Source of the DNA: a virus
IMG/VR virus record: IMGVR_UViG_3300049218_000295
Span: 1 to 64,000 of that record
Direction: 5' to 3' (one strand)
Length of the DNA stretch: 64,000 nucleotides
Shown one piece after another: positions 1 to 64,000 of the stretch (positions are counted from its first letter, which is position 1; the number at the start of each line of letters is the position of its first letter). A program made the position numbers and the translations under genes. Below the pieces are notes generated by a model. It was given only the letters and a program-made list of their open reading frames with translations. It had not been told where the DNA came from and searched no databases.

Positions 1-11
1 CTCATCTTCAT

Positions 12-686
12 TCATACAATTCGTTCCTTAAAATGCGACTTTTGCACCGATTCCAGAATGGTCCTCAAAGTCCAGTCATTTTTATCCAGCTTCTCGTCTA
101 AGTGTTTTGCAGTTAGGACGACCTTGTTGAGAGAAGTAGTTATTGGAATAAGTTCAGGCAGGAGCCGATTTAATGCGGCCTCACGCATCTCCTCGTTTTT
201 CAAATCCTGGTAAGTTTTGTACTTCGAAACAAGCCACATTTTGGCCGTCTTGACCTTAGACTCAAGTTCTACTTGAATATCAATCATGCTAGTGTAAATA
301 AAGGAAACGCGAGACCTGTAGGTCACTATTTGCATCAATGCCTGTTGCATCGTGCCCACATCCTGTTGGGTGCCAAAGCGGAACTTAGTAAAGTCTTCTT
401 GAATAACATAGCCGCGCAACTCTTCAAGAATTTTGTCGTCCACTTTGAAACGGTTATGCCTAAGCTCTTCGCGCAGTTGCAAAATAGTTTTATCTTTAGA
501 GATTTCGTGGAACTGGTCCTTTAGGATTACTGTGAATTCAATACAAGCAGGAGTATCGACCTCGACTTCGCGAAGTTTCCGACAGTTGTTGCCTTGGAGA
601 CCAGAGTTGAACCACTGACAAGAACCGCAGGTCAATTTTTTGGTCGCCGCGTCTGCATGCGTTTGCGGCATATTGACTGGTGGCAT
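12..686 (-). CDS. hypothetical protein, N-terminal Cys cluster plus helical/coiled-coil body
   Basis: 224 aa ORF coupled to the upstream gene by a TAATG overlap; CxxC...C...C near the N-terminus. Confidence 0.6.
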   Translation of the reverse strand: MPPVNMPQTHADAATKKLTCGSCQWFNSGLQGNNCRKLREVEVDTPACIEFTVILKDQFHEISKDKTILQLREELRHNRFKVDDKILEELRGYVIQEDFTKFRFGTQQDVGTMQQALMQIVTYRSRVSFIYTSMIDIQVELESKVKTAKMWLVSKYKTYQDLKNEEMREAALNRLLPELIPITTSLNKVVLTAKHLDEKLDKNDWTLRTILESVQKSHFKERIV

Positions 687-1117
687 TATTCTGTGACCTG
701 TTCCTCGGCTTCGCCCTCTGCCTCTTCTAATTCTTCATCAGAATGAATATTTTCAGTACGCCAGCGACCCACCAGCCAAAAGTCTCTGGTCTTGTGTCTG
801 TCCTTGTGAATAAAGGACAAAAGCCTAATTACCTGATCCTCATAAATGATATCAAGTTCCAAGGAAGATGGATCAACATGAGGCTTCTCACTGTAGCGAA
901 TACCAAAGTTGTTGAATAAAGCGTAACCTGGGAAAGGACCAGGTTTGTATTTGAATAGATAGCCAATCATCCGATTTTGTTGATTATAGAGAAGCTTCAA
1001 CTCGGTTTTGGGGTGGCGATAAATTGATTTTTGAACGGAATTTTCCGGGTTTTCGCCTTTAAGGATAAATACTTCACCCTTGCCGCTGTCCTGCAAAACC
1101 CATCGAGCCATCTTCAT
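686..1117 (-). CDS. hypothetical protein
   Basis: 143 aa ORF, GAGGAG RBS, acidic C-terminus, in operon. Confidence 0.6.
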   Translation of the reverse strand: MKMARWVLQDSGKGEVFILKGENPENSVQKSIYRHPKTELKLLYNQQNRMIGYLFKYKPGPFPGYALFNNFGIRYSEKPHVDPSSLELDIIYEDQVIRLLSFIHKDRHKTRDFWLVGRWRTENIHSDEELEEAEGEAEEQVTE

Positions 1118-1129
1118 GCTTGTCTCCTC

Positions 1130-2278
1130 TCAGGACCCTTGAATTGTCGGGAACAAGTACTTGATAGTAATTGGTCCGCTGTCTAGGTCTTTGGTTCCTT
1201 GGTAGTACACAGAACCAGAATTTGCAAACATTAAAGCCGAAGAGATATCATCAAGCAAGCCAGTATAGTCTGAAAAAGCTTGCGGGTGCAGATGAATTAG
1301 AGCGCGAGGGGCCGCGCTCTCAACCCTAATTTCAAAAAAAGAGTCTGTAGATTCGATTCTGCCATCTCCGATGTCTTTCTGACGCAAAGATAGCATCACT
1401 TTGTCTTTAACTTCCATTTCGAGAAAGCTACCCGAGCGCTCTTTGGCTGGAATAAGGCTAAGTAGCGGCTTCAATTCTCGCGAAAGACCTTTTGGAGAAA
1501 ATTTGGCCGACACCACCCACGGGCCAACATCACCATAAACTGAATCAAAGTCTTCGGTTTGGTCGTTGACCCCGGTCGTGAAGACCTTAATGTCTTTGTT
1601 CGAAAGAACTAGAGAAAAACCTTGCCTTTGCAGGGTCACCATCTCATTGCCAGTGGTGTTTAAACCACCATATAGGGTGTCAAGAATGTACTTTGAAATC
1701 TTAACATCAAAATCCGGTGGGCAATCAATGTTCGTCTCAATCTTACCGAGAGAAAAACTATCGTCGGCCATTGCTTGTAGCTTGCCGTTCTTATCAGCCT
1801 TCAAATGCACCGGCATCAGTTCCGCTTTCTTTTTGTAATAGGACTGCGGTATGCTTAAATACTTTGTGATCGCAACCAGCAATGATAGAGGCAATTCAAA
1901 GCCTTCCATACTTTGGGGTGGAATGTGGTCGAAGATCGGAGCGGCAGCCGCTACCTTAAGCGAGCTTGCAAATTTACCATCCCTTACTTCCAAAGCCGAC
2001 CGGTCCCCAGTCCATCCAAGAGTGACAGTTTTCCCGGAAAACGCCAGTCCCATTAAGACGCCGGGGGTGAAAGTATAGGGAACCGACTGCTGGTCCCAGT
2101 CATCAACTTTCTGGGGTTGGGCAGTGATATAGGCACTATCTGTGCTCATAATCATTTGGAATTTGGGGTCGAAGGCAAAGGTCACGACGGGATGTCTACG
2201 AACGCTTTGGGTCGAGAAAGCGGAGAAAGTCTTCAATATAGATTTGAGTTCTTGAGTTTCTAAAGTGAGACGTGGCAT
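1130..2278 (-). CDS. putative DNA polymerase sliding clamp (DnaN/beta-clamp-like)
   Basis: 382 aa (beta-clamp size), repeating alpha/beta pattern, C-terminal YLFP resembling the DnaN YxxMP end; dnaX and dnaQ-like genes in the window. Confidence 0.5.
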   Translation of the reverse strand: MPRLTLETQELKSILKTFSAFSTQSVRRHPVVTFAFDPKFQMIMSTDSAYITAQPQKVDDWDQQSVPYTFTPGVLMGLAFSGKTVTLGWTGDRSALEVRDGKFASSLKVAAAAPIFDHIPPQSMEGFELPLSLLVAITKYLSIPQSYYKKKAELMPVHLKADKNGKLQAMADDSFSLGKIETNIDCPPDFDVKISKYILDTLYGGLNTTGNEMVTLQRQGFSLVLSNKDIKVFTTGVNDQTEDFDSVYGDVGPWVVSAKFSPKGLSRELKPLLSLIPAKERSGSFLEMEVKDKVMLSLRQKDIGDGRIESTDSFFEIRVESAAPRALIHLHPQAFSDYTGLLDDISSALMFANSGSVYYQGTKDLDSGPITIKYLFPTIQGS

Positions 2279-2310
2279 GACCTTTTTTACTCTCCGTTAT
2301 CTTTTAGCAC

Positions 2311-2339
2311 TTGACACTGTGTAGCACATATGATATAAT
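2311..2339 (+). promoter_or_regulatory. sigma-70 consensus promoter (early)
   Basis: TTGACA-17 bp-TATAAT with extended -10 TG, upstream of the ATG at 2362. Confidence 0.9.
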
Positions 2340-2361
2340 AAAACAAGGAATAAAACATCAC

Positions 2362-2946
2362 ATGATTTCAAGAAATACTCTCATAGGGTTTCACGGCCAG
2401 CAAGGTTCGGGCAAGTCCAAACTCACTACTTTCACAGCCTCACTTTTAGAGCAACAAGGGTATTCTGTAGGGCTTTATGGCATCAAAAGCACCTTTAGTT
2501 GTTACGCCGAGAAGATTGCCTCGGACCTAGGGATGGAGTGGAAGGCAGGAGGAAAGGACCTTCTGGCTTTTAAAGAGTTACAGAAAGCAATTTCGTGCTC
2601 CATTGAACTGCATTATAAGAAAAGCGCCTGGTCAGATTTATTCCGTGATCAAGTGCTGCAACAGCCTGAGACCCAGACCCTCATCGCCGACGACATGAGG
2701 ACACCAATGAATTTTGATGCCTTGGTCCAGATTTCAGAGCACCGGCCCGTGGTCCTTTTCCGATTGCTAGCCTCAGAAGAGATTCGTCGGAAGCGATGCT
2801 CGGCTTTCCGGGAAAATGCTGGCTACACTGAAGAACTACTTGAAAAGCCATCGAGCTTACCCACAAACTTCAACTGGTGGGATATTAACACTGAACTTCC
2901 GATTGAAGAAAGCTACGCGGCGATTAAGGCAGCTTTAGGAGTATGA
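2362..2946 (+). CDS. deoxynucleoside monophosphate kinase-like P-loop kinase
   Basis: GQQGSGKS Walker A and DDMR motif (cf. DxR of phage dNMP kinases); start moved to ATG 2362 because the called TTG is the -35 box. Confidence 0.65.
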   Translation: MISRNTLIGFHGQQGSGKSKLTTFTASLLEQQGYSVGLYGIKSTFSCYAEKIASDLGMEWKAGGKDLLAFKELQKAISCSIELHYKKSAWSDLFRDQVLQQPETQTLIADDMRTPMNFDALVQISEHRPVVLFRLLASEEIRRKRCSAFRENAGYTEELLEKPSSLPTNFNWWDINTELPIEESYAAIKAALGV

Positions 2947-3374
2947 AAGAGCTGGTTATACTTGTAGGACCCCCCGGTTCCGGAAAAACAACCTATTCTA
3001 AGGCATTTCTACCTAATCACCTGCATCTTAGCACCGATTATGGAGCCATCAAGCAAAAATTCAAAGATGGTCTAGCAACGGGAAAAGACATTGTTATCGA
3101 TAGAATGAACCCAACCAAAAAGCAACGTGCAGAGTATATTAAGCCTGCAATAGAGGCGGGCTACCATGTCCGCGCCGTGATGTTCAATACACCTAAACTA
3201 GAATGTCGGCGTCGCCTAGTTCTCAGGAAGGACCACCCAACTCTCGATAACAGAAGTATCCCACGCTTGCACATGGTATTAGCGTATTTCTACAAAGAGT
3301 TTGAAGAGGTTGATGAAATTCCTGTCACCTTCGTCGAACCAGAAAATCTTTCCACGGACCCAGACGCTCCATAG
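2943..3374 (+). CDS. AAA_33 / polynucleotide-kinase-like P-loop kinase
   Basis: GPPGSGKTT, IVIDRMNPTKKQR, CRRRLVLR lid. Confidence 0.7.
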   Translation: MKELVILVGPPGSGKTTYSKAFLPNHLHLSTDYGAIKQKFKDGLATGKDIVIDRMNPTKKQRAEYIKPAIEAGYHVRAVMFNTPKLECRRRLVLRKDHPTLDNRSIPRLHMVLAYFYKEFEEVDEIPVTFVEPENLSTDPDAP

Positions 3375-4545
3375 TAGAATTAAAATCCGTCGGCGGGTTC
3401 TGTTTGAGTTCCCAGTAAGGGTCGGCATGACCCTCACGTTCTTGCAGGTAGTACCTAAGTATCTCGGTGAGACACTCAGGGTTCTCGCGTAATTCTCCAA
3501 CCGCTCTTTCATGCGAATAAATTGTCTTGGACATCCCACGAGTTAACGACTTCAACCCATGATAAAGGTAAACCCACCCTTCCAGCATTTGCCTGTTGAT
3601 AATAGAGTTAGAAAGGTCCCTCAAGCCACGAGTGTCGGAGTTAGCCTCAAACGCGGTGAGCAGTGTTTTCTCCGCAATGGTGAAGGCCCCTTCTGCATTT
3701 TCGAAATCGATTGGGTTCACTTTATGAGGCATAGCTGAAGAACCAGCCTGTCCCGAGCTGGATTCGTATAGGAGCAATTTTCTTTGGCAGTGGTCCCATA
3801 GAGCACGTGCCAGTGCTCGCATCTTGACCGCAGTGGCCACCCCGGAAAGGAGTGTGGCTTCATTGCTCGGTCCAAGTTGCAACAGGCCATGTGTATCCGT
3901 TGGAGTTACAATCTGGACTCGTTCTAGCTGAGCGAGACGATAGGCGACCTTCTTTGACCAAGCCGTCGCCATGTCTTTGAAATCCGAAAGGCCGGAAATC
4001 AGCCTCAGCGCCGTCAGTTGACCATTAGAGCCCCCAAGTCGGTACTCGGGCAAGACTAGACCAATACGCCTGCATTTGGCACGTAGATAGGGGCCGATAA
4101 ACACTGGAGTCGCTGGCTGGCCATGGGTGTGAGCCAAAATGGCAACTGGAAGCTGCTTTTCATATTCGCGAATAGCTAGCTCCACTTCGCGGAGTAAATC
4201 ATTGATCATTAAGATGCAGAGGTGCACTTGCGTCCAACGAGCGTTGTGCATGATGTCCTCGGACGTCAGGCCGTAATGAAAAGAAACCTCCGGATAGTCT
4301 TCTTCTAGCACCTGGATCAGCGCAACCATTTGGTGCTTGGTGACCTGCTCTTTAACCGAAACTCGCTTAGCCAGAAGTTGGCGGTCCGGGTACATGGGCA
4401 AATGTAAGTCATTATTCAACACTTCTGCATAAGTCAAAGACCAGAGGGACATGAAGTATACAAAGTTTTCTTCCCCGACAATTGGAGAAAGCGCCGACAG
4501 CGAAGCTGCGTACCGACCATCGAGAACGGAAAAACTCACTGTCAC
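3325..4545 (-). CDS. purB: adenylosuccinate lyase
   Basis: LDGRY, HYGLTSEDI, THGQPATP and fumarate-lyase signature GSSAMPHKVNPIDFENAEG; true start may be GTG 4539. Confidence 0.92.
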   Translation of the reverse strand: MTVSFSVLDGRYAASLSALSPIVGEENFVYFMSLWSLTYAEVLNNDLHLPMYPDRQLLAKRVSVKEQVTKHQMVALIQVLEEDYPEVSFHYGLTSEDIMHNARWTQVHLCILMINDLLREVELAIREYEKQLPVAILAHTHGQPATPVFIGPYLRAKCRRIGLVLPEYRLGGSNGQLTALRLISGLSDFKDMATAWSKKVAYRLAQLERVQIVTPTDTHGLLQLGPSNEATLLSGVATAVKMRALARALWDHCQRKLLLYESSSGQAGSSAMPHKVNPIDFENAEGAFTIAEKTLLTAFEANSDTRGLRDLSNSIINRQMLEGWVYLYHGLKSLTRGMSKTIYSHERAVGELRENPECLTEILRYYLQEREGHADPYWELKQNPPTDFNSTMERLGPWKDFLVRRR

Positions 4546-4612
4546 TTTTACCTGATATACCCTGCTACCCTAGGCCATAAGAAAATCTTATATTACGACG
4601 CATAAAGTTAGT

Positions 4613-4685
4613 GGGGGCCACTGGGGAGCTAGGGTTTATGCTTTGCGCTGACCTTGGCAGAAGGTTCGATTCCTTCGGCCCCGCA
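4613..4685 (+). ncRNA. tRNA-like element, non-canonical, no assignable anticodon
   Basis: Perfect T arm GAAGG-TTCGATT-CCTTC (4660-4676) and acceptor-like stem GGGGCC/GGCCCC; D and anticodon arms irregular; no encoded CCA. Confidence 0.5.
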
Positions 4686-5225
4686 TTACAGCTTCAGCAA
4701 TGACTGAACAGGGTGCTGCAACTTTTTGCGGCCTTCTAAGGCTTCAAGTTCAATGAAGAAACGGTGCCCCAAGACCTTTGCTCCGGCCCTCTCGCAGATT
4801 AGTTCTACGGCATGCGCCGTGCCACCGGTAGCCAAAACATCGTCGATAATGATTACCCGGTCCCCCTTGGCCAAAGAGGTGGCGTGGACTTCCAGACAGT
4901 CATCCCCGTATTCGAGGTTATAGGCTTGCTTCAAGACTTCCCGAGGCAGTTTTCCGGGCTTCCGGGCAACCACCAGACCCACATGTCGGATTGCGGCTAT
5001 CGCGGCTCCCAAAATGAACCCTCTGGACTCGATGGCCACCAGCTTGTTGAAGTCGACTTGCATTGATTTGTTGATTTGGTGAATCAGGGACTGGTATGCA
5101 ATCGGGGTCTCGAGAATTGGTGTGATATCCCGGAAAGTGATTCCAGGCTTCGGGAAATCGGGGACGCTAATCAAAAGAGACTCTAAGTAGGCCGGTTGCC
5201 AGTAATTTTGTTCGGGAAACGTCAT
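4686..5225 (-). CDS. apt: adenine phosphoribosyltransferase
   Basis: PDFPKPGITFRDITP, ESRGF, RKPGKLP, YNLEYG, IIDDVLATGGT. Confidence 0.95.
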   Translation of the reverse strand: MTFPEQNYWQPAYLESLLISVPDFPKPGITFRDITPILETPIAYQSLIHQINKSMQVDFNKLVAIESRGFILGAAIAAIRHVGLVVARKPGKLPREVLKQAYNLEYGDDCLEVHATSLAKGDRVIIIDDVLATGGTAHAVELICERAGAKVLGHRFFIELEALEGRKKLQHPVQSLLKL

Positions 5226-5250
5226 GAGGGTCCTCCGTTACTTTTTAAAG

Positions 5251-5754
5251 GTGCCAAACTTTACATATCGATGGACGCAGTTCCGCATCACGCATATAAC
5301 CGGAGATACCCAAATCGGTATTACAGGCTACCTGGCTGATGCGTCAAATGTTGGCCTAACTCTAACGAGTGGTGACCTGGATACTTTGGAGTTCATTACT
5401 CAAGCTTCGACACTTCCATCGGGTAACTACGTCCCCTATTTGCAACGCTTGGCCGCCGCAGCCTTTAATTCGTACTATTCTTACACCTTTACTGGGCAAA
5501 CGGCTACAGGTTCACCCACTGTAACCGCCATTTCAAGTACTCAGGACCTTGTTCCAGGGCTTAATGTTGTCGGCAGCACTGGTATAGTGGCTGGGACCAC
5601 AGTTCTAAGTATTCCCACCTCGACCTCAATCTTGTTATCGCAAAGTGCTCAGTATAATGGACAGGTAAACCTCACCCTGAACACATCAGGATGGTCTTAT
5701 GACTTCAGTGCACTGGAATACTTTGGATCTGTAATTAACTTCAACGAACTATGA
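5251..5754 (+). CDS. putative virion structural protein
   Basis: Thr/Ser/Gly-rich beta-type sequence with GLNVVGSTGIVAGTTVLSI motif typical of phage tail/appendage proteins; GTG 5251 preferred as start. Confidence 0.55.
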   Translation: MPNFTYRWTQFRITHITGDTQIGITGYLADASNVGLTLTSGDLDTLEFITQASTLPSGNYVPYLQRLAAAAFNSYYSYTFTGQTATGSPTVTAISSTQDLVPGLNVVGSTGIVAGTTVLSIPTSTSILLSQSAQYNGQVNLTLNTSGWSYDFSALEYFGSVINFNEL

Positions 5755-7071
5755 TAGTTCGGGCATCTTAGGGAAACCTTTGTTCTCCCTCTTGCCTTCT
5801 TCCTTTTTCTCGCGGACCGGCGGTGGTCCCGAGTAGTCTTGGAAGGTCATGACTTTGAAGTCTTTCTGCAGCAGAAACGAAAAGACTTCGGCGTTACGCG
5901 CTTTGAGCTGCATGATTTCAATGATGCCGGATTCCTTTGCGACCTCATCATTTTCCCAGGCCCACACAAAGTGTGCATTGGCTGTGATGGCCTTAGAGTA
6001 CTTGAGCTTGTTCTCTTGATCATCATACTGGCAAAGCAGAACCATGGCGGCGTTGAGATTGTTCGCCGCCAGCTTCGCAGCACGGGCATGGTCACCAAGC
6101 GACTCCCACATTGCCTTGCCTGGATAAGGCCTTAGCAAGCCAAGGTAATCGATATAGATGATATCATAGCCCATTGGCTTGAGTTCGGTCGCAATCTCTG
6201 GAATGTTCTTTTCGCTGGTTGGAACCCAAAAAGTCAAACGATTACCACTTGAAGTGGAACGAATAAACTTGTCAAATTCCTTGAGAATGTGCTCTTTCTG
6301 GACCTTCGTAAGCTTCTTCATATTGATGTTCCCGTGGTCCACTTTGGAAACACAGGACAACATGCGATATTTAACTTCGACTTCATCCATCTCGTAGGAA
6401 ACAATACAAACGTTGTAGCCCATCATGTATTGATTGATGGCCATTTGTTCCGCCATGGCGGATTTACCTCCGCCGGGAGTGGAGGCGATTGCAATGACGT
6501 TTTTGCGGCGGAATCCACCAGTTCTCTTGTCGAATTCGACAAAGCTAGAGGGGATAAAGTCCATCGGTTCTTGGTCGAGGTCAATCCGCGTTTCTTCTAC
6601 CAATTCGGCTGCGCGGTCCGCCGTGATGTGGTACATTTCATCTTTAGCAAGACCGGAATGGCAACGAAAGAGGGAACTTTCCATGGAGTGGACCACGGAG
6701 TCCAAATCGGGATCGTCAGCCTTCAGCGCTTCTAGACCCTCAGTAACTGTCCGAAGCAAAATCCGGCCCTTACGATATTTGTCTAGGATGGTAAAGGCAT
6801 GGTCAAAATTGTCTGTCCCAAGTACAACCGCATCCGGGGCCGAGATGAAAGCCCGACTTCTATCAGAAAGGGCGGCATCGTTGCGTAGGACATCGCTAGA
6901 TGGGACGTTTTTGCCCGAAGTGATTAAAGTAATGATTCGGTTATAAATTTCAATGCCTTCGTCACTACCAAAGAACTCCGCGTTGATTTTCGCCAGAAGC
7001 TTGGACCGGTCCGGCGAATCGCAAACCGTGCGGAGAACTTGCATCTCTGTGGGAGAGTTGCCCTTATACAT
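5749..7071 (-). CDS. dnaB: replicative DNA helicase (DnaB family)
   Basis: STPGGGKS Walker A, VSYEM, IYIDYLGLL, LLCQ, LKARN. Confidence 0.9.
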   Translation of the reverse strand: MYKGNSPTEMQVLRTVCDSPDRSKLLAKINAEFFGSDEGIEIYNRIITLITSGKNVPSSDVLRNDAALSDRSRAFISAPDAVVLGTDNFDHAFTILDKYRKGRILLRTVTEGLEALKADDPDLDSVVHSMESSLFRCHSGLAKDEMYHITADRAAELVEETRIDLDQEPMDFIPSSFVEFDKRTGGFRRKNVIAIASTPGGGKSAMAEQMAINQYMMGYNVCIVSYEMDEVEVKYRMLSCVSKVDHGNINMKKLTKVQKEHILKEFDKFIRSTSSGNRLTFWVPTSEKNIPEIATELKPMGYDIIYIDYLGLLRPYPGKAMWESLGDHARAAKLAANNLNAAMVLLCQYDDQENKLKYSKAITANAHFVWAWENDEVAKESGIIEIMQLKARNAEVFSFLLQKDFKVMTFQDYSGPPPVREKKEEGKRENKGFPKMPELS

Positions 7072-7585
7072 TCTTCACCTGCAACTGCCTGATTAGGCCG
7101 GGGTTGCTCTTGGCGAGCGCAAGAATTTCTCTTTCTTCGTGCGTTAATACTTCTTCTGGCTTGTACTGCTTCCTCTTGTTCATGCTGTAATAACGACAGA
7201 AAGGAGTCGAAAAGAAGTAGCGATAAGCCTCAGTATCATCAAAGTGCATATCAATTCGGTGTTTACGGCAATAATCACCCTTCGTGCGGTCCCACAGGTA
7301 TTCGTCCATGAAGGGATGGTCTTTCACCCATTGGACCTTGGTACCCTTCTTCTCATGGTACTCAGTAATTGAGAAGAAATGGGTGTAATGAAAACCATAA
7401 GAGTCTAATTCGGCTTTGAACTTTTTGGTTCTCTTGTTTCCGGTAATGAGATGGACCTCGTGTCCGGCGTAAACCAGAGCACGACTCAACTTAGCGAAAA
7501 ATTGAGGATATTCGTTGATGACCCCATGCAAGTCAAAACCAACTTTAATCCGGTCCTTTGATGGTAACAGCTTCACTTTTTTCAT
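7064..7585 (-). CDS. HAD-superfamily protein (5'(3')-nucleotidase-like)
   Basis: VGFDLHGVI (DxD changed to DxH), HLITG, K...MHFDD motifs. Confidence 0.65.
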   Translation of the reverse strand: MKKVKLLPSKDRIKVGFDLHGVINEYPQFFAKLSRALVYAGHEVHLITGNKRTKKFKAELDSYGFHYTHFFSITEYHEKKGTKVQWVKDHPFMDEYLWDRTKGDYCRKHRIDMHFDDTEAYRYFFSTPFCRYYSMNKRKQYKPEEVLTHEEREILALAKSNPGLIRQLQVKNV

Positions 7586-7586
7586 A

Positions 7587-8192
7587 TTACACCACCCGCG
7601 ATGCTGTTTTTACTAACTGGAAAGCCGCATCGGGGCTCATGTGGAGCTTGTGATGCCAGAACTCTAGAACATTTGGGGTCGCAGCCAGAAGAATTTTGGT
7701 AGCGGTGTCTCCATGCTTCAAAAAGTCTCTGGCTTGCTCAAAGCGACGGTTTTCAGAAGACTCGGCAATACCGTGAACTACCACAATATCGTTGCAGCTT
7801 GAGTCTTCCCGAAGGTAGTCCCAAGCAGGGGAGCCCAGATCAATCCATTTAATCCGTGGAAGTTGTTTTTGCGCCTCAATTGCAAGATAGTAATTACGAC
7901 AGAGAAGCACCGCGAGATCGTAACAAGGCTCATCAGTAGGAAATGAACCAATTGCCATAGTTCCACCTGAACCAAGACCCGCAATGTTCTCAAACATTTG
8001 AGTGTAATAAGACAACTGGCTTTCTCCATGGAGAATTGTTACATGGTCGCCAATTTTGCAAGCCGTTTGAGTGAAACCAAAAGTTGGTGTCTTTTTCTTT
8101 TTTAATGAGCGTATGGGAACGCCGGAGAGGGCGAGAATCCTATCCGTCAAGCTCAGCCTATAATAATCCGAATCTGCTTTGGGGTGTGCCAC
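7587..8192 (-). CDS. hypothetical protein, possibly a degenerate helicase-loader (DnaC-like) fold
   Basis: 201 aa ORF between UvsW and DnaB; LALSGVP motif; no intact Walker A. Confidence 0.4.
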   Translation of the reverse strand: MAHPKADSDYYRLSLTDRILALSGVPIRSLKKKKTPTFGFTQTACKIGDHVTILHGESQLSYYTQMFENIAGLGSGGTMAIGSFPTDEPCYDLAVLLCRNYYLAIEAQKQLPRIKWIDLGSPAWDYLREDSSCNDIVVVHGIAESSENRRFEQARDFLKHGDTATKILLAATPNVLEFWHHKLHMSPDAAFQLVKTASRVV

Positions 8193-8198
8193 GTTACC

Positions 8199-9707
8199 TC
8201 AGGTTTTAATCCCGGTGAAAGCTCCGGTGTGGAAACCAGGGGATTGAATTATCTGAGGCTGGATTTCCTCAATTTCAAAACCCTGTGCCCGATAGACCTT
8301 TTTACGTGCACCCAGATAAGCTTCGACCAGGTGATGCGAATCTGCAAAATCGACAATGTGCCCTAATTCCTTGCTTGCAAAAGGAGTGCGGACACGAGAA
8401 AATTCTTGATAATAGTTGGGTCCGTTGGCTGTGGGCAATAAATTGAAGAAAGCATTCCAGCGCGGGATGTCTAAGCCCAAAACCATGGTGCGATAAGCAA
8501 CACAGACCTGCGTCTCCCCAGAACGACAACGTTGCAGAGCAGCTTCGCGGTTCTTCTGGGACTTTTCTTTTCCACTACCGAAGGCAACGCGATGAAAAGG
8601 TTCGGCGCTAATTCCTGCGGCCCGTAGCCTCCGGACGAACATATCAATCTGCTCAACACGGTCGCCAACCGCGATGATGCTGTGTCCCGCTCTTGCCCAG
8701 GCTAGCATTGTTTGGTAAATTAACTCATTCCGTTCTGGGTTCTTGGACAAATAGTCCAACATCAGGTTGCGAAAAACCTTTGGGTTTTTCACTACGTATG
8801 GCAGGCGAGTGCCAGTGTGAATAATGCTAACCTTGCATGGAATCTGCTCAGCCTCACCTTCGGCTACCACTGGACCCAGTACATATGAGCTTACAACGTG
8901 CATCCCATCCTTGCGCTCGGTGGTTCCAGAAACACCACCGCGCCAACGCGAATTGAAAGTTCCGCAAATCTTTGAATACCACTTTGCTGTAGATTTGTGA
9001 GATTCATCGACCCAGACCACTCCAAAGCGATTTTTGTATTGTTCCAGCATCTCAATCGGGTCGACTTTTCTTGCGACTTTGATTTTAGATGGGTCGGTAG
9101 ATTCGCCGTCAACAAACTTCTGATAGGGCATGAAAGCGACATCAAATTTATCAAGGTCGTCCCAGTCATCAACAATGCCGATGACTTGTTTGTTGAGAGC
9201 ATACTCAACGTCAATAGCGTTTGTGAATTTATAGAAAGTCTTCAGTGCTTGCCTACTCAAGTCGACCTGATGAGAAAGAAAAAGGGTTTTCATACCCAAT
9301 TTGCAGGTCAGATAGGTCATAACGACGGTTTTGCCGAAACGAGGCGGGGCGTTTATTTGCCCATAACCATCATAACTGAGGTAGAGGTCAGCAACTTTCT
9401 GCTGACCTGGCTTCAACTGCCCATTAAACTGAATACCATAACCCAATGGGGTAGAGATACTTGCTGACTGCATCGGGACTGAGACTCTTCGGTCCTCGAG
9501 GCCTAGATGCCCAAAATGAGCCCGGACTAGCTCCATGTTGCCCCTAGAAAATTCGTAGCAGTTCGTCTGGGGGTTGTAGTTGAAGAAGTCAATATTCTCA
9601 GGCTCACCATCGGAATTCTTAACGGTTGCCCGGAAGGCGGCCAACGCATTCAGCGGCACAAGATGGGCGGGAACAATCAAGCGTGCTTCGAGTATGGGGC
9701 GATCCAT
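8199..9707 (-). CDS. SF2 DNA helicase (UvsW/SSL2-like)
   Basis: APPRFGKT, VDESH, SGT, GLDIP, QEFSRVRT. Confidence 0.88.
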   Translation of the reverse strand: MDRPILEARLIVPAHLVPLNALAAFRATVKNSDGEPENIDFFNYNPQTNCYEFSRGNMELVRAHFGHLGLEDRRVSVPMQSASISTPLGYGIQFNGQLKPGQQKVADLYLSYDGYGQINAPPRFGKTVVMTYLTCKLGMKTLFLSHQVDLSRQALKTFYKFTNAIDVEYALNKQVIGIVDDWDDLDKFDVAFMPYQKFVDGESTDPSKIKVARKVDPIEMLEQYKNRFGVVWVDESHKSTAKWYSKICGTFNSRWRGGVSGTTERKDGMHVVSSYVLGPVVAEGEAEQIPCKVSIIHTGTRLPYVVKNPKVFRNLMLDYLSKNPERNELIYQTMLAWARAGHSIIAVGDRVEQIDMFVRRLRAAGISAEPFHRVAFGSGKEKSQKNREAALQRCRSGETQVCVAYRTMVLGLDIPRWNAFFNLLPTANGPNYYQEFSRVRTPFASKELGHIVDFADSHHLVEAYLGARKKVYRAQGFEIEEIQPQIIQSPGFHTGAFTGIKT

Positions 9708-9725
9708 ATACTCTTTTACCAGGTA

Positions 9726-12122
9726 TTACTTAGTGCGTCCAGAGAAAAGGATGGAACTGTTATTTGGCAGTCGGTCGATTGGAGTACGGGACTTCTGAGA
9801 AGCCAGTTTTGCAGTCCTATCCATCGTCTTTTCGAATTTGTCTGAAGCCTTTTTCTTTTTAGCACTGGATACGCCTGCAATGGCCTTAAGTTCGTTTCGG
9901 GCGGCGATACCAAGCTGGTAGACATCACCATGTGACGCATACTGGTCGAGCGATTTCTTAACATATTCAGCCAAGATACCTTGAGCCTGCTCTGACAGAA
10001 CTGGGGCCTGCGGGCAAAGATGGGTTCTCCAAAGCAGATACTGGGCAATTTCTGCGGAGGTCGGGTCGTGCAGATGCTGATTGAGATGCGAGCCTAAAAT
10101 CATTTGGTCAGTCAGAATGAAGACCTGATTGCTATCTGGTTGGATTTTGTCTAGGAAGGCGGCCAAGTCCTGCGCTCTTAGATTGCCAATCTTACCATCT
10201 GGACCCCAGAACAGATATTTGGACAAAGGACCCAACGAACCAGATTCCTGCGAGCCCAAAACTCGCTGCAGGTTTGATTTCGTGACATTTTGGAGGGACC
10301 GCACAAATTCGAGTTTTGCTTCTTGTTCCACATTACCCGCTTCGTCTTCCCATTCCATTTTCCACCGCGCAACCTTTTTGCGGAGAGCAGCATCCGCGTC
10401 AAGGTCTGCAATCTGTGAGTCCAGATTGATATTGGCTGCGGAAGTCAAATTCCTAAGAGTAATAGGAACTCCTTGCTCCTGCAAGGATTGATAAATTTCG
10501 AGTCGCTTTTCATCGACGTTGTTTAGAAGCTCCTTGCGCCACTGAAGCTTCGGCATGATAAGTTCACTCTCAGGAATTTCAAGGGCTTTTCTTTGGGTGA
10601 GAATGTCGGAACCGTTGTTCTGCAAAGTGAGATCATTGGATGGCATCAGACCGCCGGAGCCACCAATGCGAATACGGTGGTCCAATTGCGCCTTGGTGCG
10701 TTTGCGGAAACCGTGAATTCGGGCGATAAGAGGAAACATTCGGTTGTAGAAAATGCGCTGGCAAAGAGAATTGCGGAGCGTCTGGGCTTTCTCCATGAAA
10801 AAAGCTTTGGCGGTTTCTTGGTTGGAGTAAGTTGCATCACCGGTCAAAAGAGCATCATTGGCACCTAGCGCCCGGAGCTTTCCTTCTGTGAGAAGGGTCC
10901 ATTCGTCGGACCATTTGTAGAAGTTGGCCCCATCACGCACTTCTGATGTATCAACACCATTACGAGTGACAACCACAGAACCCACGGGGTCTTCATCGGC
11001 TTGGATGAACATCTGGGCAATATTATCAATTTCCTCGGCGGTCGCTTCCCATTTTTCGTCAATGCCTGCCTTGATGTGGAGAATTGAACGAGAGCGGCGA
11101 CGAGCAGAAGTCATGGTAGCATTGATAAGGGCCTTCTCTAGTGCCCAAAAAGAAATCAGTCGCGTAAAGAAAGAAGTTCCAATATGGTCGTAGTTGAAAA
11201 CGCGACGAGGAATGAAAAGCGTATTGATAGGGTCCAGTGGAATTCCGGGTCCGGTAAAATTCGGAGCGTGTCCAGAATTTCTGGTTCCCTTGGGTGCCGT
11301 AAACGGGCTGTAAGATTGGCGACCACCGCCACTCATGCCACCAGAGGCCATTTTGACCGCCTGGACGAAAGCCTCGGGCAAAACCGAACGAGCATCGACT
11401 GCGCGAGGGTCCATCGATTCCATGAAGTCCTTCAAAGCTGGTGAAGGCAACAAATCAATCATTGGGTCAAAGCCACGAACTGGAATTGGCGTTAAGCGCA
11501 CAAAGCTTGGGTCATGAGAAACCACATCTTTGAAAATGCCGCGCTCTTTATCGAAAATCATAGAAGAAATCGTGCGACCCAGGACCAAGTACTCACGAGT
11601 AATGTCCGGCATCGTGGCCACTACGTCAATGGACTTCATCGATTCTTCAAAAACATGCTTAATAGCAGGGTCTTGGACACCTACGAGGTCGTAATCCGAC
11701 CAGATCAAATCCGCAATTAGGTCGACAATGGTACCAGCAATGTGATCGCGGTGGTACATGAGCCTGAACATTTCGTCCAGGCCGGACGCGTCTCGCGGTA
11801 TCCAATCTTCAACAACCGAGCCTTCATCGAGGCGGTCGCGAACTGGGTTGTAGCGGTCAACATTCGGGGAACTACCACCTTGACCACCAAAGCCACTGGA
11901 GGAACCCATGTCGCCGGGACCATAGTTGGTACCAGCACCAAATCCACCATTACCGCCACCCCCGCCTCCTGAGTTTCCCCAACTACCTCCGGCGGTCGCA
12001 GCCTCTTGTCGGTTTTGTCCGCGCAAACGAACAGAGCCAAGACCGTTTAGGTCCGACGCAGTTACTAGACGCCCGTCTTTCGTGTAGCCGGGTGCCGGAT
12101 GACTTTTGAAGCGGTACAGCAT
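9726..12122 (-). CDS. portal protein with long N- and C-terminal extensions
   Basis: 798 aa next to the terminase; portal-like core (RRVFNYDHIGTSFFTRLI...ILHIKAG...ALLTGDATYSN). Confidence 0.7.
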   Translation of the reverse strand: MLYRFKSHPAPGYTKDGRLVTASDLNGLGSVRLRGQNRQEAATAGGSWGNSGGGGGGNGGFGAGTNYGPGDMGSSSGFGGQGGSSPNVDRYNPVRDRLDEGSVVEDWIPRDASGLDEMFRLMYHRDHIAGTIVDLIADLIWSDYDLVGVQDPAIKHVFEESMKSIDVVATMPDITREYLVLGRTISSMIFDKERGIFKDVVSHDPSFVRLTPIPVRGFDPMIDLLPSPALKDFMESMDPRAVDARSVLPEAFVQAVKMASGGMSGGGRQSYSPFTAPKGTRNSGHAPNFTGPGIPLDPINTLFIPRRVFNYDHIGTSFFTRLISFWALEKALINATMTSARRRSRSILHIKAGIDEKWEATAEEIDNIAQMFIQADEDPVGSVVVTRNGVDTSEVRDGANFYKWSDEWTLLTEGKLRALGANDALLTGDATYSNQETAKAFFMEKAQTLRNSLCQRIFYNRMFPLIARIHGFRKRTKAQLDHRIRIGGSGGLMPSNDLTLQNNGSDILTQRKALEIPESELIMPKLQWRKELLNNVDEKRLEIYQSLQEQGVPITLRNLTSAANINLDSQIADLDADAALRKKVARWKMEWEDEAGNVEQEAKLEFVRSLQNVTKSNLQRVLGSQESGSLGPLSKYLFWGPDGKIGNLRAQDLAAFLDKIQPDSNQVFILTDQMILGSHLNQHLHDPTSAEIAQYLLWRTHLCPQAPVLSEQAQGILAEYVKKSLDQYASHGDVYQLGIAARNELKAIAGVSSAKKKKASDKFEKTMDRTAKLASQKSRTPIDRLPNNSSILFSGRTK

Positions 12123-12135
12123 TAGTCTCCTGACC

Positions 12136-12468
12136 TTATCCTTCTTTTACCAACGGGGAAACTACACGATGACTTACGCAGTATGCAACCTCTCGGCCAC
12201 CCATTAGCGTAACTATGTCACCGGCCTTGCTGCACACAGGACATAGTTGGCTTTCTGCGAGAGCTTGCCGTTTTGCATCTATTTCCAACGGGTTGGAACG
12301 AATAGACATAACCATGCTCTCCAAAGCCGACACCCATTCTTGATCAGTGGCGTAGTTGGCCTTCACTGCGGAAAGCTTAGCGACAACAGGTTGCACTTCA
12401 GATTGTTGCAATCCAAGGTTATACTGCCGGTCAATAGCGATTACTTTTTCTTGATAGTTTGCTGCCAT
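12136..12468 (-). CDS. hypothetical protein with C-terminal Zn finger
   Basis: CPVC...CVSH. Confidence 0.6.
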   Translation of the reverse strand: MAANYQEKVIAIDRQYNLGLQQSEVQPVVAKLSAVKANYATDQEWVSALESMVMSIRSNPLEIDAKRQALAESQLCPVCSKAGDIVTLMGGREVAYCVSHRVVSPLVKEG

Positions 12469-12488
12469 AGCTAAAAAATAATCCCGAA

Positions 12489-14468
12489 CTACTTGATTCC
12501 TTTCCAGCGATTACGGACTGCTCCAACAGTTCTTCCGTTATGACCTGGGATTGCCGCTTTGATGGCCGCACCAAGTTCCCCATGACGCCGTACAGTACCC
12601 AAAGCGCGCACGACATGCCCAGTCTCAAGACGTTTTGGACCAGCACTATATTCTTTCCGGATCACTGGGTCGGACATGCGGTTAACTCCTAGAGCAAAGG
12701 CTCTAAACAGGTCGTCATCACCTTGCAGAGGCTTGGTGACTCGCATGCCGAGGTCGCGTACTGTAAGAAGCTGAATCCCGAGCAGGCTTATTGGTTCACG
12801 GTCAAGTTTGTTGTCGTTCTGCAAGTACTCTTTAACGCTCTCCCCCATTGGGCGTGGCATTTCTGGAATCACAACGCCTTGGCTCGTAACCACGCCCTTC
12901 ACACTTGATAAGTCTTTGTAGGTGAGTGAGTAAATCCTTGCGTCTTTCTTAATATCTCGGAGCCGCTGGACCTGGTCGAGAGAATTCCAGCGGTCAAAGA
13001 ATACATGCTTAATATTGTAGTTGTTGATGATAGGAATGGTGAGCAACTCATAAACCTGGTTGATGTTGATAGGGGTCTTGGGTTCAGGCCGAAGGTTACA
13101 GGCGAAGTCGAGGTGGATTTTGGAGTCAGAACCCAAAGAAAACATACAAACCGCGAGGCCGTTCTTGGTGTGTCCCAAGTCAAAAGTCAACATTCGAGGT
13201 ACGTTTTTGTCGGGTTTGACAATCATTGCCTTCATAGCCCTATAGCCACCAAAATCGTCAGTGGACCGAGTCACGTCGGCGTTTAATAACTCCGGAAATT
13301 TACCCGTAGCAATCTTATCGATGTACAAAGGGTCACTGAGATACGGGTCGGAAGCCAAAGGTGGCTCGGCACCAAAATCGCGCATGAAGTCGTTTTCGGG
13401 CATGGCCGCGAATTCTTCACGAAGAGCCTGTTCGGTCCAGTCAGGGTTGAACTCCCAAGTTGCACAATGAACCGGCAAGATTTTGGGGTTCTGGTTTGCA
13501 TCTCCCAGAAGTCGCATAATTTTATCTTTAGCCGCACTCGGGCTCGAAACATTGGCCATCAGAATTGGGGGCGAGTCGAAGCTAGTTCCACTCCAAATCA
13601 TTTGGTACTTGCGGCGCATGGTGGACAAGGAGTTGCCAAGGGCCGTGTAAACTGCGTCAGCGTTCTTGATACGTCCATCTTTGTCTTCGGAATGGAACCA
13701 TCCTAATTCGTCAATAGCCACAAAAATTCGAGTAGCACCGCGCATCGTCTCGTCGACCGAACCCGTGTACTGCCAAATCATATTCTTGTGTGGGTAAGCC
13801 AGGTAAGACTGACGGTCGACCCATAGTTCAACACCCAGCTTCTTGCCCTGACCCTTCAGAAAACTGTGGTAGCTTTTGAACCATGGTGACTGATCAATAA
13901 AGCCTTTGAAGGGCATCCACAAATTTTTCCGGGCCTGTTCAGCCACCAGGGCAGAAAAGGTGCCAGTCAATAACTCACCGGTTGGTTGGTCATAATGGCG
14001 AAGAGGGTTGGGAATCTTCAGAAATTGATGCAAAACATACGTTGCAACCAAGGCAACCAGTTTCGACTTACCGGCCCGCTGACCAACGCAGCCAACGAGT
14101 TCGGTGTATTCAATAAGCTCACGAGCTTTGATGAAGTCATAGCGTGTGGCCCGGCACTTGGGACAAATGCCATGTTCGAGAAAGGAAACATTATCCCTAA
14201 TTTGTCCCATTGACTCATCAAACACTCGGTCGAGGTATCCGGGATTTGAACATCGGGGGCAAAAATCGGCCAGCAACTTTGCTGCAATAGCTAATTGTTG
14301 CGGTAGAATTCGAGTATTAAGAAAAGAAGGATTGATGGCCCATTCAAAAACGTTAGGGGCTTTCTCAATCCCCCGCTCGTCAATCGTTTCAAAAATCGCG
14401 GGGTCCAGGCTAGCTTGTTGAAGCTGCTGAAAGATCTCCCCTGGGTCAAATAGTTTATCAGTGCTCAC
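12489..14468 (-). CDS. terL: terminase large subunit
   Basis: VGQRAGKS Walker A, FVAIDELGW Walker B, SSP, RNase H-like LTFDLG / FFDRWNS / DDDLF. Confidence 0.9.
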   Translation of the reverse strand: MSTDKLFDPGEIFQQLQQASLDPAIFETIDERGIEKAPNVFEWAINPSFLNTRILPQQLAIAAKLLADFCPRCSNPGYLDRVFDESMGQIRDNVSFLEHGICPKCRATRYDFIKARELIEYTELVGCVGQRAGKSKLVALVATYVLHQFLKIPNPLRHYDQPTGELLTGTFSALVAEQARKNLWMPFKGFIDQSPWFKSYHSFLKGQGKKLGVELWVDRQSYLAYPHKNMIWQYTGSVDETMRGATRIFVAIDELGWFHSEDKDGRIKNADAVYTALGNSLSTMRRKYQMIWSGTSFDSPPILMANVSSPSAAKDKIMRLLGDANQNPKILPVHCATWEFNPDWTEQALREEFAAMPENDFMRDFGAEPPLASDPYLSDPLYIDKIATGKFPELLNADVTRSTDDFGGYRAMKAMIVKPDKNVPRMLTFDLGHTKNGLAVCMFSLGSDSKIHLDFACNLRPEPKTPININQVYELLTIPIINNYNIKHVFFDRWNSLDQVQRLRDIKKDARIYSLTYKDLSSVKGVVTSQGVVIPEMPRPMGESVKEYLQNDNKLDREPISLLGIQLLTVRDLGMRVTKPLQGDDDLFRAFALGVNRMSDPVIRKEYSAGPKRLETGHVVRALGTVRRHGELGAAIKAAIPGHNGRTVGAVRNRWKGIK

Positions 14469-14499
14469 AGGAACCTCGACAGCAAAATAAAGGAGGGTC

Positions 14500-14528
14500 T
14501 TGACTGAGTTCTAAAATAGTGATATAAG
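14500..14528 (+). promoter_or_regulatory. sigma-70-type promoter
   Basis: TTGACT-17 bp-TATAAG with extended TG, upstream of the traR/dksA-like gene. Confidence 0.7.
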
Positions 14529-14565
14529 GTAGCATACTATTAAGGTAACATTAGCACAGGTGGTC

Positions 14566-14781
14566 ATGGCAGAGACTAAAAATCGGAACTGTAACGAATG
14601 CGGGGAGCCAATAGGCGAGAAGCGTCTGCTGGCGAGACCCAAAACCACCCTGTGCATCGAATGCCAAGAAGCCAAAGAAGCAAACGGTGACTTCACCAGG
14701 CACAAAATTGAAACTTCCCAGCAAATTGCGGGATGGCAGTTTGAAGGTCAAGTAGATATTTTAATTAAAGGCGATGACTAA
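14566..14781 (+). CDS. TraR/DksA C4-type zinc finger protein
   Basis: CNECGEPIGEKRLLARPKTTLCIECQ. Confidence 0.88.
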   Translation: MAETKNRNCNECGEPIGEKRLLARPKTTLCIECQEAKEANGDFTRHKIETSQQIAGWQFEGQVDILIKGDD

Positions 14782-15540
14782 TTACAACGCCTGCATTAAT
14801 TGTTCGAGCTGTTGCAGCGTCAGCCCACACGGGGTTTGCCCAGTAGCTTTAATCCACTCAGGGTCTGCAATCCCATAGACTTCGTCTACGTAGGTCGCGA
14901 AGAATTCCCAAGTCATGCGATACTTTGCGCCCCAACTGATTAAATCAAGGCCCTGGCTGTCGTATCCGGTGAGAATGATAGCATGACCACCAATGATTTC
15001 CTGGTCGGGCTCGACCGTCCAGATAGAAGGAGTTTCTCCGTCATCTGGCATCAGATTTTGAGGAACATCGAAGCCGATGTAAGCCAACCCACACTCAAAA
15101 ATAGTCTGCTTGACATCGGAAGTGTTACGTGGATCGACCTCATAGAAAGCTGAAATCTTGTGGACCTGCCCACCGTCCATAGGAGCCCCGGACTTCAGAG
15201 TGTAAGTCAAAACATTTTGTTCAACTCCACCCTGGTCGGTGCTTGGGTCAGCTGGGTTGTAGCCCGTGGCTTTCTCGTAGAGAGCGAGGACAGAAGCGTC
15301 GGATTCGGTCAGCTCAGGCTTGTTGGAGCCCAAAGACCAGATTTGAAGGGCATGGTAGAAGGCGGCACAAGTGCAATCTCCTAGCTGGTCATTCAAGAAC
15401 ATTCCCCAATCGACCACATTAGCGGGGGCATAATTAATACTAGCCGGAAAAGCAGGTACGTGCTTAGCAGCCAATCTCATTGCACTCATATGGGGGATAT
15501 TGTGGTTGAACGCTCTCGGTTTTCTGCCTAACTTCTTCAT
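14782..15540 (-). CDS. papain-like (C1-type) cysteine peptidase
   Basis: NDQLGDCTCAA (Cys), GGHAIILTGY (His), ISWG. Confidence 0.75.
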   Translation of the reverse strand: MKKLGRKPRAFNHNIPHMSAMRLAAKHVPAFPASINYAPANVVDWGMFLNDQLGDCTCAAFYHALQIWSLGSNKPELTESDASVLALYEKATGYNPADPSTDQGGVEQNVLTYTLKSGAPMDGGQVHKISAFYEVDPRNTSDVKQTIFECGLAYIGFDVPQNLMPDDGETPSIWTVEPDQEIIGGHAIILTGYDSQGLDLISWGAKYRMTWEFFATYVDEVYGIADPEWIKATGQTPCGLTLQQLEQLMQAL

Positions 15541-16102
15541 TTGTTTTCCTTTCGTGGGGACATACTCCGTGAATCCCCTTGGCCCAATTGCAATTCATAC
15601 AAAGAACTTGAAAAATAACTGGAAACCCGTTTCTCTTAGCCCAAGAATACATCTTGCTTCCGCCCATACCTCTACCGTTATTAGCCTTCTGTTTCTCGGT
15701 GGAGGCCACATCTTTCCTGTGTGCAGAACCGTCATTGTTCTTGTGGTCTAAAGTTAAGAAATCGAATTCATTCTCTCCGCAGCATGCACATTTGCCGCCG
15801 TAGTGAAGTATGACAAGCTCCTTCAGCTTCCTAGACGACTTCCTGGAAGCCTCGCGGCACTTGGTTTGGTGAGTGCTGCGATATTTTGCCGCTGAAGCTT
15901 TTCGTCCAATTGGAGGCGGAAGGAGATATCGGTTGGCTCTTCTGGGTTCGTCTCGGTTTATAGTCATCCACTCCCTATGGCGAGTGTCGCAGACATCGCA
16001 CCGACTCTTCTCCTCTAGTCGTGGTCGCGTACCGCACCCACCGCACACACCAACCGCCAACCTCTTGTGGTATAACTCTCTGCGGTATTGTCGTCTGTCC
16101 AC
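15464..16102 (-). CDS. HNH homing endonuclease
   Basis: YGGKCACCGE...LTLDHKNNDG...LCMNCNWAKG; basic Cys-rich N-terminus; GTG 16102 preferred as start. Confidence 0.8.
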   Translation of the reverse strand: MDRRQYRRELYHKRLAVGVCGGCGTRPRLEEKSRCDVCDTRHREWMTINRDEPRRANRYLLPPPIGRKASAAKYRSTHQTKCREASRKSSRKLKELVILHYGGKCACCGENEFDFLTLDHKNNDGSAHRKDVASTEKQKANNGRGMGGSKMYSWAKRNGFPVIFQVLCMNCNWAKGIHGVCPHERKTNEEVRQKTESVQPQYPPYECNEIGC

Positions 16103-16129
16103 GGAGAAACAATAACAGCGAAGAACTAC

Positions 16130-16159
16130 TTGACAATATATAGCATAGTGTGTTATAAT
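16130..16159 (+). promoter_or_regulatory. sigma-70 consensus promoter giving a probable leaderless mRNA
   Basis: TTGACA-18 bp-TATAAT with TG; ATG at 16166, only 6 nt downstream. Confidence 0.85.
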
Positions 16160-16165
16160 AGAGGT

Positions 16166-16402
16166 ATGAAGTTGGAACCACCGGACCGCAAGCAATGCCA
16201 AGCTGAGAAGCCAAACGGCTATACCTTCTTGACCTTCGGGGGAAGACCCGGCAGAGTCAGGTGCACCAATAAGCCGAGGCTGATTGTCACCGAAAAGAAA
16301 CCCGGAAAGGACGGCCTGAAAGGGTCAATGTCCTTGTGCCCGGATTGTTTTGCTGTTTTTCAGAAGCAAGAACTAGTGGAAGTCAAAATCATCGAAATCT
16401 AG
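16166..16402 (+). CDS. hypothetical Cys-containing protein
   Basis: ORF directly after the promoter; C...C...CPDC. Confidence 0.65.
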   Translation: MKLEPPDRKQCQAEKPNGYTFLTFGGRPGRVRCTNKPRLIVTEKKPGKDGLKGSMSLCPDCFAVFQKQELVEVKIIEI

Positions 16403-16409
16403 GAACGGT

Positions 16410-17132
16410 ATGAACGACAAAATCATCGACAAGATAAAAAAGCTTCTTGCGCTGGCGACTTCAGACAATGAACATGAGGCTTCTCGCGCTGCAGAACAGG
16501 CTCATCGACTCCTCCTTAAACACAACTTGACCGAGCAATCAGTGCGCGACCGTCCACCATTGGAGTACGGGAGACTTGGAGTGGACAGGAGGATTTTTGC
16601 GCGGACCGAGGACAAGTTCGTGGATACCATCCTTCAGGAGCACTTCTTTGTTCGGGTCATCACATCCAGGCACCTAAGACCAGACGATGGCGGAGGCAGC
16701 TCAAGGTCCGCTTGGTATGAGCGCGACGTCATTCTAATTGGAACCAAGTCCAACGTCGAGGTTGCGGCCTACATTCGTCACTTCCTAATTGGTAAATTCC
16801 GGGACCTGTGGCTTAGCTATAAGCGAGAAAACGACGCCCGACCTCGCGACCAGCAGCCTTATTACTTGGGACTCATGCAAGGGCTTGGAAAGAAGTTACT
16901 GGATCAAAGACATCGAGTAGAAGCCGAAATGTCCTTGGTATTAGTAAAAGACCCGGCCCTGGACGAGCTAGTTAAAGACATTGAATCAGGTAGGTCGAGC
17001 AAGGTGCGCGGCGAACAAGAAGTCATACTTCACGGCCTCGAAGACGGAAAGAAGATTGAAATTCAACGCGGACTAGAAGAAAAATCGACGGTATCAGGAA
17101 AATTCCTAAGTCAATCCATCGCATCGAAGTAG
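16410..17132 (+). CDS. DUF2786-domain protein
   Basis: KIIDKIKKLLALATSDNEHEASRAAEQAHRLLLKHNL N-terminus. Confidence 0.8.
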   Translation: MNDKIIDKIKKLLALATSDNEHEASRAAEQAHRLLLKHNLTEQSVRDRPPLEYGRLGVDRRIFARTEDKFVDTILQEHFFVRVITSRHLRPDDGGGSSRSAWYERDVILIGTKSNVEVAAYIRHFLIGKFRDLWLSYKRENDARPRDQQPYYLGLMQGLGKKLLDQRHRVEAEMSLVLVKDPALDELVKDIESGRSSKVRGEQEVILHGLEDGKKIEIQRGLEEKSTVSGKFLSQSIASK

Positions 17133-17329
17133 TGACAGATGCAATCATCTGCTGGGAAACTGCACTCCATGCAGGCTTTCAGTTCACCATATTGCTTTAA
17201 AGACCAAGAATTTCTTTCGGACCAAGAAGAACAGCTTTCGGTAGCTGAACGTGGCTCTCCGTGGAATCGGCAATACAAAAGTGTAAAGCCCGGCTTAGAA
17301 TGAACGCAATTCTCACAAAGCTTCTTCAT
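17111..17329 (-). CDS. small Cys-rich hypothetical protein
   Basis: 72 aa, CENC...CRFH...C...CMEC...CIC. Confidence 0.5.
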   Translation of the reverse strand: MKKLCENCVHSKPGFTLLYCRFHGEPRSATESCSSWSERNSWSLKQYGELKACMECSFPADDCICHYFDAMD

Positions 17330-17360
17330 CCGTGAAGATACCCCGAGACAAAATAAGTCT

Positions 17361-17468
17361 CTAGGGGGTTTCAGTATCTAGAATCTTGAGATGAGAGCCT
17401 GTGGCTCGCTCCCACTCGACCGCCAATTCTTCGAACCCTAAAGCTCGCAGCTCTTCACCGATGTCCAT
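17361..17468 (-). CDS. small hypothetical protein (35 aa, below ORF-track cutoff)
   Basis: MDIGEELRALGFEELAVEWERATGSHLKILDTETP fills the gap in a minus-strand gene run. Confidence 0.4.
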   Translation of the reverse strand: MDIGEELRALGFEELAVEWERATGSHLKILDTETP

Positions 17469-17476
17469 GGTGTCTT

Positions 17477-18073
17477 TTAACGCTTGATGCCAAGCGTAGT
17501 TTTGAGTGTCTGATGCAGACCATCGTAGAGCTTGTTGGTTTCGGGAGCCAACGAGGTAATCATCCTTGTGAACTGATCATCAATGGTTGCTTTGCTTTCA
17601 GGGTGAATTCGAGAAAGCTCTTTTTTTGTTTTGTCTATTTCGTTGACCATGGACCGAATAAGGTTAGTAAACATCGACTTGATTTGCTCTTCGAGTTCGG
17701 CCAAAACCACTTTGGGGTCTTTCATCTTCTCAAGCTGAGTTAGGGAGGAATTCTTGGCATTCTGTAGAGCGGAAAGCATGTAGGCGTTGTCTGGAACTGG
17801 GAAACGCTGGAAAATTTCAGCGGCGATGCCCACGCACTCCGATAGGCTTTCCAGCTCCATTTCAAGCACATCTCTTCTGCTTGAGCATTGGCTAATTTTG
17901 GTAGCAACGGCTTGTTTGTAGACCTGAATAAGAGCCTGGTTAGGAAGGTCCGAGGGTAGCTCCGTAGGAGCGGGTGCAGAATCACCTAAACCCAGGGGGT
18001 CTGTCACATTTGGGATCTGCGGTGCTGGCGCAGCATAAACTGGGTCAACTGGGTCAACAGGTGTACTTTCCAT
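17477..18073 (-). CDS. helical protein, possible terminase small subunit
   Basis: Start ATG 18073; AAEIFQRFPVPDNAYMLSALQ...LEKMKD recalls the T4 gp16 helical hairpin; 3 kb from terL. Confidence 0.35.
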   Translation of the reverse strand: MESTPVDPVDPVYAAPAPQIPNVTDPLGLGDSAPAPTELPSDLPNQALIQVYKQAVATKISQCSSRRDVLEMELESLSECVGIAAEIFQRFPVPDNAYMLSALQNAKNSSLTQLEKMKDPKVVLAELEEQIKSMFTNLIRSMVNEIDKTKKELSRIHPESKATIDDQFTRMITSLAPETNKLYDGLHQTLKTTLGIKR

Positions 18074-18103
18074 ACCTACTTTTAAACCTAAGCGGGTGCA
18101 CAA

Positions 18104-18358
18104 ATGGGTTGCTGCGGCAATAGACCGGTTCCGGGTATAAGAAAACAGGTGGCGGACCTTGCCCTTACGGCGGCAAATGTCGTCGCTCATGCAAGCAAAA
18201 CCGGACAAGTTGTGGCCGAAAAATCACTAATCGATAGACGAGTGGCCTTGTGTAAAGGGTGCAGTCAGCTTAATGGCAACCGGTGTGCTGCATGCGGCTG
18301 CTTTATTCAAATCAAAGCGGGACTTAGGGCGGCCCAGTGCCCCCTGAAAAAATGGTGA
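18104..18358 (+). CDS. DUF6171-like Cys-rich protein
   Basis: RRVALCKGC...CAACGCFIQIK...CPLKKW. Confidence 0.7.
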   Translation: MGCCGNRPVPGIRKQVADLALTAANVVAHASKTGQVVAEKSLIDRRVALCKGCSQLNGNRCAACGCFIQIKAGLRAAQCPLKKW

Positions 18359-18361
18359 AAC

Positions 18362-18589
18362 ATGGGGTTCGTGAAGTCACTAACTGTTTTCGCAGTCTGC
18401 AAATCAGGATACGAAGGGACCCTTGATATTATGTGGGATGGCAAAGGTGACGACGACAGAAACAACCAAATGTTTCTCTGGCCTTCTGAAGAAGAGGCTA
18501 AGCAGGACCTAGAGCTGCAAGTATCCAACGGTCGGAAGGACTTAGCAGTCTACGCCATCAACCTGTCAGTTGTGGGTGTTGTTAAGTAA
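18362..18589 (+). CDS. hypothetical protein
   Basis: 75 aa ORF directly following the previous gene. Confidence 0.55.
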   Translation: MGFVKSLTVFAVCKSGYEGTLDIMWDGKGDDDRNNQMFLWPSEEEAKQDLELQVSNGRKDLAVYAINLSVVGVVK

Positions 18590-20716
18590 AGTCTTTAGTG
18601 AATCCAGGCCCATGATTTCCGCGCCTTCTTTTCGGGCGCGTTCAAGCTTCTCCGACTTGCCGTTCGGGTCTTTGCAAACCAAATGAGTGACAGCTTTAGT
18701 GTATTTCTCGGCGACTTTCCCACCAAAATCCTCAATTTGTTGTTCCGAGCCCTTATCGCGCAAGCCTGTGAAACAGAAGACCTTACCAGAAAGCGGTCCC
18801 GTAAGCTTGCGTTCTGCAATTCGAACATGTGGTAGAAGTTGGTCAATGAGGGCGCTGTTGTGCTTAAAACCATGAACCATTGCTTTGGCAATTGCGCTCC
18901 CGATGCGCGGGATGCCTGCGACATCCGCTTCGGTAAGCTGTCGAATTTCAGCTAGAGTTGGGTATTTCTCCATCACGATCTCAGCGTAAGACTCACCAAA
19001 CAATTCAAAACCCAGTGACTTAATAAATCGCGGAAGCGGTACACCGTCCGATTTATCCTTCAAATCGCGCAAAATCTTAATGGCCACTTTTTCGCTACCT
19101 TTTTCAAGATCCGCGATGTCCCCTGGGTAGAGTTTATAGAGGTCAACTGGTGTAGAAAGCTTACCTGCATCAATGAGCTTTTCCACCGTGGAGTCACCAA
19201 AGCCCTTGACGTCCAGAGTGCGCAAGAAATGCATGATTCGGCTCATAGCACGTCCGGGACAATTGAAATTCTCACAGGTGAGAGCCGCGCCGTTGAGCTT
19301 TTCAATGCCAAACCCATACTTGGCCATCAGCTTGCCGACTTCTTCCACCAAATCCATGCCCTCTTGAGCCTGAATGATAGTCTCAGTGGTGTCTACTCCC
19401 TTGAGTGTGACACTGAAGGAAGGCAGAGAGCCGCAGTCTGGACAGTGGGGGAGCGCGATCTTTGCACCTTCGGTGTAGTTGGTCGTAATTTTTGGGATCA
19501 CATCGTTTGCGCGTTCGAGCTTCGCCGTGCTACCGACGCCGAACTTGGCTTGAGTGCTCAAGCGATAAAGCTCTGCTGGGTTACATAGGGAAACGCGACC
19601 AATGGTGACGCCACCAATGTCTGTTGGACGGAGCAAACCAACCGGAGTGAGGTCGCCAATGCGACCTGTTTGCCATACAATCTCTTGCACAAGGGTTTCA
19701 GCAAACTGGGCACCAAATTTGTAAGCGCGGGCAGCGCGAGGACGGTTGTCGGAATAACCTTGCTCCTCAAGCCACTCATTGTCGTCATCTTCAACCACGA
19801 TGCCGTCGATTTCGTAGGGTAAAGAAGCCCGGAAGCCATCTTCGTAGTTCTTGATTACGTCTTTTAGCTCAGAAAAGCTCTGCACCACTGCAAAAGTCGG
19901 GATTTCAAAGCCAAGTTTGGCCAAGATTTTGAGCTGCTCAGATTTTTTCCGAATTGAGCCGTAAGGATGGTCGCCCTCAATAGACATCAAACGATAAGCA
20001 AACACACGAAGATGTTCGCATTTGGCCCCATCTTCTCGCCGGGCGGTTCCAGCAGCACTATTGCGTGGGTTTTTGGGTGGTTTTTTGCCTTCTGGGGTCG
20101 CTTTCAAGAAGTGGTCGACCCAATCCTGAATATGGAGAAGAAATTCACCACGGATTCGGACCTTGTTCTTAATTGGAAGGGTCTGGGGTACTTGCATCCG
20201 TTTCACATTGGCAGTAATGTCGTCGCCAATCTCGCCGTTGCCTCGCGAAATCCCTTTAGTAAGAACGCCGTTCTCATAGGTAATGTCAATGCTGTTGCCA
20301 TCGAGTTTGTCCATTGCGCAGCAGTCTTTGCCACGGGTGTGCTTCTGGTAGAACTCTTCTAGCTCCTCCAACGAGTTGACCTTGTCAAGTGACCCCATCG
20401 GAATATCATGCTGGTGTTTTGCCCAAATGCCCGTTTTGACTGGAGCCCCAACCTTTTTCAGTTGGGAGTGCGTCGGCGCTATTCGTTGCAAAGTGTCGCG
20501 GATAATGTCGTATTGGGAGTCAGTGAGCAAGTCTTCGCCTTCATTATAGTGCGTATCACTAGCGTTTTCCATCAACTCGGCGAGTTTCTCGTGAAAGGAG
20601 AAGTTGGTGCCCTGCTCTTTTTCGATATCACGGACCAAGAGAACTACATCAACATTCCGTTCCGCCGCTTCTGAGAGAAGGTCACGCTTTGAGTTCAAGA
20701 ACGACACATTATCCAT
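18566..20716 (-). CDS. ligA: NAD-dependent DNA ligase
   Basis: HDIPMGSLDK, KLDG, IRGE, NPRNSAAG, IDGIVV, AYKF, Zn finger, HhH, C-terminal BRCT. Confidence 0.95.
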   Translation of the reverse strand: MDNVSFLNSKRDLLSEAAERNVDVVLLVRDIEKEQGTNFSFHEKLAELMENASDTHYNEGEDLLTDSQYDIIRDTLQRIAPTHSQLKKVGAPVKTGIWAKHQHDIPMGSLDKVNSLEELEEFYQKHTRGKDCCAMDKLDGNSIDITYENGVLTKGISRGNGEIGDDITANVKRMQVPQTLPIKNKVRIRGEFLLHIQDWVDHFLKATPEGKKPPKNPRNSAAGTARREDGAKCEHLRVFAYRLMSIEGDHPYGSIRKKSEQLKILAKLGFEIPTFAVVQSFSELKDVIKNYEDGFRASLPYEIDGIVVEDDDNEWLEEQGYSDNRPRAARAYKFGAQFAETLVQEIVWQTGRIGDLTPVGLLRPTDIGGVTIGRVSLCNPAELYRLSTQAKFGVGSTAKLERANDVIPKITTNYTEGAKIALPHCPDCGSLPSFSVTLKGVDTTETIIQAQEGMDLVEEVGKLMAKYGFGIEKLNGAALTCENFNCPGRAMSRIMHFLRTLDVKGFGDSTVEKLIDAGKLSTPVDLYKLYPGDIADLEKGSEKVAIKILRDLKDKSDGVPLPRFIKSLGFELFGESYAEIVMEKYPTLAEIRQLTEADVAGIPRIGSAIAKAMVHGFKHNSALIDQLLPHVRIAERKLTGPLSGKVFCFTGLRDKGSEQQIEDFGGKVAEKYTKAVTHLVCKDPNGKSEKLERARKEGAEIMGLDSLKTLLNNTHN

Positions 20717-20742
20717 ATAGCACTCCTGTAGGTCTTTTCTCT

Positions 20743-20771
20743 ATTATAGCACACTGTGATACAGTTGTCAA
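20743..20771 (-). promoter_or_regulatory. sigma-70 consensus promoter for ligA
   Basis: Minus strand TTGACA-17 bp-TATAAT with TG. Confidence 0.9.
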
Positions 20772-20899
20772 TAGAAAAAGAAGGTCGATCTTCGCTTCCT
20801 GGATGCCCGAATTATGAGTCCAAGTCATATGCAGGAGTTCTCCCGTTACCTGAGACTCACGTGCGCCTCAGAGCGACCGTTTTGCTGCGGGCCGACCTT
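20772..20899 (-). ncRNA. candidate structured small RNA (~125 nt)
   Basis: Nested complementarity AAGGTCG/CGACCTT, TCGCT/AGCGA, TGAGTC/GACTCA, CAGGT/ACTTG, GGAG/CTCC; starts 5 nt after TAAAAG and ends in a U-tract. Confidence 0.55.
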
Positions 20900-20907
20900 G
20901 GGTGCTT

Positions 20908-21528
20908 TTACCGCTTCTTAGCCTTCCACTTTTTGGGACGACCGCGACCATAGACCTCATCTGCCAGACCTAAAGAAACTGCCTCCTTAGGGTCGATGTA
21001 GCGGGCAAATGTGCACATTTCTTCGACTTCTTTCATCGATGTACCCGAGCGCTCAGAAAGAATTTCACAGTAGATCTTGTCGAGTCTTTTATTTTCTTCG
21101 GCTTCAGCGGCAACGTCCTTAGGGTGTCCGTCCGGAATACTTGCCGTACCCGCATGAATCATCAAAGTGGAATAGGGCATCATAATGCGTCGGTCAGCAG
21201 CTTGGAGAATGGCAACGCCCATTGAAAAGCAGGGACCATAGACGGTCATGTGAATTTGGGATTTACAATGCCGGATGGCATCGAACACAGCCAAGCCTAG
21301 GTAAACGTCCCCGCCAATGCAGGACATTTTGATGTTGATGGCTTGATGGTTAATCGAGTCAAGCGAATGAAGGTTTTCCAGGAAACGGGTGACGGAGGTA
21401 TTGTTAAGCGCTCCCGCACTTTCCTCTTCCTTGGAGGTCTCAAACCCAAGGGAGATAGTCCTCGTTGGCTCGTGAAGGCCCTCGACAAACCGCCGAAATG
21501 GTAATTGGTCTTTACGGTCTTTGTCCAT
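20908..21528 (-). CDS. clpP: ClpP-like protease subunit
   Basis: SCIGGDVYLGLAVFDAIR, CFSMG (Ser), LMIH (His), EAVSLGLADEV. Confidence 0.85.
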   Translation of the reverse strand: MDKDRKDQLPFRRFVEGLHEPTRTISLGFETSKEEESAGALNNTSVTRFLENLHSLDSINHQAINIKMSCIGGDVYLGLAVFDAIRHCKSQIHMTVYGPCFSMGVAILQAADRRIMMPYSTLMIHAGTASIPDGHPKDVAAEAEENKRLDKIYCEILSERSGTSMKEVEEMCTFARYIDPKEAVSLGLADEVYGRGRPKKWKAKKR

Positions 21529-21598
21529 GGGGTACCTCCTAGAACCAAGATAGCCCAGACCATTATCCTATTCTACGATATTTTAGTAACGCGTTGGG

Positions 21599-22915
21599 CT
21601 ATTTATTACCTTTGCTGTCCCAAACTTTTATCAAGGCGTCGTCGTGCCCGGACCCACCCTCGTACCCATCGCACAAAATCGGCATACGGTATGTGATGCC
21701 TAGGTCGGGATGTACAATGAAGAGAGCCTGTTGAGGGCGCTCATATCCAAAGTTTCCCTGATAGGCATATTCATCAAGTCCTTTAATCGAACCATTGACA
21801 ATAAGAGTCTCAGTATGAATGTATTGATGCCAGTGGCCAATCATCATAACGTCGAAGGGTTGATGAACCGCTTGCTGCCGCTTTTGCTTGCGGGCCTGAC
21901 CAATAAAGAGCGGCGAAAAGATACCCGCAATACCTGATCCACCACGGAATTGGTCGCCGTGGGTAAGCAGAAAAGTCTTATTGAAAACCTTGAAGATAGC
22001 GTCACTTCCGTCTGGGATCATGAAGGTGATACGCTCATCTTCAGCAAACCGATGGGCCAGGTTTTGATAAATGATCCACTCGTAGTTATCCTTCACGCGG
22101 TTCTTAGCGCGAGGCTTGCGATGCAAACGACCGTGGTTTCCAACAACGCAAGGAATGAAAACTTTACCAAAGGTGTCGGCTAGGCACTTAATCCCTTGAC
22201 AGAGCAATTCAGTGAGGTCAACCGCACTTTGCAGAATTGGGGCCTCGTTGGTCTCCGCAAGCTCTTCATGAATGTTTCCAGAAAGCATATCGCCGCCCAG
22301 GGCCACAACGATCCCGTCGTAAGTAGGCTCGTGCATGTACTTGGTACAAAGGTCTACTGCACTCTGAAAAGTGTGTTGAATACGTTTAACAGCAATCTCG
22401 TGATTGTATTTATTTACGCCGCCGATTTGCGCGGGGTCGACAACTTCATCGAAGTGGATATCAGAGAGAAAAAGAACTGGAATTCCTGTGATGCTGTGCT
22501 TGCCGTCGGTCTGAAGCCAATCCGGTTCAACGTCAAACGTAGCGTCTTTAAGACCATGCATGAAGTCCATAAGCTTTTGGCTAGTGGCCACTTCCATACG
22601 AGTGTCTTGGAGTTCGGACTTCAATTTGTTGACTTGGTCCTTAAGAGCAGAAATCTGCGATTGTTTCTCAACACTCACTTCTTCTTGCGCTACTGACTTT
22701 AGACTCTCGATTTTGCTCTCATCGGGTCCGGCTTTGGCTTTAGGTTGGAGAGAAGAGGCCTTAACTCCCATTTTTTGTACCATAGAACGAATAGAAGCCG
22801 AACTCCGGCGGGGATAATAGCCTTGAAAGCGGGCTATGATCTCTTCGACAGACTCCGATTTTTTAACACAATCCTTTAGACATTTTAACTCAGCGTCAGT
22901 CCAGACTTTTCCCAT
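21599..22915 (-). CDS. calcineurin-like metallophosphoesterase with N-terminal Myb-like and coiled-coil regions
   Basis: SDIH, GGD, GNHG, HGD, GHWH motifs; WTDAEL...RS N-terminus. Confidence 0.82.
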   Translation of the reverse strand: MGKVWTDAELKCLKDCVKKSESVEEIIARFQGYYPRRSSASIRSMVQKMGVKASSLQPKAKAGPDESKIESLKSVAQEEVSVEKQSQISALKDQVNKLKSELQDTRMEVATSQKLMDFMHGLKDATFDVEPDWLQTDGKHSITGIPVLFLSDIHFDEVVDPAQIGGVNKYNHEIAVKRIQHTFQSAVDLCTKYMHEPTYDGIVVALGGDMLSGNIHEELAETNEAPILQSAVDLTELLCQGIKCLADTFGKVFIPCVVGNHGRLHRKPRAKNRVKDNYEWIIYQNLAHRFAEDERITFMIPDGSDAIFKVFNKTFLLTHGDQFRGGSGIAGIFSPLFIGQARKQKRQQAVHQPFDVMMIGHWHQYIHTETLIVNGSIKGLDEYAYQGNFGYERPQQALFIVHPDLGITYRMPILCDGYEGGSGHDDALIKVWDSKGNK

Positions 22916-23121
22916 GCGTATACCCTTCCTTGGCTCACGCTACTCAACAGTTACAACTCAGCTTATGCATTTCGTGAGGTTATAGAATTGTTTCGCATGG
23001 CTTGTTGAAACAACAGCTTCCATGTGCTGAAAATTTGCCATGCATGCCCTCTCGTTAATAATCTAATATGTGAAGAAGCCTTAACCCTGTTAAGCTAGCA
23101 CATACGTATCGTGCGGAAAAA

Positions 23122-23655
23122 CTATTTGCGGGGCTTGCGAGATTTGTTGGAGGGAGTGTTAGAACCAAAGGTCGTAGGCTTTTCTTGTGCAAAAGCCATC
23201 GGGGTATCAGCCTTCTGAGGCGTTGTTCCAGGAGTGAAAAACTTCTCACCAGTTTTAGCCATTTTGGGAGCTTTTCGGCCAAGAAGCGTGTAGAAGTCCT
23301 CACGAGAAAGGCTACCCGCAGAAACAATTTTCTGACCAGGTCTCGGTATATACTCACCACCACCAATGAAAGGTTTGCGAGAGTCTTCAACCCCACCCTG
23401 GCCTTGAATAATTTCAAGGATCTTGGGGTTAATGACCATGGTCAAAGGAGTGAAAATTTTGCCGTTACTGACAGTAGAAGTACTGATTTCTGATTTGGGT
23501 TTTTTGAGTGCTTCGACGTCCCATAGAACGCCCAAGTAAGTACCAAGGCGGTTCATGAACTCATCTTTTTCCTTCTCCTGGTAATGACGAATCATTAACA
23601 ATTCAAGAAGGCTCATTTCTTTGATCTGGGCCGGAGTGTACTTGCCGACAGCCAT
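23122..23655 (-). CDS. tail assembly chaperone, -1 frame extension (gpT-like)
   Basis: Frame stays open upstream of the ATG to the slippery site at 23706-23712, in the -1 frame of the previous ORF. Confidence 0.65.
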   Translation of the reverse strand: MAVGKYTPAQIKEMSLLELLMIRHYQEKEKDEFMNRLGTYLGVLWDVEALKKPKSEISTSTVSNGKIFTPLTMVINPKILEIIQGQGGVEDSRKPFIGGGEYIPRPGQKIVSAGSLSREDFYTLLGRKAPKMAKTGEKFFTPGTTPQKADTPMAFAQEKPTTFGSNTPSNKSRKPRK

Positions 23656-23660
23656 TACAC

Positions 23661-23712
23661 GGCCACGAAGTTCAAGATGAAAGTCTTGCTCCGTGGCCTC
23701 TATGCCAAAGGG
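23661..23712 (-). promoter_or_regulatory. programmed -1 ribosomal frameshift signal
   Basis: C CCT TTG heptamer in phase, 7 nt spacer, then stem GGCCACGGAG/CTTCGTGGCC enclosing CAAGA/TCTTG. Confidence 0.8.
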
Positions 23713-24725
23713 ACGTTAATTTCCGCCGACAAGGAAAGGGTCTTCGTAAGATGCGCACCATGGAAACGGCAGAAAAAAGGCGTTTCTTGTCCCGAAGCAT
23801 CGTATTGTGGCTTCGATAGATGCACTTCTTTGCACTCATCAATTGGGCAAACGTACCGATAGGCCCCTTCGAATTCCTTATCATAAGATGACATGGTACG
23901 GTTTTCGGCGAGGATTCGGGACTGATAGAATGTATCCAGTTTATCGCCCACAACCTGGTCTGTGCTTTCCCACAGCTCGCGAGCCATATCAAGAGCTGCG
24001 AGCTTACGCAGGCGGTTTGGAATATTGAACTTATCCTTAATAAGCTCTACGTCTTCCTCGGGCGTGGTGGCATACCCATAAATCTCGTGAATGGCCACAC
24101 CATCAATCGCAAGCACCGACGCACAAGCGGAAAGAAGTCTAAACCAGCTCGTTCCAGCAGCTTCACCCTCCACAAGCATCCGTTTTTGCGCCTCCATGAT
24201 GGACCAGATACCAAAGTCATCACTAATTGGAGCCATGAGATAGGTAAATTTCTCTTGGTCATGAAAGATTTCGAGTGGGTAACGGCGCTCTTTGGTCAAG
24301 CCAAAGCTCTTGCGCAACCTCTGGAGGACGGGATGCGTGTCGCGCACCTTCTTGGCAACCACTTGTCCATCCGGGACAGAAGGCTGCACTGGAGGCGCAT
24401 ACTGCTGTGGGGGCTGTTGTACTGGGGGTCCAGGTTGAGTTGCTGCGACTTGGGCTGCAATCTCGTGTGCGGGGATCGAACGCCCGGACAAAGCCGCTTG
24501 CTCAGCTTCAGTTAACTGCGCGATAGGTTCATCGTCAATCTGTGGGATGCCATCGTTGAAAAGAACAGGCTTGCCTTTAAGGCCACCAGGCAGCTGAGAG
24601 GCCAATTCACTCACGGCGTTGATTTGTCTATCCTGACGGCGTTTTTGGGCAGCTTGCTGCTGGGCAGGTCCTGGTGGACGGCCCATTTGAACTCCTGGTG
24701 GAAAACCATTATTGAATTGCGTCAT
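23700..24725 (-). CDS. putative tail assembly chaperone (gpG-like)
   Basis: Pro/Gln-rich N-terminus, SVLAIDG motif, C-terminal CxxxxC...CRFH, ends at the frameshift cassette. Confidence 0.6.
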   Translation of the reverse strand: MTQFNNGFPPGVQMGRPPGPAQQQAAQKRRQDRQINAVSELASQLPGGLKGKPVLFNDGIPQIDDEPIAQLTEAEQAALSGRSIPAHEIAAQVAATQPGPPVQQPPQQYAPPVQPSVPDGQVVAKKVRDTHPVLQRLRKSFGLTKERRYPLEIFHDQEKFTYLMAPISDDFGIWSIMEAQKRMLVEGEAAGTSWFRLLSACASVLAIDGVAIHEIYGYATTPEEDVELIKDKFNIPNRLRKLAALDMARELWESTDQVVGDKLDTFYQSRILAENRTMSSYDKEFEGAYRYVCPIDECKEVHLSKPQYDASGQETPFFCRFHGAHLTKTLSLSAEINVPLA

Positions 24726-25663
24726 TTTACTTCCTGTTCAATGTATTCCCTGAGGTGCTTTCGAAAGTCCGCTTCCTCAATAGCCTTAGGGTCTTTAAGT
24801 TCATACTTAACATCGTGTCCTGGACGGTCGGCCACGTGCTCGTAAGCTACCTCGATACCTAGAATTTCGGACACCATTTGGATAAGGTCCTTATTACAAA
24901 TCGAGAAGCCGCCAACATGCTGATAGTCGAGGTCTGAGTCCCCCATCAAGGAAATTAAGCGGGACGCATGGACGCTGGCTGGAACCCATTGACGCATTTG
25001 CTTTCCATCGCCGTATAATGGGACAGGCTTTGATTCTTTAATACTTCTGATGATTGTGGGTAGAAATTTTTCGGAGTGCTGATGCTTGCCAAAGTTGTTG
25101 CAACTGCGTGAGAGTTTTAAACCCATTTTGTAGGTGCGTTTGTAGGCCTGCGCAATAAGGTCGGCAGCGGCCTTTGAAGCCGAATATGGATTTGAAGGGT
25201 CGAGTTTAGCATCAAGTGGAGTTGGGAATGGTCCACCATCTCCGTAGACTTCATCAGTAGAAACCACCAAAAGCAGAATGGAGTCCAAGTGGCGTCTTTT
25301 CAGCTCCAAAATATTGGCCGTGCCGACCACATTGGTGGTCACAAAACCAAGCGGATCGCTAATGCTACGGTCTACATGGGACTCCGCTGCGAGATGATAC
25401 ACCCGAATTGGGTTTTCTTTAGACATCGAGGATATAAAGGGTGTAGATAAGGCATCATTCAATCGCTTCGCGTCTGAAACATCGACGTTGATATGAGATA
25501 GACGGTATGGGTATCGGTGTTTGAGGTCAGAGACGCCCGTTGCGTTGTAACCAGTAGAACAATTGTCTAGAATAGTGACGTATTCATCCTTTTGGAGAAG
25601 GGCCTCCACTAGGTTTAATCCAATAAAGCCACCACCGCCAGTAACAATGTTCAAACGTTTCAT
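24722..25663 (-). CDS. rmlB: dTDP-glucose 4,6-dehydratase (extended SDR)
   Basis: GGGGFIG, HLAAESHVDRSI, STDEVYG, YSASK, DRPGHD. Confidence 0.88.
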   Translation of the reverse strand: MKRLNIVTGGGGFIGLNLVEALLQKDEYVTILDNCSTGYNATGVSDLKHRYPYRLSHINVDVSDAKRLNDALSTPFISSMSKENPIRVYHLAAESHVDRSISDPLGFVTTNVVGTANILELKRRHLDSILLLVVSTDEVYGDGGPFPTPLDAKLDPSNPYSASKAAADLIAQAYKRTYKMGLKLSRSCNNFGKHQHSEKFLPTIIRSIKESKPVPLYGDGKQMRQWVPASVHASRLISLMGDSDLDYQHVGGFSICNKDLIQMVSEILGIEVAYEHVADRPGHDVKYELKDPKAIEEADFRKHLREYIEQEVK

Positions 25664-25971
25664 TTCTTGCCTTTTTTAACAGGCTTCTGTACTAGGTAGT
25701 CAACCACTTTTGCAGTTAGCCTGATCATGCGACCTGAACTATCGCAGTCAATCTTTCGCACTTTCCACTGGTCAAGGTCTTGAGAAGAAGCAAAGACCAT
25801 TTGATAGTGGATAGGGGAACCCTCTTTCACCTGAACGAATTTAGGTGTGAAGAGGATATCCCCTGTTCCCTGCGGATCAGTCACCACCCGCATCCCAACT
25901 GGGATGAGGGCCTCAATGTCTAGAGGCGAATGATGAGCAATGCCAAAGGCTTTAAGTGTTTTCTCTTGCAT
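25660..25971 (-). CDS. hypothetical protein
   Basis: 103 aa, ATGA-coupled to rmlB. Confidence 0.6.
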   Translation of the reverse strand: MQEKTLKAFGIAHHSPLDIEALIPVGMRVVTDPQGTGDILFTPKFVQVKEGSPIHYQMVFASSQDLDQWKVRKIDCDSSGRMIRLTAKVVDYLVQKPVKKGKK

Positions 25972-26200
25972 AACTTAGAATCAAGTCCTTCAGCTTGCGG
26001 TCACCGGATGCATTCTGGATGACCGACTGAATAACAATATTCTCGGTGATGTCTTGGTCGTTGTAGTCCAGAATTTTGATCGGGTCTCCGGACTGATAAA
26101 GCTTGCGAATATCTGACAGGGTAATGTACGTGTGAGTGCCCTGGTCGTAGAGTTTGCGATTCCGATATTTTCTAATTTGCCGTTCTGCTGTAGTTCCCAT
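25952..26200 (-). CDS. PhaR-type (PHB_acc_N) DNA-binding domain protein
   Basis: IRKYRNRKLYDQGTHTYITLSDI...DITENIVIQ. Confidence 0.85.
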   Translation of the reverse strand: MGTTAERQIRKYRNRKLYDQGTHTYITLSDIRKLYQSGDPIKILDYNDQDITENIVIQSVIQNASGDRKLKDLILSYARENT

Positions 26201-26228
26201 AATAACCTCGTTTCCTTTCTTTTACAAT

Positions 26229-26783
26229 TCATGTCAAACGAAACTGCGTGACCCTTTGACGTACTTCGTGCAAGGGATCAGACTCAATACGCGTAACCTC
26301 GTCCAAATGGTCTTTTAGGCGCTGTTCTACCTTTTGCATCAGGTTCTGTAACAAGTCTTGGGCTTGGACTGCTAGTTCAGGAGCCATGGTATTTTTGACA
26401 GCATTTTTCAGGTTGTAGTTGTAGTCAAAATTAGCAGTCCCCAGTGCTTCTGTTGCAATTCGTTGAATTTCGTAGTGCATGGTAGAAGAAGGCGGCACCA
26501 AGCACTGGGAAATATCGGGGGATGGAGTTCCATAACTCATATTGCTACCGTTTACACAGCTATTGAAAGACCCACTGTTATTCGAAACAACTTGAGACAT
26601 CCCGGAACTCCGACCACCCATGGTCTTTTGACAGTTTGCGCACCACCAGATAGGCACAGTGCTGCCCTGGTTAAGGTTTGCATCAACTACCACATCCACC
26701 AATTCAAGGTCAGTGGAGCTGCAACTGCCACAATTTGGTCTAGTTGCTGACTTCTGGTACTGGTTCCAGTCTTGGAAGCTCAC
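26229..26783 (-). CDS. hypothetical protein with Zn ribbon
   Basis: CGSC...CANC. Confidence 0.55.
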   Translation of the reverse strand: MSFQDWNQYQKSATRPNCGSCSSTDLELVDVVVDANLNQGSTVPIWWCANCQKTMGGRSSGMSQVVSNNSGSFNSCVNGSNMSYGTPSPDISQCLVPPSSTMHYEIQRIATEALGTANFDYNYNLKNAVKNTMAPELAVQAQDLLQNLMQKVEQRLKDHLDEVTRIESDPLHEVRQRVTQFRLT

Positions 26784-27387
26784 GCAAATCCCTCACATTT
26801 CCATGGATTGAACGATGCTCAAAACTGTTAACTTGCGGTGCCTTGTCCAACATTTTTAAGGAAAGCTCTTGGATAAACCGCGAGTTCGCATTGCCTTCGC
26901 TGTTCAACTTAGACAATTCTGCCTGCATCTTTTGATAGAACTCAGTGGCCAAATCCGAACGGAGCTTGGAAATTTCCTCGGCGTGCTTCACTTTCAGTTC
27001 CTGTACTGCCCTATCGCGGTCTAGTTCAGCCTGGCGTGAACGCTGTTCGGAGTCGAGCTTCAAAAGACCAATCGTCTCTTTTTCTTTCAAGTCGTACTCG
27101 CGTCTGAGCGAATCTTCAAATTTCGCTTTGTCGGCATGAAAATCTTCATGGGAGCGCTTGTAGCGAGCATCTAGAGTTTCGCGTTCTAAGGCGAATTTGT
27201 GCCGAGCTTCTACAAGCAACATTTCAGCTTTCTTGCGCTCGTTAGCAAGTTCTAGTTTCAGATTCTCGGTTTCGATTTCGAGTTCCTTCTTCTTGCCTTG
27301 CAATTCGATGTATTCTTGTGCTGATTTATCGAGCTTGTGTTTCGAAGCTGCGGTGTTTTTATTAATTCCAAAATTCCATCCTGGCAT
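26740..27387 (-). CDS. coiled-coil protein
   Basis: 215 aa, E/K/L heptad-rich. Confidence 0.65.
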   Translation of the reverse strand: MPGWNFGINKNTAASKHKLDKSAQEYIELQGKKKELEIETENLKLELANERKKAEMLLVEARHKFALERETLDARYKRSHEDFHADKAKFEDSLRREYDLKEKETIGLLKLDSEQRSRQAELDRDRAVQELKVKHAEEISKLRSDLATEFYQKMQAELSKLNSEGNANSRFIQELSLKMLDKAPQVNSFEHRSIHGNVRDLRELPRLEPVPEVSN

Positions 27388-27647
27388 TACTGTTTCTCCT
27401 TGTCGGTATCAAGTGGCTTTTCAATGATTTCTTTTATAGACCACTTGCCAGACAGCAGCACGTCGACTGGGGCATCCATTGGAGCCTTGTTGTCGAGCCC
27501 TGTAATCTCGAACTTTTCAATCGTACCACGAGCTACAGTACTACCGCTCGGTTCCACCAACCAAACTTCACAGTTCTTGTCTGCGTCTACTTGGAGAATG
27601 AATACCGGTTTCATCCGGTGCCTGCACTTAGCAGTTTTTCTACCCAT
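27387..27647 (-). CDS. hypothetical protein
   Basis: 86 aa, TAATG-coupled to the next gene. Confidence 0.55.
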   Translation of the reverse strand: MGRKTAKCRHRMKPVFILQVDADKNCEVWLVEPSGSTVARGTIEKFEITGLDNKAPMDAPVDVLLSGKWSIKEIIEKPLDTDKEKQ

Positions 27648-28603
27648 TCGACGCCCATTTTTTGGAACTTCTCGGGCAAGCCCCGGTCCGCTAGAAAATT
27701 GGGAAGACCATCGGTTATTGTGAGGTTACTTAAGTCAATCGAGGCTGTTTCTGGTCGAACCCAATCGGTTTTCACTACTTTTTCGTGTTGATTGGCGAGC
27801 AAAACTTCCTCTAAAGAACCTTCGACTTTGTAATAAGCATCTTCCAAAATTTCGGCTACTGTACTCACTGTCTTAAGTTGTTTTGAACGAATTGGAATAA
27901 ATGTCGGCTGGGCCGTCGGGTTCTCCAAATCCACCTCGATCATACCCTTACGAGGAACATCATCGAACTTGAACTGGGCCGGAGCACCTGCATAGTAGGC
28001 ATTGGGAAGGTTGATTCTTTGGTGAACATGGATATCACCAACCGCCCAATAGGTGACTTCAGGAATGTTGGGTAGAGCCGAGGTTCCCTTGGGCATAATA
28101 TGACCGTTATCAACCATTGATCCGACAATGCACTCGTGAACCATGACAACTTTATACTTACAGTGGCGGATTTTGGGTAGCAAGTCCATCACGATGTCAT
28201 GCAAGTTTTCAGTGGTGTAGCTTCCCCAGGATATCCCAATAAACCCCGTATCTTTAATAATGTGAATTTCAGGGTCCCACCCTATTATCTTCACATGCTT
28301 AAAGGGCATAAACCGATAGTCATCGATTTGGGTCATTTTGCCCTTTAGATGGTCATGATTTCCAGCAGTGACAATCGCGTCAATGCCTTCTTCCTCAAGA
28401 GTACCTAAGAACCAAGAACCAAGAAGACGCTCTTCATAAGTAGTGTTCTTTAAGTGAAAGAGGTCACCTGGAATGATGACCGGCAGGTTTCTCTTTTTTG
28501 CCTGTTCAATGATTTGAGATAGAATTCCACGGTGCCGGGCCAAATATCCCTCTAAGGAGCGGCACTCTCCAATGTGGATATCACTGGTTTGAAGAAACTT
28601 CAT
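27611..28603 (-). CDS. sbcD: SbcD/Mre11 (gp47-like) nuclease
   Basis: TSDIHIG, GDLFH, GNHD, GDIH, YAGAP; start ATG 28603. Confidence 0.88.
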   Translation of the reverse strand: MKFLQTSDIHIGECRSLEGYLARHRGILSQIIEQAKKRNLPVIIPGDLFHLKNTTYEERLLGSWFLGTLEEEGIDAIVTAGNHDHLKGKMTQIDDYRFMPFKHVKIIGWDPEIHIIKDTGFIGISWGSYTTENLHDIVMDLLPKIRHCKYKVVMVHECIVGSMVDNGHIMPKGTSALPNIPEVTYWAVGDIHVHQRINLPNAYYAGAPAQFKFDDVPRKGMIEVDLENPTAQPTFIPIRSKQLKTVSTVAEILEDAYYKVEGSLEEVLLANQHEKVVKTDWVRPETASIDLSNLTITDGLPNFLADRGLPEKFQKMGVEWVEKLLSAGTG

Positions 28604-28892
28604 TTTTGCCTGTTTCCTCTGCTTTAAGCAAGCCCTTTGGGGCTTCCATATAGGCCAAGGCAAATTTGATTCCTGCAATAATGCCTAGACTGTTTTGTTC
28701 TAAATCTCGATTACGAGCCCGCAAGCGGGGGGCCAGCTTTGGGTCAGTACTACGGGAATGATAAAGCATCCTATTCTGTTCGACTCGGTTAAGCCACTGC
28801 TTAAGGTACTGAGGATGTTTAGAAAAGTCCTGGTTCCTATCGAATTCGGCCAATGCTGACCTAAAGTGGAACTGAGTAGCGAAGTTTCTCAT
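28581..28892 (-). CDS. hypothetical protein
   Basis: 103 aa ORF overlapping both neighbours. Confidence 0.55.
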   Translation of the reverse strand: MRNFATQFHFRSALAEFDRNQDFSKHPQYLKQWLNRVEQNRMLYHSRSTDPKLAPRLRARNRDLEQNSLGIIAGIKFALAYMEAPKGLLKAEETGKNEVSSNQ

Positions 28893-29209
28893 CGAAGAGG
28901 CTCCGCCGGTCCGCCAAATCCCGCAAAGCTTACAACTTTCCTGCGGATTCTACTTGGCTGACGCATAGATTCGGCGGGATCTTCCGCCTGTTCGGACTCA
29001 GGTTCTGGCTCCGGTGCTGGTGGTTCCGGTTTACGGGCCACAGGCGCTTGAACTCTTGCTTGCTGCTGCACCGGTGGGTGCGGCTTGAACTTGCCATCGG
29101 CAGCCAACATGAGGTCGAAGATAATGGCCTTGGCGTCATTTGAGTCGATGCCCGCATTCACCAGCACTTCATACATATCGTCTGCCGCGATTTTGATTTC
29201 CATAGACAC
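28889..29209 (-). CDS. hypothetical protein with Pro-rich linker
   Basis: 106 aa ORF. Confidence 0.6.
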   Translation of the reverse strand: MSMEIKIAADDMYEVLVNAGIDSNDAKAIIFDLMLAADGKFKPHPPVQQQARVQAPVARKPEPPAPEPEPESEQAEDPAESMRQPSRIRRKVVSFAGFGGPAEPLR

Positions 29210-29233
29210 CTCGTAACCTTTTTTAGGCCTTAG

Positions 29234-30511
29234 TTACGCGTTCTCACCATCAGCCACGGAGTCAACTTCGACTCCGTCCTGGGTATAAACAGCATCAGTC
29301 ATGATTAAAGCTTGACGCAGTTTCTCCGTGAGATCGGGGGTGTTCTTGGCAAAAATCCGGTAGTCAGTATAGTTAAACTTGTTGGGCAGTCCAATCAAGC
29401 TATGCAAGTCAATGTCCCGTTTAACAGCAGAAAATGCACCCTTATCGCCTTTTTCAAGGTACCCGGTTTCCATAAGGAAGGAAAAGGAATCAAAAGCTTT
29501 GTCCAAACCAGAACCTGTCTGGCCGTCCTCCTCAAAGTAAATCTTCATCCAGCAGACCTTCTGCGGATTGAAAACCTTGTTCTTGATGGTGCGGACAGAA
29601 GTGTAAATGGCGCGGTCCATGGTTTCTTTGAGTTCTCCACCACCAGTGACATGTTGTTCTTCCCAAACGTGATTCTGGCGCGGAGTCCCGAAGTCCAAGA
29701 AAGGGTGGTCCTTATCAACCAGAACCTTGGGTTTGGAATAGCCCAAGCGCATACGGATAGCCGAGAAAAACTTTAGTGCGTCACCACAGGGCTCATAGTC
29801 TGGACTACCAAATGTGACCATCGGGGCTTTGCGGAGCTGGTTGGAATAAACCCAACTACAACCCGTGCGCGAAAGATGGCTCTGGATGATGGGCAACATT
29901 TCGGCGTACATCTTGGCGTGCATAGCCATCTTGTTGGCGTCAATGTTCTCACCAACAGCATCCGAAATAAGAGCTACCACGGAGTCCAGGAAGAAGATGA
30001 TTGGAGGGTGAGCGGCATTGCGGTTCTCTGGTAAGGCGCTCATCACTCCGTGCATGTAATTGAGCATCTGATCACCAGTTTCAGGCTGGTAGTAGTAAAT
30101 CAAATCTTGCTGCTTAGGTTTCAGCTCGCCATTCTTATTACGAGCACCACGGTAGATATCGAAATCAATACCACGAGATTTCAAGAAGAGCGGGTCGTTT
30201 CCACCTTCGGCGTCCATATAACAAGCTGCACGTCCCGCTCGAAGTTGGTTCGCCGCGATTTCGGTAAGAATAAGCGATTTCCCGCTGTGTTCGGGGCCGC
30301 TTACACCAACAATACGACCGGGTGGAATACCACCACCCGTAATATAGTCAATCCAAAGGGAACCTGTACTCGTGGCCGAGGCCGCAAAGGAATTTCTCCT
30401 TAGAAAGACCGGGGAAAGCTTGGCTGAACGCTCAAACTGACGAGCGGCCTTGCTGATTATTGAATTGATGTCCAGAGCTTCCGCTACTGTTTTTTGATCG
30501 CTGGCTTTCAT
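29234..30511 (-). CDS. recA: RecA/UvsX recombinase
   Basis: STGS...GGGIPPGRIV, GPEHSGKS, MDAE, LDSV, NQLR, GDALKFFSAIR, KNKV. Confidence 0.93.
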   Translation of the reverse strand: MKASDQKTVAEALDINSIISKAARQFERSAKLSPVFLRRNSFAASATSTGSLWIDYITGGGIPPGRIVGVSGPEHSGKSLILTEIAANQLRAGRAACYMDAEGGNDPLFLKSRGIDFDIYRGARNKNGELKPKQQDLIYYYQPETGDQMLNYMHGVMSALPENRNAAHPPIIFFLDSVVALISDAVGENIDANKMAMHAKMYAEMLPIIQSHLSRTGCSWVYSNQLRKAPMVTFGSPDYEPCGDALKFFSAIRMRLGYSKPKVLVDKDHPFLDFGTPRQNHVWEEQHVTGGGELKETMDRAIYTSVRTIKNKVFNPQKVCWMKIYFEEDGQTGSGLDKAFDSFSFLMETGYLEKGDKGAFSAVKRDIDLHSLIGLPNKFNYTDYRIFAKNTPDLTEKLRQALIMTDAVYTQDGVEVDSVADGENA

Positions 30512-30869
30512 AGTTTATCCTTCGCAGACACGCATTTAGTTCCGACTGAGCTGGGATTCCATTGAAACTTGCGAGTTCTGAGACTTTGTTATGAAAAACC
30601 AAAGTCTTAGGATGCCGACCGATTTCAAGAGCTTTGAAGTCTGCCGTATTACACCTAACAATGAAGGTGTGTGCTTTTTCTAAATGGTGCAGCCAATGGG
30701 TGTCGTTATTAAGAAATTGAAGTTCGTCCTCGAGTAAGAAGACGAAAACTCGCGGCTGGGGATCATTGGCACCTTCTCCGGTAATTGCACAGAAAAAATC
30801 TGAATAGTTATCAGACTCCAAATAATCCCGGTATTGACTTACGTCGATAAAGCGAGTTTTCGTCTCCAT
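30432..30869 (-). CDS. thioredoxin-fold-like protein lacking CxxC
   Basis: GAGGAG RBS before ATG 30869; LEIGRHPKTLVFHN...ELASFNG resembles the Trx cis-Pro region. Confidence 0.45.
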   Translation of the reverse strand: METKTRFIDVSQYRDYLESDNYSDFFCAITGEGANDPQPRVFVFLLEDELQFLNNDTHWLHHLEKAHTFIVRCNTADFKALEIGRHPKTLVFHNKVSELASFNGIPAQSELNACLRRINYESQRSKNSSGSSGHQFNNQQGRSSV

Positions 30870-30883
30870 TACAACTCCTCTTG

Positions 30884-32404
30884 TTAGTATGTCAAGCAAT
30901 AACGTCGCAGCGGGCAACGAATGCAAGAGGGGTCGCCTTTGTATGCTCCGAAGCAGTTCACTACCTGCATTCCGGCCATGTCATCGCGATCCCATACTTT
31001 CAGAGGCAAAGCCCGATTGGTTGCACTTTGGAGCGTCTGCGAGAAGTCAGTGACCACCGCTTGAAGTTCACTAGCGCTCAACCCATTGGGCTTCCCAGGA
31101 AAACCGAACCGCTTCTCCGTGCTGGCAGCAGTCCCGATCGAAACCACATTGTTTGGAACCATTGCGACCGGGGCCGCTTGCGCCACAGGAGCAGGGGCAA
31201 CCACCTGGGGCGGAGCCGAGACTACTGGTGTTGCAACTGGCTGCTGGACCAACGTAGGCTGTGGAGCCGCCATTGGCTGTTGAAAGGTCGGCTGTGGGGC
31301 CGACACTACAGGCGCAGGTGTTGGAGCCGGAGCTTGGTACACCGGGGCTTGTACAACCGCTTCCGGAGCACTTTGCACATTAAACCCAGGTGTTACCTGA
31401 GGCAAAGGTGCAGCGGGTGCTGGAGCAGCCTGCGGAATTGGGGCCGAAGGCTGCGGCGGGTAGTACGAAGGGGCTGGGGCCGGGGCCACAGGTTGCTGAT
31501 AGGGAGCAGCCTGGTACTGAGCCGGAGCGGGCTGGTAGGCCTGGCCCGGATAAGCAGGCGCTAATCCGGCTGGCTGTGGAACAGGCGGCGCAGAAGTGAC
31601 TCCTGGATTAATACTAGCCATCTGGTATGCAGGAGGCTGTGGGACGCCTGCAAGCACTTGGTCAGCAACTCCCGGAACCTGAACTTGCGGTCCGCCATTC
31701 AGAAGCTGATAGTAACCGTTGATTTGAAGCGATTGCTTTACTTCATCAACTGTTGGGTACTGAATCATTTCTTCCCAACGGAAGATTTCCTTCAAGTAGG
31801 ACATTTCCACATCAGTTAATGGGGTATGTCCACCCAAAGCCACCGTGTACTTTTGGTTCGGGTTTTGTCCGTTCGGATCGTACATGATGTTGATGTCTTG
31901 CCCGTAGTAGGGGTCAGCCACGTCTGCCTTGTATTCCGTCCCGTTGATATTGTGCGTATTGAGGCCTGTCAATTGCTTGATAGCCATGATCACCGTCATC
32001 GGGATGCGGACTGGCCTCCATGGACGCCATGCCGGATCATTTGAACCCTGTTTTTGAAGGGCTCTTGGAATAGCGTGCATAAGACCCGACTGGCGGGCTT
32101 GCATGTCCTTGATCTTCTTAATAGGGCTGTTTTTGGGATCGAATTCTTCTTCGATCTTGCATCCAGAGCCGCTGAAATGCTGCGTCTTGGAGTCGTAGTT
32201 GGTGCAAAGCAGAGGAAAGCGCTTCCCTGATTTGGTTTCCAACCAGTGGGCAGCCGTCATAAACAACGGACCGAAGAAGCGGTAGCGATACCACTGTCCG
32301 TCCTTTGGAATGTCGTAGTAGGGGACCTTGTCGTCCCAGCGGGGTTTGCGGGCAGAAAGCCCTGAGAAGCCGGAGTTCTGTTGCGGTAATGGTGCGTTAT
32401 TCAT
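30884..32404 (-). CDS. single-stranded DNA-binding protein (gp32-like) with Pro/Ala/Gln linker and C-terminal Cys4 domain
   Basis: YRFF...HW...C...C, DVADPYYGQDINI...KY core; upstream of recA; start ATG 32404. Confidence 0.6.
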   Translation of the reverse strand: MNNAPLPQQNSGFSGLSARKPRWDDKVPYYDIPKDGQWYRYRFFGPLFMTAAHWLETKSGKRFPLLCTNYDSKTQHFSGSGCKIEEEFDPKNSPIKKIKDMQARQSGLMHAIPRALQKQGSNDPAWRPWRPVRIPMTVIMAIKQLTGLNTHNINGTEYKADVADPYYGQDINIMYDPNGQNPNQKYTVALGGHTPLTDVEMSYLKEIFRWEEMIQYPTVDEVKQSLQINGYYQLLNGGPQVQVPGVADQVLAGVPQPPAYQMASINPGVTSAPPVPQPAGLAPAYPGQAYQPAPAQYQAAPYQQPVAPAPAPSYYPPQPSAPIPQAAPAPAAPLPQVTPGFNVQSAPEAVVQAPVYQAPAPTPAPVVSAPQPTFQQPMAAPQPTLVQQPVATPVVSAPPQVVAPAPVAQAAPVAMVPNNVVSIGTAASTEKRFGFPGKPNGLSASELQAVVTDFSQTLQSATNRALPLKVWDRDDMAGMQVVNCFGAYKGDPSCIRCPLRRYCLTY

Positions 32405-32520
32405 AGCGTTTCCTTTCAATTGAGCGTTAACTGCGTTACCGACTTTACTGGACGTTTTATTTGCGTTACCAGTGCAATCGGACAAAGACAAAGTAACATC
32501 GGCTTTTTATAAGAGCGTAA

Positions 32521-34149
32521 CTATGTTACTGCTTTAAAGTTGAAGCCCAAAGCCGCGAGGTTTTGTGTCAACGCTTCTGTAGTTCGAGTTTTAAGGTCGA
32601 TTTCCCGGTTCGGGACCAAATCAAGCATGCCGTGGCGCAGCGCCAGAACTTGCAGCTCTTGGTGGGTTAAATCGGCCTTGTCGCAATATTCAACGAGGAG
32701 TGCCGTAAAGTCTTCACCTTCATTGCCGATTTTGTCCTCATCGGTCATGATATCCTCTAGAGTGAGCTTCTCTTCGGAGTCATAAGTGCGATTGAGACTA
32801 TAGACTTGGGCAATACGAATAGTGTGATAGACCGATTTAGCCTTCTTGATGGACATTTTCGCAGCAGTCGCGATCTTGTCAATATTTTCATCATCGGCCC
32901 CAATTTTGGCTTTGGCCTTTTCGAGCTGAGTGTAGGCTTGCCAAGTCGAGACCGGCAATTTCACAAAGTTTGCATCTTCTTTGATGGAAAGCAAGATCAT
33001 TTGCTTAATCCACCACTTGGCCACTGAAGCGAAGGAAGCCGAGCGAATGGTAGAATAACAACTCACGGCCCTCATTAAACCCAAGGAGCCATTCTGAAAG
33101 TTGTCAAGCATTTGGTGCGCATTGCGAGCAGTGCTTCGGGCTGCTGAATAAACCGTGCGCAAATAAGGCTCGATGATGATAGCCCGTTTGCGGGTGTAAT
33201 CCGCGTGCACTTTGGCGGCATCGCGAGCTACTGCGAAAGCTGAACGTTGGAATAGCAACTTTTTGTCCAATTCGCGGATAAGTTCCACTAGGCGATGATG
33301 TTCATCAGCCCGCCCTGCGAGTTTTGCGTTGAGGGCCACCCAGTGTAGTTCTTCATAATAGGCCGTCTTCTCAACAAAATCACGTAGGATATCTTCATAG
33401 ACGCCGCGAATAAAAGCACACTTCTTAACCGCCTCATCGATTTCGCGAACCGAAGGCTTTTTCTTAGGTCCTGACTCCGCAAATAGCCGGAAGGTGTCAT
33501 AGGAGTTCCGAAGGAACCGGACCTCATGGTCCTTGAAGGTGCCCCTCGACTGCTGCTTGGCGTTTTCCTTTTCATCTTCAGAAAGGTCTTCGCGCTCGTA
33601 AATGTTTTTGCCATAAGTGTTACCAGCAGCGACCTTAACCACCACTTGATAAAGACTTTCGAGGTAGACCTCTGAAAGCTCTAGAATAGCATAAACCATT
33701 GGAAAGACAGCAGCATCGATTTCCAGAAATAGACGATGCACTTCCTTCTGAGGAAGGAGCGGAACAGAAAACACCAGTCTGCGCAAGTCACGTAAAATCT
33801 GCTCGTCAGAGCCACCAACAGGTCCACGATACTCAGGGTCAATGCGAGTGCGGGCAGCAATTTCGGCTGGGTGTAAGCCTTCCCAGGTTGGGGGCTCAGC
33901 CTCTTCGTCGGTCTCATCGGCTTCATCAATCGAGATGACTACCTTTTCTTCGAGTTCATCATCGTCGTCAGTGGAATCAAGCTCAATGTAGGCAGGCAGG
34001 AGGTCCGAGCTATCCTCACCGTCAATAGCTACAGAACGAATCCGGTTGCGGATGGTATCAAGATCATCAGGGCTCTGAAAATCCGTTTCACTAAATCCAA
34101 AATCTTCTTTGCCAAATTCACCCGACTTCCGGGTGGAGGGTTTAACCAT
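32521..34149 (-). CDS. phage RNA polymerase sigma-70 family factor
   Basis: Region 2: YLRTVYSAAR...DNFQNGSLGLMRAV...FASVAKWWIKQ...VKLPV; region 3 SLN; acidic N-terminus; region 4 truncated. Confidence 0.88.
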   Translation of the reverse strand: MVKPSTRKSGEFGKEDFGFSETDFQSPDDLDTIRNRIRSVAIDGEDSSDLLPAYIELDSTDDDDELEEKVVISIDEADETDEEAEPPTWEGLHPAEIAARTRIDPEYRGPVGGSDEQILRDLRRLVFSVPLLPQKEVHRLFLEIDAAVFPMVYAILELSEVYLESLYQVVVKVAAGNTYGKNIYEREDLSEDEKENAKQQSRGTFKDHEVRFLRNSYDTFRLFAESGPKKKPSVREIDEAVKKCAFIRGVYEDILRDFVEKTAYYEELHWVALNAKLAGRADEHHRLVELIRELDKKLLFQRSAFAVARDAAKVHADYTRKRAIIIEPYLRTVYSAARSTARNAHQMLDNFQNGSLGLMRAVSCYSTIRSASFASVAKWWIKQMILLSIKEDANFVKLPVSTWQAYTQLEKAKAKIGADDENIDKIATAAKMSIKKAKSVYHTIRIAQVYSLNRTYDSEEKLTLEDIMTDEDKIGNEGEDFTALLVEYCDKADLTHQELQVLALRHGMLDLVPNREIDLKTRTTEALTQNLAALGFNFKAVT

Positions 34150-34230
34150 AGCACTGCCTTCCTTGGATGTGACGGGGTTACACAGCCCCTACCTCTTTTT
34201 ACGGTTTATCTTTTATATAGGGACACCCAT

Positions 34231-34788
34231 ATGCTGACTGTGCGTCAACTCATCTTACTCACCCATAACCATCGCCGGTCCATAATGGACAAAGCGAAGT
34301 CTGTGGCTGTCCGTTTTGTTAAAATTACTGAGGACTATGACGACGATGGTGACCCCGTACGAGAAGTTTTAGCCATCTGCCATGGGGAAACCGTTGATCG
34401 ACGCGTTGTGATGCGCTTTTATGGAAAGGGTGCGAACGCCCACGTTTGGGTTTCTTGTGATTGCGAATACTTCCTATATCACTGCGAAGTGGCAGACCAG
34501 CGTAAGGGAAATACTGATATCGAATACTCCAATGGCCGTTGGCCAAAAGAGACCAATCCACGCGGTATCGCCCACCTCTGTAAGCACATTGTAGCGTGTA
34601 TATCACATGGGGCCGCTGATAAGCGAGCCCTCCCTAAAAAGGCTCCGCCCAAAAAAGTTACGAAACCCGGACCAAAAGAGGCACCGGAAACCGAAAAGAA
34701 AACCGCACCAAAGACCAGCACACCTAGCGGTCCGAGTGGTCCAGGATTACAGCGCCTAGGCCGTAGTGGGCGAATGGGCGGCAAGTAA
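34231..34788 (+). CDS. SWIM-type zinc finger protein
   Basis: VSCDCEYF...TNP...LCKH; Lys/Pro-rich tail. Confidence 0.75.
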   Translation: MLTVRQLILLTHNHRRSIMDKAKSVAVRFVKITEDYDDDGDPVREVLAICHGETVDRRVVMRFYGKGANAHVWVSCDCEYFLYHCEVADQRKGNTDIEYSNGRWPKETNPRGIAHLCKHIVACISHGAADKRALPKKAPPKKVTKPGPKEAPETEKKTAPKTSTPSGPSGPGLQRLGRSGRMGGK

Positions 34789-35292
34789 GAAGGCGAGCTG
34801 GGCAAGACTCCACGGGTTCACCAGTCCGAGGTCATAACCATTAAACATCTGAATGTAGTCCACCGAGGTGGTCCCATCCCCATCCTTATCTATTATACCA
34901 CGGTTTAAGAAATCGACTAAGCCGCCAATTCCCAAAAGGTGGCAGCAGGCCAGAGCCCCAGACATTGTCACCAAAACTCCTTGAACCTCAGTCCCAATTT
35001 TGGGACCGCAGTCTTTATTGATGGAGCCTATCAAGTTGACAACATGGTTGTCAAAAACCGCGTCTTGGAGTTGGCTTGAATTTAGAAAACCTTCTTTAGA
35101 AAAGGGGGTGACCCATTGAAAATCACTGTTAGCGTAGCCCCTTGTTCCGGGTATTCTGCTGGCTAGACCAAAATCGGTAAGCCGAGCCATGCCAAATTGG
35201 TAGCGCCCCAAATAACCAAATTGGTTGGTGCACAGGTAGTTGTTACTGGATTCCTTCAGACCAATGGCATCTCGAAAATCGTCGTAGTTCAT
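34756..35292 (-). CDS. lysozyme-like peptidoglycan hydrolase
   Basis: KESSNNY...GYLGRYQFG...QD lysozyme-superfamily motifs. Confidence 0.75.
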   Translation of the reverse strand: MNYDDFRDAIGLKESSNNYLCTNQFGYLGRYQFGMARLTDFGLASRIPGTRGYANSDFQWVTPFSKEGFLNSSQLQDAVFDNHVVNLIGSINKDCGPKIGTEVQGVLVTMSGALACCHLLGIGGLVDFLNRGIIDKDGDGTTSVDYIQMFNGYDLGLVNPWSLAQLAFLLAAHSPTTA

Positions 35293-35301
35293 ATATAAAA
35301 A

Positions 35302-37728
35302 TTAAGCAGCACTTTCGATGGTGAGCACCGTCCAGTGATTTTCTTTAGTGAGAAGCCAAGAACTTTCGTATACTGCGGCTTGCTTAATGACACTATCGTG
35401 CGAGATAATGAAGACGCTGGAGTATTTCTCTCGCAAAAAGGGTAATAGCTCATTTACAAACAAGTATTGTCCGGTGGCATCGAGGTTGGCATCTACTTCA
35501 TCCAAGATGAGTAAGTTGGTTTGCTTACTTCGTACTACGCAATCCGCAAGAGTGAGAACTAAAGCCACTGAAAGCCTCTTTTTCTCCCCACCTGAAAAAG
35601 TAGCAATATCATGAAAGAACTCATAAGGCACCATTTTGGCAGCGCCATTCTCATCTTCCTCTTCCTTCAAACCGGTCCGATGAGCATTAATAAAGATGTT
35701 ACCAGCGTCGCAGACGTGGGAGAAGCTCAAACCCTTTTCTCGGAATAGGAACTGCGCGTAGTAGGGTAATCGCGAGATCACCATGTCCATAATCTTTTTG
35801 AGTTGCTGGACCCGGAGCCCCTTAGGACCAAAGGCATCAACCATCCCTTCCCAGTAAGCTTGCATCTGCCGAAACTCAGGGAGCATCCCAAGTCGCTGGT
35901 TCAAAGAGTCTAGCTGGGAGCGAAGTCTGGTATAACGGTCGTTCTGTCCTTTTAATTCGCCATGTTTGGTGCGCAGTTCGGCCTCGGTCTGGGCGGCCTC
36001 GTTTTCTTGTTGGCAAAGCTCGCCATAGGTCACGTCCAGTAATTCTATGGTTCCTTTGGGAGTATAATTCAGCTTAGCCAATTCTTGCTGCGCTTGGACG
36101 CAAGTGCGGAGTTGCCTAATAATAGACTCACACTCGGCGATCTCCTTTACCAAGGAATCGCTAGAGGTCTCGCTCTCAATCGGTTGAAATTGCGAGCTGG
36201 TGAGGCGCAAAGACACGTCTTGGTACTTGCGCAAAGGCTGCTGGTAATCCAGAAACAAAAACAATTGGTCAGAATCTTGCTCAGTGAACAGTTCGAGTGA
36301 ACCAAGCTGCTTTTCAAGTTCTTTGCGCTTTAAGATTCCATTATTCTTGTTCTCAATAACTTTAAGGTCCTGCATGACATCAGTATACTGGGCTTGGAGT
36401 TCTGGGACGCGGTCCAATTCGGATTGCACTGTGCCAACATCGTGTTCGGAGCCACATGTAGGGCATTTGCCATCCTTGAGTGCTTCGGACCTTGTCTTGA
36501 TGTGCTGAATTTCGCTATACAGTCTCTGAGCCTCGCACACCAAATCCAAGGTAGAAATTTGCTCGGGGTTCTGAGGAAGACTCGCAATTTCTTTTTGGAG
36601 GGACTGCTGTCGTTGAACAAGATTTTTGCGGTTCTGTAGCTCCGCAATTTTGGTGGAAAGGTCAATCCCGCTAGACAAAATTTCTGGCAGCTTAGAGTAC
36701 TGAGACTCTAGAGACCTTTTAACGCTTTCAAGCTCTGCAATTTGAGCATTGTTTTGTTGGGCACGAGCATTGCGAACTTTAATTTGCTCGCAATCTTTGA
36801 GGCTCACTTGCAAGGTAGAACGCCGCTGCTCCATCTCGTTCAGGCTCTCTTGGGCCGAGTCAAAAGCTTCAGCCTCGGGCAAAAGCTCCAAATACCGGGC
36901 GAACAGGAGTCTTTCCTGCTGCAAGGCTCTTTGTTGTCCTGCAAGGTCTTTTCTGTTCAGTTCAATTTGCTTGATTTGGGACTCGATTGGTCCAAGATCC
37001 TGGTAGCTGTATTGGATGATTTCGGTCGCGAGGGTCTCCTGAGTGTGAACCAGACCGCCAAGCTTTTCAATCTCATCTGTCACTTTATTGCGCTCGGCTT
37101 TGGCCTCTTCAAGGACCTTGTCGTAACGGTCATCCAAGTTAAAAAAATCCGAAATGTAGGCTTTGCGTTCTGATGGTTTACCGTCAATCAAAACATGCAT
37201 ATTGTTTTGGGTAAGATGAACCGAACCTTCGAACTCTTCCTTGGTAAGACCAATGATTTTCGCGACCTGCTTTTTCTGGTCGGGATAGCCATGCGCGGTC
37301 TCGTCGCGACCAAGAAATTTGCAATCCTTCCGAGTACAAACCGCAGTCTTGTTCACCTTATCATATTTGAACTTATGGTCGCATTCGGGGGTGCCCATTC
37401 CGTTAACGGCAAGAACTTTATAGTTCCACTTGCCCTTTTGACGGAAATGGATGATATGGTAAATTTGTTCCGCTTCCTTTCGAAGCAATTCGACATGCAC
37501 CGCCGCGTCTTGGTCGTCGCGAATGAGAGCGTCGCCTTTGTGCCCACCGACTCCGGGCAACGAGCCGAAAAGGCAAGTCTCAACGAGCCCCCAAATCGAA
37601 CTTTTGCCTACTCCATTATCGCCCAAAATCGAGACAATACCTTGCTTGTCTAGGGGAAAATACTGATTGCGATAAACCAGGCTATTTTTGACACGAAGAG
37701 ACAGAAACTGAAGGTCTGGTGATGACAT
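35302..37728 (-). CDS. sbcC: SbcC/Rad50 (gp46-like) ATPase
   Basis: GDNGVGKSS, coiled coils with CPTC hook, FSGGEKKR, LILDEVD, IISH; start ATG 37728. Confidence 0.92.
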   Translation of the reverse strand: MSSPDLQFLSLRVKNSLVYRNQYFPLDKQGIVSILGDNGVGKSSIWGLVETCLFGSLPGVGGHKGDALIRDDQDAAVHVELLRKEAEQIYHIIHFRQKGKWNYKVLAVNGMGTPECDHKFKYDKVNKTAVCTRKDCKFLGRDETAHGYPDQKKQVAKIIGLTKEEFEGSVHLTQNNMHVLIDGKPSERKAYISDFFNLDDRYDKVLEEAKAERNKVTDEIEKLGGLVHTQETLATEIIQYSYQDLGPIESQIKQIELNRKDLAGQQRALQQERLLFARYLELLPEAEAFDSAQESLNEMEQRRSTLQVSLKDCEQIKVRNARAQQNNAQIAELESVKRSLESQYSKLPEILSSGIDLSTKIAELQNRKNLVQRQQSLQKEIASLPQNPEQISTLDLVCEAQRLYSEIQHIKTRSEALKDGKCPTCGSEHDVGTVQSELDRVPELQAQYTDVMQDLKVIENKNNGILKRKELEKQLGSLELFTEQDSDQLFLFLDYQQPLRKYQDVSLRLTSSQFQPIESETSSDSLVKEIAECESIIRQLRTCVQAQQELAKLNYTPKGTIELLDVTYGELCQQENEAAQTEAELRTKHGELKGQNDRYTRLRSQLDSLNQRLGMLPEFRQMQAYWEGMVDAFGPKGLRVQQLKKIMDMVISRLPYYAQFLFREKGLSFSHVCDAGNIFINAHRTGLKEEEDENGAAKMVPYEFFHDIATFSGGEKKRLSVALVLTLADCVVRSKQTNLLILDEVDANLDATGQYLFVNELLPFLREKYSSVFIISHDSVIKQAAVYESSWLLTKENHWTVLTIESAA

Positions 37729-37736
37729 AGCTACTT

Positions 37737-38672
37737 TTAGGCAATCCCGAGTCGGAGTCGGGTCTCGGTCAACCATTCCTCGGGCATGTTTCCTGGGTCA
37801 AGTTCATTGCCAGGAATATGTGGAAGATACAGAATGTCGGTCGGAATTTCAGCTCTTAGAGTCAGAAAGATCTCCTGGGCCGCCTTATAACCCGCTGCGT
37901 CCCCATCCATCAAAATGAGCACTTTAGGTGGGTTCTTGGCAATTATGTAGCTTTTCTTGATGTCCGACCAGTTACTGGTCCCAAAAAGGGCTACGGCTGG
38001 GATGCCTTCTGCCATTAATCTTAGGGCATCAAAGTGGCCTTCGACCAATACGATTGGGGAGCCTGTTTTAATATAGTCATACAGAAACAAAACACTTTTG
38101 GTATCGGCGAAGGTCATGTACTTGGGAGTGTAAGGCTTTAGAGCGCACACCGTGTAGCCGAGATACCGCTGGTTCATGGTAAGGGGCAAGTGCATCCAAT
38201 CCATATCAATGTCTTGCTGCCACCAAAATTTAGCGCCAAAGCTTTCGTAGAAAGCTTTACCATAGCCACGCCATTTGAAGCCATCCGGGAGTGGTTCCAA
38301 TCCAGTGCGGACTTCAACTGTACTCTCCTTTAAAGGAGAGAGGTGCTTCAAGGAGGTCGCAAGCAGCTCGAAAGGGTTATCCTTGTCAGTGAGCTTGCCC
38401 GCTTGACCGTAATCAAGCGTTTGGAGTCTAAGCGCCCGAGCAAGAGTGTTCCAGTGCCCATGTGCTTTGCACGACCAACATTTGTAGATACCAGGCATCT
38501 TGGTGTGCCCGACATGGACTTCCAGACTGGGGTTGGAGTCGTTATGAAAACAACAGAGGATGACCATTTCCTCGCCGTTGCGTTTCATTTTTCCGCCTAC
38601 TCTGGACAGCTCGGAAATGACATGGTCCCGGATTTTCGGATAAGAAAGCTCAGTCAATCCATTCTCTCCCAA
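37737..38672 (-). CDS. dnaG: DNA primase
   Basis: CCFHND...CWSC zinc finger; TOPRIM VEGHFDAL and DGD. Confidence 0.9.
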   Translation of the reverse strand: MGENGLTELSYPKIRDHVISELSRVGGKMKRNGEEMVILCCFHNDSNPSLEVHVGHTKMPGIYKCWSCKAHGHWNTLARALRLQTLDYGQAGKLTDKDNPFELLATSLKHLSPLKESTVEVRTGLEPLPDGFKWRGYGKAFYESFGAKFWWQQDIDMDWMHLPLTMNQRYLGYTVCALKPYTPKYMTFADTKSVLFLYDYIKTGSPIVLVEGHFDALRLMAEGIPAVALFGTSNWSDIKKSYIIAKNPPKVLILMDGDAAGYKAAQEIFLTLRAEIPTDILYLPHIPGNELDPGNMPEEWLTETRLRLGIA

Positions 38673-39174
38673 GCAGGCTTTTGCACAGCTCTTCGCCTCT
38701 CGGGGTCTTCTTATCCCCTTTAGAGAGATTATCCGCTTGCGTCAACCATTGAAGATTGCTGTAGTGCCAGAGCCTAAGCATTTCAGCCTCGTTTTTAGCC
38801 TGTGATAATGGGCAAACGTGGTCTATGTGGGCTCCACTGTGTGGTTTCGGTCCTAACGTCTGGTTCACTTGCTGCGGGGTGGCGCACAGCAAGTCAAAAG
38901 TTTTGCTGCGTTTAACAAGTCCCAGCCGTCTAAAGGTCTCTCTGACCAAATGCCTAATTTGCCTGGTTCTACCGCCAATGGTGTCTTTGTCTTCTGTTTC
39001 TAGCCGCTTAGACCGCGCCATCGAGGCCTGAACTTTGCGTTTCTTTACCTCAGGATTCTCACAGTGCTCTTTATCCCAAGCGCGTTTTCTGGCGGCAGCC
39101 GCCATTCGCTCTTCGATTGGGCGTGATGCTCGATAGGCCCTCTGTTGGGCGTTGAATTCCCCGCATGAGCACAT
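38650..39174 (-). CDS. HNH endonuclease
   Basis: HIDHVCPLS...HYSNLQWL...NLSKG. Confidence 0.8.
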   Translation of the reverse strand: MCSCGEFNAQQRAYRASRPIEERMAAAARKRAWDKEHCENPEVKKRKVQASMARSKRLETEDKDTIGGRTRQIRHLVRETFRRLGLVKRSKTFDLLCATPQQVNQTLGPKPHSGAHIDHVCPLSQAKNEAEMLRLWHYSNLQWLTQADNLSKGDKKTPRGEELCKSLLGREWID

Positions 39175-39175
39175 G

Positions 39176-39706
39176 TTACTCTTTTGGGGTTCCGACGTCG
39201 ACTTCCAAGGTGGTGATTTGGTCGGGGACCAAGTGTTGTTCATAAGCTACCGCATTTTGAGGTTTAAACCCACCGTGGGCTAACAAGATAGTTTTACCTC
39301 CAACCGCAATAAGGCAACCTACTTGTTCTGGTGTTTTCCCAGGTATGACGGTAAAATATTTGGATTTGTTGTCGACTTTGTAGAATGTCTCTAGGGTAGT
39401 CAAGAAGATGTTGTTCCGGACCTTGACGGATGAGAGAGCCGCTTTCATACCACCATCATAAAGCCGTCGGGCCAAGAATTCGGATGTCAGGAGGGTTTGA
39501 GGACCGTCCGCTAAAACTCGACTCACCACTGCTGGATGAGAAAGACCATAAACGCTGTGTTGGTCGAGTGAAAGCAGAATAACTGGGCCGCGATGGTTTG
39601 CAGTATTGCCATCCACTGTTGCCAGCGTCCGAGACGTGGAACCGTCTTTCAAAGAGACCGAGAAGCCTTCGTGTTTCTGTTCAAGCCGGGTCAGTACGAA
39701 TTGCAT
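39176..39706 (-). CDS. hypothetical protein
   Basis: 176 aa, GGAG RBS. Confidence 0.6.
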   Translation of the reverse strand: MQFVLTRLEQKHEGFSVSLKDGSTSRTLATVDGNTANHRGPVILLSLDQHSVYGLSHPAVVSRVLADGPQTLLTSEFLARRLYDGGMKAALSSVKVRNNIFLTTLETFYKVDNKSKYFTVIPGKTPEQVGCLIAVGGKTILLAHGGFKPQNAVAYEQHLVPDQITTLEVDVGTPKE

Positions 39707-39911
39707 TGGTCTCTCCGAGACGCTGTTTCATTTCACCAATCCACACCTCAAAAACGTAAATTAGGTCTTCTGCGGAGAGTGGGTTGGCCGAGTTCATGAC
39801 AACTGTGGCCTTTTTCTGGTCCTCTGAAATTTGGATATCAAAGTCCACATTGAAACCCTCATCGATTTCAGTGACTGGGTCTACTTGAGGACTCGGGGCA
39901 GCATCTTCCAT
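39681..39911 (-). CDS. small acidic hypothetical protein
   Basis: 76 aa C-terminal part of the called ORF 39681..40355; ATG 39911 avoids overlap with the divergent nuclease. Confidence 0.6.
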   Translation of the reverse strand: MEDAAPSPQVDPVTEIDEGFNVDFDIQISEDQKKATVVMNSANPLSAEDLIYVFEVWIGEMKQRLGETNAIRTDPA

Positions 39912-39938
39912 GACAGTTTTTATCGTAAAAACCAAAAG

Positions 39939-40769
39939 ATGATTAAGCCTGCCTTGCATCAGACCATCACGGATACTCTCAACCACATGTTTATCGAGCC
40001 ACACAGATATTCTTTCCGTGGCTCCTCTCTTCCGTATTGCGCTGTGCATGATTGCATCGTGCGTTGTCAAACCAAAACCAATACCGTTCCGATGCGCCAG
40101 ACCAAATTTGAATGGCGATTGGCTGCGGACATCGGAACCACTATCCACGCACTGCTCCAAAAGGCAATGAGCGAACGTGGAACCATTTATGGCACTTGGA
40201 AGTGTCCTCACTGCAAGGCAGTTTATGGTATGTCCGTAGGTCCGGTGCGTTGCACTCAAACCGAATGTTCGCGTCCAATTTGTGAGTATGTTGAACTTGA
40301 AGTACTTGACCCAGCCTCTGGTTTTTCGGGCCACGTCGACTGTCTGATACCGCACGAGGGCGGGTTTATTTTGTGCGACTTCAAGACCATTTATCGCAAA
40401 AAACTATCCAAACTGCAACTCGACCACAAACACCGCTGTCAAGTTTTTGCCTACAAGTATCTCCTTCAGCGCCCACCCTATAACTTGGACATCCGAGGAC
40501 AGGCTGTGGTTTACTTCCCACGCGAGGATGTATCCCTTTTCGAAATCATTGAGATGGAGAACGACGACCTTTCTGAGGCTGAGTTCACCCGCTACACCAA
40601 GCACAAAGCCGCTGCAGACGCGGCAATGTTAAGCGGAAAGCTTTCGGGGCTCACCGGACTCTGCTCGAACCGCACCGACCAACCTTTCTGCCCCTATAAC
40701 GCCCTTTGCTTTGGTCCCGACCGCAGCACCAACCTGGATGGAGTCTGGCAACGCACCGTTCAGGGTTAA
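39939..40769 (+). CDS. Cas4-like PD-(D/E)XK exonuclease
   Basis: SSLPYC, GTTIH, GHVD...CDFKT, QVFAY, C-terminal Cys cluster; no CRISPR array nearby. Confidence 0.82.
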   Translation: MIKPALHQTITDTLNHMFIEPHRYSFRGSSLPYCAVHDCIVRCQTKTNTVPMRQTKFEWRLAADIGTTIHALLQKAMSERGTIYGTWKCPHCKAVYGMSVGPVRCTQTECSRPICEYVELEVLDPASGFSGHVDCLIPHEGGFILCDFKTIYRKKLSKLQLDHKHRCQVFAYKYLLQRPPYNLDIRGQAVVYFPREDVSLFEIIEMENDDLSEAEFTRYTKHKAAADAAMLSGKLSGLTGLCSNRTDQPFCPYNALCFGPDRSTNLDGVWQRTVQG

Positions 40770-40778
40770 TTTAGGTGG

Positions 40779-41027
40779 ATGAGCAGTGTCAAATTACGTG
40801 CCAGTTATGATAGTGCGCCGCTGCATGGACGCATAAGCGTCTCCCAAGCATCTAGCACTTTCCCGACCCAATACACCCTCAAACTTCTGCACGAAGTTAA
40901 CGGACTCATCACCCCGCGCCTTTCCACTTTCCGGACCATGAATGAAGCTATTGCGCACGCGAGTCACTACGGCTTCTTATCGCAAAATTGGGTGGTCCAA
41001 ACTCTACAGATTCCGGACCAGGTGTAA
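40779..41027 (+). CDS. hypothetical protein
   Basis: 82 aa, first gene of the fibre operon. Confidence 0.55.
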
Positions 41028-41029
41028 CG

Positions 41030-42730
41030 ATGCTTACTACACCAGTCTTCATTTCAAACTCTGACGGCCCATTTAATGGGAACCAATACATTCTAAATCT
41101 GACGTTCCAAGACGCAACTCGCGCTCAATTTCTCAATATTGGCGACTACCTCCAAGACAGCGCGGGTAACATTTACGACATCATCTCGTTAACTCTTCCT
41201 TTTGTCAACACGAGCGTCTTGACCGTTCGATACGTCAATCACAATACGCTACCAGTAGTTGACACGACTGTTTATGGCTCCGTTGCCTATACGCCCGGTG
41301 AAGTATCGTTGGCACCGCCTTATCAAGCCGTGGGTAGTATTAGTACTGCAAGTCTATACTACGCGCCCTCATATTTGTGGACAGTGGAAGCCTCCTTTAC
41401 CAGTCCTCCTAATCTGCAAAATATTGTGCAAATTGGGGACCAGCTTCTGGACTCTGAGGGGACCGCTTTTAATGTGGAGTATATCGACCCAGTTCTAGGG
41501 TTCTCCAACATGCGAGTTGCGGAAATCATCCGCATCGGCTACCCTCCTGCGACAGGGGCATGTTCTGTCTATCGAGGGTCGGAAGGCCATGGGTTTTTCC
41601 AAGGCTTACCACCCAACCCCCAAGCACTTCTTATTGCTCAAGAGCGAGATATTGCTCGCATCGACACCTTGCTTTCGTATCCAGGCCCACAAGGCACGAC
41701 TGGCGCAGTTGGCGAAACTGGGGTTGGGGCCACCGGCCCACGCGGCAGCATAGGTTTCACTGGCGCACAAGGCTTACAAGGGGTAACTGGACCCGTTGGA
41801 GTTGATGGGACCACAGGCCGTACCGGAATGCAGGGGGCCACCGGTCTCCATGGCCCCACCGGCGGTCACGGGCCGCGAGGGCAACAGGGTGCTACGGGCA
41901 ACGGCGGTTCTCTTGGTTCTACCGGCGTACAAGGTGTTCGAGGCGAAACCGGGGCTCTAGGGCTACGCGGCTCGCGCGGATTCGATGGAATTCAAGGACA
42001 AACTGGTTATCAGGGTGTCACTGGCGTCCGAGGCGAAACCGGATTCCAGGGTGAGCAGGGCTACCAAGGTGATACCGGCCTTCAAGGCTACACTGGGGTC
42101 ATTGGTGCCACGGGCCTCCCCGGAATCCAAGGAAAGCAAGGTCCAACGGGTTATCAGGGCAATACCGGAGCACAGGGCGCGACGGGCGCGCACGGACTTC
42201 GCGGCGAAACTGGTATCCAAGGTGAACAAGGAAACCAGGGCGAACAGGGCATTCAAGGTGTCACCGGTCTCAACGGCACCACCGGATTCCAGGGCGAAAC
42301 TGGGGCACAAGGCGCGACGGGCGTCCGTGGCTATCAGGGCATAACGGGCTATCAAGGAACAACGGGCGTACAGGGTTCGACTGGACCTGGGGCTACTGGT
42401 CTGCGCGGTCCAACCGGACCTCCTGGCGGTCCTCCCGGAGCAACCGGGGTGCCTGGACCATCGGGTACCACTTACACCCCCAAAAAAGAACGTTTCACAC
42501 TGCAATCTTCGGATATCTCAAATCAGTACATTGACCTCTCCGAACTGGTAGTGGCTGAGAGTCTTATTTTTAGTTTCGACGGTTTAATTCAGGACGAGAG
42601 TCTGGAATATACGACAAGTAGTGTTGGTGGTGTGACCAGAGTCACCTTTATTGGAGACCTAGCGACCGGAGGGTTTTCAGCATTGGTGACGGGGGACCTA
42701 GTCTCCTTTCAATATTTGTATTTGGGGTGA
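41030..42730 (+). CDS. collagen-like virion fibre protein
   Basis: Long G-X-Y run (about 41684-42466) between beta-rich terminal domains. Confidence 0.85.
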
Positions 42731-42734
42731 TTAG

Positions 42735-45700
42735 ATGGGCAAGATTCAAGACAAAGATATTAAATCCGCAGCAGACCTTGCCCTCGAAGGTTTTCCAATA
42801 TCCGACCTCCCCAACGATGATAAGATCTACATCGCTTCACTAGGAAAGACTCTCGCCAACGCCATCACCAGCAACGACCTCCTCGGCCCAACCGGTCCTC
42901 AGGGTACTACAGGTGTTGCCGGAGCAACCGGTCTTGTGGGTAGTCAAGGGACAACAGGCATTCAGGGCGTTACGGGCGTAGCGGGCACCGCAGGCTCACA
43001 AGGTAGTACGGGACTTCGGGGAACCACAGGAGTTGCGGGAAACCAAGGCTCCACAGGCGTTGCCGGAGCAACTGGGGTTCAGGGCAACCAAGGCGTTACG
43101 GGTGTAGCGGGCGTTAATGGTGTAACTGGTGTTGCAGGTGTTAACGGGGCTACTGGTGCCCAAGGAACGACCGGACTGACTGGTACTCAGGGTGCGACTG
43201 GCGTAGCGGGTGTTAACGGTGTAACTGGTGTTGCTGGAATTAACGGGGCTACCGGTGTCCAAGGGACCCAGGGCGCGACGGGTATTGCGGGTGTTAACGG
43301 AGTTACTGGAATCGCAGGCGCGACAGGCGTACAGGGTGTTACCGGAATCCGGGGCTATACCGGCATCGAAGGCACCACTGGCGTTGCGGGAAATCAAGGT
43401 TTAACCGGAACCCAGGGTCTACAGGGTTTAACCGGAGTCTCCGGTTCTAACGGAGTCACTGGGGTGCAAGGCGCAACAGGCGTCGCGGGTGCAACCGGGC
43501 GCGACGGCCCAACAGGTTTTCAGGGAGTCACAGGCGTTCAGGGCTCGACCGGCGTTGCCGGAGCCACGGGATACCAGGGCGTAACAGGAATCCAAGGCCA
43601 AACAGGCGTTGCCGGTATGACCGGCGTTCAAGGTATCACTGGTCTTTTTTCGTCAGCAGGCTATACAACCCAAACTCCAACGGTTCAGAAGTTTCTCACT
43701 GCAACTTCGGGAACGTACACGACGCCATCCAACGTCGCCTATATTATCGTTGAAATGGTCGGTGGCGGTGGTGGGGGCGCACCAGGGGGGACTCAATCTG
43801 TAGCTGCAACTTCGGGGGGAACTACAACTTTTGGCACTTCGTTTTTAAGTGCTACTGGTGGTGGCGGTGGTGGTCAGCCTCCTGGAGGTTCGGGAGGAAC
43901 AGTTTCTATTGGCTCTGGGGCCATTATTCTTGCTCAACTAACCGGAGGCCAAGGTTCTGCTGGCTCTTCGGTGGCGTTTTCTGCAGGCGGCGGCGGAGCG
44001 GCCTCTCCTTTTGGCGGTGCGGGTGGTGGCGGTCAAAACAGTGGTGGTGGCTATTACGGGATTGCGAATACTGGTTCAGGTGCGGGTGGTGGTGGAGCAA
44101 CAGCCACAAATCCTTCCGGCGGTGGTGGTGGGGCTGGTGGATATTTAAAAGTTTTAGTGCCAACTCCAGCGACTTATTATTCATACGCTATTGGTGGCGG
44201 CGGCGCATCTGGCACTGGATCGACCTCTGGCGGAGCTGGTGGTTCGGGCGTAATCATTGTTACCGAGTATTACAACCAGACTGTCGCGTCGGGCATCACG
44301 GTTACAGCTTCGACTCCTCCAACTAAGACTATTTACCTGACTGCTGGCGCGACGGGCACTTACACAACTCCTAAGGGCGTACAGTATATCTCTGTTCGGA
44401 TGGTGGGCGGTGGTGGTGGCGGTGCGGGGTCATCAACAGTAGCTGCAAATGGCGGCAGCGGCGGAACAGGTGGAACTTCATCTTTTGGTACAAACCTTCT
44501 AACTGCAAACGGTGGTTCAGGTGGTGGCGGTGGAGGAGCAGGTGGTGGACCTGGCGGCAGCGCATCTTTGGGGACTGGACCCATTGGGATTGGCGTAACT
44601 GGTGGTAACGGCGACAGTGCGTCAACATCAATCAGTGGTTTTTCTCCTGAAAGCGGCGAGGGTGGATCATCCGCTTTGGGTGGTGGCGGTTCAGGCGGTG
44701 CAATCAATTTTGGGGTCGGGGGCTCAGGAAATCCCAATACCGGCGGTGGAGGCGGTGGAGCTGGAGGCGGAAACATTTCAGGCGGCTCTATCGCAGGAAG
44801 TGGAGGTGGCGCAGGTGGGTACATTGAAGCAATTATTTCAAACCCAAGCGCTACATATTCTTACACAGTAGGCGCAGCGGGCACTGCTGGCGCAGCGGGA
44901 ACCAGCGGTAGTGCTGGTGGAATTGGTGGCACCGGACTCATCGAAGTGACTGAGTACTATACGGCTTATGCGACCGGCGGCTTCTCTGCTGGCGGTGCAA
45001 ACGTCCCCACAGTTCAGAAATTCTTAACTGCTACTTCTGGGACCTACACGACACCATCCAACGTCATCTACATTGAGGTGGAGCTGGTGGGCGGTGGTGG
45101 CGGTGGCTCTGGCTCCGGCACAACTGCTGGAGCAGGCGGCACGGGCGGAAATGGTTCTGCTTCTACTTTTGGTACAAGCCTGTTATCTGCAGGCGGCGGA
45201 ACGGGCGGAACTTGGGCGGGCGCGGGTGGCGCAGGGTCTACATCGACAACAATAAACACCCCCGCTATACAAGTAACCGCCGTAGGCGGAGGATCGGGCA
45301 GCGGAGCCGGAAACTCAAGTTCCGTAGCCCAATCAACAACTCCCGGCGCAGGCGGAAGTTCTTTTTTTGGCGGCAACGGCGGCGGCGGCGACCAAGCAAC
45401 GGGTGTCGGACATAGCGCGGCCTCTAACTCTGGTTCAGGCGGCGGCGGCGCTTTAGGCGCTAACCAAGCAAGTGACTACCCTGGATCGGGTGGCGGCGCT
45501 GGTGCCTACGTGAAAGCCGTCATCACCAACCCTTTGTCGTCTTATTCATGGACGGTTGGTTCAGGCGGTGCGGCTGGGACTGCGGGCTCGGCAGGATATG
45601 CAGGCGGCGCGGGTGGCTCTGGTGCGATCATCGTCACTGAATACTATGCAAATGGAACCGTGGGCACAGCAACTAATGTTACTGGGGTTGTAGCTCAAAT

Positions 45701-46172
45701 AAACGGCGGAACTGGGACCACATCACAAGCCGGTGGCATACTAACAGGAACAATAACTACCCAATCGACCGCCGTCACGGCAACAAGTTATACAACCTTC
45801 AGCAACAGTCCTGGGTTCTCGTTCACACCTGTTGTTAGTGGTACATACAAAATTCGTTGCAACGCCACCGTGGATTGCTACAACTCAAGTTCTAGTGGTC
45901 CTACTGGCGTTGTTAGAGTGTACAACACAAGCGGTGGTGCAAGTTTGCTGGCGGAGTCTGCAGGCTGCATTGCAAATACCGGTTTCAGCGGAGCGTCGGC
46001 CTCTCAGCCGACAATACCTATTGAAAGCTGGTACACCCTTACTGCAGGCGTGGCCTACGTATTCGATGTCCAAGGCAAGGCGGTAACAGACATCTATGGA
46101 GGTAGCGGAACACAATTATATCTAAGTGGAGGCGACGCGCCACTCCATATGTTCGCAGAGCGCATCTTATAG
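42735..46172 (+). CDS. collagen-like tail fibre with three glycine-rich modules
   Basis: G-X-Y run about 42885-43644; three (S/T)GTYTTP...V(E/R)(M/L)VGGGGGG...GxIxVTEYY modules; distinct C-terminal domain. Confidence 0.88.
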   Translation: MGKIQDKDIKSAADLALEGFPISDLPNDDKIYIASLGKTLANAITSNDLLGPTGPQGTTGVAGATGLVGSQGTTGIQGVTGVAGTAGSQGSTGLRGTTGVAGNQGSTGVAGATGVQGNQGVTGVAGVNGVTGVAGVNGATGAQGTTGLTGTQGATGVAGVNGVTGVAGINGATGVQGTQGATGIAGVNGVTGIAGATGVQGVTGIRGYTGIEGTTGVAGNQGLTGTQGLQGLTGVSGSNGVTGVQGATGVAGATGRDGPTGFQGVTGVQGSTGVAGATGYQGVTGIQGQTGVAGMTGVQGITGLFSSAGYTTQTPTVQKFLTATSGTYTTPSNVAYIIVEMVGGGGGGAPGGTQSVAATSGGTTTFGTSFLSATGGGGGGQPPGGSGGTVSIGSGAIILAQLTGGQGSAGSSVAFSAGGGGAASPFGGAGGGGQNSGGGYYGIANTGSGAGGGGATATNPSGGGGGAGGYLKVLVPTPATYYSYAIGGGGASGTGSTSGGAGGSGVIIVTEYYNQTVASGITVTASTPPTKTIYLTAGATGTYTTPKGVQYISVRMVGGGGGGAGSSTVAANGGSGGTGGTSSFGTNLLTANGGSGGGGGGAGGGPGGSASLGTGPIGIGVTGGNGDSASTSISGFSPESGEGGSSALGGGGSGGAINFGVGGSGNPNTGGGGGGAGGGNISGGSIAGSGGGAGGYIEAIISNPSATYSYTVGAAGTAGAAGTSGSAGGIGGTGLIEVTEYYTAYATGGFSAGGANVPTVQKFLTATSGTYTTPSNVIYIEVELVGGGGGGSGSGTTAGAGGTGGNGSASTFGTSLLSAGGGTGGTWAGAGGAGSTSTTINTPAIQVTAVGGGSGSGAGNSSSVAQSTTPGAGGSSFFGGNGGGGDQATGVGHSAASNSGSGGGGALGANQASDYPGSGGGAGAYVKAVITNPLSSYSWTVGSGGAAGTAGSAGYAGGAGGSGAIIVTEYYANGTVGTATNVTGVVAQINGGTGTTSQAGGILTGTITTQSTAVTATSYTTFSNSPGFSFTPVVSGTYKIRCNATVDCYNSSSSGPTGVVRVYNTSGGASLLAESAGCIANTGFSGASASQPTIPIESWYTLTAGVAYVFDVQGKAVTDIYGGSGTQLYLSGGDAPLHMFAERIL

Positions 46173-46179
46173 GGCTAGT

Positions 46180-48528
46180 TTAAAGCCACTTTGACCAATG
46201 GTCGTCCCAGACGGACTGCCAATCGATACGTTCAGTACCTGCTAACGCTTGGTCACTGCGGAGCTTGTAGTAGTCTTTATCTACGTGAAGTCGAATAATT
46301 TCTTCCATTAAGGCGATTCGGCCTTCTTTAGTGTAGGGGTGCTCTTTTATGATTTTGCCATAAGGGCCTACCGTCGTTGTTAGGGCACCAACATTGGAGC
46401 AGACGATTGGGGTTGCCGAAAGTTGAGCCTCTTTCGCTGTGATACAGTAAGTTTCGGTGAACAGAGTTGGATAGGCCCAAACATAAGCTTTCTTCCACTC
46501 CTTAGCAAGTTCCGGCTGAGAAACCCTATCATGGAAAACCACTGAATCCCCAGCACCCTCAATCAACTTTTCCATTTCGTTGATTCTGCCTAACTCGTCT
46601 GGGTTATTTCGATGCTTTGCAGCCGAAATCCAGTTGAACATTCCATAGTAAACGTGAAGCTTGATTTCAGGAACATGCTGCTTAAGGAATGGTAAGCAAT
46701 ATAAAAGATTGTCCAATCCTCTGTCTGGCGACGAAGAATAATGAAGCCTGCCGTATTCCTTGACACTTAAATCCATTCTCTCGAAAAGTTCCACGTTGAT
46801 ACCATTTGGTATGATAACAATTTTGCTCTCAGGGAGATTGGGATAGTAACTAAGAAGAAATTGCTTGTGCCACTCGGATAAGGCAATGAAACCGTCCACC
46901 TTCTTCAACAGAAAATCGGAGAACATGTTGTTGGGCTGAACATGACTTAGGGCAAAGATATCATGAATCCAAACTAGGACCTTTTTTGCTCTAAGTTTCT
47001 CTGTAATTGGAGACAGGTTTCTTGAAGCTACAAATAAGTCATAGTACTCTTGGTCCGGTTGAAACTGGTTGAAAGGCCGAAGCATTACGCCGTTTTGTTC
47101 TTGCTCGGCATGCTGACCATACATCGTGACTTGATGACCGTTGGCCACAGCGATTTCGGCCAAACGGCCCGCGCAAGTTTCACTCCCACCGATGCCGGTG
47201 GTCTTGTAAGTATTGAGGTCCCAGGTCTCCCAGGCCGGGCCGGTCCAAATCGCGACCCGCTTGACCCGCTTCTGGTTCCGAATCCACTTCTTTTGTAGAA
47301 GAGAATTATTATGCTGATCTTCGACCAGGTGCAAATTGGGGTCTTGGTCCTGCGCGAACTTGCGTGTTCTTCCTCCGAAATGGAAAATGAACGCTGAACG
47401 CGTCCAGAAAGTTTGGACTCCGAGGGATTGGGCGCGATAGGAATAGTCCGCGTCCTCGCCACCATTACTGAAATCCTCAGCCAAGAAGCCAATTTTTTCA
47501 AAAACAGACTTCGGCATCATGGTGCCGTACATCGCACAAAAGGGAACTTGGATAAGAGTACGGTCCGAACTTGGAGTGTACTCACGCAGCAACGTGAGTT
47601 CGCCTGGTGAAAATTGCTCAAGTGCCATTCCGGGGTGCAGTGGATGTGCACCTACTGCTAATGAGTCACGGTGCAACCAACCTTGGTCACAGTTCGAGTA
47701 AGGATTGAGGATAATTTCGTTGTCACCAACGAGTTGAACCATATTGCTTAAGGCATGTTTCGAGACAATCGTATCATCGTTCAACAGCAAAATGTGGGTG
47801 GTTGAAGCGTGGAGCATTTTCAGACCAACATTATTGGCTGCGGAGAAGGAGAGACGATGCGGGCTGTGGTGGATGCGAAGGTTTGGGTGTCTTTCGGTCA
47901 ATTCTCGAACCGCGTGACTGTGGCGAAGGTCAGTATGGGCGCTCGAAACGATTAAAACATTCCGGGACGGGCCTTCGGCAAGTAAAGCTGATTCCGCCGC
48001 ATGAACCACATAATCTACTCGTTCAGAATAATGGGGAATAATGATTTGCAGGAAGTGCTCATCAACCTGAACTGCTGAGATGAAGTGGTTTACCAAGTCC
48101 CGAGGATGCAAATATTTGTTGACAACATCTCGGCCCTCTTTGCCCAGTCTTTGACGAAGCTGAGGGTCATTTTTGAGGGCGAGAGCATGTTCTAGCCAAT
48201 CCGACCGGTCCGAAACTACCAAAGCGTTCTCACCATGACGAGCATATTTGAGATATGCAGGTAACGGGGCCACAATACAAGCCTTGCCTCGACTCCAAGC
48301 TTGACCGAGGCGGTTGACACTCTTGGACGGCTGCATCTCCACTCGTGCTGGGAGAATAATGGCGTCCATACTATCGATGAAAGGTATGAGGCCGTTTACA
48401 CTAAATTTCACGTCGGCATTTGGATGCTCATGGCAAGTGAAGAGCTTGATACCATTCAGCTCGAACTCGTCACGAAATTGGTCCGCCTGCCAAGCGTTAC
48501 CACCATAACCAAACCACCCGCAGCGCAT
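46180..48528 (-). CDS. multidomain glycosyltransferase (partial GT-B + GT2 + GT4-like)
   Basis: LLLNDD and GGEDADY (GT2); GGSE, PNGI, SSPDRGL, ETYCITAKEAQ (GT-B). Confidence 0.9.
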   Translation of the reverse strand: MRCGWFGYGGNAWQADQFRDEFELNGIKLFTCHEHPNADVKFSVNGLIPFIDSMDAIILPARVEMQPSKSVNRLGQAWSRGKACIVAPLPAYLKYARHGENALVVSDRSDWLEHALALKNDPQLRQRLGKEGRDVVNKYLHPRDLVNHFISAVQVDEHFLQIIIPHYSERVDYVVHAAESALLAEGPSRNVLIVSSAHTDLRHSHAVRELTERHPNLRIHHSPHRLSFSAANNVGLKMLHASTTHILLLNDDTIVSKHALSNMVQLVGDNEIILNPYSNCDQGWLHRDSLAVGAHPLHPGMALEQFSPGELTLLREYTPSSDRTLIQVPFCAMYGTMMPKSVFEKIGFLAEDFSNGGEDADYSYRAQSLGVQTFWTRSAFIFHFGGRTRKFAQDQDPNLHLVEDQHNNSLLQKKWIRNQKRVKRVAIWTGPAWETWDLNTYKTTGIGGSETCAGRLAEIAVANGHQVTMYGQHAEQEQNGVMLRPFNQFQPDQEYYDLFVASRNLSPITEKLRAKKVLVWIHDIFALSHVQPNNMFSDFLLKKVDGFIALSEWHKQFLLSYYPNLPESKIVIIPNGINVELFERMDLSVKEYGRLHYSSSPDRGLDNLLYCLPFLKQHVPEIKLHVYYGMFNWISAAKHRNNPDELGRINEMEKLIEGAGDSVVFHDRVSQPELAKEWKKAYVWAYPTLFTETYCITAKEAQLSATPIVCSNVGALTTTVGPYGKIIKEHPYTKEGRIALMEEIIRLHVDKDYYKLRSDQALAGTERIDWQSVWDDHWSKWL

Positions 48529-48662
48529 TATTTAGTCCCCCATGGAGCTTTGCCATGCTCTCTTATGTATGCTTCTCTATAGGCTAATTTTGCTTGTTCT
48601 GAAGTATCAAAATATCCTAAATGGTCTACTTGACGGAACAAGTAATTCAGAATCTCTTTCAT
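48528..48662 (-). pseudogene. 44-aa remnant of an HNH-AP2 endonuclease
   Basis: MKEILNY...HLGYFDTSEQAKLAYREAYIREHG; ATGA and TAATG overlaps with both flanking GT genes. Confidence 0.6.
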
Positions 48663-50533
48663 AGCCATTCCTCAGCAGTAAATTCAAAGTGGTCTTCGAG
48701 CACCACAGTCCGCTTTTGTGGATAAAGCTTCTGAAGGTGACTTTGTAAGGATTCGGTGCAAACTGTAATAACATCCGCGTACTGAACTCCTTTGTGCTCG
48801 TAGTATTCCCGAGGAAGCTCCTCACAAAGGTCCAGAATTTTCACTTTACCACGGTCGGTCCGACTCAGATAGGGACTAAAGTAGTAGTCCGTCTGGTCTG
48901 GGTCTTCTCCAACTTGAACCACATTGCCGACCACGACCCTGAAGCCTGCCTTAATGGCCGAAAGTTCTAGGTTTCGCTGACGAATACGGTAAGGGCCAAA
49001 AGTGGCATCACCTTCTGCGATTCGAATTTGGGGCTTGGTAGGGTAGGGCTTAACAAAATTGTTAACTTCCTGTCCGTTGTATTTTGCAGGTCCCAAGTAT
49101 TGAATTCCATGAACTATCAAGTCTTCGGCTTTGTTGCTGACTACCCAGACAAAACCACCTGGCTTTACAAAGTTTACCAGCGCTTTGGGATTACCACTAA
49201 CCACTATACCATCAAGGCTCTCAGGATCTAAATTGATGGTGGAGGCGTCATCGACTCTAGTGGAGTCATTGCGCAGCTTCGTGCCACATTCAAGGACTTT
49301 GAGACCACCTTTAGGCTCCACTTTGACTTTAGGGCGTAAACTCTCGAACCAACGGAGGGTGTCGGAGTCCGTAGGGAGTAAGTCTATGACCTTCTGACCC
49401 CATTCGACTGCTTTCTTGATGTCCCCCATTGCCTGATAGCACTCGGCAATCCGACGAGAGGGGTTCCAAGTGTAATATTCCAGACTCAAAACCCGTGGTG
49501 GCGGTGGTGGGGTATCAATGCAGCGTTGGTACCATTTAATTGCGACTTCGAAGTTGTGCAGGTCCTGTTCAACCTTACCCCAGAGCCAATAAGCCTCGGC
49601 CCGTTTGCGAGTAGAGTCAAGATGATAAATCTCCTCTGCCATTCGGACCGCCTCGCGGTGGCGTCCACGAACTTCGTAAGCCTTGCCTAGACGGAAACGA
49701 GCATTGACTTCATCATCATACCAGCGTCCGGGCAAAGTGAGATAGCGTTCGAGGACTTCGATGCCCCTGTCATCAACCATATCGAATAACTCTTTGCCAT
49801 AATAATAGCAAATGCGGGGGTCATTGGGATTCTTGTCGAATTCTTTGGCCAAAATCGTGACATTTCGTCGCGGGTCGATGACTTTACCACTTCGATTGTG
49901 GATCACCTTGAGGTCTTTGTAGTCTCGCTGGCGCATACAGGCGATGTCCACGGTCTCATGCACAGAGCCAATCCAGCGCGGCCCTGTAGAGCGCCTAATA
50001 AAGCGCTCTCGGCCTAACGTCGTTTGAGGGCTGCCATCGGAGAAGCGACTGTAGATGTAATCGAGAAGCCAAGCATCGACGTTGGGGTTATCGAGGAAAT
50101 TGTCCTTAAATTTACGGAGTTCAGCCGGATCAATTTGGTCGTCGCCGTCCAACCAAAAATAGAACGCAGTACCTGGTTTTGCTAATGAAAATGAAAAGTT
50201 CCTGGCTTCTGAAAAATTGTCGACCCACTTAAAATGGTCAATTCTAAGGTTGCTATACTCTTTTTGCAGGCCTTGAAGCACGCTTAAAGTGCCATCAGTG
50301 GACCCAGTGTCCACAACCACAACGTCCTCTATGATAGGACAGACCTGGTGCATGAGAGTTTTTATATTCGCAGCCTCATTTCTGACTATCATGCATAAAG
50401 AAACTGTGTTACCACCGTTTGCAGCATTACCTATAACCACGTTGTTGCTGCCAGAAACGCTTCTGCCGTTCCCAATAACCACATTGTTGTTTCCGGAGAC
50501 AGTCGAATCCCCAATAACCACATTGTTATTCAT
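48659..50533 (-). CDS. GT2 glycosyltransferase with TPR repeats
   Basis: SLCMIVRNE, VDTGSTDGT, FSEARN, WLDGDD, VHE, TPR helices; N-terminal NNVVIG repeats. Confidence 0.9.
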   Translation of the reverse strand: MNNNVVIGDSTVSGNNNVVIGNGRSVSGSNNVVIGNAANGGNTVSLCMIVRNEAANIKTLMHQVCPIIEDVVVVDTGSTDGTLSVLQGLQKEYSNLRIDHFKWVDNFSEARNFSFSLAKPGTAFYFWLDGDDQIDPAELRKFKDNFLDNPNVDAWLLDYIYSRFSDGSPQTTLGRERFIRRSTGPRWIGSVHETVDIACMRQRDYKDLKVIHNRSGKVIDPRRNVTILAKEFDKNPNDPRICYYYGKELFDMVDDRGIEVLERYLTLPGRWYDDEVNARFRLGKAYEVRGRHREAVRMAEEIYHLDSTRKRAEAYWLWGKVEQDLHNFEVAIKWYQRCIDTPPPPPRVLSLEYYTWNPSRRIAECYQAMGDIKKAVEWGQKVIDLLPTDSDTLRWFESLRPKVKVEPKGGLKVLECGTKLRNDSTRVDDASTINLDPESLDGIVVSGNPKALVNFVKPGGFVWVVSNKAEDLIVHGIQYLGPAKYNGQEVNNFVKPYPTKPQIRIAEGDATFGPYRIRQRNLELSAIKAGFRVVVGNVVQVGEDPDQTDYYFSPYLSRTDRGKVKILDLCEELPREYYEHKGVQYADVITVCTESLQSHLQKLYPQKRTVVLEDHFEFTAEEWL

Positions 50534-51308
50534 GCGCCCACTCCCGTCCCAATAGTTTGATGCATAGAACTACGCCCTCTGGTGTGGCTTTGTTGGACTT
50601 CGTAGCATTTGCTTCTTTGGTGATTAGGCGGAGATTGCGGTAGGTTTGGAGTTTGAGAACTTCTTCTGCATTTTGGGCTTGGGAAACTGGTACAATGTGG
50701 TCAATGGAAAGGATTTGAGGGTTGTAACTGATAGTGCCGTTATTGGTAAGGTGGTTCCAAAGAGTGGGATAGTCACATCCAATAATGTCGACCAGACTGG
50801 ATTCCTTAGGGATGCGCCCCTTTTCGAAAACAAGTCGCACTCTTCTCTTAATGTTTTTCTTGAAGCGCAGAAAGGGGTCTTGCTGAACAAGCGACCTGCG
50901 GTATTTGACATGGCAATCCTTGCAATAAACCGCCAGACCGTCCGGTCTGGCGCTATTCTTGTGAAAGTAGAAAGAGTTCCTGTCGCGGTTGCATTTGGTA
51001 CACAGCTTGGTTCCCGGTTCTGTCTGGCCAGCTCTCGACCTAGACTGTTCTAGGGCACAGGTCCTGCAGGTACCTGTTCGTACCTCTGCGACTGGCTTTT
51101 TGGACCGGCACACTGCGCACCAATCGAACCCGGCGGCCCTGAGTGATGCGCGTTCCATTGGAGTAAGTCTTTGTCTCGCGGGCTTGAAAGAAGACAATGA
51201 GACGTATTCTGCCAAGTACAACCACTGACCGCATTCTTTGCAGTTCTTGGAGATTTTGGTAGAAGCGACAGTCTTCTCGCAGTTGTTGCAGTAGGCTATT
51301 CTGCTCAT
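50526..51308 (-). CDS. HNH endonuclease
   Basis: Multiple CxxC, SIDHIVPVS...NLRLI...NATKSNK; C-terminus similar to 38650..39174. Confidence 0.8.
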   Translation of the reverse strand: MSRIAYCNNCEKTVASTKISKNCKECGQWLYLAEYVSLSSFKPARQRLTPMERASLRAAGFDWCAVCRSKKPVAEVRTGTCRTCALEQSRSRAGQTEPGTKLCTKCNRDRNSFYFHKNSARPDGLAVYCKDCHVKYRRSLVQQDPFLRFKKNIKRRVRLVFEKGRIPKESSLVDIIGCDYPTLWNHLTNNGTISYNPQILSIDHIVPVSQAQNAEEVLKLQTYRNLRLITKEANATKSNKATPEGVVLCIKLLGREWAHE

Positions 51309-51396
51309 CTACATTAAGATAAATACGGAGAGATACAAAACTCCAAATTAAACAATAAGCGTCAGTGGCACTTGACAGACGTGCTACACCATTCCA

Positions 51397-51428
51397 CTCA
51401 CGGGCGGTGTCGCTGGCACCCCCGTGAG
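51397..51428. terminator. strong hairpin after the dnaQ-like gene (possible terminator or mRNA 3' stabiliser)
   Basis: CTCACGGG/CCCGTGAG enclosing GGTGTC/GGCACC; no immediate U-tract. Confidence 0.45.
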
Positions 51429-51429
51429 G

Positions 51430-52155
51430 TCAAACTGTGGGTGGCGCGACGACCTCGGTCACCGTAAATGGGCACTTGCTCCGTTCGTGCTCGAGCAAAC
51501 AGGCCCGGATATTCTTGAACCAAGAACGGGTGTTGTTGTCGTAATAGTAGCCGCGAGTCTTAGCCTCATCCTTGGTGTTGAAGTCTACTCCGGCGTGGAC
51601 TTTAATCATCGGATGACGAGCAAGTTCGATTGCAGCTTTAATATCGTAATGCGAGGCAATGTAGATGGTAGCCATCGAATCAAAAAGACCACGGTGGGCA
51701 AAGTCCAAGGTGTACCGGTGGTCTGCCGCCAAATACTTTAAAGCTCGCATTTTCATCTGCTCGGGATAGGCAAAATCCACCTGGGTGTCCACCCAGGGAA
51801 TTTGAGGCAATTCTCCGACAAGCGCCGTGTACTTTTGCTCAATCATAGCCTTATCGAGCGCAATTCCACCGTGGACGATGACAGCTACCGAGTGCCGAAG
51901 AAGCAGGCCGAGCCGCCCCAAGGCTTGGCCAAGGGGCACTCCAAAGGTTTCAAGCATCTTATCGTCGATACCTGTAAGTTCCGTGATTTCGGGTTTGAGC
52001 GGTGGACAGTTGGGGTCCTGATCATAAATAAGTTCACTTAGGAATGTCACCGGCTTGCGCGTCTCGACATTCCAAAGCACCGCTCCGACTTCGGTAATGC
52101 GGTCCGTGTTCGGGTCAAGGCCCGAAGTTTCTAGGTCCAGCGCTGTAACAAACAT
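51430..52155 (-). CDS. DEDDh 3'-5' exonuclease (DNA Pol III epsilon-like)
   Basis: LDLETSG, ITEVGAV, LTGI, WVDT, AHRGLFD. Confidence 0.88.
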   Translation of the reverse strand: MFVTALDLETSGLDPNTDRITEVGAVLWNVETRKPVTFLSELIYDQDPNCPPLKPEITELTGIDDKMLETFGVPLGQALGRLGLLLRHSVAVIVHGGIALDKAMIEQKYTALVGELPQIPWVDTQVDFAYPEQMKMRALKYLAADHRYTLDFAHRGLFDSMATIYIASHYDIKAAIELARHPMIKVHAGVDFNTKDEAKTRGYYYDNNTRSWFKNIRACLLEHERSKCPFTVTEVVAPPTV

Positions 52156-52385
52156 TAGATGGTGAAACCTTTGAAGCCGGTTTCATCATAATGAAAGTAT
52201 TCGGCCTCGTCAAATTCGTTCGGAGTAAGCGAGATGTTGGGTTGCGGCGGATAAAGCACCTGCAAAATGATATGCTTACCCTTCTCAACCACGGTATAGA
52301 GAGCCTCTTTATCACTCTTACAAATCAGAGTGTCGTCTTGGCTGATATTTTGAGCGGTTGCGGGCTTAGTGAAAGTTGCGGGCAT
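52155..52385 (-). CDS. hypothetical protein
   Basis: 76 aa, AGGAG RBS, TAATG-coupled to the next gene. Confidence 0.65.
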   Translation of the reverse strand: MPATFTKPATAQNISQDDTLICKSDKEALYTVVEKGKHIILQVLYPPQPNISLTPNEFDEAEYFHYDETGFKGFTI

Positions 52386-52397
52386 AATGCTTCTCCT

Positions 52398-53528
52398 TTA
52401 TTCGAGCCAAATATAATCTTCGTGGTCCGGGCCAGAGCCAATCATCGCAACGGGCAGTTCGGTAACTTCTTGCATCTTGTCCACATATTGACGCACACTC
52501 TTGTGCAAGTTGCGGTATTCTTTAATGCCACCACGAACCTTATAGGAAGACCAATCAATGTACTGTGGAAAGTTAAGAACGAGCTTGGTGGCCCCGCAGA
52601 AATCCGCAGAATCTTTAAGTAATTTCCAGGATGGGGTAAAGACTCGGCGAATCTTTTTGGTCACAGTGGTGCGCTCGCGCTCGGCCAGAATTGCAATTTC
52701 ACTCTCTGGCATACCAGCCTCACGTCCAACTTGCTCCCAGGTCAGCTCTTTTTGGTCGTCAAGAACATCACCCGAGTAACCAATTTGTTTGCCGTCGGCG
52801 TCAAAATTGGAACCCACCCGGATTGGGAAACTACGGACATTGAGATAGACGTCTCCTACCATTTCAGGTAGGATGCCGAAGTCAGCATACGCCTGTTGAG
52901 GCGTGCAATCGCGGAAAGTGCAATGCGGATAGTGTGTTCCGTAGTTGACAGAGAGAGCAAAACCTTGGGAAACTTCGTGCAGAAAAGTATGCATACTTGC
53001 AAACTCGGCGCGGACCGCTCGCATGAACGCCATTGGCTTGATAGCCCGTTCTGGGTTAACTCTGCCCCAGGTTTTGAGTTCTTGTCCACGCATAGCTTTA
53101 TCCGTAAAGGCGGCCCCACTGCCCGACATCGTGGAAGAAATATGTAGAGTAGATTGCGAACCGGTTGGTGACTCGGCCTCGATGTGGCGGTCCTCGACTA
53201 CAATGGCGCGTTCATGAATTTCGAGATCTTCAACTCTATAGCCTGTTTCTTCCAGCTCCTTATGAAGCTGCTTCATCTGGAAACCAGAATTTGGACCTAC
53301 CCAAAGTGTTGGGCGTTTGCCCACCAGTTTGGGTAAGATGGCTCCCGTTGGGAGCGCTTTGGCTACAAATTTCACTTCGCCCTTGAGAGCGGTGTGTCCG
53401 GCGTTCGGGAAATTGCCCGATGAGAGATTAGGGATATCAAAAATGTCTGCCAGACGACAGGACACGGCTCCCTTGGCCGAGCTTCCCCAGGCTGAATCAA
53501 CAATAGTGTTAAACTTTCCTTTTTGCAT
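52398..53528 (-). CDS. purZ: PurZ-type adenylosuccinate synthetase paralogue (N6-succino-2-amino-dAMP synthase)
   Basis: WGSSAKG (Ser replacing the PurA Asp), NFPNAGHT, YPHCTFRDCTP, PIRVG, DQKELTWEQ, TTVTKKIRRVF, LNFPQY replacing TKLD. Confidence 0.85.
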   Translation of the reverse strand: MQKGKFNTIVDSAWGSSAKGAVSCRLADIFDIPNLSSGNFPNAGHTALKGEVKFVAKALPTGAILPKLVGKRPTLWVGPNSGFQMKQLHKELEETGYRVEDLEIHERAIVVEDRHIEAESPTGSQSTLHISSTMSGSGAAFTDKAMRGQELKTWGRVNPERAIKPMAFMRAVRAEFASMHTFLHEVSQGFALSVNYGTHYPHCTFRDCTPQQAYADFGILPEMVGDVYLNVRSFPIRVGSNFDADGKQIGYSGDVLDDQKELTWEQVGREAGMPESEIAILAERERTTVTKKIRRVFTPSWKLLKDSADFCGATKLVLNFPQYIDWSSYKVRGGIKEYRNLHKSVRQYVDKMQEVTELPVAMIGSGPDHEDYIWLE

Positions 53529-53982
53529 TTTGGCTCCTAGGTCCTTTTTTAGGGTGTTGTGACTTTGCGCGAATAAGTTCTTCTTCCAAGGCGCGAAAAG
53601 AGTAGGATTCGAAACTGCGTGATATTGGAAGCTTTTTCTCTCCTACAGTACCGCCCGCTAGAGACGCATCCCAAGCTCGACGTAAGTCGCCAAGCGTGAA
53701 AAGCGTCGGCTCATGGTCTGGCGAATTTTCTGCCGGGGTTCTACCATGATTAAATGCGTCCATCATCTGCTCTTTTAGTTTCCTGGAATACCTCTTGTGG
53801 AGTTCTGGAAATCTTTTGCGGACACGCATAATAAGTTCATGCACCCGCTCTTCGGTGGAAGTCGCGGGCGGAACAAACCCATCAGTAAGACTGTCCATTT
53901 CGTCAAGGAGCATCCACATCCAGCGGATTAGAATATGCTCGCGGTCGGTCTTGGCGGCAAATTCACTTTTCCGTAACTTCAA
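53509..53982 (-). CDS. hypothetical protein
   Basis: 157 aa ORF overlapping the purZ start. Confidence 0.55.
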   Translation of the reverse strand: MKLRKSEFAAKTDREHILIRWMWMLLDEMDSLTDGFVPPATSTEERVHELIMRVRKRFPELHKRYSRKLKEQMMDAFNHGRTPAENSPDHEPTLFTLGDLRRAWDASLAGGTVGEKKLPISRSFESYSFRALEEELIRAKSQHPKKGPRSQNAKRKV

Positions 53983-54427
53983 TCTTCACCCCCGTGGGCA
54001 CGATTCCTGTCTTTTGGATTTTCAGAGTCAAAACGCCGCGCCGAAGTGTTGCCAGACACATTTTGGCATCAATCTGTTGTGGTAGCTCGTAGTCGTGCTT
54101 TTCCTTGGTTGCAGCCTTAGATACTGCGATCCGAACTTTATTTGCAAACACACGGACTTCGAGGTCTGTTGGAGCAATCCCAGGAACTGGGATTTCCAGC
54201 ACATAATGCTCAGTCTCAGTTTTCAGCGTCCCGGTCCAATTCTTGCTGGACTTGTCTCCGGTATTCCAATTGATAGTGGAAGTTGACGACTTAAAAATTG
54301 GGTCGAACCCCTCAAAAATTTGCGCCGCGCCTTCAGCCAATTCTTCGGTGCCTTTGGCCAAATCTTCTCCCATTTTGCGGAAATCCTCGCCCATTTTGCG
54401 GAAATCCTTAAACATGTCCTTCATCAA
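53963..54427 (-). CDS. small heat-shock protein (Hsp20/alpha-crystallin)
   Basis: YVLEIPVPGI...LEVRV...YELPQQID...ATLRRGVLTLKI. Confidence 0.85.
   Translation of the reverse strand: MMKDMFKDFRKMGEDFRKMGEDLAKGTEELAEGAAQIFEGFDPIFKSSTSTINWNTGDKSSKNWTGTLKTETEHYVLEIPVPGIAPTDLEVRVFANKVRIAVSKAATKEKHDYELPQQIDAKMCLATLRRGVLTLKIQKTGIVPTGVKIEVTEK
54369..54408. repeat. 21-nt-period tandem duplication (DFRKMGE x2) in the hsp20 N-terminus
   Basis: cccattttgcggaaatcct at 54369 and 54390. Confidence 0.8.
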
Positions 54428-54773
54428 GTGGTCCCTTCATACTTAGTGCATAAAGCACTGTCTTACAAACTTTTCTATTGCCTTCGTCAATCCATTGGGT
54501 ATCACCATGCTGCTGGACCGCCGAAGTGCCGACCGAATAAATCGCGAACTGTTCTCTGCCAATCAGGATATCCTTATTCTTGGGTTCATTGGGACCCAGA
54601 GCAGCTAAGGATTCACGTAGTTCTGCTTCTTTGCTGGTAAATTCGACTTCGGTTCCCACCGAACGAATCCACCGACTGAACCACTTTTGAGCCTCTTCAG
54701 GCTCTGCAATTTCGCACAATTCTTTAATGCACTGTTGCAGGATTTGTTCGGGCGTTTTCCGTTCACTAGACAT
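54408..54773 (-). CDS. hypothetical protein
   Basis: 121 aa ORF. Confidence 0.6.
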   Translation of the reverse strand: MSSERKTPEQILQQCIKELCEIAEPEEAQKWFSRWIRSVGTEVEFTSKEAELRESLAALGPNEPKNKDILIGREQFAIYSVGTSAVQQHGDTQWIDEGNRKVCKTVLYALSMKGPLDEGHV

Positions 54774-54795
54774 CCCAGTTTTTATAATAATTGGG

Positions 54796-56490
54796 TCATC
54801 CGTGGCAGGCAGCGCATTCTTCCTTTGAACGGGAAGCCAAGTCGCCCTTCAAAACCCCTTCAGTACGGAGATAGTAGAGCGTTTTCAAACCGGCCTCCCA
54901 GGCTGCAATATGAACCTCGTGAATGTACTTGGCGCTAGAATTGCTAGCGAAAAAGAGGTTCAAGCTCTGAGCTTGGTCGATGTGTTTCTGACGCTGAGCC
55001 GCTTGCTTTACCAAGGCATGCTGATTGATTTCGCGAGCGGTCAGAAATACCTCGCGTTCCTGGTCCGTAAGAAAAGCCAAATGCTGCACTGAACCCGATT
55101 GCGCATTAATGGTTTTCCAGACTTCGGTCGTGTTCTTGCCGTAGGCTTCAAGAACTTCAAGTAGTTTGGGGTTCTTACGGATGAAAGTACCTTTGGCCGA
55201 CTTCTGAGAGAAAACGTTGGCCGGGAGCGGCTCAATTCCTGCACTGTGACCACCGGAAATGGTGGAATTGGATACAGTCGGAGCCACAGCAAGCAAGTGT
55301 GTATTGCGACGACCAAAGCCCTTACACCACTCGGGTTCGCCCATCTCTTTTGCCAATTCTGCTGTTGCCTTTTCAGCTTTGTCGCGCATCGTTTTGAAAA
55401 CAAGATTGTTGAGCATCATGGCATCAAAGGAGTCAAAAGGCATCATATTGTTTTGGAGAAGAGTGTGCCAGCCGAGAACACCAATTCCAATGGCCCGACC
55501 CTTGACCGCAGAGCGCAGGCTGTTTTCAAGGCCCGGTTTGCCTTTAGCTTTCAAGATGTACTCGTCAAGAACAGCATCGAGAAAACGAACTGCGGTCTCG
55601 ACCAAGTCTGTATCTCTCCATTCGTTCCAACGAACAAGGTTGAGCGAGGAAAGACAACAAACGAATGAATGCTGGCCGTCCGTATAAAGAGTGATTTCGG
55701 TGCAAATATTGCTGGTGCGGACGCGGAGGTCGTGTTTGGCATAGCAGTCAGGGTTGGCTCGGTTCACATTGTCCGAGAAAAAGAGATAGGGCTCCCCAGT
55801 AGTCACCCTAGCGTCAAGAACATCTAACCAAATTTTCCTTTTGCTAGAATCTCCATCCAACATCTCCTTCATCCATTTATCGCTAATGCACACTCCGTGG
55901 TTGGTATTCAAACAGCGCCGATTCATGTCGCCCGTCGGGCGGCGAATGTTAATGAATTCGTCAATATCTAGATGGTCAATATCTAAATAGAGTGCCGAGG
56001 CCGCGCCTCGAGTTTTTCCTTGTTTCACCGAGTGGGTAGTGGAATCGTAAACTTTTGCCCAGGGAATCACGCCTTCGGACTCGCCATTACCCGCAACTTG
56101 CTTACCGCGACCACGAATATCACCTAGATAGACACCAACGCCCGCGCCATTCTTAGAAAGCATAGCGAGTTCGTGATTCTTCTGAAAGATGCTGTCAATA
56201 CTATCCTCAACGTGAATCGAATTGCAGGAAATGGGCAAGCCGCGAGAGGTTCCCATGTTGGAAAGGATGGGCGAGGCCGGACACAGCCAATTTTTCCACA
56301 TGGCATCGAAGTACTTCTTTTCCCAAACTTTCGGTTCTTTGGAATAACTCGCAGCAGCTTTAGCCACGCGTTTGTACATGCCACGGGGAGTCTCGCCATC
56401 AAGTAGGTAGCCACCCTGTAAGGTCGCTAGTCCTGGTTCGTCAAGCCACACGGGGGCCTCATTGGCCTGCTTCAATTCATCAAGTATCAT
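54796..56490 (-). CDS. nrdA: class I ribonucleotide reductase alpha subunit, no ATP cone
   Basis: ISC, SNICTEI, CCLSSLN, APTVSNS, KTLYYLR, C-terminal CAAC. Confidence 0.95.
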   Translation of the reverse strand: MILDELKQANEAPVWLDEPGLATLQGGYLLDGETPRGMYKRVAKAAASYSKEPKVWEKKYFDAMWKNWLCPASPILSNMGTSRGLPISCNSIHVEDSIDSIFQKNHELAMLSKNGAGVGVYLGDIRGRGKQVAGNGESEGVIPWAKVYDSTTHSVKQGKTRGAASALYLDIDHLDIDEFINIRRPTGDMNRRCLNTNHGVCISDKWMKEMLDGDSSKRKIWLDVLDARVTTGEPYLFFSDNVNRANPDCYAKHDLRVRTSNICTEITLYTDGQHSFVCCLSSLNLVRWNEWRDTDLVETAVRFLDAVLDEYILKAKGKPGLENSLRSAVKGRAIGIGVLGWHTLLQNNMMPFDSFDAMMLNNLVFKTMRDKAEKATAELAKEMGEPEWCKGFGRRNTHLLAVAPTVSNSTISGGHSAGIEPLPANVFSQKSAKGTFIRKNPKLLEVLEAYGKNTTEVWKTINAQSGSVQHLAFLTDQEREVFLTAREINQHALVKQAAQRQKHIDQAQSLNLFFASNSSAKYIHEVHIAAWEAGLKTLYYLRTEGVLKGDLASRSKEECAACHG

Positions 56491-56505
56491 GCTGAGATTT
56501 GCTCC

Positions 56506-57468
56506 CTACGCATTAAAAACCTCCAGCCAATTTTTGGTTCCTTTGGCATAATCACTGACGCGGCTCGCGAAAAAATCACTGTGCGAGACGCCGCCCGAGA
56601 GCACATCAAACCAGTCCATGTTAAGGAGTAACGCCTTATCAATATTGGTCCACTTCGATTTCAGACCCAGGTCGTGCAGCTTCGTGTTGCAGCGGAAGCG
56701 GATGAAAGCCTTGAGGTCCTTAACCGACAGTCCTTCCACCGGGCCGAGTTCGAATGCTTTGTCGATGAAAGCGTCTTCGAGGGCGATAGTGAGCTTGGCA
56801 GCGTCGTAAATTTCACCTTTTAGCTCGTCGGTCCACACTTCTGGATATTCCGCGATAAACTGCTTAAATAACCGACAACCTGCTTCCGAGTGGAGCGATT
56901 CGTCCTTGATACTGAACGCGATGATTTGCCCCAGGCTCTTCATTTTGTTAAAGCGCGAAAAGTTGAGTAAGACTGCAAAGGAAGAGAAGAGGTTCACGCC
57001 TTCATTGAAGGCGGAGAAGATGGCGATAGAGCGAGCGATTTCTTGTTTCGTTTTGCCTTTGGTTTCGATTAGCCTATCGATTTTGGCTTTGGCCGTCGGC
57101 TCGTGAAGGAACGCCGAAAAGTCCTCGAGACCGAGCGATTGATTGAGGTAGGCATAAGAAACTGCGTGTACGGACTCCATAGAGCCAAATGCCGCCGCCA
57201 TCATCTGAATTTCAGGCTTTTTGAACCATTTGGCCACCATCTGGGTCCAGTACTCTTGGATGAAGATTTCAGACTGCGTGAAACCCTTCAGGATGTTGCC
57301 AATAACGGAACGCTCAGCATCGGTGAGCTTGGTCTTCCAATCATTGATGTCATCCGACATCGCGATTTCAGTATGAAGCCAGTGCGACTGCTGCTGCTGC
57401 TCCCAGTAAGTGTAGGCCCAATCGTACTCAAAAGGGCTATAGGTAGCTCTAGGAGTTAATAACGGCAT
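56506..57468 (-). CDS. nrdB: class I ribonucleotide reductase beta subunit
   Basis: PFEY, ESVHAVSY, EGVNLFSSF, DESLH, DFF...Y. Confidence 0.95.
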   Translation of the reverse strand: MPLLTPRATYSPFEYDWAYTYWEQQQQSHWLHTEIAMSDDINDWKTKLTDAERSVIGNILKGFTQSEIFIQEYWTQMVAKWFKKPEIQMMAAAFGSMESVHAVSYAYLNQSLGLEDFSAFLHEPTAKAKIDRLIETKGKTKQEIARSIAIFSAFNEGVNLFSSFAVLLNFSRFNKMKSLGQIIAFSIKDESLHSEAGCRLFKQFIAEYPEVWTDELKGEIYDAAKLTIALEDAFIDKAFELGPVEGLSVKDLKAFIRFRCNTKLHDLGLKSKWTNIDKALLLNMDWFDVLSGGVSHSDFFASRVSDYAKGTKNWLEVFNA

Positions 57469-57679
57469 TCGGGTCTCTCAGCTTTCCTTGAAATATGTTC
57501 ACCATGCGCAGCAAGTCCCCCGTAACCGAGTTACGGTGAACATTTTTAAGGTTCATCGCGGTCGCTCGACGAAAATTCCTCAAACAATTTAAGCAGTACC
57601 CCTTTACGTGCGAAGTCATGATACAGCATCGTACATTTTGCTATACTTTAGAAAAATGTGGCAGAATGTAAAATATGAT

Positions 57680-57973
57680 ATGAAGCAGGCTTATATTCCA
57701 GCAAAGGAATTCAAAGTGAACCATACCGTCGAACAACTTCAGGCACAATGCCCTTTCCGAATTGATAGCAGCACCCAGCTTGCTATCACAGGCGTAGTCA
57801 GCCCTCGGCAACAGTGCTATGGACTTATTTGCACTGTTACCGCAGACAGTGGCGAAACTCACAATGTGGTTGTTCGTGTTTCACTGGTTTATTATCTCGC
57901 CGCAAAAGCTCTGCTCGAGTTCGTTCGTTCTGTGACTGGACTCAGCCGGGCCACCCTGCCCTACCTACACTAA
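57680..57973 (+). CDS. hypothetical protein
   Basis: ATG 57680 preceded by TAAAAT-N5. Confidence 0.55.
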   Translation: MKQAYIPAKEFKVNHTVEQLQAQCPFRIDSSTQLAITGVVSPRQQCYGLICTVTADSGETHNVVVRVSLVYYLAAKALLEFVRSVTGLSRATLPYLH

Positions 57974-57975
57974 TC

Positions 57976-58443
57976 CTACAGAAGTTTGGCTTTGACATCC
58001 TTGACTTCGTTGCCTGGGATTCGGATTTCATTTTCGGAATCACCAACTCCGGCACCGGAATATTCATGATAGAGCTTCAAAGTTTCAAGCCAATGCACTT
58101 TGCTCTTCGGGGCGTAACCGCGCAGCAAGGCCCAGGGTTTTGGTATACCATTGCCACCAGCAAAACCAATTGCCGATTCTTTTTCCCACGACCAAGACCA
58201 GCCGGGATTATCTAGGTCGACGTCTTTAATTTGTTTAACTCCAATAACGCGATAGACCGGTAATGGGTCCGGAAAGCCTTTAACCATATCCAGAAGGTCC
58301 TCGGCATCCGCTATTGCGGTATCTTTGTCTTCGAACATGCATTCGGCGTCCTCTTTCATCGGCTTGGAATAGCCCGGATAGAGGTCGTAGTAGGAATCTC
58401 GCCAGTTGTAGGTTTTGAGGATATCCGCGAGTTTGAGATTCAT
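57976..58443 (-). CDS. putative ADP-ribosyltransferase-fold protein
   Basis: PVYR...GWSWSW...AIGFA...ENEI matches the R-S-ExE pattern. Confidence 0.55.
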
Positions 58444-59075
58444 GCGTGCTGATAGATGGAAAGCACCCGGTCGCCTGCTGCTAATGCGGACGACCCACCA
58501 GTTGCAAGGTCATTGAGAAAAGTGACGCGAGTGGTACCCGCCAAGTTAGTGCTAATAGAGTAATCTTCGCCCAAGTACTGGATAAGACCATCAAAAACAA
58601 ACGAAAGTGTGTTTGGTGTTACGAGATAGGCCAAGTCAATATATTGGTTCGCAATATCTGCACTCTGCAAAATATACAGTTCTTGGTTTGGAGTGTTGCC
58701 GACAATCCCAATTCCAGTAACGCCCTGCATTCCTTGGGCACCGGTTAGACCGCCATAACCCGTCTCGCCTTGCATTCCAATGCCGGTAACACCCTGAGGC
58801 CCCTGAAGTCCAGTTACACCATCGAGTGCCACCGCTCCCGTCACACCTTGCAAGCCGGTAACACCCATTGGACCGATATATGCCGCATTGTTGCTATTAA
58901 AGGCAATGACACCAAGTCCACGATAGCGGTTGAAGTCATTGATGTTGGCCGTGATAATGGCTTGGTCGACTAGCACCCTTGAATCGGAGTTGATGCGGAG
59001 AGTAGCCTTGGTCGCTGAAAGTTGCAACACCAGCAGTCCATTGGTCAAATTGGTTACAATAACGTCTGATGCCAT
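58440..59075 (-). CDS. short collagen-like virion protein
   Basis: G-X-Y run; C-terminal domain clearly paralogous to that of 41030..42730; ATG 59075 preferred as start. Confidence 0.8.
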
Positions 59076-59154
59076 ATCCCCAAGATAAGCGTCGCCTTGG
59101 TATTTTTGTCGCGGGTGCGGGGAAATCGGTGGGCCTTTGTGTTGTGCGTCATGG

Positions 59155-59301
59155 GAACGGAAGCGGGTTCGGGGAGGGAAATACAACCCCCCAAACCCCC
59201 CTTACGCGTTCGCAGCATGTGCGAGATGGGTGTTTTGGGGTTCTGGTCTAGTCTCAATACTAGAACAGAAGCGGGTTCGGTACAGGCAGAACAACCTCCC
59301 A
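59155..59301. repeat. two bipartite 39-bp direct repeats, 108 bp period
   Basis: GAACRGAAGCGGGTTCGG-N10-ACAACCYCCCA at 59155 and 59263. Confidence 0.8.
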
Positions 59302-59376
59302 GGCCCAGGTGGCCTGGTACAAAGAAAAGCGAGCATGCTAATTTTAACACCGAGCCGATATGCCTAAAAGGGAGCC

Positions 59377-59658
59377 ATGAACGTACACGTTGTCAAAAGT
59401 TGGTGTTTCCTTTATTCCGCTGCAATTGCAGGTTATAAGACTCATGACTTCCGGGACATGACTGAAAGAGATTACAAGGTTGGAGACCAGCTCCACTTTC
59501 GAGAATTTGACCAAACTACCGGCCAATACACTGGCCGCGAGGCTTTGTTCGAAATCACCTACATTACTGACAATAGAACACCCTGTGCTATGTCGAGCTG
59601 TGCATTAGATAAGAAATACGGAGTTCTAAGCATCAAGCTGCTAAAAATTTTGAGATGA
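59377..59658 (+). CDS. DUF3850/ASCH-like (PUA-fold) protein
   Basis: HVVKSW...GYKTHDFR...RDYKVGDQL.FREF...YTGR. Confidence 0.8.
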   Translation: MNVHVVKSWCFLYSAAIAGYKTHDFRDMTERDYKVGDQLHFREFDQTTGQYTGREALFEITYITDNRTPCAMSSCALDKKYGVLSIKLLKILR

Positions 59659-59873
59659 CTCTCTTTACTGAACAAGAAATCCGCACTGCTATTCGTGAAA
59701 ACAAGCAATTAAAAGAGTTAACCAAGTTATTCCGAAACACAATGCAGCAGATTTCGGAGCTTCCTGGGGTTTGTTATTGTTCTGGAAGCCACGACAATCG
59801 GGAGTGGTGCGCGGTGTGCGCCAAGGGTCGCGAAGCACTTGACAAGTTAGACAAGATTTTGGAGTCCAAGTGA
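59655..59873 (+). CDS. hypothetical protein
   Basis: 72 aa, ATGA-coupled; CYC...CAVC. Confidence 0.6.
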   Translation: MTLFTEQEIRTAIRENKQLKELTKLFRNTMQQISELPGVCYCSGSHDNREWCAVCAKGREALDKLDKILESK

Positions 59874-60160
59874 AAGAGCTTACCTATACTGACCTCACCA
59901 ACTTCTATTTGAAATCCACTGTGAAGGGAACTTCAGTGGTCATTCATAATCCCAACGTGGAGCCTGGTAGCGCAGAGGCACTCAGCCAACTTTTTGGCGT
60001 GGAAATCACACCTTCTGACGAAGTCCAGATTGTAGTCATAAAAGTGGACTCACTCAAAAAGGCACGATTCCAATGTGAGCAGGCCTCACAGGAGTATACT
60101 CATTGCGCTTTCGACCTTTGGCAAAAAGGGCGACAAATTGAGGGATGGCCCAAGAAGTAA
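59870..60160 (+). CDS. hypothetical protein
   Basis: 96 aa, GGAG RBS, GTGA-coupled. Confidence 0.6.
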   Translation: MKELTYTDLTNFYLKSTVKGTSVVIHNPNVEPGSAEALSQLFGVEITPSDEVQIVVIKVDSLKKARFQCEQASQEYTHCAFDLWQKGRQIEGWPKK

Positions 60161-60169
60161 AAAGCTGCC

Positions 60170-60790
60170 ATGGAATGCTCCCAATGTGCAGTTGAAATGA
60201 GAGAACTACCAAACGGCGATTGGCTTTGTTCAGTTTGCAAAGCCCGGTATGGTGAAGTGCTCCCCAATGACTTGAGCCCGTTTGAAATCGAGAAACCTCG
60301 GGAGGAATTGCCACCTGTCGCAATTTTCCCCGGTTCCTTCAACCCCTGGCATGAAGGACATCAGGACGTGCTTGATAAAGCACTCGCCATCTTCCATAAA
60401 GTCATTATCCTGCAAACCCAAAACTCCAAGAAGGGTCAATCGACCCCATTGCTAGTCGCAATTGAGAAGTACCCAGGTCTCAAATGGAGGTTGGCCGCCG
60501 AGATTGAAAAGGGTCGAGTAGTAATCTATGAAATGCAGGGCTTTCTTACTGATTCTATTCGGAGAGTCGAAGAGGTGGAAAAAGTCAAAATTACTGCGGT
60601 GGTACGAGGCCTTCGCAACGGGTATGACTTGCAGACCGAAATGGTCCAGCAATATTGGTATGAAGACCTTAAAATGACGACTCCAATAGTTTACATCATC
60701 ACCGACCGCAAGCATGCCCATATTTCGAGTTCCGCTATTCGTGAAGTCGAAGGTTTGCAGGAACAGTTCAGGAAGCCCGAGACCCAATGA
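60170..60790 (+). CDS. coaD: phosphopantetheine adenylyltransferase-like protein with N-terminal Zn ribbon
   Basis: FPGSFNPWHEGH, NSKK, VRGLRN..D..E, HISSSAIRE. Confidence 0.82.
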   Translation: MECSQCAVEMRELPNGDWLCSVCKARYGEVLPNDLSPFEIEKPREELPPVAIFPGSFNPWHEGHQDVLDKALAIFHKVIILQTQNSKKGQSTPLLVAIEKYPGLKWRLAAEIEKGRVVIYEMQGFLTDSIRRVEEVEKVKITAVVRGLRNGYDLQTEMVQQYWYEDLKMTTPIVYIITDRKHAHISSSAIREVEGLQEQFRKPETQ

Positions 60791-62448
60791 GCGACGATTT
60801 TGAAGATTTCCATGATAGCGAGGAGAAAGCAACCAGAAAGGTGCCGAAAACCTTTCCGGCACCGGACTATGCGGATTTGGCTCAGTACAACCCCTTTCCT
60901 GGAATCCGACCCGGACAGGAGCAGATTCTAAAGCAACTCGAACAGTTTTTGCAAGATCCGAAAATTAAGACTATCATTCTTGAAGCGCCAACGGGTGTCG
61001 GGAAGTCGATGTTTGCGATGGCTGCCGCTCGTGCCTCCAAGGGTGCTTACGTCACTACTGCCAACAAACTTCTGCAAGACCAATATCAGCGCGATTTTGC
61101 ATCTTTTCTTACTGACTTAAAAGGTCGGGCTAATTACGAGTGCCGTCGCTATAAGCAACCCAATGGTTTCCCCTACAATTGTGGCAATTCCCCTTGCCGC
61201 AAGACCCTGACGGAACAAAAAGAATGCTCCAAACGCAAAGAGTGTGAGTATCATGAGGCGCTGCAAGCGGCAGGCAACTCATCTCTCACGGCCTTCAATT
61301 TTGCAGCCTATCTCGCTTTTCTCGACCATGTCAAGACGCTATTCGGCAAACGCAATATGCTCATTGCTGATGAAGGCCACTCCCTCGCCAATTGGCTAAC
61401 CAATTTTGTGGAAGTGCGTTTCTCGCGCAATAGCCTTCTCAGTCTTGGTCTCGCTCCGGACCTACCTGATTTTGAGTCGGTAGATTTCTATCAGAACTTT
61501 ATTGAGCAGGTGCACGCTGAAATCAATCGGCAGCTCGGCTCGGACGACGAACGCGAAAACATGGACCCCAATTTTCTCTATGACTTGGAGACCATGAGCC
61601 ACAAAATTTTTGTCTTTAAGAAATTGCTTGAGGCACCCGATGGCTCAAACAACTTCGTACTCTATAAGGAGTACGACAAGAAGATGACCCATCTTCTAAG
61701 CTCGGTGGCTTTCAAACCGGTGGTCGTGAACAAGATTGCCAATGACTACATGTTTCGGTACGCGGACAAGACCCTCATTCTCTCTGCAACCATTCTGGAT
61801 TTCACTACTTTCTGTAGCATGATGGGCTTGGAACACGAGGAAACAGCCATTATTCGCGTAGGGTCACCTTTTCCCAAAGAAAATCGCCCCTTTTATCTCG
61901 GAATGGCGGGGCCAGCGCTCAACATGTCCAATTTGGACCAAAACATGCCGCAGCTCGTCCAAAAAATTGAGCAGATTATGGACCACTATCCAAATTACAA
62001 AGGCATCATCCACGGCAACTCCTACAAGATTTGTAACTACATTGCAGAGAACATTAAGTCCAAATATGTCCAGCGGCTCATTTATCCGCGAGCCTCTAAG
62101 GAACAGAAGGACATGCTAAAAATGCATGCCAATTCCACACAACCGACAGTCCTCCTTTCACCTTCGATGGAAGAAGGTGTAGATTTAAAGGATGATTTGG
62201 CGCGTTTCTCTATTCTCTGTAAAGTCCCTTATCCGTACTTGGGCGACCCTATCATGCGACGACGCATGGACGTTTATCCGGGCTACTATGAATGGGAGAC
62301 TGCTCTAACTATTGTCCAGGCCTATGGGCGCGGCGTTCGTCACGAGGCGGATTGGTGCCATACCTATGGACTCGATGGTGGTTTTGTGAACTTCATAGGA
62401 CGTGCTAAACACATACTACCCTCATGGTTCTTGGAGGCAGTCCAGTAA
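60787..62448 (+). CDS. DinG/Rad3-family helicase
   Basis: RPGQ, EAPTGVGKS, LKGRANY.C Fe-S Cys, DEGH, SAT, EGVD, KVPYP, QAYGRGVR. Confidence 0.92.
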   Translation: MSDDFEDFHDSEEKATRKVPKTFPAPDYADLAQYNPFPGIRPGQEQILKQLEQFLQDPKIKTIILEAPTGVGKSMFAMAAARASKGAYVTTANKLLQDQYQRDFASFLTDLKGRANYECRRYKQPNGFPYNCGNSPCRKTLTEQKECSKRKECEYHEALQAAGNSSLTAFNFAAYLAFLDHVKTLFGKRNMLIADEGHSLANWLTNFVEVRFSRNSLLSLGLAPDLPDFESVDFYQNFIEQVHAEINRQLGSDDERENMDPNFLYDLETMSHKIFVFKKLLEAPDGSNNFVLYKEYDKKMTHLLSSVAFKPVVVNKIANDYMFRYADKTLILSATILDFTTFCSMMGLEHEETAIIRVGSPFPKENRPFYLGMAGPALNMSNLDQNMPQLVQKIEQIMDHYPNYKGIIHGNSYKICNYIAENIKSKYVQRLIYPRASKEQKDMLKMHANSTQPTVLLSPSMEEGVDLKDDLARFSILCKVPYPYLGDPIMRRRMDVYPGYYEWETALTIVQAYGRGVRHEADWCHTYGLDGGFVNFIGRAKHILPSWFLEAVQ

Positions 62449-62458
62449 AAGGAAGCTT

Positions 62459-63010
62459 ATGATAGTTTATTTAGGAGCAGCAATCGACACTTCGCTGGGT
62501 TCGCCCGCAGACCAGTTCAACATGTTGAGCGAATTAGTGTTGAAGGCAAATAAGGGTTCTGTCATTTTCTTCAATCCGCTCACGGCGTTTATCAACGCTC
62601 ACGCGATTACTCGTGAACAGGACATGCAATTCCTTATTGATATCAATAACACCGCGCTGGACCGTGCCGACCTCGCAGTTTTCTCCTGGACCTCGTCGCC
62701 CTCCATGGGCGTTCCGCTGGAAATTCAGCGTTGCAAGGAACAGAAGAAACCAATGGTAATTTGGAATCGCACTCCCAAGAAACTGGGGATTTATTTGCGC
62801 AGTGGAATGGGACGTAACCAAATCATTGTAGAAAGTGAAGAGGACGTAGTAGCCGCCATTCGGGCTTGGCCTGGCCATCCAGAGAGCCTGATGGAGTTAC
62901 CACCAAAGCCAGAACCACATCTAACTCTACCTCTTCCTCCTCCAACACTTAATCAAGAACATAAGAAAACTTTTATGCGGGAGTATCCGCCAAAGATCAA
63001 TGACCAATAA
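62459..63010 (+). CDS. nucleoside 2-deoxyribosyltransferase-like (NDT/DNPH1 fold) protein
   Basis: IVYLGAAID, FFNP, ALDRAD, SMGVPLEI...KPMVIW; start ATG 62459. Confidence 0.7.
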   Translation: MIVYLGAAIDTSLGSPADQFNMLSELVLKANKGSVIFFNPLTAFINAHAITREQDMQFLIDINNTALDRADLAVFSWTSSPSMGVPLEIQRCKEQKKPMVIWNRTPKKLGIYLRSGMGRNQIIVESEEDVVAAIRAWPGHPESLMELPPKPEPHLTLPLPPPTLNQEHKKTFMREYPPKINDQ

Positions 63011-63665
63011 TTGGACCCTTCTTGACCAGAAGGAATCGTTGTACTATTATTGGCTTGGCTGGATGGTCACAGATGGTTGTATCATGCATCGATTCCGAGA
63101 AGGCAGAAATCGAGGCATAATAGTTGCGCTGACCATGCACCGGAACGACGAACACATTTTAGACTTCTTCAGAGATCAGATTCGACCGGACGCTAAATAC
63201 GCAATTAATGGCAATTGCAGCATGCTCAGTCTGGCATTGCCTAGGCGCTACGCGAATGAATTAGCAAAATTTGGGTTAGTACAGCGTAAGACAATAAATC
63301 TGAAAGTCACCAACACTCTCAAATCTATGCCAAAAGAAGCATTCCTTCAGTATTTAGTGGGGATTATTGAAGGCGATGGCTGTGTTGATATAAGGATGCT
63401 GAAGAGCAAGGGCTATGAATATAGTGTGCCGCGCATAAGGGTGACAAACAACAGCAAGCCTTTTCTTGAATGGATTGCTAGGAAATGTGAGTATTATTGC
63501 GGTGTGAAACGAAGAAAGCCTTATAAAAGACAGGGTTGCGAGTGCTGGGAATTGGGCATCGCCGGTAAAGACGCAATAGAGCTGCATAAGCAGCTCAGTT
63601 CTTGCCAATACCGTTTGCTGGAGAGAAAATGGAAGTTAATAGAACCTTTAGACCAACATCAATAG
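63000..63665 (+). CDS. free-standing LAGLIDADG homing endonuclease
   Basis: Two motifs: YWLGWMVTDGCI and YLVGIIEGDGCV. Confidence 0.85.
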   Translation: MTNNWTLLDQKESLYYYWLGWMVTDGCIMHRFREGRNRGIIVALTMHRNDEHILDFFRDQIRPDAKYAINGNCSMLSLALPRRYANELAKFGLVQRKTINLKVTNTLKSMPKEAFLQYLVGIIEGDGCVDIRMLKSKGYEYSVPRIRVTNNSKPFLEWIARKCEYYCGVKRRKPYKRQGCECWELGIAGKDAIELHKQLSSCQYRLLERKWKLIEPLDQHQ

Positions 63666-64000
63666 GACATTTATTTGGGCAGGAGCATGTTTTAAACATG
63701 CTGGTCTCATGGGTCGAGCGCCCAGAAACTATTCCATCAACCATCATGTTCTCTGGCCCCTATGGGACAGGAAAGACATCAATTGCCAGAATTCTATCCG
63801 GTATTCTGACAAACGGATCAACTTGTGATATCGACGAAATCAATGCTGCTGCGTCTCGTGGCATCGATGATGTGCGCGAAATTGCGGACTCGGTCCGCAT
63901 TCGGCCTTTTGGCCCGGCTAAAGTATACATTCTGGACGAGTTTCACCAATTGACAGATGCTGCTCAGAAGGCTCTCCTTAAAGTGGTCGAAGAGCCACCT
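63629..64000 (+). CDS. dnaX: DNA polymerase III gamma/tau clamp loader (truncated by window edge)
   Basis: Translated by hand: MEVNRTFRP...FGQEHV...SGPYGTGKTSIARI...EINAAASRGIDDVR...KVYILDEFHQLT..AQKALLKVVEEPP. Confidence 0.92.
   Translation, partial: MEVNRTFRPTSIGHLFGQEHVLNMLVSWVERPETIPSTIMFSGPYGTGKTSIARILSGILTNGSTCDIDEINAAASRGIDDVREIADSVRIRPFGPAKVYILDEFHQLTDAAQKALLKVVEEPP

Follow-up and report, generated by a model that had tools for sequence, protein, structure and literature searches.

We describe the genome of a large phage in which a PurZ-type synthetase occurs together with a divergent adenylosuccinate lyase (PurB) and with ORF1, a candidate (d)NMP kinase encoded beside PurB. Our favored reading, which we would give a probability of roughly one half, is that PurB converts the PurZ product to dZMP, that the paired kinase phosphorylates the dZMP, and that host PurB and Gmk are not needed. 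In particular, the phage PurB would take fumarate off N6-succino-2-amino-2'-deoxyadenylate (the PurZ product) to yield dZMP, and the ORF1 protein, which has the NMP-kinase fold, would then take this product to the diphosphate level; with both proteins, the steps after PurZ would need neither the PurB nor the Gmk of the host. Since it carries PurZ, its own lyase and a kinase-like gene, the phage is probably independent of host enzymes for the next steps. What we observe are the gene identities, catalytic completeness, the frequency with which the genes co-occur and adjoin, and the conserved pairing of lyase and kinase genes; the substrates, and the making of Z-DNA by this phage, are inferred.

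In the known pathway (phiVC8, S-2L and SH-Ab 15497), PurZ converts dGMP to dSMP, bacterial PurB converts dSMP to dZMP, and Gmk and Ndk then act. Throughout the literature that we searched on Z-genome biosynthesis, the lyase and monophosphate-kinase steps are given to the host. The chemistry we propose is the same, with an adenylosuccinate lyase (ADL) of the fumarate-lyase superfamily acting after a Ser-type PurA homologue. However, whereas the lyase of the known pathway is that of the host, the lyase described here is phage-encoded and comes from a discrete, very divergent phage clade. If phages recurrently bring PurB, and here also a dedicated kinase, then the Z pathway would be more portable than thought, phage host range may be less restricted by host purine enzymes, and the minimal Z-DNA gene set for heterologous hosts could be improved with enzymes evolved for Z intermediates.

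Organization of the locus

The window analyzed here is a stretch of 64,000 nucleotides (positions 1 to 64,000) of the IMG/VR record IMGVR_UViG_3300049218_000295, a record of 168,948 bp (~169 kb) that is ~66% complete. A preliminary description of the sequence had reported a group of four genes near one end, and all four are present (APRT, PurB, the AAA_33 gene and the P-loop gene ORF1). The features of interest are as follows.

2311..2339, + strand: perfect sigma-70 promoter, TTGACA-17 nt-TGnTATAAT, driving ORF1 and the AAA_33 gene
2362..2946, + strand: ORF1, P-loop gene (194 aa), candidate (d)NMP kinase, conserved partner of the PurB clade
2943..3374, + strand: AAA_33 P-loop kinase (143 aa), polynucleotide 5'-OH kinase-like
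3325..4545, − strand: PurB, divergent adenylosuccinate lyase with Lyase_1 and ASL_C domains
4686..5225, − strand: APRT, canonical type I adenine phosphoribosyltransferase
52398..53528, − strand: PurZ-type succinoaminodeoxyadenylate synthetase with Ser at PurA Asp13, presumed upstream partner of PurB
54796..57468, − strand: class I ribonucleotide reductase (RNR), large and small subunits, beside PurZ (context)

The consensus promoter that had been placed ahead of the P-loop genes matches at 12/12 consensus positions and has, in addition, the TG of an extended −10 element; from its type it may belong to the early class. Perfect copies of this promoter occur six times in the 168,948 bp, against ~0.004 expected by chance. 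An alternative, longer start for ORF1 (TTG 2311) coincides with the −35 hexamer, and the ORF1 homologue of a relative begins at the residue equivalent to ATG 2362. ORF1, with the P-loop GQQGSGKS, overlaps the AAA_33 gene through ATGA, and the AAA_33 gene is in turn convergent with the 3' end of purB, with an overlap of 50 nt. As the preliminary description had it, a PurZ locus lies some 47 kb off: the distance between the Ser-type purZ and purB is 47.9 kb, and the two are in separate transcription units, which counts against the reading of PurB as a Z lyase. A tRNA-like element between purB and apt was not recognized by ARAGORN or Rfam, the small ORFs adjoining purZ had no match in Atlas or PHROGs, and a blastn search of GenBank phages with the 3-kb region returned no close relatives.

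The synthetase is of the PurZ type

The criterion for PurZ is the presence of Ser in place of the catalytic Asp13 of PurA (PMC12884076). The corresponding residue here, S16, is invariant in 32 family members. The best PDB match of the protein is phiVC8 PurZ, and its best NCBIfam match is the PurZ model NF038379 (180 bits, under the cut-off of 300). The motifs WGSSAKG, TTVTKK, ELTWEQ and LNFxxY are kept and are invariant in the family. The hallmarks of PurZ carried here, whose residue roles are described in bioRxiv 10.1101/2025.10.22.683976 and PMC12884076, are S16, TTVTKK, W264 and F320/Y323; F320 and Y323 correspond to F295/Y298 of VpPurZ and are invariant, and both LNFPQY and TTVTKK of the window PurZ align with phiVC8 PurZ. 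This Ser-type gene is the sole PurA-family gene in the 169-kb record, which has no Asp-type PurA.

Of the genes that accompany PurZ in Z clusters (DatZ, MazZ/DUF550, DutZ, DpoZ), none was found: the 169-kb record (~66% complete) had no matches to PF12917, PF13023, PF04447, PF03819, PF00692 or PF00476, and no DatZ/YfbR-like, HD_3, MazG/MazZ, dUTPase/DutZ or PolA protein was detected in it, which leaves Z-DNA unproven in this phage and counts against our favored reading. YfbR-like and PolA genes do occur in complete, huge relatives whose PurZ is of this family. In PurZ0 phages, a DmtZ/DutZ salvage route leads to dZMP, DmtZ being an NDT-family deoxyribose-5-phosphate transferase (PMC12884076). 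Both that route and the genes described here illustrate how Z-phages have independently acquired further enzymes of nucleotide metabolism to go with PurZ, but the enzymes and the chemistry differ.

PurB is divergent and retains the catalytic motifs

As judged from its sequence, PurB is a divergent member of its family and not an ordinary orthologue. Both domains are matched in Pfam (PF00206, E = 3e-12; PF08328, E = 1e-7), every one of the best PDB matches is an ADL, and the motifs DGRY, H..TSEDI, THGQPATP and GSSAMPHKVNP are retained. Scores nonetheless fall far below the equivalog cut-offs (128 bits versus 446 for NF006764; 109 versus 326 for TIGR00928), and the preliminary label "divergent but motif-complete" therefore describes the protein well. 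With ADL of the E. coli and Bacteroidota type (PDB 2PTR, 7T24), PurB has in common the Lyase_1 and ASL_C pair, the GSSxMPHKVNP signature loop with its catalytic Ser, the general-acid His of THGQ, H..TSEDI, and the nucleotide-binding motifs DGRY (N-terminal) and RDLS..NR, and it branches in the half of the PurB tree where they lie; it is, however, ~50 residues shorter, and neither they nor any other cellular PurB exceed 30% identity to it.

The protein belongs to a clade of ~42 metagenomic phage proteins (39–100% identity), after which there is a gap in scores, cellular PurB reaching at most 118 bits. The clade is monophyletic in the tree and sits on a long stem (1.57 substitutions per site), and in 37 of its members the catalytic and nucleotide-binding motifs do not vary. 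Only three positions without variation among cellular and Asp-partnered PurBs differ in the clade (36, E to S; 101, T to N; 169, K to R). The cellular set of this comparison is narrow and mostly Bacteroidota-like, and one column conflicts with the way HMMER aligns a gammaproteobacterial ADL; we therefore read no substrate specificity from these positions. Single-protein patterns for PurB retrieved nothing from IMG/VR, where distant PurBs were reached by profile search only. PurB matches attributed to "Microcystis phage MaAM05" and "Acinetobacter phage MD-2021a" look bacterial (metG, glgX, rpoD) and were set aside.

Phage PurB co-occurs with PurA/PurZ-family synthetases

A gene of the PurA/PurZ family (PF00709) is present in 29 of 38 IMG/VR viral records that bear PurB, and in 11 of the 12 that are at least 90% complete. 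By comparison, such a gene occurs in ~0.9% of NCBI viruses and in 0/13 RNR-bearing phages (Fisher p = 1e-6). The latter are viral records picked by similarity to the RNR of the window, and they have neither PurB nor a PF00709 gene; a close DnaB was absent in the seven that were searched, and we therefore regard these records as controls and not as close kin. For most contigs of the PurB clade (Logan/ENA), clade-wide co-occurrence of PurB and PurZ is readable from 10-kb flanks only. The combination is also present in two isolates, Streptomyces phage Galactica and Flavobacterium phage MaF61, each of which carries PurB and a PurA/PurZ-family gene. The co-occurrence rule provides a simple genomic marker, and these two cultured phages are suited to direct testing.

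The synthetase partners of phage PurB comprise 13 Asp-type PurA and ~16 Ser-type PurZ proteins. Nine of the 13 Asp-type pairs lie within 1.5 kb of each other; for Ser-type pairs (n = 24), five lie within 1.5 kb of PurB and ten within 5 kb. Ser-partnered PurBs have at least three separate origins in the tree, which suggests repeated selection for the pairing of PurB with PurZ. Strong co-occurrence and adjacency with PurA/PurZ-family synthetases thus lend support to the earlier proposal that the phage may carry its own lyase for the PurZ product. Two deep members of the window's own PurB clade have PurB 7.5–9 kb from a PurA/PurZ-family synthetase in one nucleotide-metabolism cluster. In one of these (L204), PolA, a Ser-type synthetase, a Tmk-like kinase, RNR and PurB are all on one strand, with 7.5 kb between synthetase and PurB. 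The other (L205) has the same cluster from the PF00709 gene onward, with no PolA within the fetched stretch; its PF00709 gene is truncated by the locus end, and the Ser/Asp type is assigned for L204 only. The RNR of the window is 55–60% identical to those of L204 and L205, whereas its PurZ is only 28% identical to the L204 synthetase. We conclude from this difference that PurB was retained while the PurZ subfamily was swapped.

Counting against a Z lyase, PurB is absent from 38 of 50 PurZ-type viral records, including a complete record of 160.7 kb (G001) with the PurZ closest to that of the window. The purB gene is therefore dispensable, host PurB being sufficient in characterized systems. With no NDP kinase, dATPase or dGTP/dATP pyrophosphatase found in the 169-kb record either, the preliminary description overstated the case in calling the Z pathway "self-contained" and "autonomous".

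APRT and the possibility of adenylate supply

APRT scores 201 bits against NF002636, over the cut-off of 125, contains the PRPP-binding loop VIIIDDVLATGGT, and matches APRTs of known structure, among them the bacterial APRT 4M0K (E = 3e-43). APRTs generally accept 2,6-diaminopurine. An enzyme above the family cut-off was found in 0/50 PurZ-type records; APRT is kept with PurB in the nearest relative only (L202, which is syntenic and has an APRT 58% identical to that of the window), and an APRT gene lies beside RNR in a cyanophage that has no PurZ. The assignment of APRT to a Z module, as had been proposed, is not supported by these distributions.

These observations bear on a different account of the locus, in which APRT makes AMP from adenine, PurB makes AMP from host-made adenylosuccinate and AICAR from SAICAR, and the kinase converts AMP to ADP, the three forming an island that is unrelated to PurZ and raises ATP during infection. 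The adjacency of the three genes is compatible with such a plain AMP theme, as all of them can be read as makers or consumers of AMP and the APRT is canonical; the APRT of the PurZ-less cyanophage and the 47.9 kb between purZ and purB point the same way. Moreover, the 13 phage records that join PurB to a genuine Asp-type PurA indicate that cassettes for AMP synthesis do occur in phages. Like the window, these metagenomic cassettes, whose genes are usually adjacent, provide both a phage-borne synthetase and a phage-borne lyase. Their synthetases, however, retain the Asp needed for catalysis (GDEGKG) and would be expected to produce AMP, whereas the synthetase of the window is Ser-type. Since the genome is without an Asp-type PurA, a PurB devoted to AMP would have to rely on host PurA, against the rule that phage PurB goes with a phage synthetase. 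In addition, APRT is not conserved with PurB past the closest relative, and L204 clusters a PurB of the same clade with a Ser-type synthetase (the L205 layout is alike, with the PF00709 type off the locus end). We consider supply of adenylate rather unlikely as the role of this locus. Under our favored reading, in which PurB acts on the PurZ product, the enzyme may well also accept adenylosuccinate and SAICAR, and APRT would be an addition peculiar to this lineage, converting adenine to AMP by salvage.

ORF1 is a candidate (d)NMP kinase paired with PurB

Although ORF1 has no Pfam, PHROG or NCBIfam match, its AF2 model (pLDDT 96) has the NMP-kinase fold, and we take the protein as a candidate (d)NMP kinase. 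The top VIA-align match of the model is an animal-type phosphomevalonate kinase (Z 16.3). The dNMP kinase of T4 (gp1; 1DEK) matches with Z 15.0; its rmsd of 2.4 Å (167 residues) is the lowest among the structural matches, and its identity of 20% is the highest. Many other classes of small-molecule kinase lie within ~2–3 Z units. Atlas look-alikes are viral DNMK/PMK clusters. Across 37 homologues K18, R113, R142 and R145 do not vary, and the P-loop Lys, the D-x-R motif and the three lid arginines show, as they do in NMP kinases, full or nearly full conservation. ORF1 and T4 gp1 are both phage-encoded proteins with a P-loop NMP-kinase fold, but ORF1 has 194 aa against 241 aa, and profile-level similarity is confined to the P-loop, the only part aligned by hhalign (probability 13%). 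PF21448 was not found in the genome, and ORF1 homologues score below threshold against Pfam DNMK (16–19 bits). The description "dNMP-kinase-like" thus stands at the level of the fold only. The weak profile similarity to T4 dNMP kinase and the closeness of other kinase classes count against our favored reading.

A gene of the ORF1 family directly adjoins the clade PurB in 6/6 informative contexts, three of them co-directional (with a 4–23 nt overlap or gap) and three convergent. We therefore regard lyase and kinase as a conserved pair, and this pairing supports the earlier proposal that the kinase may act after the lyase. It is quite unlikely, in our estimate, that the ORF1 family is instead some other small-molecule or regulatory P-loop enzyme that is paired with PurB for another function. 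Such an enzyme would account for the lack of a family-level sequence match, for the phosphomevalonate kinase at the head of the structural matches, and for the closeness of the many kinase classes that follow; it would not be expected from the near-invariance of the NMP-kinase residues, from the standing of T4 dNMP kinase in rmsd and identity, from the viral DNMK clusters among the Atlas neighbors, or from the tight coupling to a gene for a nucleotide lyase.

Beyond our favored reading, we tentatively raise the possibility, which on balance we hold to be less than even, that PurB is an unrecognized and recurrently acquired fourth component of Z clusters, functionally fused in this lineage with a new NMP-kinase-fold family to give a dedicated cassette specialized for a 2-amino-deoxy substrate. 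Were this so, the conversion of dGMP to dZDP would be wholly phage-autonomous, and the cassette would outlive the exchange of PurZ subfamilies.

The AAA_33 protein resembles polynucleotide 5'-OH kinases

We find it very doubtful that the four genes make up a single Z module in which APRT recovers free 2,6-diaminopurine and the second kinase helps to phosphorylate dZ nucleotides: the known substrate range of APRTs, the translational coupling of both P-loop genes behind a single consensus promoter and the precedent of Z-base salvage through another enzyme, DmtZ, in PurZ0 phages speak for it, but APRT is missing from the 50 PurZ-type records, its product would be the ribonucleotide ZMP and not dZMP, and the AAA_33 protein, whose gene is absent from the syntenic nearest relative L202, aligns best with RNA and DNA 5'-OH kinases. 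By its best matches this protein is not a nucleotide kinase. We suggest that the AAA_33 gene may serve nucleic-acid repair as a polynucleotide 5'-OH kinase, having only its promoter in common with ORF1.

The protein matches Pfam AAA_33 at E = 1e-14 and the kinase region of the PNK model TIGR01663 at E = 2e-9. Among solved structures it is closest to the Mucorales enzymes 9DRZ (E = 1.4e-9) and 9D8A, stand-alone kinases of RNA 5'-OH ends (PMC11571804), and to mammalian PNKP over its kinase domain (residues 222–345). It differs from these in being a phage protein of 143 aa, and it has neither a phosphatase nor a ligase domain. The motifs of PNK kinases are present (P-loop, catalytic Asp, IDxxN and lid Arg), and the ~110 residues that align with the Mucorales RNA kinase and PNKP include the P-loop, the Asp after strand 2, IDR-N and the R..R..HPT lid.

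The purB, apt and kinase genes lie in a jumbo-class phage

The source record, from IMG/VR, is linear and spans 168,948 bp at a completeness of ~66% (CheckV); the window phage is therefore a large (jumbo-class) phage. The four genes that the preliminary description had placed at 2362-5225 are all real and present there, in a window that also encodes DnaB, NAD-ligase, ClpP and a class I RNR.

2311 (start of -35 TTGACA), +, perfect promoter TTGACA-17-TGnTATAAT upstream of ORF1
2362-2946, +, ORF1, P-loop GQQGSGKS
2943-3374, +, AAA_33 kinase, overlapping ORF1 by ATGA
3325-4545, -, PurB (Lyase_1 and ASL_C), convergent with the AAA_33 gene, 50-nt overlap
4686-5225, -, APRT, canonical, scoring above the equivalog cut-off
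9.7-14.5 kb, portal and large terminase
52398-53528, PurZ-type gene, 47.9 kb from purB

A longer ORF1 starting with TTG at 2311 was rejected: this TTG belongs to the -35 hexamer of the perfect promoter, and the ATG at 2362 matches the first residue of a relative's homologue. Between purB and apt (4609-4686, +) lies a tRNA-like element, not called by ARAGORN or Rfam, with an acceptor-type stem (6-7 bp), a long hairpin in the centre and a canonical T arm (GAAGG-TTCGATT-CCTTC), after which comes GGCCCCGCA; its folding energy is -36 kcal/mol (z -2.3).

The phage encodes a PurZ-type synthetase

The closest solved relative of the PurZ-type protein is phiVC8 PurZ, with archaeal PurA behind. The protein carries Ser at the position of PurA Asp13 (WGSSAKG), together with TTVTKK, ELTWEQ and LNFxxY, the last corresponding to F295/Y298 of VpPurZ; these residues are invariant across the family (>100 metagenomic proteins) and are the same ones by which two recent papers define PurZ (bioRxiv 10.1101/2025.10.22.683976; PMC12884076). 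The family also occurs in complete huge phages of 360-436 kb, alongside YfbR-like (DatZ-type) and PolA genes. Since none of DatZ, HD_3, PF04447, MazG, dUTPase and PolA was found in the ~66% complete record of the window phage, Z-DNA in this phage is unproven.

Three small ORFs surround PurZ (window 52155-52385, 53509-53982 and 54408-54773, all -); one of them, of 157 aa, shares 20 nt with the start of PurZ. Pfam, PHROG, NCBIfam and Atlas gave no match for them, the related loci contain no homologue, and the three are candidates for so far unrecognised dATP/dGTP-clearing enzymes. At two other loci, L108 (record G022) and L121 (record G030), PurZ is encoded in far longer frames (688-821 aa in G022) that lack the N-terminal P-loop where it is expected; ...GTHSYLANG.V/I.HNT precedes the point at which the PurZ sequence resumes, and the arrangement resembles an intein inserted in PurZ.

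Phage PurB co-occurs with PurA/PurZ-family synthetases

The window PurB retains every catalytic and nucleotide-binding motif. It belongs to a discrete clade of ~42 metagenomic proteins (39-100% identity), below which there is a gap and then cellular PurBs at <=30% identity; the tree recovers this clade as a monophyletic group with a long stem, within the E. coli/Bacteroidota-type half. PurBs partnered with Ser-type synthetases occupy at least three separate, well-supported positions, and this scatter indicates that PurB was acquired repeatedly.

The key test of the lyase idea was co-occurrence of PurB with PF00709 genes. Among the 38 IMG/VR records with PurB that were searchable over their full length, 29 contained such a gene, as did 11/12 of those at >=90% completeness; among 13 control phage records chosen via RNR, none had PurB or a PF00709 gene (Fisher p = 1e-6). 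By catalytic position, 13 of the partners are Asp-type, that is, true PurA, and ~16 are Ser-type. The main rival explanation, a plain AMP-supply island, we consider rather unlikely; we assign a probability of about one half to the reading in which the phage itself would supply a lyase, and after it a kinase, to the PurZ route. In the reverse direction PurB is present in 12 of 50 records with a Ser-type synthetase, and is therefore an accessory rather than a core gene. Ser-type pairs are separated by <=1.5 kb in 5/24 cases and by <=5 kb in 10/24, distances that support a functional link; in jumbo genomes, including that of the window phage, tens of kb lie between the two genes.

Both genes also occur in the cultured Flavobacterium phage MaF61 (GSSGKG) and Streptomyces phage Galactica (GSEAKG), in the latter already labelled PurA-like and PurB-like by GenBank annotators. 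Six complete IMG/VR records with terminal repeats (G051-G056; 149-152 kb) encode a very divergent Ser-type PF00709 protein (~488 aa, AGSSGKG) with a Pfam score of only 30 bits; a long-branch PurB lies 1.9 kb away, and the two may form a further independent synthetase-lyase cassette. In four others (G059, G065, G066 and G068), PurA-family proteins of 349-374 aa with weak scores adjoin PurB and keep the Asp (GDEGKG or GDSGKG); they may be intermediate between PurA of the archaeal type and PurZ. GenBank MW495066.1 ('Microcystis phage MaAM05'), where metG, mtaB, nikR and glgX surround purB at 189-200 kb, looks like a bacterial chromosome rather than a phage.

Two deep members of the PurB clade bear on its history. 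One (L204, a 126 kb contig) carries on one strand PolA, a Ser-type synthetase, a Tmk-like kinase, RNR, dCMP deaminase, an RNase T-like exonuclease and PurB, with 7.5 kb from synthetase to PurB. The other (L205, 116 kb) has the same layout from the PF00709 gene onward (~9 kb to PurB); PolA is absent from the stretch fetched, and the synthetase is incomplete at the locus end, its Ser/Asp position lying outside the sequence. Since the window RNR is 55-60% identical to theirs but the window PurZ only 28% identical to the L204 synthetase, the window lineage retained PurB and RNR and exchanged one PurZ subfamily for another, the pattern expected of a PurB that works with any resident PurZ. The thymidylate-kinase-like gene immediately downstream of the synthetase (L204 2607-3224; L205 374-991; Ser-type confirmed in L204 only) is a candidate for a second, unrelated phage dZMP kinase.

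ORF1 and PurB form a conserved pair

ORF1 has no family-level sequence match in Pfam, PHROG or NCBIfam, and an exhaustive HMMER search placed it in a small family of ~35 clusters. Its AlphaFold model (pLDDT 96) adopts an NMP-kinase fold. Its top neighbours are phosphomevalonate kinase at Z 16.3 and T4 dNMP kinase at Z 15.0, the latter with the lowest rmsd (2.4 A) and 20% identity, and many other small-molecule kinases follow closely; look-alikes in Atlas belong mostly to viral clusters of the DNMK/PMK type. When profiles were compared, T4 gp1 aligned at the P-loop alone, and the ORF1 family conserves the P-loop Lys, a DD-x-R motif and three lid arginines.

The strongest evidence on ORF1 function is gene context. 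An ORF1-family gene directly adjoins the clade PurB in 6/6 informative contexts, co-directionally in three contigs (4-nt overlap, 14-nt gap and 23-nt gap) and convergently in the window and two relatives; lyase and kinase are therefore a conserved pair, in which the kinase would act on the product of the lyase. In some family members (P0252 and P0256; 379-400 aa) the gene call joins the kinase to HNH_3 plus AP2 at its N-terminus, i.e. to a homing endonuclease, which suggests mobile-element activity at the locus.

In the 2021-2026 papers searched, a set without the original 2021 Science papers, the lyase and kinase steps of the Z pathway are always assigned to host enzymes, with no mention of a phage PurB, dZMP kinase or APRT. 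The proposal of a phage lyase followed by a phage kinase is plausible and gains comparative support from co-occurrence and the PurB-ORF1 pair; its extension to a self-contained module of four genes is not supported, with the AAA_33 gene missing from the otherwise syntenic nearest relative (L202) and APRT found in 0/50 PurZ-type records. The best alignments of the AAA_33 protein are to the PNKP kinase domain and to the RNA 5'-OH kinases that Mucorales encode as stand-alone proteins, and we read it as a probable polynucleotide kinase that shares the promoter incidentally. APRT is kept beside PurB only in L202 (58% identity), is absent from the other PurB-clade contexts, and also neighbours RNR in one complete genome of the Kyanoviridae that lacks a PF00709 gene; we read it as general adenine salvage.

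The ORF1 promoter belongs to a set of six

Across the 169 kb genome there are six perfect extended -10 promoters (TTGACA-17/18-TGnTATAAT), against ~0.004 expected by chance, at genome positions 2311(+), 16130(+), 20771(-), 116164(+), 168732(-) and 168837(+). They suggest a small regulon transcribed with unmodified host sigma-70, and the genes behind them are probably the earliest genes.

What the first reader, a model, noticed from the sequence alone, without database searches (positions are those of the whole stretch)
52398..53528. PurZ (Z-base synthesis), not PurA, in a large phage with a Pol III-type replisome
Seen: the enzyme has Ser where PurA has its catalytic Asp (WGSSAKG vs WGDEGKG), PIRVG instead of TRVG, TTVTKKIRRVF, and LNFPQY instead of the GTP-specifying TKLD. 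It also has N-x-PNAGHT, CT-x-RDCTP and DQ-x-ELTWEQ blocks. Established: these substitutions characterise PurZ of phages such as S-2L and phiVC8, which converts dGMP plus Asp to the precursor of dZMP. Characterised Z-phages are mostly small and usually carry datZ, mazZ and/or dpoZ. Inference: this large phage makes 2-aminoadenine DNA, fully or partly, with different accessory machinery, because none of those partners flanks purZ here (neighbours are a DEDDh exonuclease, hsp20 and nrdAB).
Basis: partly seen in the sequence, partly recalled or inferred. Interest (0 to 1): 0.92.

Follow-up and report, generated by a model that had tools for sequence, protein, structure and literature searches.

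The report
PurZ-type enzyme in large phage
A large uncultured phage carries an intact relative of PurZ, the enzyme that small phages use to replace adenine with 2-aminoadenine (Z) in DNA, plus its own follow-up enzymes, so it probably makes Z-DNA, but no chemistry has been tested.

Summary
It has Ser at the PurA Asp13 site and the ATP-type pocket motif N-F-x-Q-Y.

Its best solved relative is phiVC8 PurZ (2e-30). Its best NCBIfam model is PurZ, at 180 bits, under that model's 300-bit cut-off.

In a careful ML tree it lies in a 32-row clade. That clade is grouped (99/94) with the clade holding all characterised ATP-type PurZ. PurZ0, cellular Ser-type paralogues and true PurA fall outside.

Its 14-row subclade (100/100) holds three complete phages whose purZ comes with known Z-pathway helpers:
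- 118 kb: MazZ/DUF550-like plus DatZ-like.
- 41 kb: PrimPol, DUF5664, NDT and PolA.
- 161 kb: dUTPase plus NDT, and a Pol III alpha.

This contig is 169 kb and 66% complete. It shows no DatZ, MazZ, DUF5664, Dut or DpoZ. It does have a DmtZ-like gene 9 kb from purZ with all five tested DmtZ residues, plus purB, apt and nrdAB.

No polymerase gene was found. Pol III-style accessory genes are present.

Z-DNA is likely (about 0.65) but untested. This scan has already reported PurZ in other large phages, on other DNA.

The parts
52398..53528 (-). purZ-type succino-amino-deoxyadenylate synthase gene (376 aa, P0001)
   Evidence: S16 sits at the Asp13 site and F320/Y323 at the ATP pocket. Tree placement. 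AF2 model pLDDT 97.8; TM 0.77-0.79 to phiVC8/S-2L PurZ and Pyrococcus PurA.
62459..63010 (+). dmtZ-like NDT-family gene. The ORF is open from GTG 62402. The likely start is ATG 62459, after an AAGGAAG SD and the helicase stop codon.
   Evidence: Pfam PF05014 is weak (E 0.0037, below cut-off). Homologues occur in PurZ phages G009 (40% identity) and G006 (28%; PF05014 E 1.6e-11). Y23, D29, P59, N82 and E107 align with Ghobes DmtZ Tyr6, Asp12, Pro57, Asn77 and Glu103. Start site.
3325..4545 (-). purB (adenylosuccinate lyase family, 406 aa)
   Evidence: Pfam Lyase_1 E 3e-12 plus ASL_C. The 21 best PDB matches are all adenylosuccinate lyases, best E 4.6e-21.
4686..5225 (-). apt (adenine phosphoribosyltransferase, 179 aa)
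   Evidence: Pfam Pribosyltran E 4e-11. PDB adenine phosphoribosyltransferases, best E 2.9e-43.
2943..3374 (+). small P-loop kinase-like protein (AAA_33). Candidate nucleotide kinase, function not shown.
   Evidence: Pfam AAA_33 E 1e-14.
54796..57468 (-). nrdA (54796-56490) and nrdB (56506-57468), class I ribonucleotide reductase
   Evidence: Pfam Ribonuc_red_lgC E 1.3e-108 and Ribonuc_red_sm E 1.9e-64.
51430..52155 (-). DEDDh (RNase_T / DnaQ-like) exonuclease, directly downstream of purZ
   Evidence: Pfam PF00929 E 3.6e-10.
63602..64000 (+). Start of a Pol III delta'/gamma-like clamp-loader gene. It runs to 64546, beyond the window.
   Evidence: the genome search PF13177, 65.5 bits, E 5.9e-19, at 63821-64087.

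Best explanation
The ORF encodes an ATP-using PurZ. [quoted passage not shown] The phage's own PurB then most likely cleaves dSMP to dZMP, and kinases (phage P-loop kinases or host enzymes) raise it to dZTP. NrdAB next to purZ supplies deoxynucleotides. The DmtZ-like enzyme most likely destroys dAMP, giving adenine plus deoxyribose 5-phosphate and possibly passing the sugar phosphate to Z base. Apt would return the freed adenine to the ribonucleotide pool. The net effect would be DNA in which adenine is largely or wholly replaced by 2-aminoadenine, copied by a polymerase not found on this contig. Shown here: homology, signature residues, tree position and the gene company kept in relatives. 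Inferred: substrates, flux, the roles of PurB, Apt and DmtZ, and Z in the virion DNA.
For: (1) Signature residues. Ser16 replaces Asp13. In a 339-sequence alignment the five rows with Asp here are the five true PurA. F320 and Y323 match VpPurZ F295 and Y298, which hold the adenine of ATP (bioRxiv 10.1101/2025.10.22.683976; alignment). PurZ0, short PurA and PurA keep an Asp in that motif. (2) Scores. The PurZ model NF038379 scores 180 bits, archaeal-type PurA 141 and TIGR purA 96. phiVC8 PurZ is the best PDB sequence match. (3) Careful IQ-TREE, LG+C20 PMSF, 86 rows. The Ser-type superclade has support 99/98. Our 32-row clade (96/87) is grouped with the 20-row clade holding all characterised PurZ (95/91) in a 54-row clade at 99/94. 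PurZ0 (100/100) and the main cellular clades (Acidobacteria, Planctomycetes, Archaea, Mesorhizobium-type fusions) fall outside. Six rows from cellular assemblies lie inside. (4) Same 14-row subclade (100/100), complete relatives. G011 (118 kb) has purZ, then a MazZ/DUF550-like gene (4e-11), then a DatZ/YfbR-like gene (4e-7; PF12917 1.8e-9). G009 (41 kb) has an S-2L-like PrimPol, purZ, DUF5664 (PF18909, 2e-23), plus NDT and PolA. G006 (161 kb) has dUTPase (2e-21) next to NDT (1.6e-11). (5) G000 and G009 share only purZ, the NDT-like gene and a DNA methylase. PurZ is 66% identical between G000 and G006, whereas all other shared proteins are 22-33% identical. (6) All five residues studied by mutagenesis in Ghobes DmtZ are conserved, including the unusual Asn77. 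(7) purB and apt are phage-encoded.
Against: There is no biochemical or DNA-chemistry evidence. The NCBIfam PurZ score is below the curated cut-off (180 against 300). No DatZ, MazZ/DUF550, DUF5664, Dut, DpoZ or PrimPol was found in the 169 kb, by phmmer at E<=1 on the six-frame translation or by small family profiles with filters off. A step turning dATP into dAMP, and one turning dGTP into dGMP, is therefore unaccounted for; a NUDIX-domain protein at 72841-74826 is the only candidate. Ser at the Asp13 site is not unique to phage PurZ. Many cellular paralogues of unknown function also have it. purB plus apt would also fit an ordinary AMP-salvage reading. No polymerase was found.
Confidence: 0.68

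Rival explanations
1. Ordinary purine-salvage auxiliary genes. The enzyme acts as a short, archaeal-style PurA (IMP plus Asp to adenylosuccinate) and, with phage PurB and Apt, raises AMP/ATP supply during infection. The DNA is canonical.
For: purB and apt, the classical partners of purA in the AMP branch, are encoded together on the same contig. No DatZ, MazZ or DpoZ is present. The fold is as close to Pyrococcus PurA (TM 0.79/0.88) as to PurZ.
Against: The catalytic Asp13 is Ser. The GTP motif T-K-L-D is replaced by N-F-P-Q-Y. True PurA, long and short, branch outside with support 99/98. Relatives in the same 100/100 subclade sit in DatZ/MazZ and DUF5664 clusters. A DmtZ-like gene with the dAMP-hydrolase residues is present. 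Among nine other records with this PurZ clade, only one has even a weak PurB match, so PurB is not the enzyme's constant partner.
Confidence: 0.08
2. A PurZ-fold enzyme with a related but different job. It might act on GMP, with Z ribonucleotides then reduced by the adjacent NrdAB. It might make Z for only partial substitution. Or it might reshape purine pools (dGMP drain, adenine exclusion) without a fully Z genome.
For: purZ lies beside nrdAB here and in G006. The known dATP- and dGTP-hydrolysing helpers are missing. The clade is 30-36% identical to any assayed PurZ and has two insertions and a longer C-terminus than small-phage PurZ. Cellular Ser-type paralogues show that this active-site type is not tied to Z genomes.
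Against: Clade members in G011 and G009 have the standard deoxy-pathway helpers. Both sides of the bracket, PurZ and PurZ0, were shown by others to use dGMP (PMC12884076). DmtZ acts on dAMP.
Confidence: 0.2
3. A decaying or non-functional gene copy.
For: None found.
Against: The frame is intact and has a good SD. It is 66% identical to G006 while other shared genes are 22-33%. All nearly invariant family positions are kept. The AF2 model has pLDDT 97.8. Relatives carry inteins at the active-site Cys, which fits a gene that must stay functional.
Confidence: 0.02

Closest known systems
PurZ (DgsS) of Vibrio phage phiVC8 and cyanophage S-2L (PDB 6FM1/6FKO/6TNH, 7ODX; NCBIfam NF038379)
   Same: Short PurA-type fold. 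Ser at the Asp13 site, P-I-R-V-G, T-T-V-T-K-K-x-R-R, and the ATP pocket N-F-x-[NQ]-Y (F295/Y298). Grouped in one clade in the tree (99/94). Phage-encoded.
   Different: Only 30-36% identity, and below the NCBIfam cut-off. Two insertions (about residues 240-250 and 270-283) and a longer, PurA-like C-terminus. G-S-S-A-K-G rather than G-S-T-G-K-G. The host genomes reach 100-440 kb, against 83 kb or less for every isolated phage among the 100 rows shown of 196 matching records. Here there is no adjacent datZ, mazZ or dpoZ.
PurZ0 of Gordonia phage Ghobes / Arthrobacter phage Wayne (PDB 7VF6)
   Same: Ser at the Asp13 site. A phage enzyme of the Z pathway. Accompanied by an NDT-family DmtZ, as in this phage, and by Dut, as in relative G006.
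   Different: PurZ0 forms its own 100/100 clade outside the 54-row PurZ+ours clade. It keeps the Asp-containing, GTP-type motif where this protein has N-F-P-Q-Y. Only 26-28% identity.
Archaeal short PurA (Pyrococcus horikoshii PH0438, PDB 5K7X/2D7U; NCBIfam NF003295)
   Same: Same compact fold; best Foldseek match, TM 0.79/0.88. Similar length.
   Different: The short PurA recovered here (Archaeoglobaceae, L096) has Asp13 (G-D-E-G-K-G), T-R-V-G and an Asp-containing GTP motif. It branches outside the Ser-type superclade (99/98).
DmtZ of Gordonia phage Ghobes (NDT-family dAMP hydrolase / deoxyribose-5-phosphate transferase; PMC12884076)
   Same: The window's 62459-63010 product keeps Tyr6, Asp12, Pro57, Asn77 and Glu103. 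It occurs in PurZ-carrying phages.
   Different: Only 17% identity to Ghobes DmtZ; the pairwise BLAST is marginal (E 0.009) and the Pfam NDT hit is below cut-off. It is found here with an ATP-type PurZ, whereas DmtZ was described as enriched in PurZ0 genomes. It is not fused to or adjacent to a Dut gene.
Cellular Ser/Gly-type PurA paralogues (unnamed; Acidobacteria, Planctomycetes, Loki, Archaeoglobaceae, DPANN, Mesorhizobium-type fusions)
   Same: Ser or Gly at the Asp13 site, P-I-R-V-G, T-[TS]-V-T-K-R-x-R-R. They coexist with a canonical PurA.
   Different: G-S-E-G-K-G and an Asp-containing nucleotide motif. They branch below the PurZ+ours clade. Chromosomal. Function unknown.

Membership tests
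PurZ (ATP-dependent succino-amino-deoxyadenylate synthase) | Adenylosuccinate-synthetase homology and fold | tested here: met
   PF00709 at 83 bits. AF2 pLDDT 97.8; TM 0.77/0.84 to 6FM1 and 0.78/0.83 to 7ODX.
PurZ (ATP-dependent succino-amino-deoxyadenylate synthase) | Ser in place of the catalytic Asp13 of PurA (VpPurZ S14) | tested here: met
   S16 aligns with S14 of phiVC8 PurZ and with Asp in PurA. It is Ser in 323 of 339 aligned family members.
PurZ (ATP-dependent succino-amino-deoxyadenylate synthase) | ATP-type base pocket (VpPurZ F295 and Y298) in place of the GTP motif (T/N)KxD | tested here: met
   F320 and Y323 in L-N-F-P-Q-Y align with L-N-F-C-N-Y of phiVC8.
PurZ (ATP-dependent succino-amino-deoxyadenylate synthase) | Score over the curated NCBIfam NF038379 cut-off | tested here: not met
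   180.3 bits against a 300-bit cut-off. It is nevertheless the best-scoring model. The model type is 'exception'.
PurZ (ATP-dependent succino-amino-deoxyadenylate synthase) | Branches with characterised PurZ rather than with PurA, PurZ0 or the cellular paralogues | tested here: met
   It is grouped with the characterised PurZ clade in a 54-row clade at 99/94. It is not nested inside the characterised clade.
PurZ (ATP-dependent succino-amino-deoxyadenylate synthase) | Genomic company of Z-pathway helpers (DatZ, MazZ/DUF550, DUF5664, DutZ, DmtZ, DpoZ/PrimPol) | tested here: inconclusive
   Own contig (66% complete): DmtZ-like only; none of the others. Same 100/100 subclade: G011 has MazZ-like plus DatZ-like; G009 has PrimPol, DUF5664, NDT and PolA; G006 has Dut plus NDT.
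PurZ (ATP-dependent succino-amino-deoxyadenylate synthase) | Catalyses dGMP + Asp + ATP to dSMP; Z present in virion DNA | not testable with these tools
   Needs an enzyme assay and nucleoside LC-MS.
PurA (adenylosuccinate synthetase) | Catalytic Asp13 and the GTP-specifying (T/N)KxD motif | tested here: not met
   Ser16, and N-F-P-Q-Y. PurA branches outside with support 99/98.
PurZ0 (GTP-using PurZ variant) | Member of the PurZ0 clade with an archaeal-PurA-like guanine pocket | tested here: not met
   PurZ0 is a separate 100/100 clade. Its motif keeps Asp (L-S-F-A-D-Q, L-T-M-L-D-Q) where this protein has F-P-Q-Y.
DmtZ (NDT-family dAMP hydrolase/transferase), for ORF 62459-63010 | Catalytic Tyr6 and Glu103 plus Asp12, Asn77 and Pro57 of Ghobes DmtZ | tested here: met
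   Y23, D29, P59, N82 and E107 are invariant across the window protein, G006, G009 and Ghobes gp53.
DmtZ (NDT-family dAMP hydrolase/transferase), for ORF 62459-63010 | Significant match to the NDT family (PF05014) | tested here: inconclusive
   The window protein scores 17.8 bits, E 0.0037, below the 28.8-bit cut-off. Its G006 homologue scores 44.8 bits, over the cut-off.
PurB (adenylosuccinate lyase), for ORF 3325-4545 | Lyase_1 plus ASL_C domains, with adenylosuccinate lyases as closest relatives | tested here: met
   Activity on dSMP was not testable.

The most novel reading that the evidence does not exclude
This phage belongs to a broad, undescribed set of large phages (100-440 kb contigs) with Z-DNA genomes. 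Their PurZ is a separate clade, exchanged among otherwise unrelated phages. Their Z supply can be self-contained (own PurZ plus PurB). Adenine exclusion here would run through a DmtZ-like enzyme and Apt instead of DatZ and MazZ. The Z-DNA would be copied by a bacterial-style Pol III replisome rather than by a family-A DpoZ or a PrimPol. The closest complete relative, G006, has Pol III alpha and no PolA or PolB.
Probability: 0.4. Interest if true: 0.8.

Novelty: new variant of a known kind. Interest (0 to 1): 0.62.

Why it matters
The open papers searched place Z genomes in seven phage groups, and every isolated phage listed here with a PurZ homologue has a genome of 83 kb or less. They describe replication by a Z-selective family-A polymerase or a PrimPol, with dSMP cleaved by the host's PurB.

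If this clade is active, Z-DNA extends to large and huge phages. A second large branch of PurZ exists, and it moves between unrelated phages. The post-PurZ step can be phage-encoded. A Pol III-type replicase may have to cope with, or select for, dZTP.

That would give new enzymes for making Z-DNA. It would also warn that many large metagenomic phages may carry a base that changes restriction, sequencing and host-defence behaviour.

The finding is not unique within this scan. Other windows from other genomes gave the same kind of result.

Tried and rejected
- **The genome search 'own' is insensitive to weak matches.** It missed the NDT-like gene that hmmscan found. Its negatives were therefore backed up with phmmer on the six-frame translation and with small family profiles with filters off.
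- **The search for related loci with the 14-sequence alignment A1 failed.** It found no conserved stretch. The search was repeated with A2.
- **ORFs 9726-12122 and 12489-14468 were suspected to be a divergent polymerase.** They had no Pfam or PDB hits, and the G006 homologue carries an intein. They are the portal and the large terminase.
- **The third gene shared by G000 and G009 (155273-156025) was considered as a Z-module member.** It is an N6/N4 DNA methylase, which is too generic to count.
- **The look-up of encoding contigs for the window's own protein** returned only a 3.6-kb contig from another sample.
- So there are no environment or read-level data.
- **Fold comparison cannot separate PurZ from short PurA.** It was not used for the functional call.
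- **PurB as a constant partner of this PurZ clade was rejected.** Only 1 weak match was found in 9 other records.
- **Literature searches** for PurZ with 'jumbo phage', or for 2-aminoadenine with adenylosuccinate lyase in phages, found nothing relevant. Subscription papers are not in that library.
Full report
**Observation.** The minus-strand ORF 52398-53528 encodes 376 residues (P0001). It has an ATG start and an AGGAG Shine-Dalgarno 8 nt upstream.
- Homology to adenylosuccinate synthetases is beyond chance: PF00709 E 1.9e-23 and PHROG 1211, '2-aminooxy adenylosuccinate synthetase', E 2.7e-46.
- Among NCBIfam models the best is PurZ (NF038379, 180 bits, under its 300-bit cut-off). Next come archaeal-type PurA (141 bits) and TIGR purA (96 bits).
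- Among solved structures the best sequence match is phiVC8 PurZ (2e-30). Then come Pyrococcus short PurA (2e-24), S-2L PurZ (1.6e-23) and PurZ0 7VF6 (1e-13).
- The stated neighbours are confirmed: a DEDDh exonuclease, HSP20, NrdA and NrdB.
- The record is an IMG/VR contig of 168,948 bp, linear, judged 66% complete.

**Signature residues.** The comparison set was phiVC8, S-2L and Acinetobacter phage PurZ, Ghobes and Preamble PurZ0, cellular paralogues, a short archaeal PurA and three long PurA.
- Ser16 sits at the PurA Asp13 site. G-S-S-A-K-G here compares with G-S-T-G-K-G in PurZ, G-S-E-A-K-G in PurZ0 and G-D-E-G-K-G in PurA.
- The nucleotide-base motif is L-N-F-P-Q-Y. It aligns with L-N-F-C-N-Y of phiVC8 PurZ.
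- PurZ0, short PurA and PurA all keep an Asp in this motif. The protein therefore has the ATP-type PurZ pattern, not the PurZ0 or PurA pattern.
- It differs from small-phage PurZ by two insertions and a longer, PurA-like C-terminus.
- An AlphaFold2 model from a 101-row alignment is very confident (pLDDT 97.8, pTM 0.94). It matches Pyrococcus PurA, phiVC8 and S-2L PurZ and PurZ0 about equally (TM 0.77-0.79 by query). The fold confirms the family but does not decide the function.

**Family and phylogeny.** The protein is not an orphan.
- The word-indexed search gave 882 hits at E<=1e-10. The 119 listed relatives are 46-80% identical, and 20 of them lie on contigs of 100-436 kb.
- The exhaustive search of 50% representatives gave 161 proteins at E<=1e-30.
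- Isolated phages reach at most 36% identity. All 100 listed rows, of 196 matching records, are genomes of 83 kb or less.
- A scan of species-representative genomes returned 80 loci, nearly all with Ser (some Gly) at the Asp13 site. In five such genomes the Ser/Gly protein coexists with a canonical Asp-type PurA. It is therefore a paralogue, not the housekeeping enzyme.
- A FastTree of 339 rows and a careful IQ-TREE of 86 rows (LG+C20+F+G4 PMSF, ultrafast bootstrap/SH-aLRT) agree.
- Long PurA and then short archaeal PurA lie outside a Ser-type superclade (99/98). Inside it, PurZ0 (100/100) and the main cellular clades branch first.
- A 54-row clade (99/94) then holds a 20-row clade with all characterised ATP-type PurZ (95/91), a 32-row clade with this protein (96/87; inner 31 rows 99/96) and two unplaced single rows. 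Six of the 54 rows come from cellular assemblies.
- The protein sits in a 14-row subclade (100/100) with the PurZ of three complete IMG/VR phages.

**What the relatives carry.** IMG/VR holds nine other contigs with this clade. Four are rated 100% complete (three of them with direct terminal repeats): G006 (160.7 kb), G009 (41.4 kb), G011 (117.7 kb) and G014 (315 kb). I fetched G006, G009 and G011 whole and compared gene sets.
- G011 has, directly after purZ, a gene matching S-2L MazZ (4e-11) and DUF550 (7e-10). Next is a gene matching S-2L DatZ (4e-7) and Pfam YfbR-like (1.8e-9). That is the classical triad.
- G009 has an S-2L-like PrimPol (5e-26), then purZ, then a DUF5664 protein (PF18909, 2e-23). 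Elsewhere it has an NDT-like gene and a family-A polymerase.
- G006 has a dUTPase (PF00692, 2e-21; 2e-18 to Ghobes gp55) next to an NDT gene (PF05014, 1.6e-11), about 10 kb from purZ.
- The myxobacterial loci L015 and L016, and contig G008, have a Dut-like gene beside or near purZ.
- These are the helper sets described for Z phages (PMC12884076), in varying combinations.
- The phages are otherwise nearly unrelated. G000 and G009 share only purZ (56%), the NDT-like gene (40%) and a DNA methylase. G000 and G006 share PurZ at 66% identity but their other common proteins at 22-33%.

**This phage's own equipment.**
- *Not found.* No DatZ, MazZ/DUF550, DUF5664, Dut, DpoZ or PrimPol was found. The tests were family searches, phmmer of reference proteins against the six-frame translation at E<=1 and small family profiles with filters off. 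The contig is about two-thirds of the genome, so absence is not proven.
- *DmtZ-like gene.* ORF 62402-63010 probably starts at ATG 62459. It gives only a weak NDT hit (E 0.0037). It is, however, the homologue of the NDT genes of G006 and G009. Its Y23, D29, P59, N82 and E107 align with Tyr6, Asp12, Pro57, Asn77 and Glu103 of Ghobes DmtZ. Those are the residues that paper studied by mutagenesis, including the family-atypical Asn77.
- *purB.* ORF 3325-4545 is an adenylosuccinate lyase.
- *apt.* ORF 4686-5225 is an adenine phosphoribosyltransferase (2.9e-43).
- *Others.* A small AAA_33 kinase-like gene lies beside them. nrdAB lie next to purZ. A NUDIX-domain protein at 72841-74826 is the only visible candidate for a dNTP pyrophosphatase.
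- *PurB in the literature.* The papers read treat PurB as a host function. A phage-encoded PurB beside a PurZ is unusual, and it is not general in this clade: one weak match in nine other records.

**Replisome.** The contig has DnaB, a DnaG-type primase, an NAD ligase, RecA, SbcC, the DnaQ-like exonuclease next to purZ and a delta'-like clamp loader.
- It has no recognisable polymerase.
- The closest complete relative by PurZ, G006, has a Pol III alpha gene (230.7 bits) and no PolA or PolB. G007, G008 and G012 also have Pol III alpha. G009, G010, G011 and G014 have family-A polymerases.

**Mechanism proposed.** PurZ (dGMP + Asp + ATP to dSMP) and the phage PurB (dSMP to dZMP + fumarate) would make dZMP, and kinases would raise it to dZTP. 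The DmtZ-like enzyme would remove dAMP, and Apt would send the released adenine back to AMP. NrdAB would feed the deoxynucleotide pools. Homology, residues, tree position and gene company are shown. Substrates, flux and Z in the DNA are inferred. I put the PurZ-type activity at about 0.8 and a Z-substituted genome at about 0.65.

**Rivals.**
- An ordinary AMP-salvage set (PurA-like + PurB + Apt) fits the gene list. It does not fit the Ser16 and N-F-P-Q-Y signatures, the tree or the relatives' gene clusters (about 0.08).
- A related but different chemistry, or only partial substitution, cannot be excluded (about 0.2). The reasons are that the enzyme is only 30-36% identical to assayed PurZ, the dATP/dGTP hydrolases are missing, and cellular Ser-type paralogues of unknown function exist.
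- A dead gene is very unlikely.

**Novelty.** PurZ, DmtZ and Z genomes are known. What is new relative to the open literature searched is:
- a large sister clade of PurZ in phages of 100 kb and more;
- its pairing here with a DmtZ-like gene, a phage PurB and Apt, without DatZ, MazZ or DpoZ;
- Pol III alpha as the only polymerase in a complete relative.

Earlier follow-ups in this scan reached similar conclusions for other large phages on other DNA. Another first-stage note on this window flagged the purB/apt/kinase cluster, which I had found independently and tested.

Noticed in passing
Loci L017-L091 (genome contigs); e.g. L059, L053, L032, L046: There is a large family of chromosomal Ser/Gly-for-Asp13 PurA paralogues in bacteria and archaea, including Acidobacteria, Planctomycetes, Loki, Archaeoglobaceae and DPANN. 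In the five genomes checked they coexist with a canonical PurA. About 25 are ~530-aa fusions with an N-terminal P-loop kinase-like domain (Mesorhizobium, Sphingomonas, Microbacterium, Solirubrobacterales). A PurB-like gene lies next to the paralogue in L053 and L049. Function unknown.
   Followed up: partly
L015:3001-4883 and L016:3001-4868 (Chondromyces apiculatus, Sorangium sp. So ce131): Myxobacterial assemblies (the Sorangium one a complete chromosome) carry a PurZ of the window's 31-row clade with a Dut-like gene directly downstream (E 1e-19 to 1e-25 to Ghobes and G006 Dut). This may be a prophage or a domesticated Z module; not resolved.
   Followed up: partly
Proteins P0121, P0124, P0127, P0130, P0141, P0144 (relatives of P0001): Inserts of about 375-407 aa lie immediately before the conserved Cys of Y-P-x-C-T-[SF]-R (P0001 C203). 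They begin C-L-S/N and end x-N before the Cys, as inteins do. P0122, P0125 and P0151 (790-807 aa) carry a different extra segment of roughly 420-440 residues near the N-terminus.
   Followed up: partly
window 63000-63665 (+): A LAGLIDADG-type homing-endonuclease-like ORF (PF09062 / PF14528, weak) sits between the dmtZ-like gene and the clamp-loader gene.
   Followed up: no
G000 108174-109412 (+), outside the window: A tubulin/FtsZ-like gene (PF00091, E 1.5e-7, just under cut-off) lies near MoxR-type AAA and VWA genes.
   Followed up: no
window 40988-50533: Two collagen-repeat genes (580 and 1145 aa, in a 57% GC stretch) converge on large multi-domain glycosyltransferases (782 aa with GT2 and GT4/GT1 domains; 624 aa with GT2 and TPR).
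   Followed up: no
G006 49011-52232 (-) (locus L129:9011-12232): The large-terminase homologue of relative G006 carries an intein with a LAGLIDADG domain. The window's TerL (12489-14468) does not.
   Followed up: no
G000 147111-148169 (-) and 155273-156025 (-), outside the window: A GmrSD_N (DUF262)-type protein and an N6/N4 DNA methylase. The methylase is one of only three genes shared with the 41-kb PurZ phage G009.
   Followed up: partly
window 32521-34149 (-), 20908-21528 (-), 60170-60790 (+): A sigma-70 region-2 protein (542 aa), a ClpP protease and a cytidylyltransferase-like nucleotidyltransferase are encoded by the phage.
   Followed up: no
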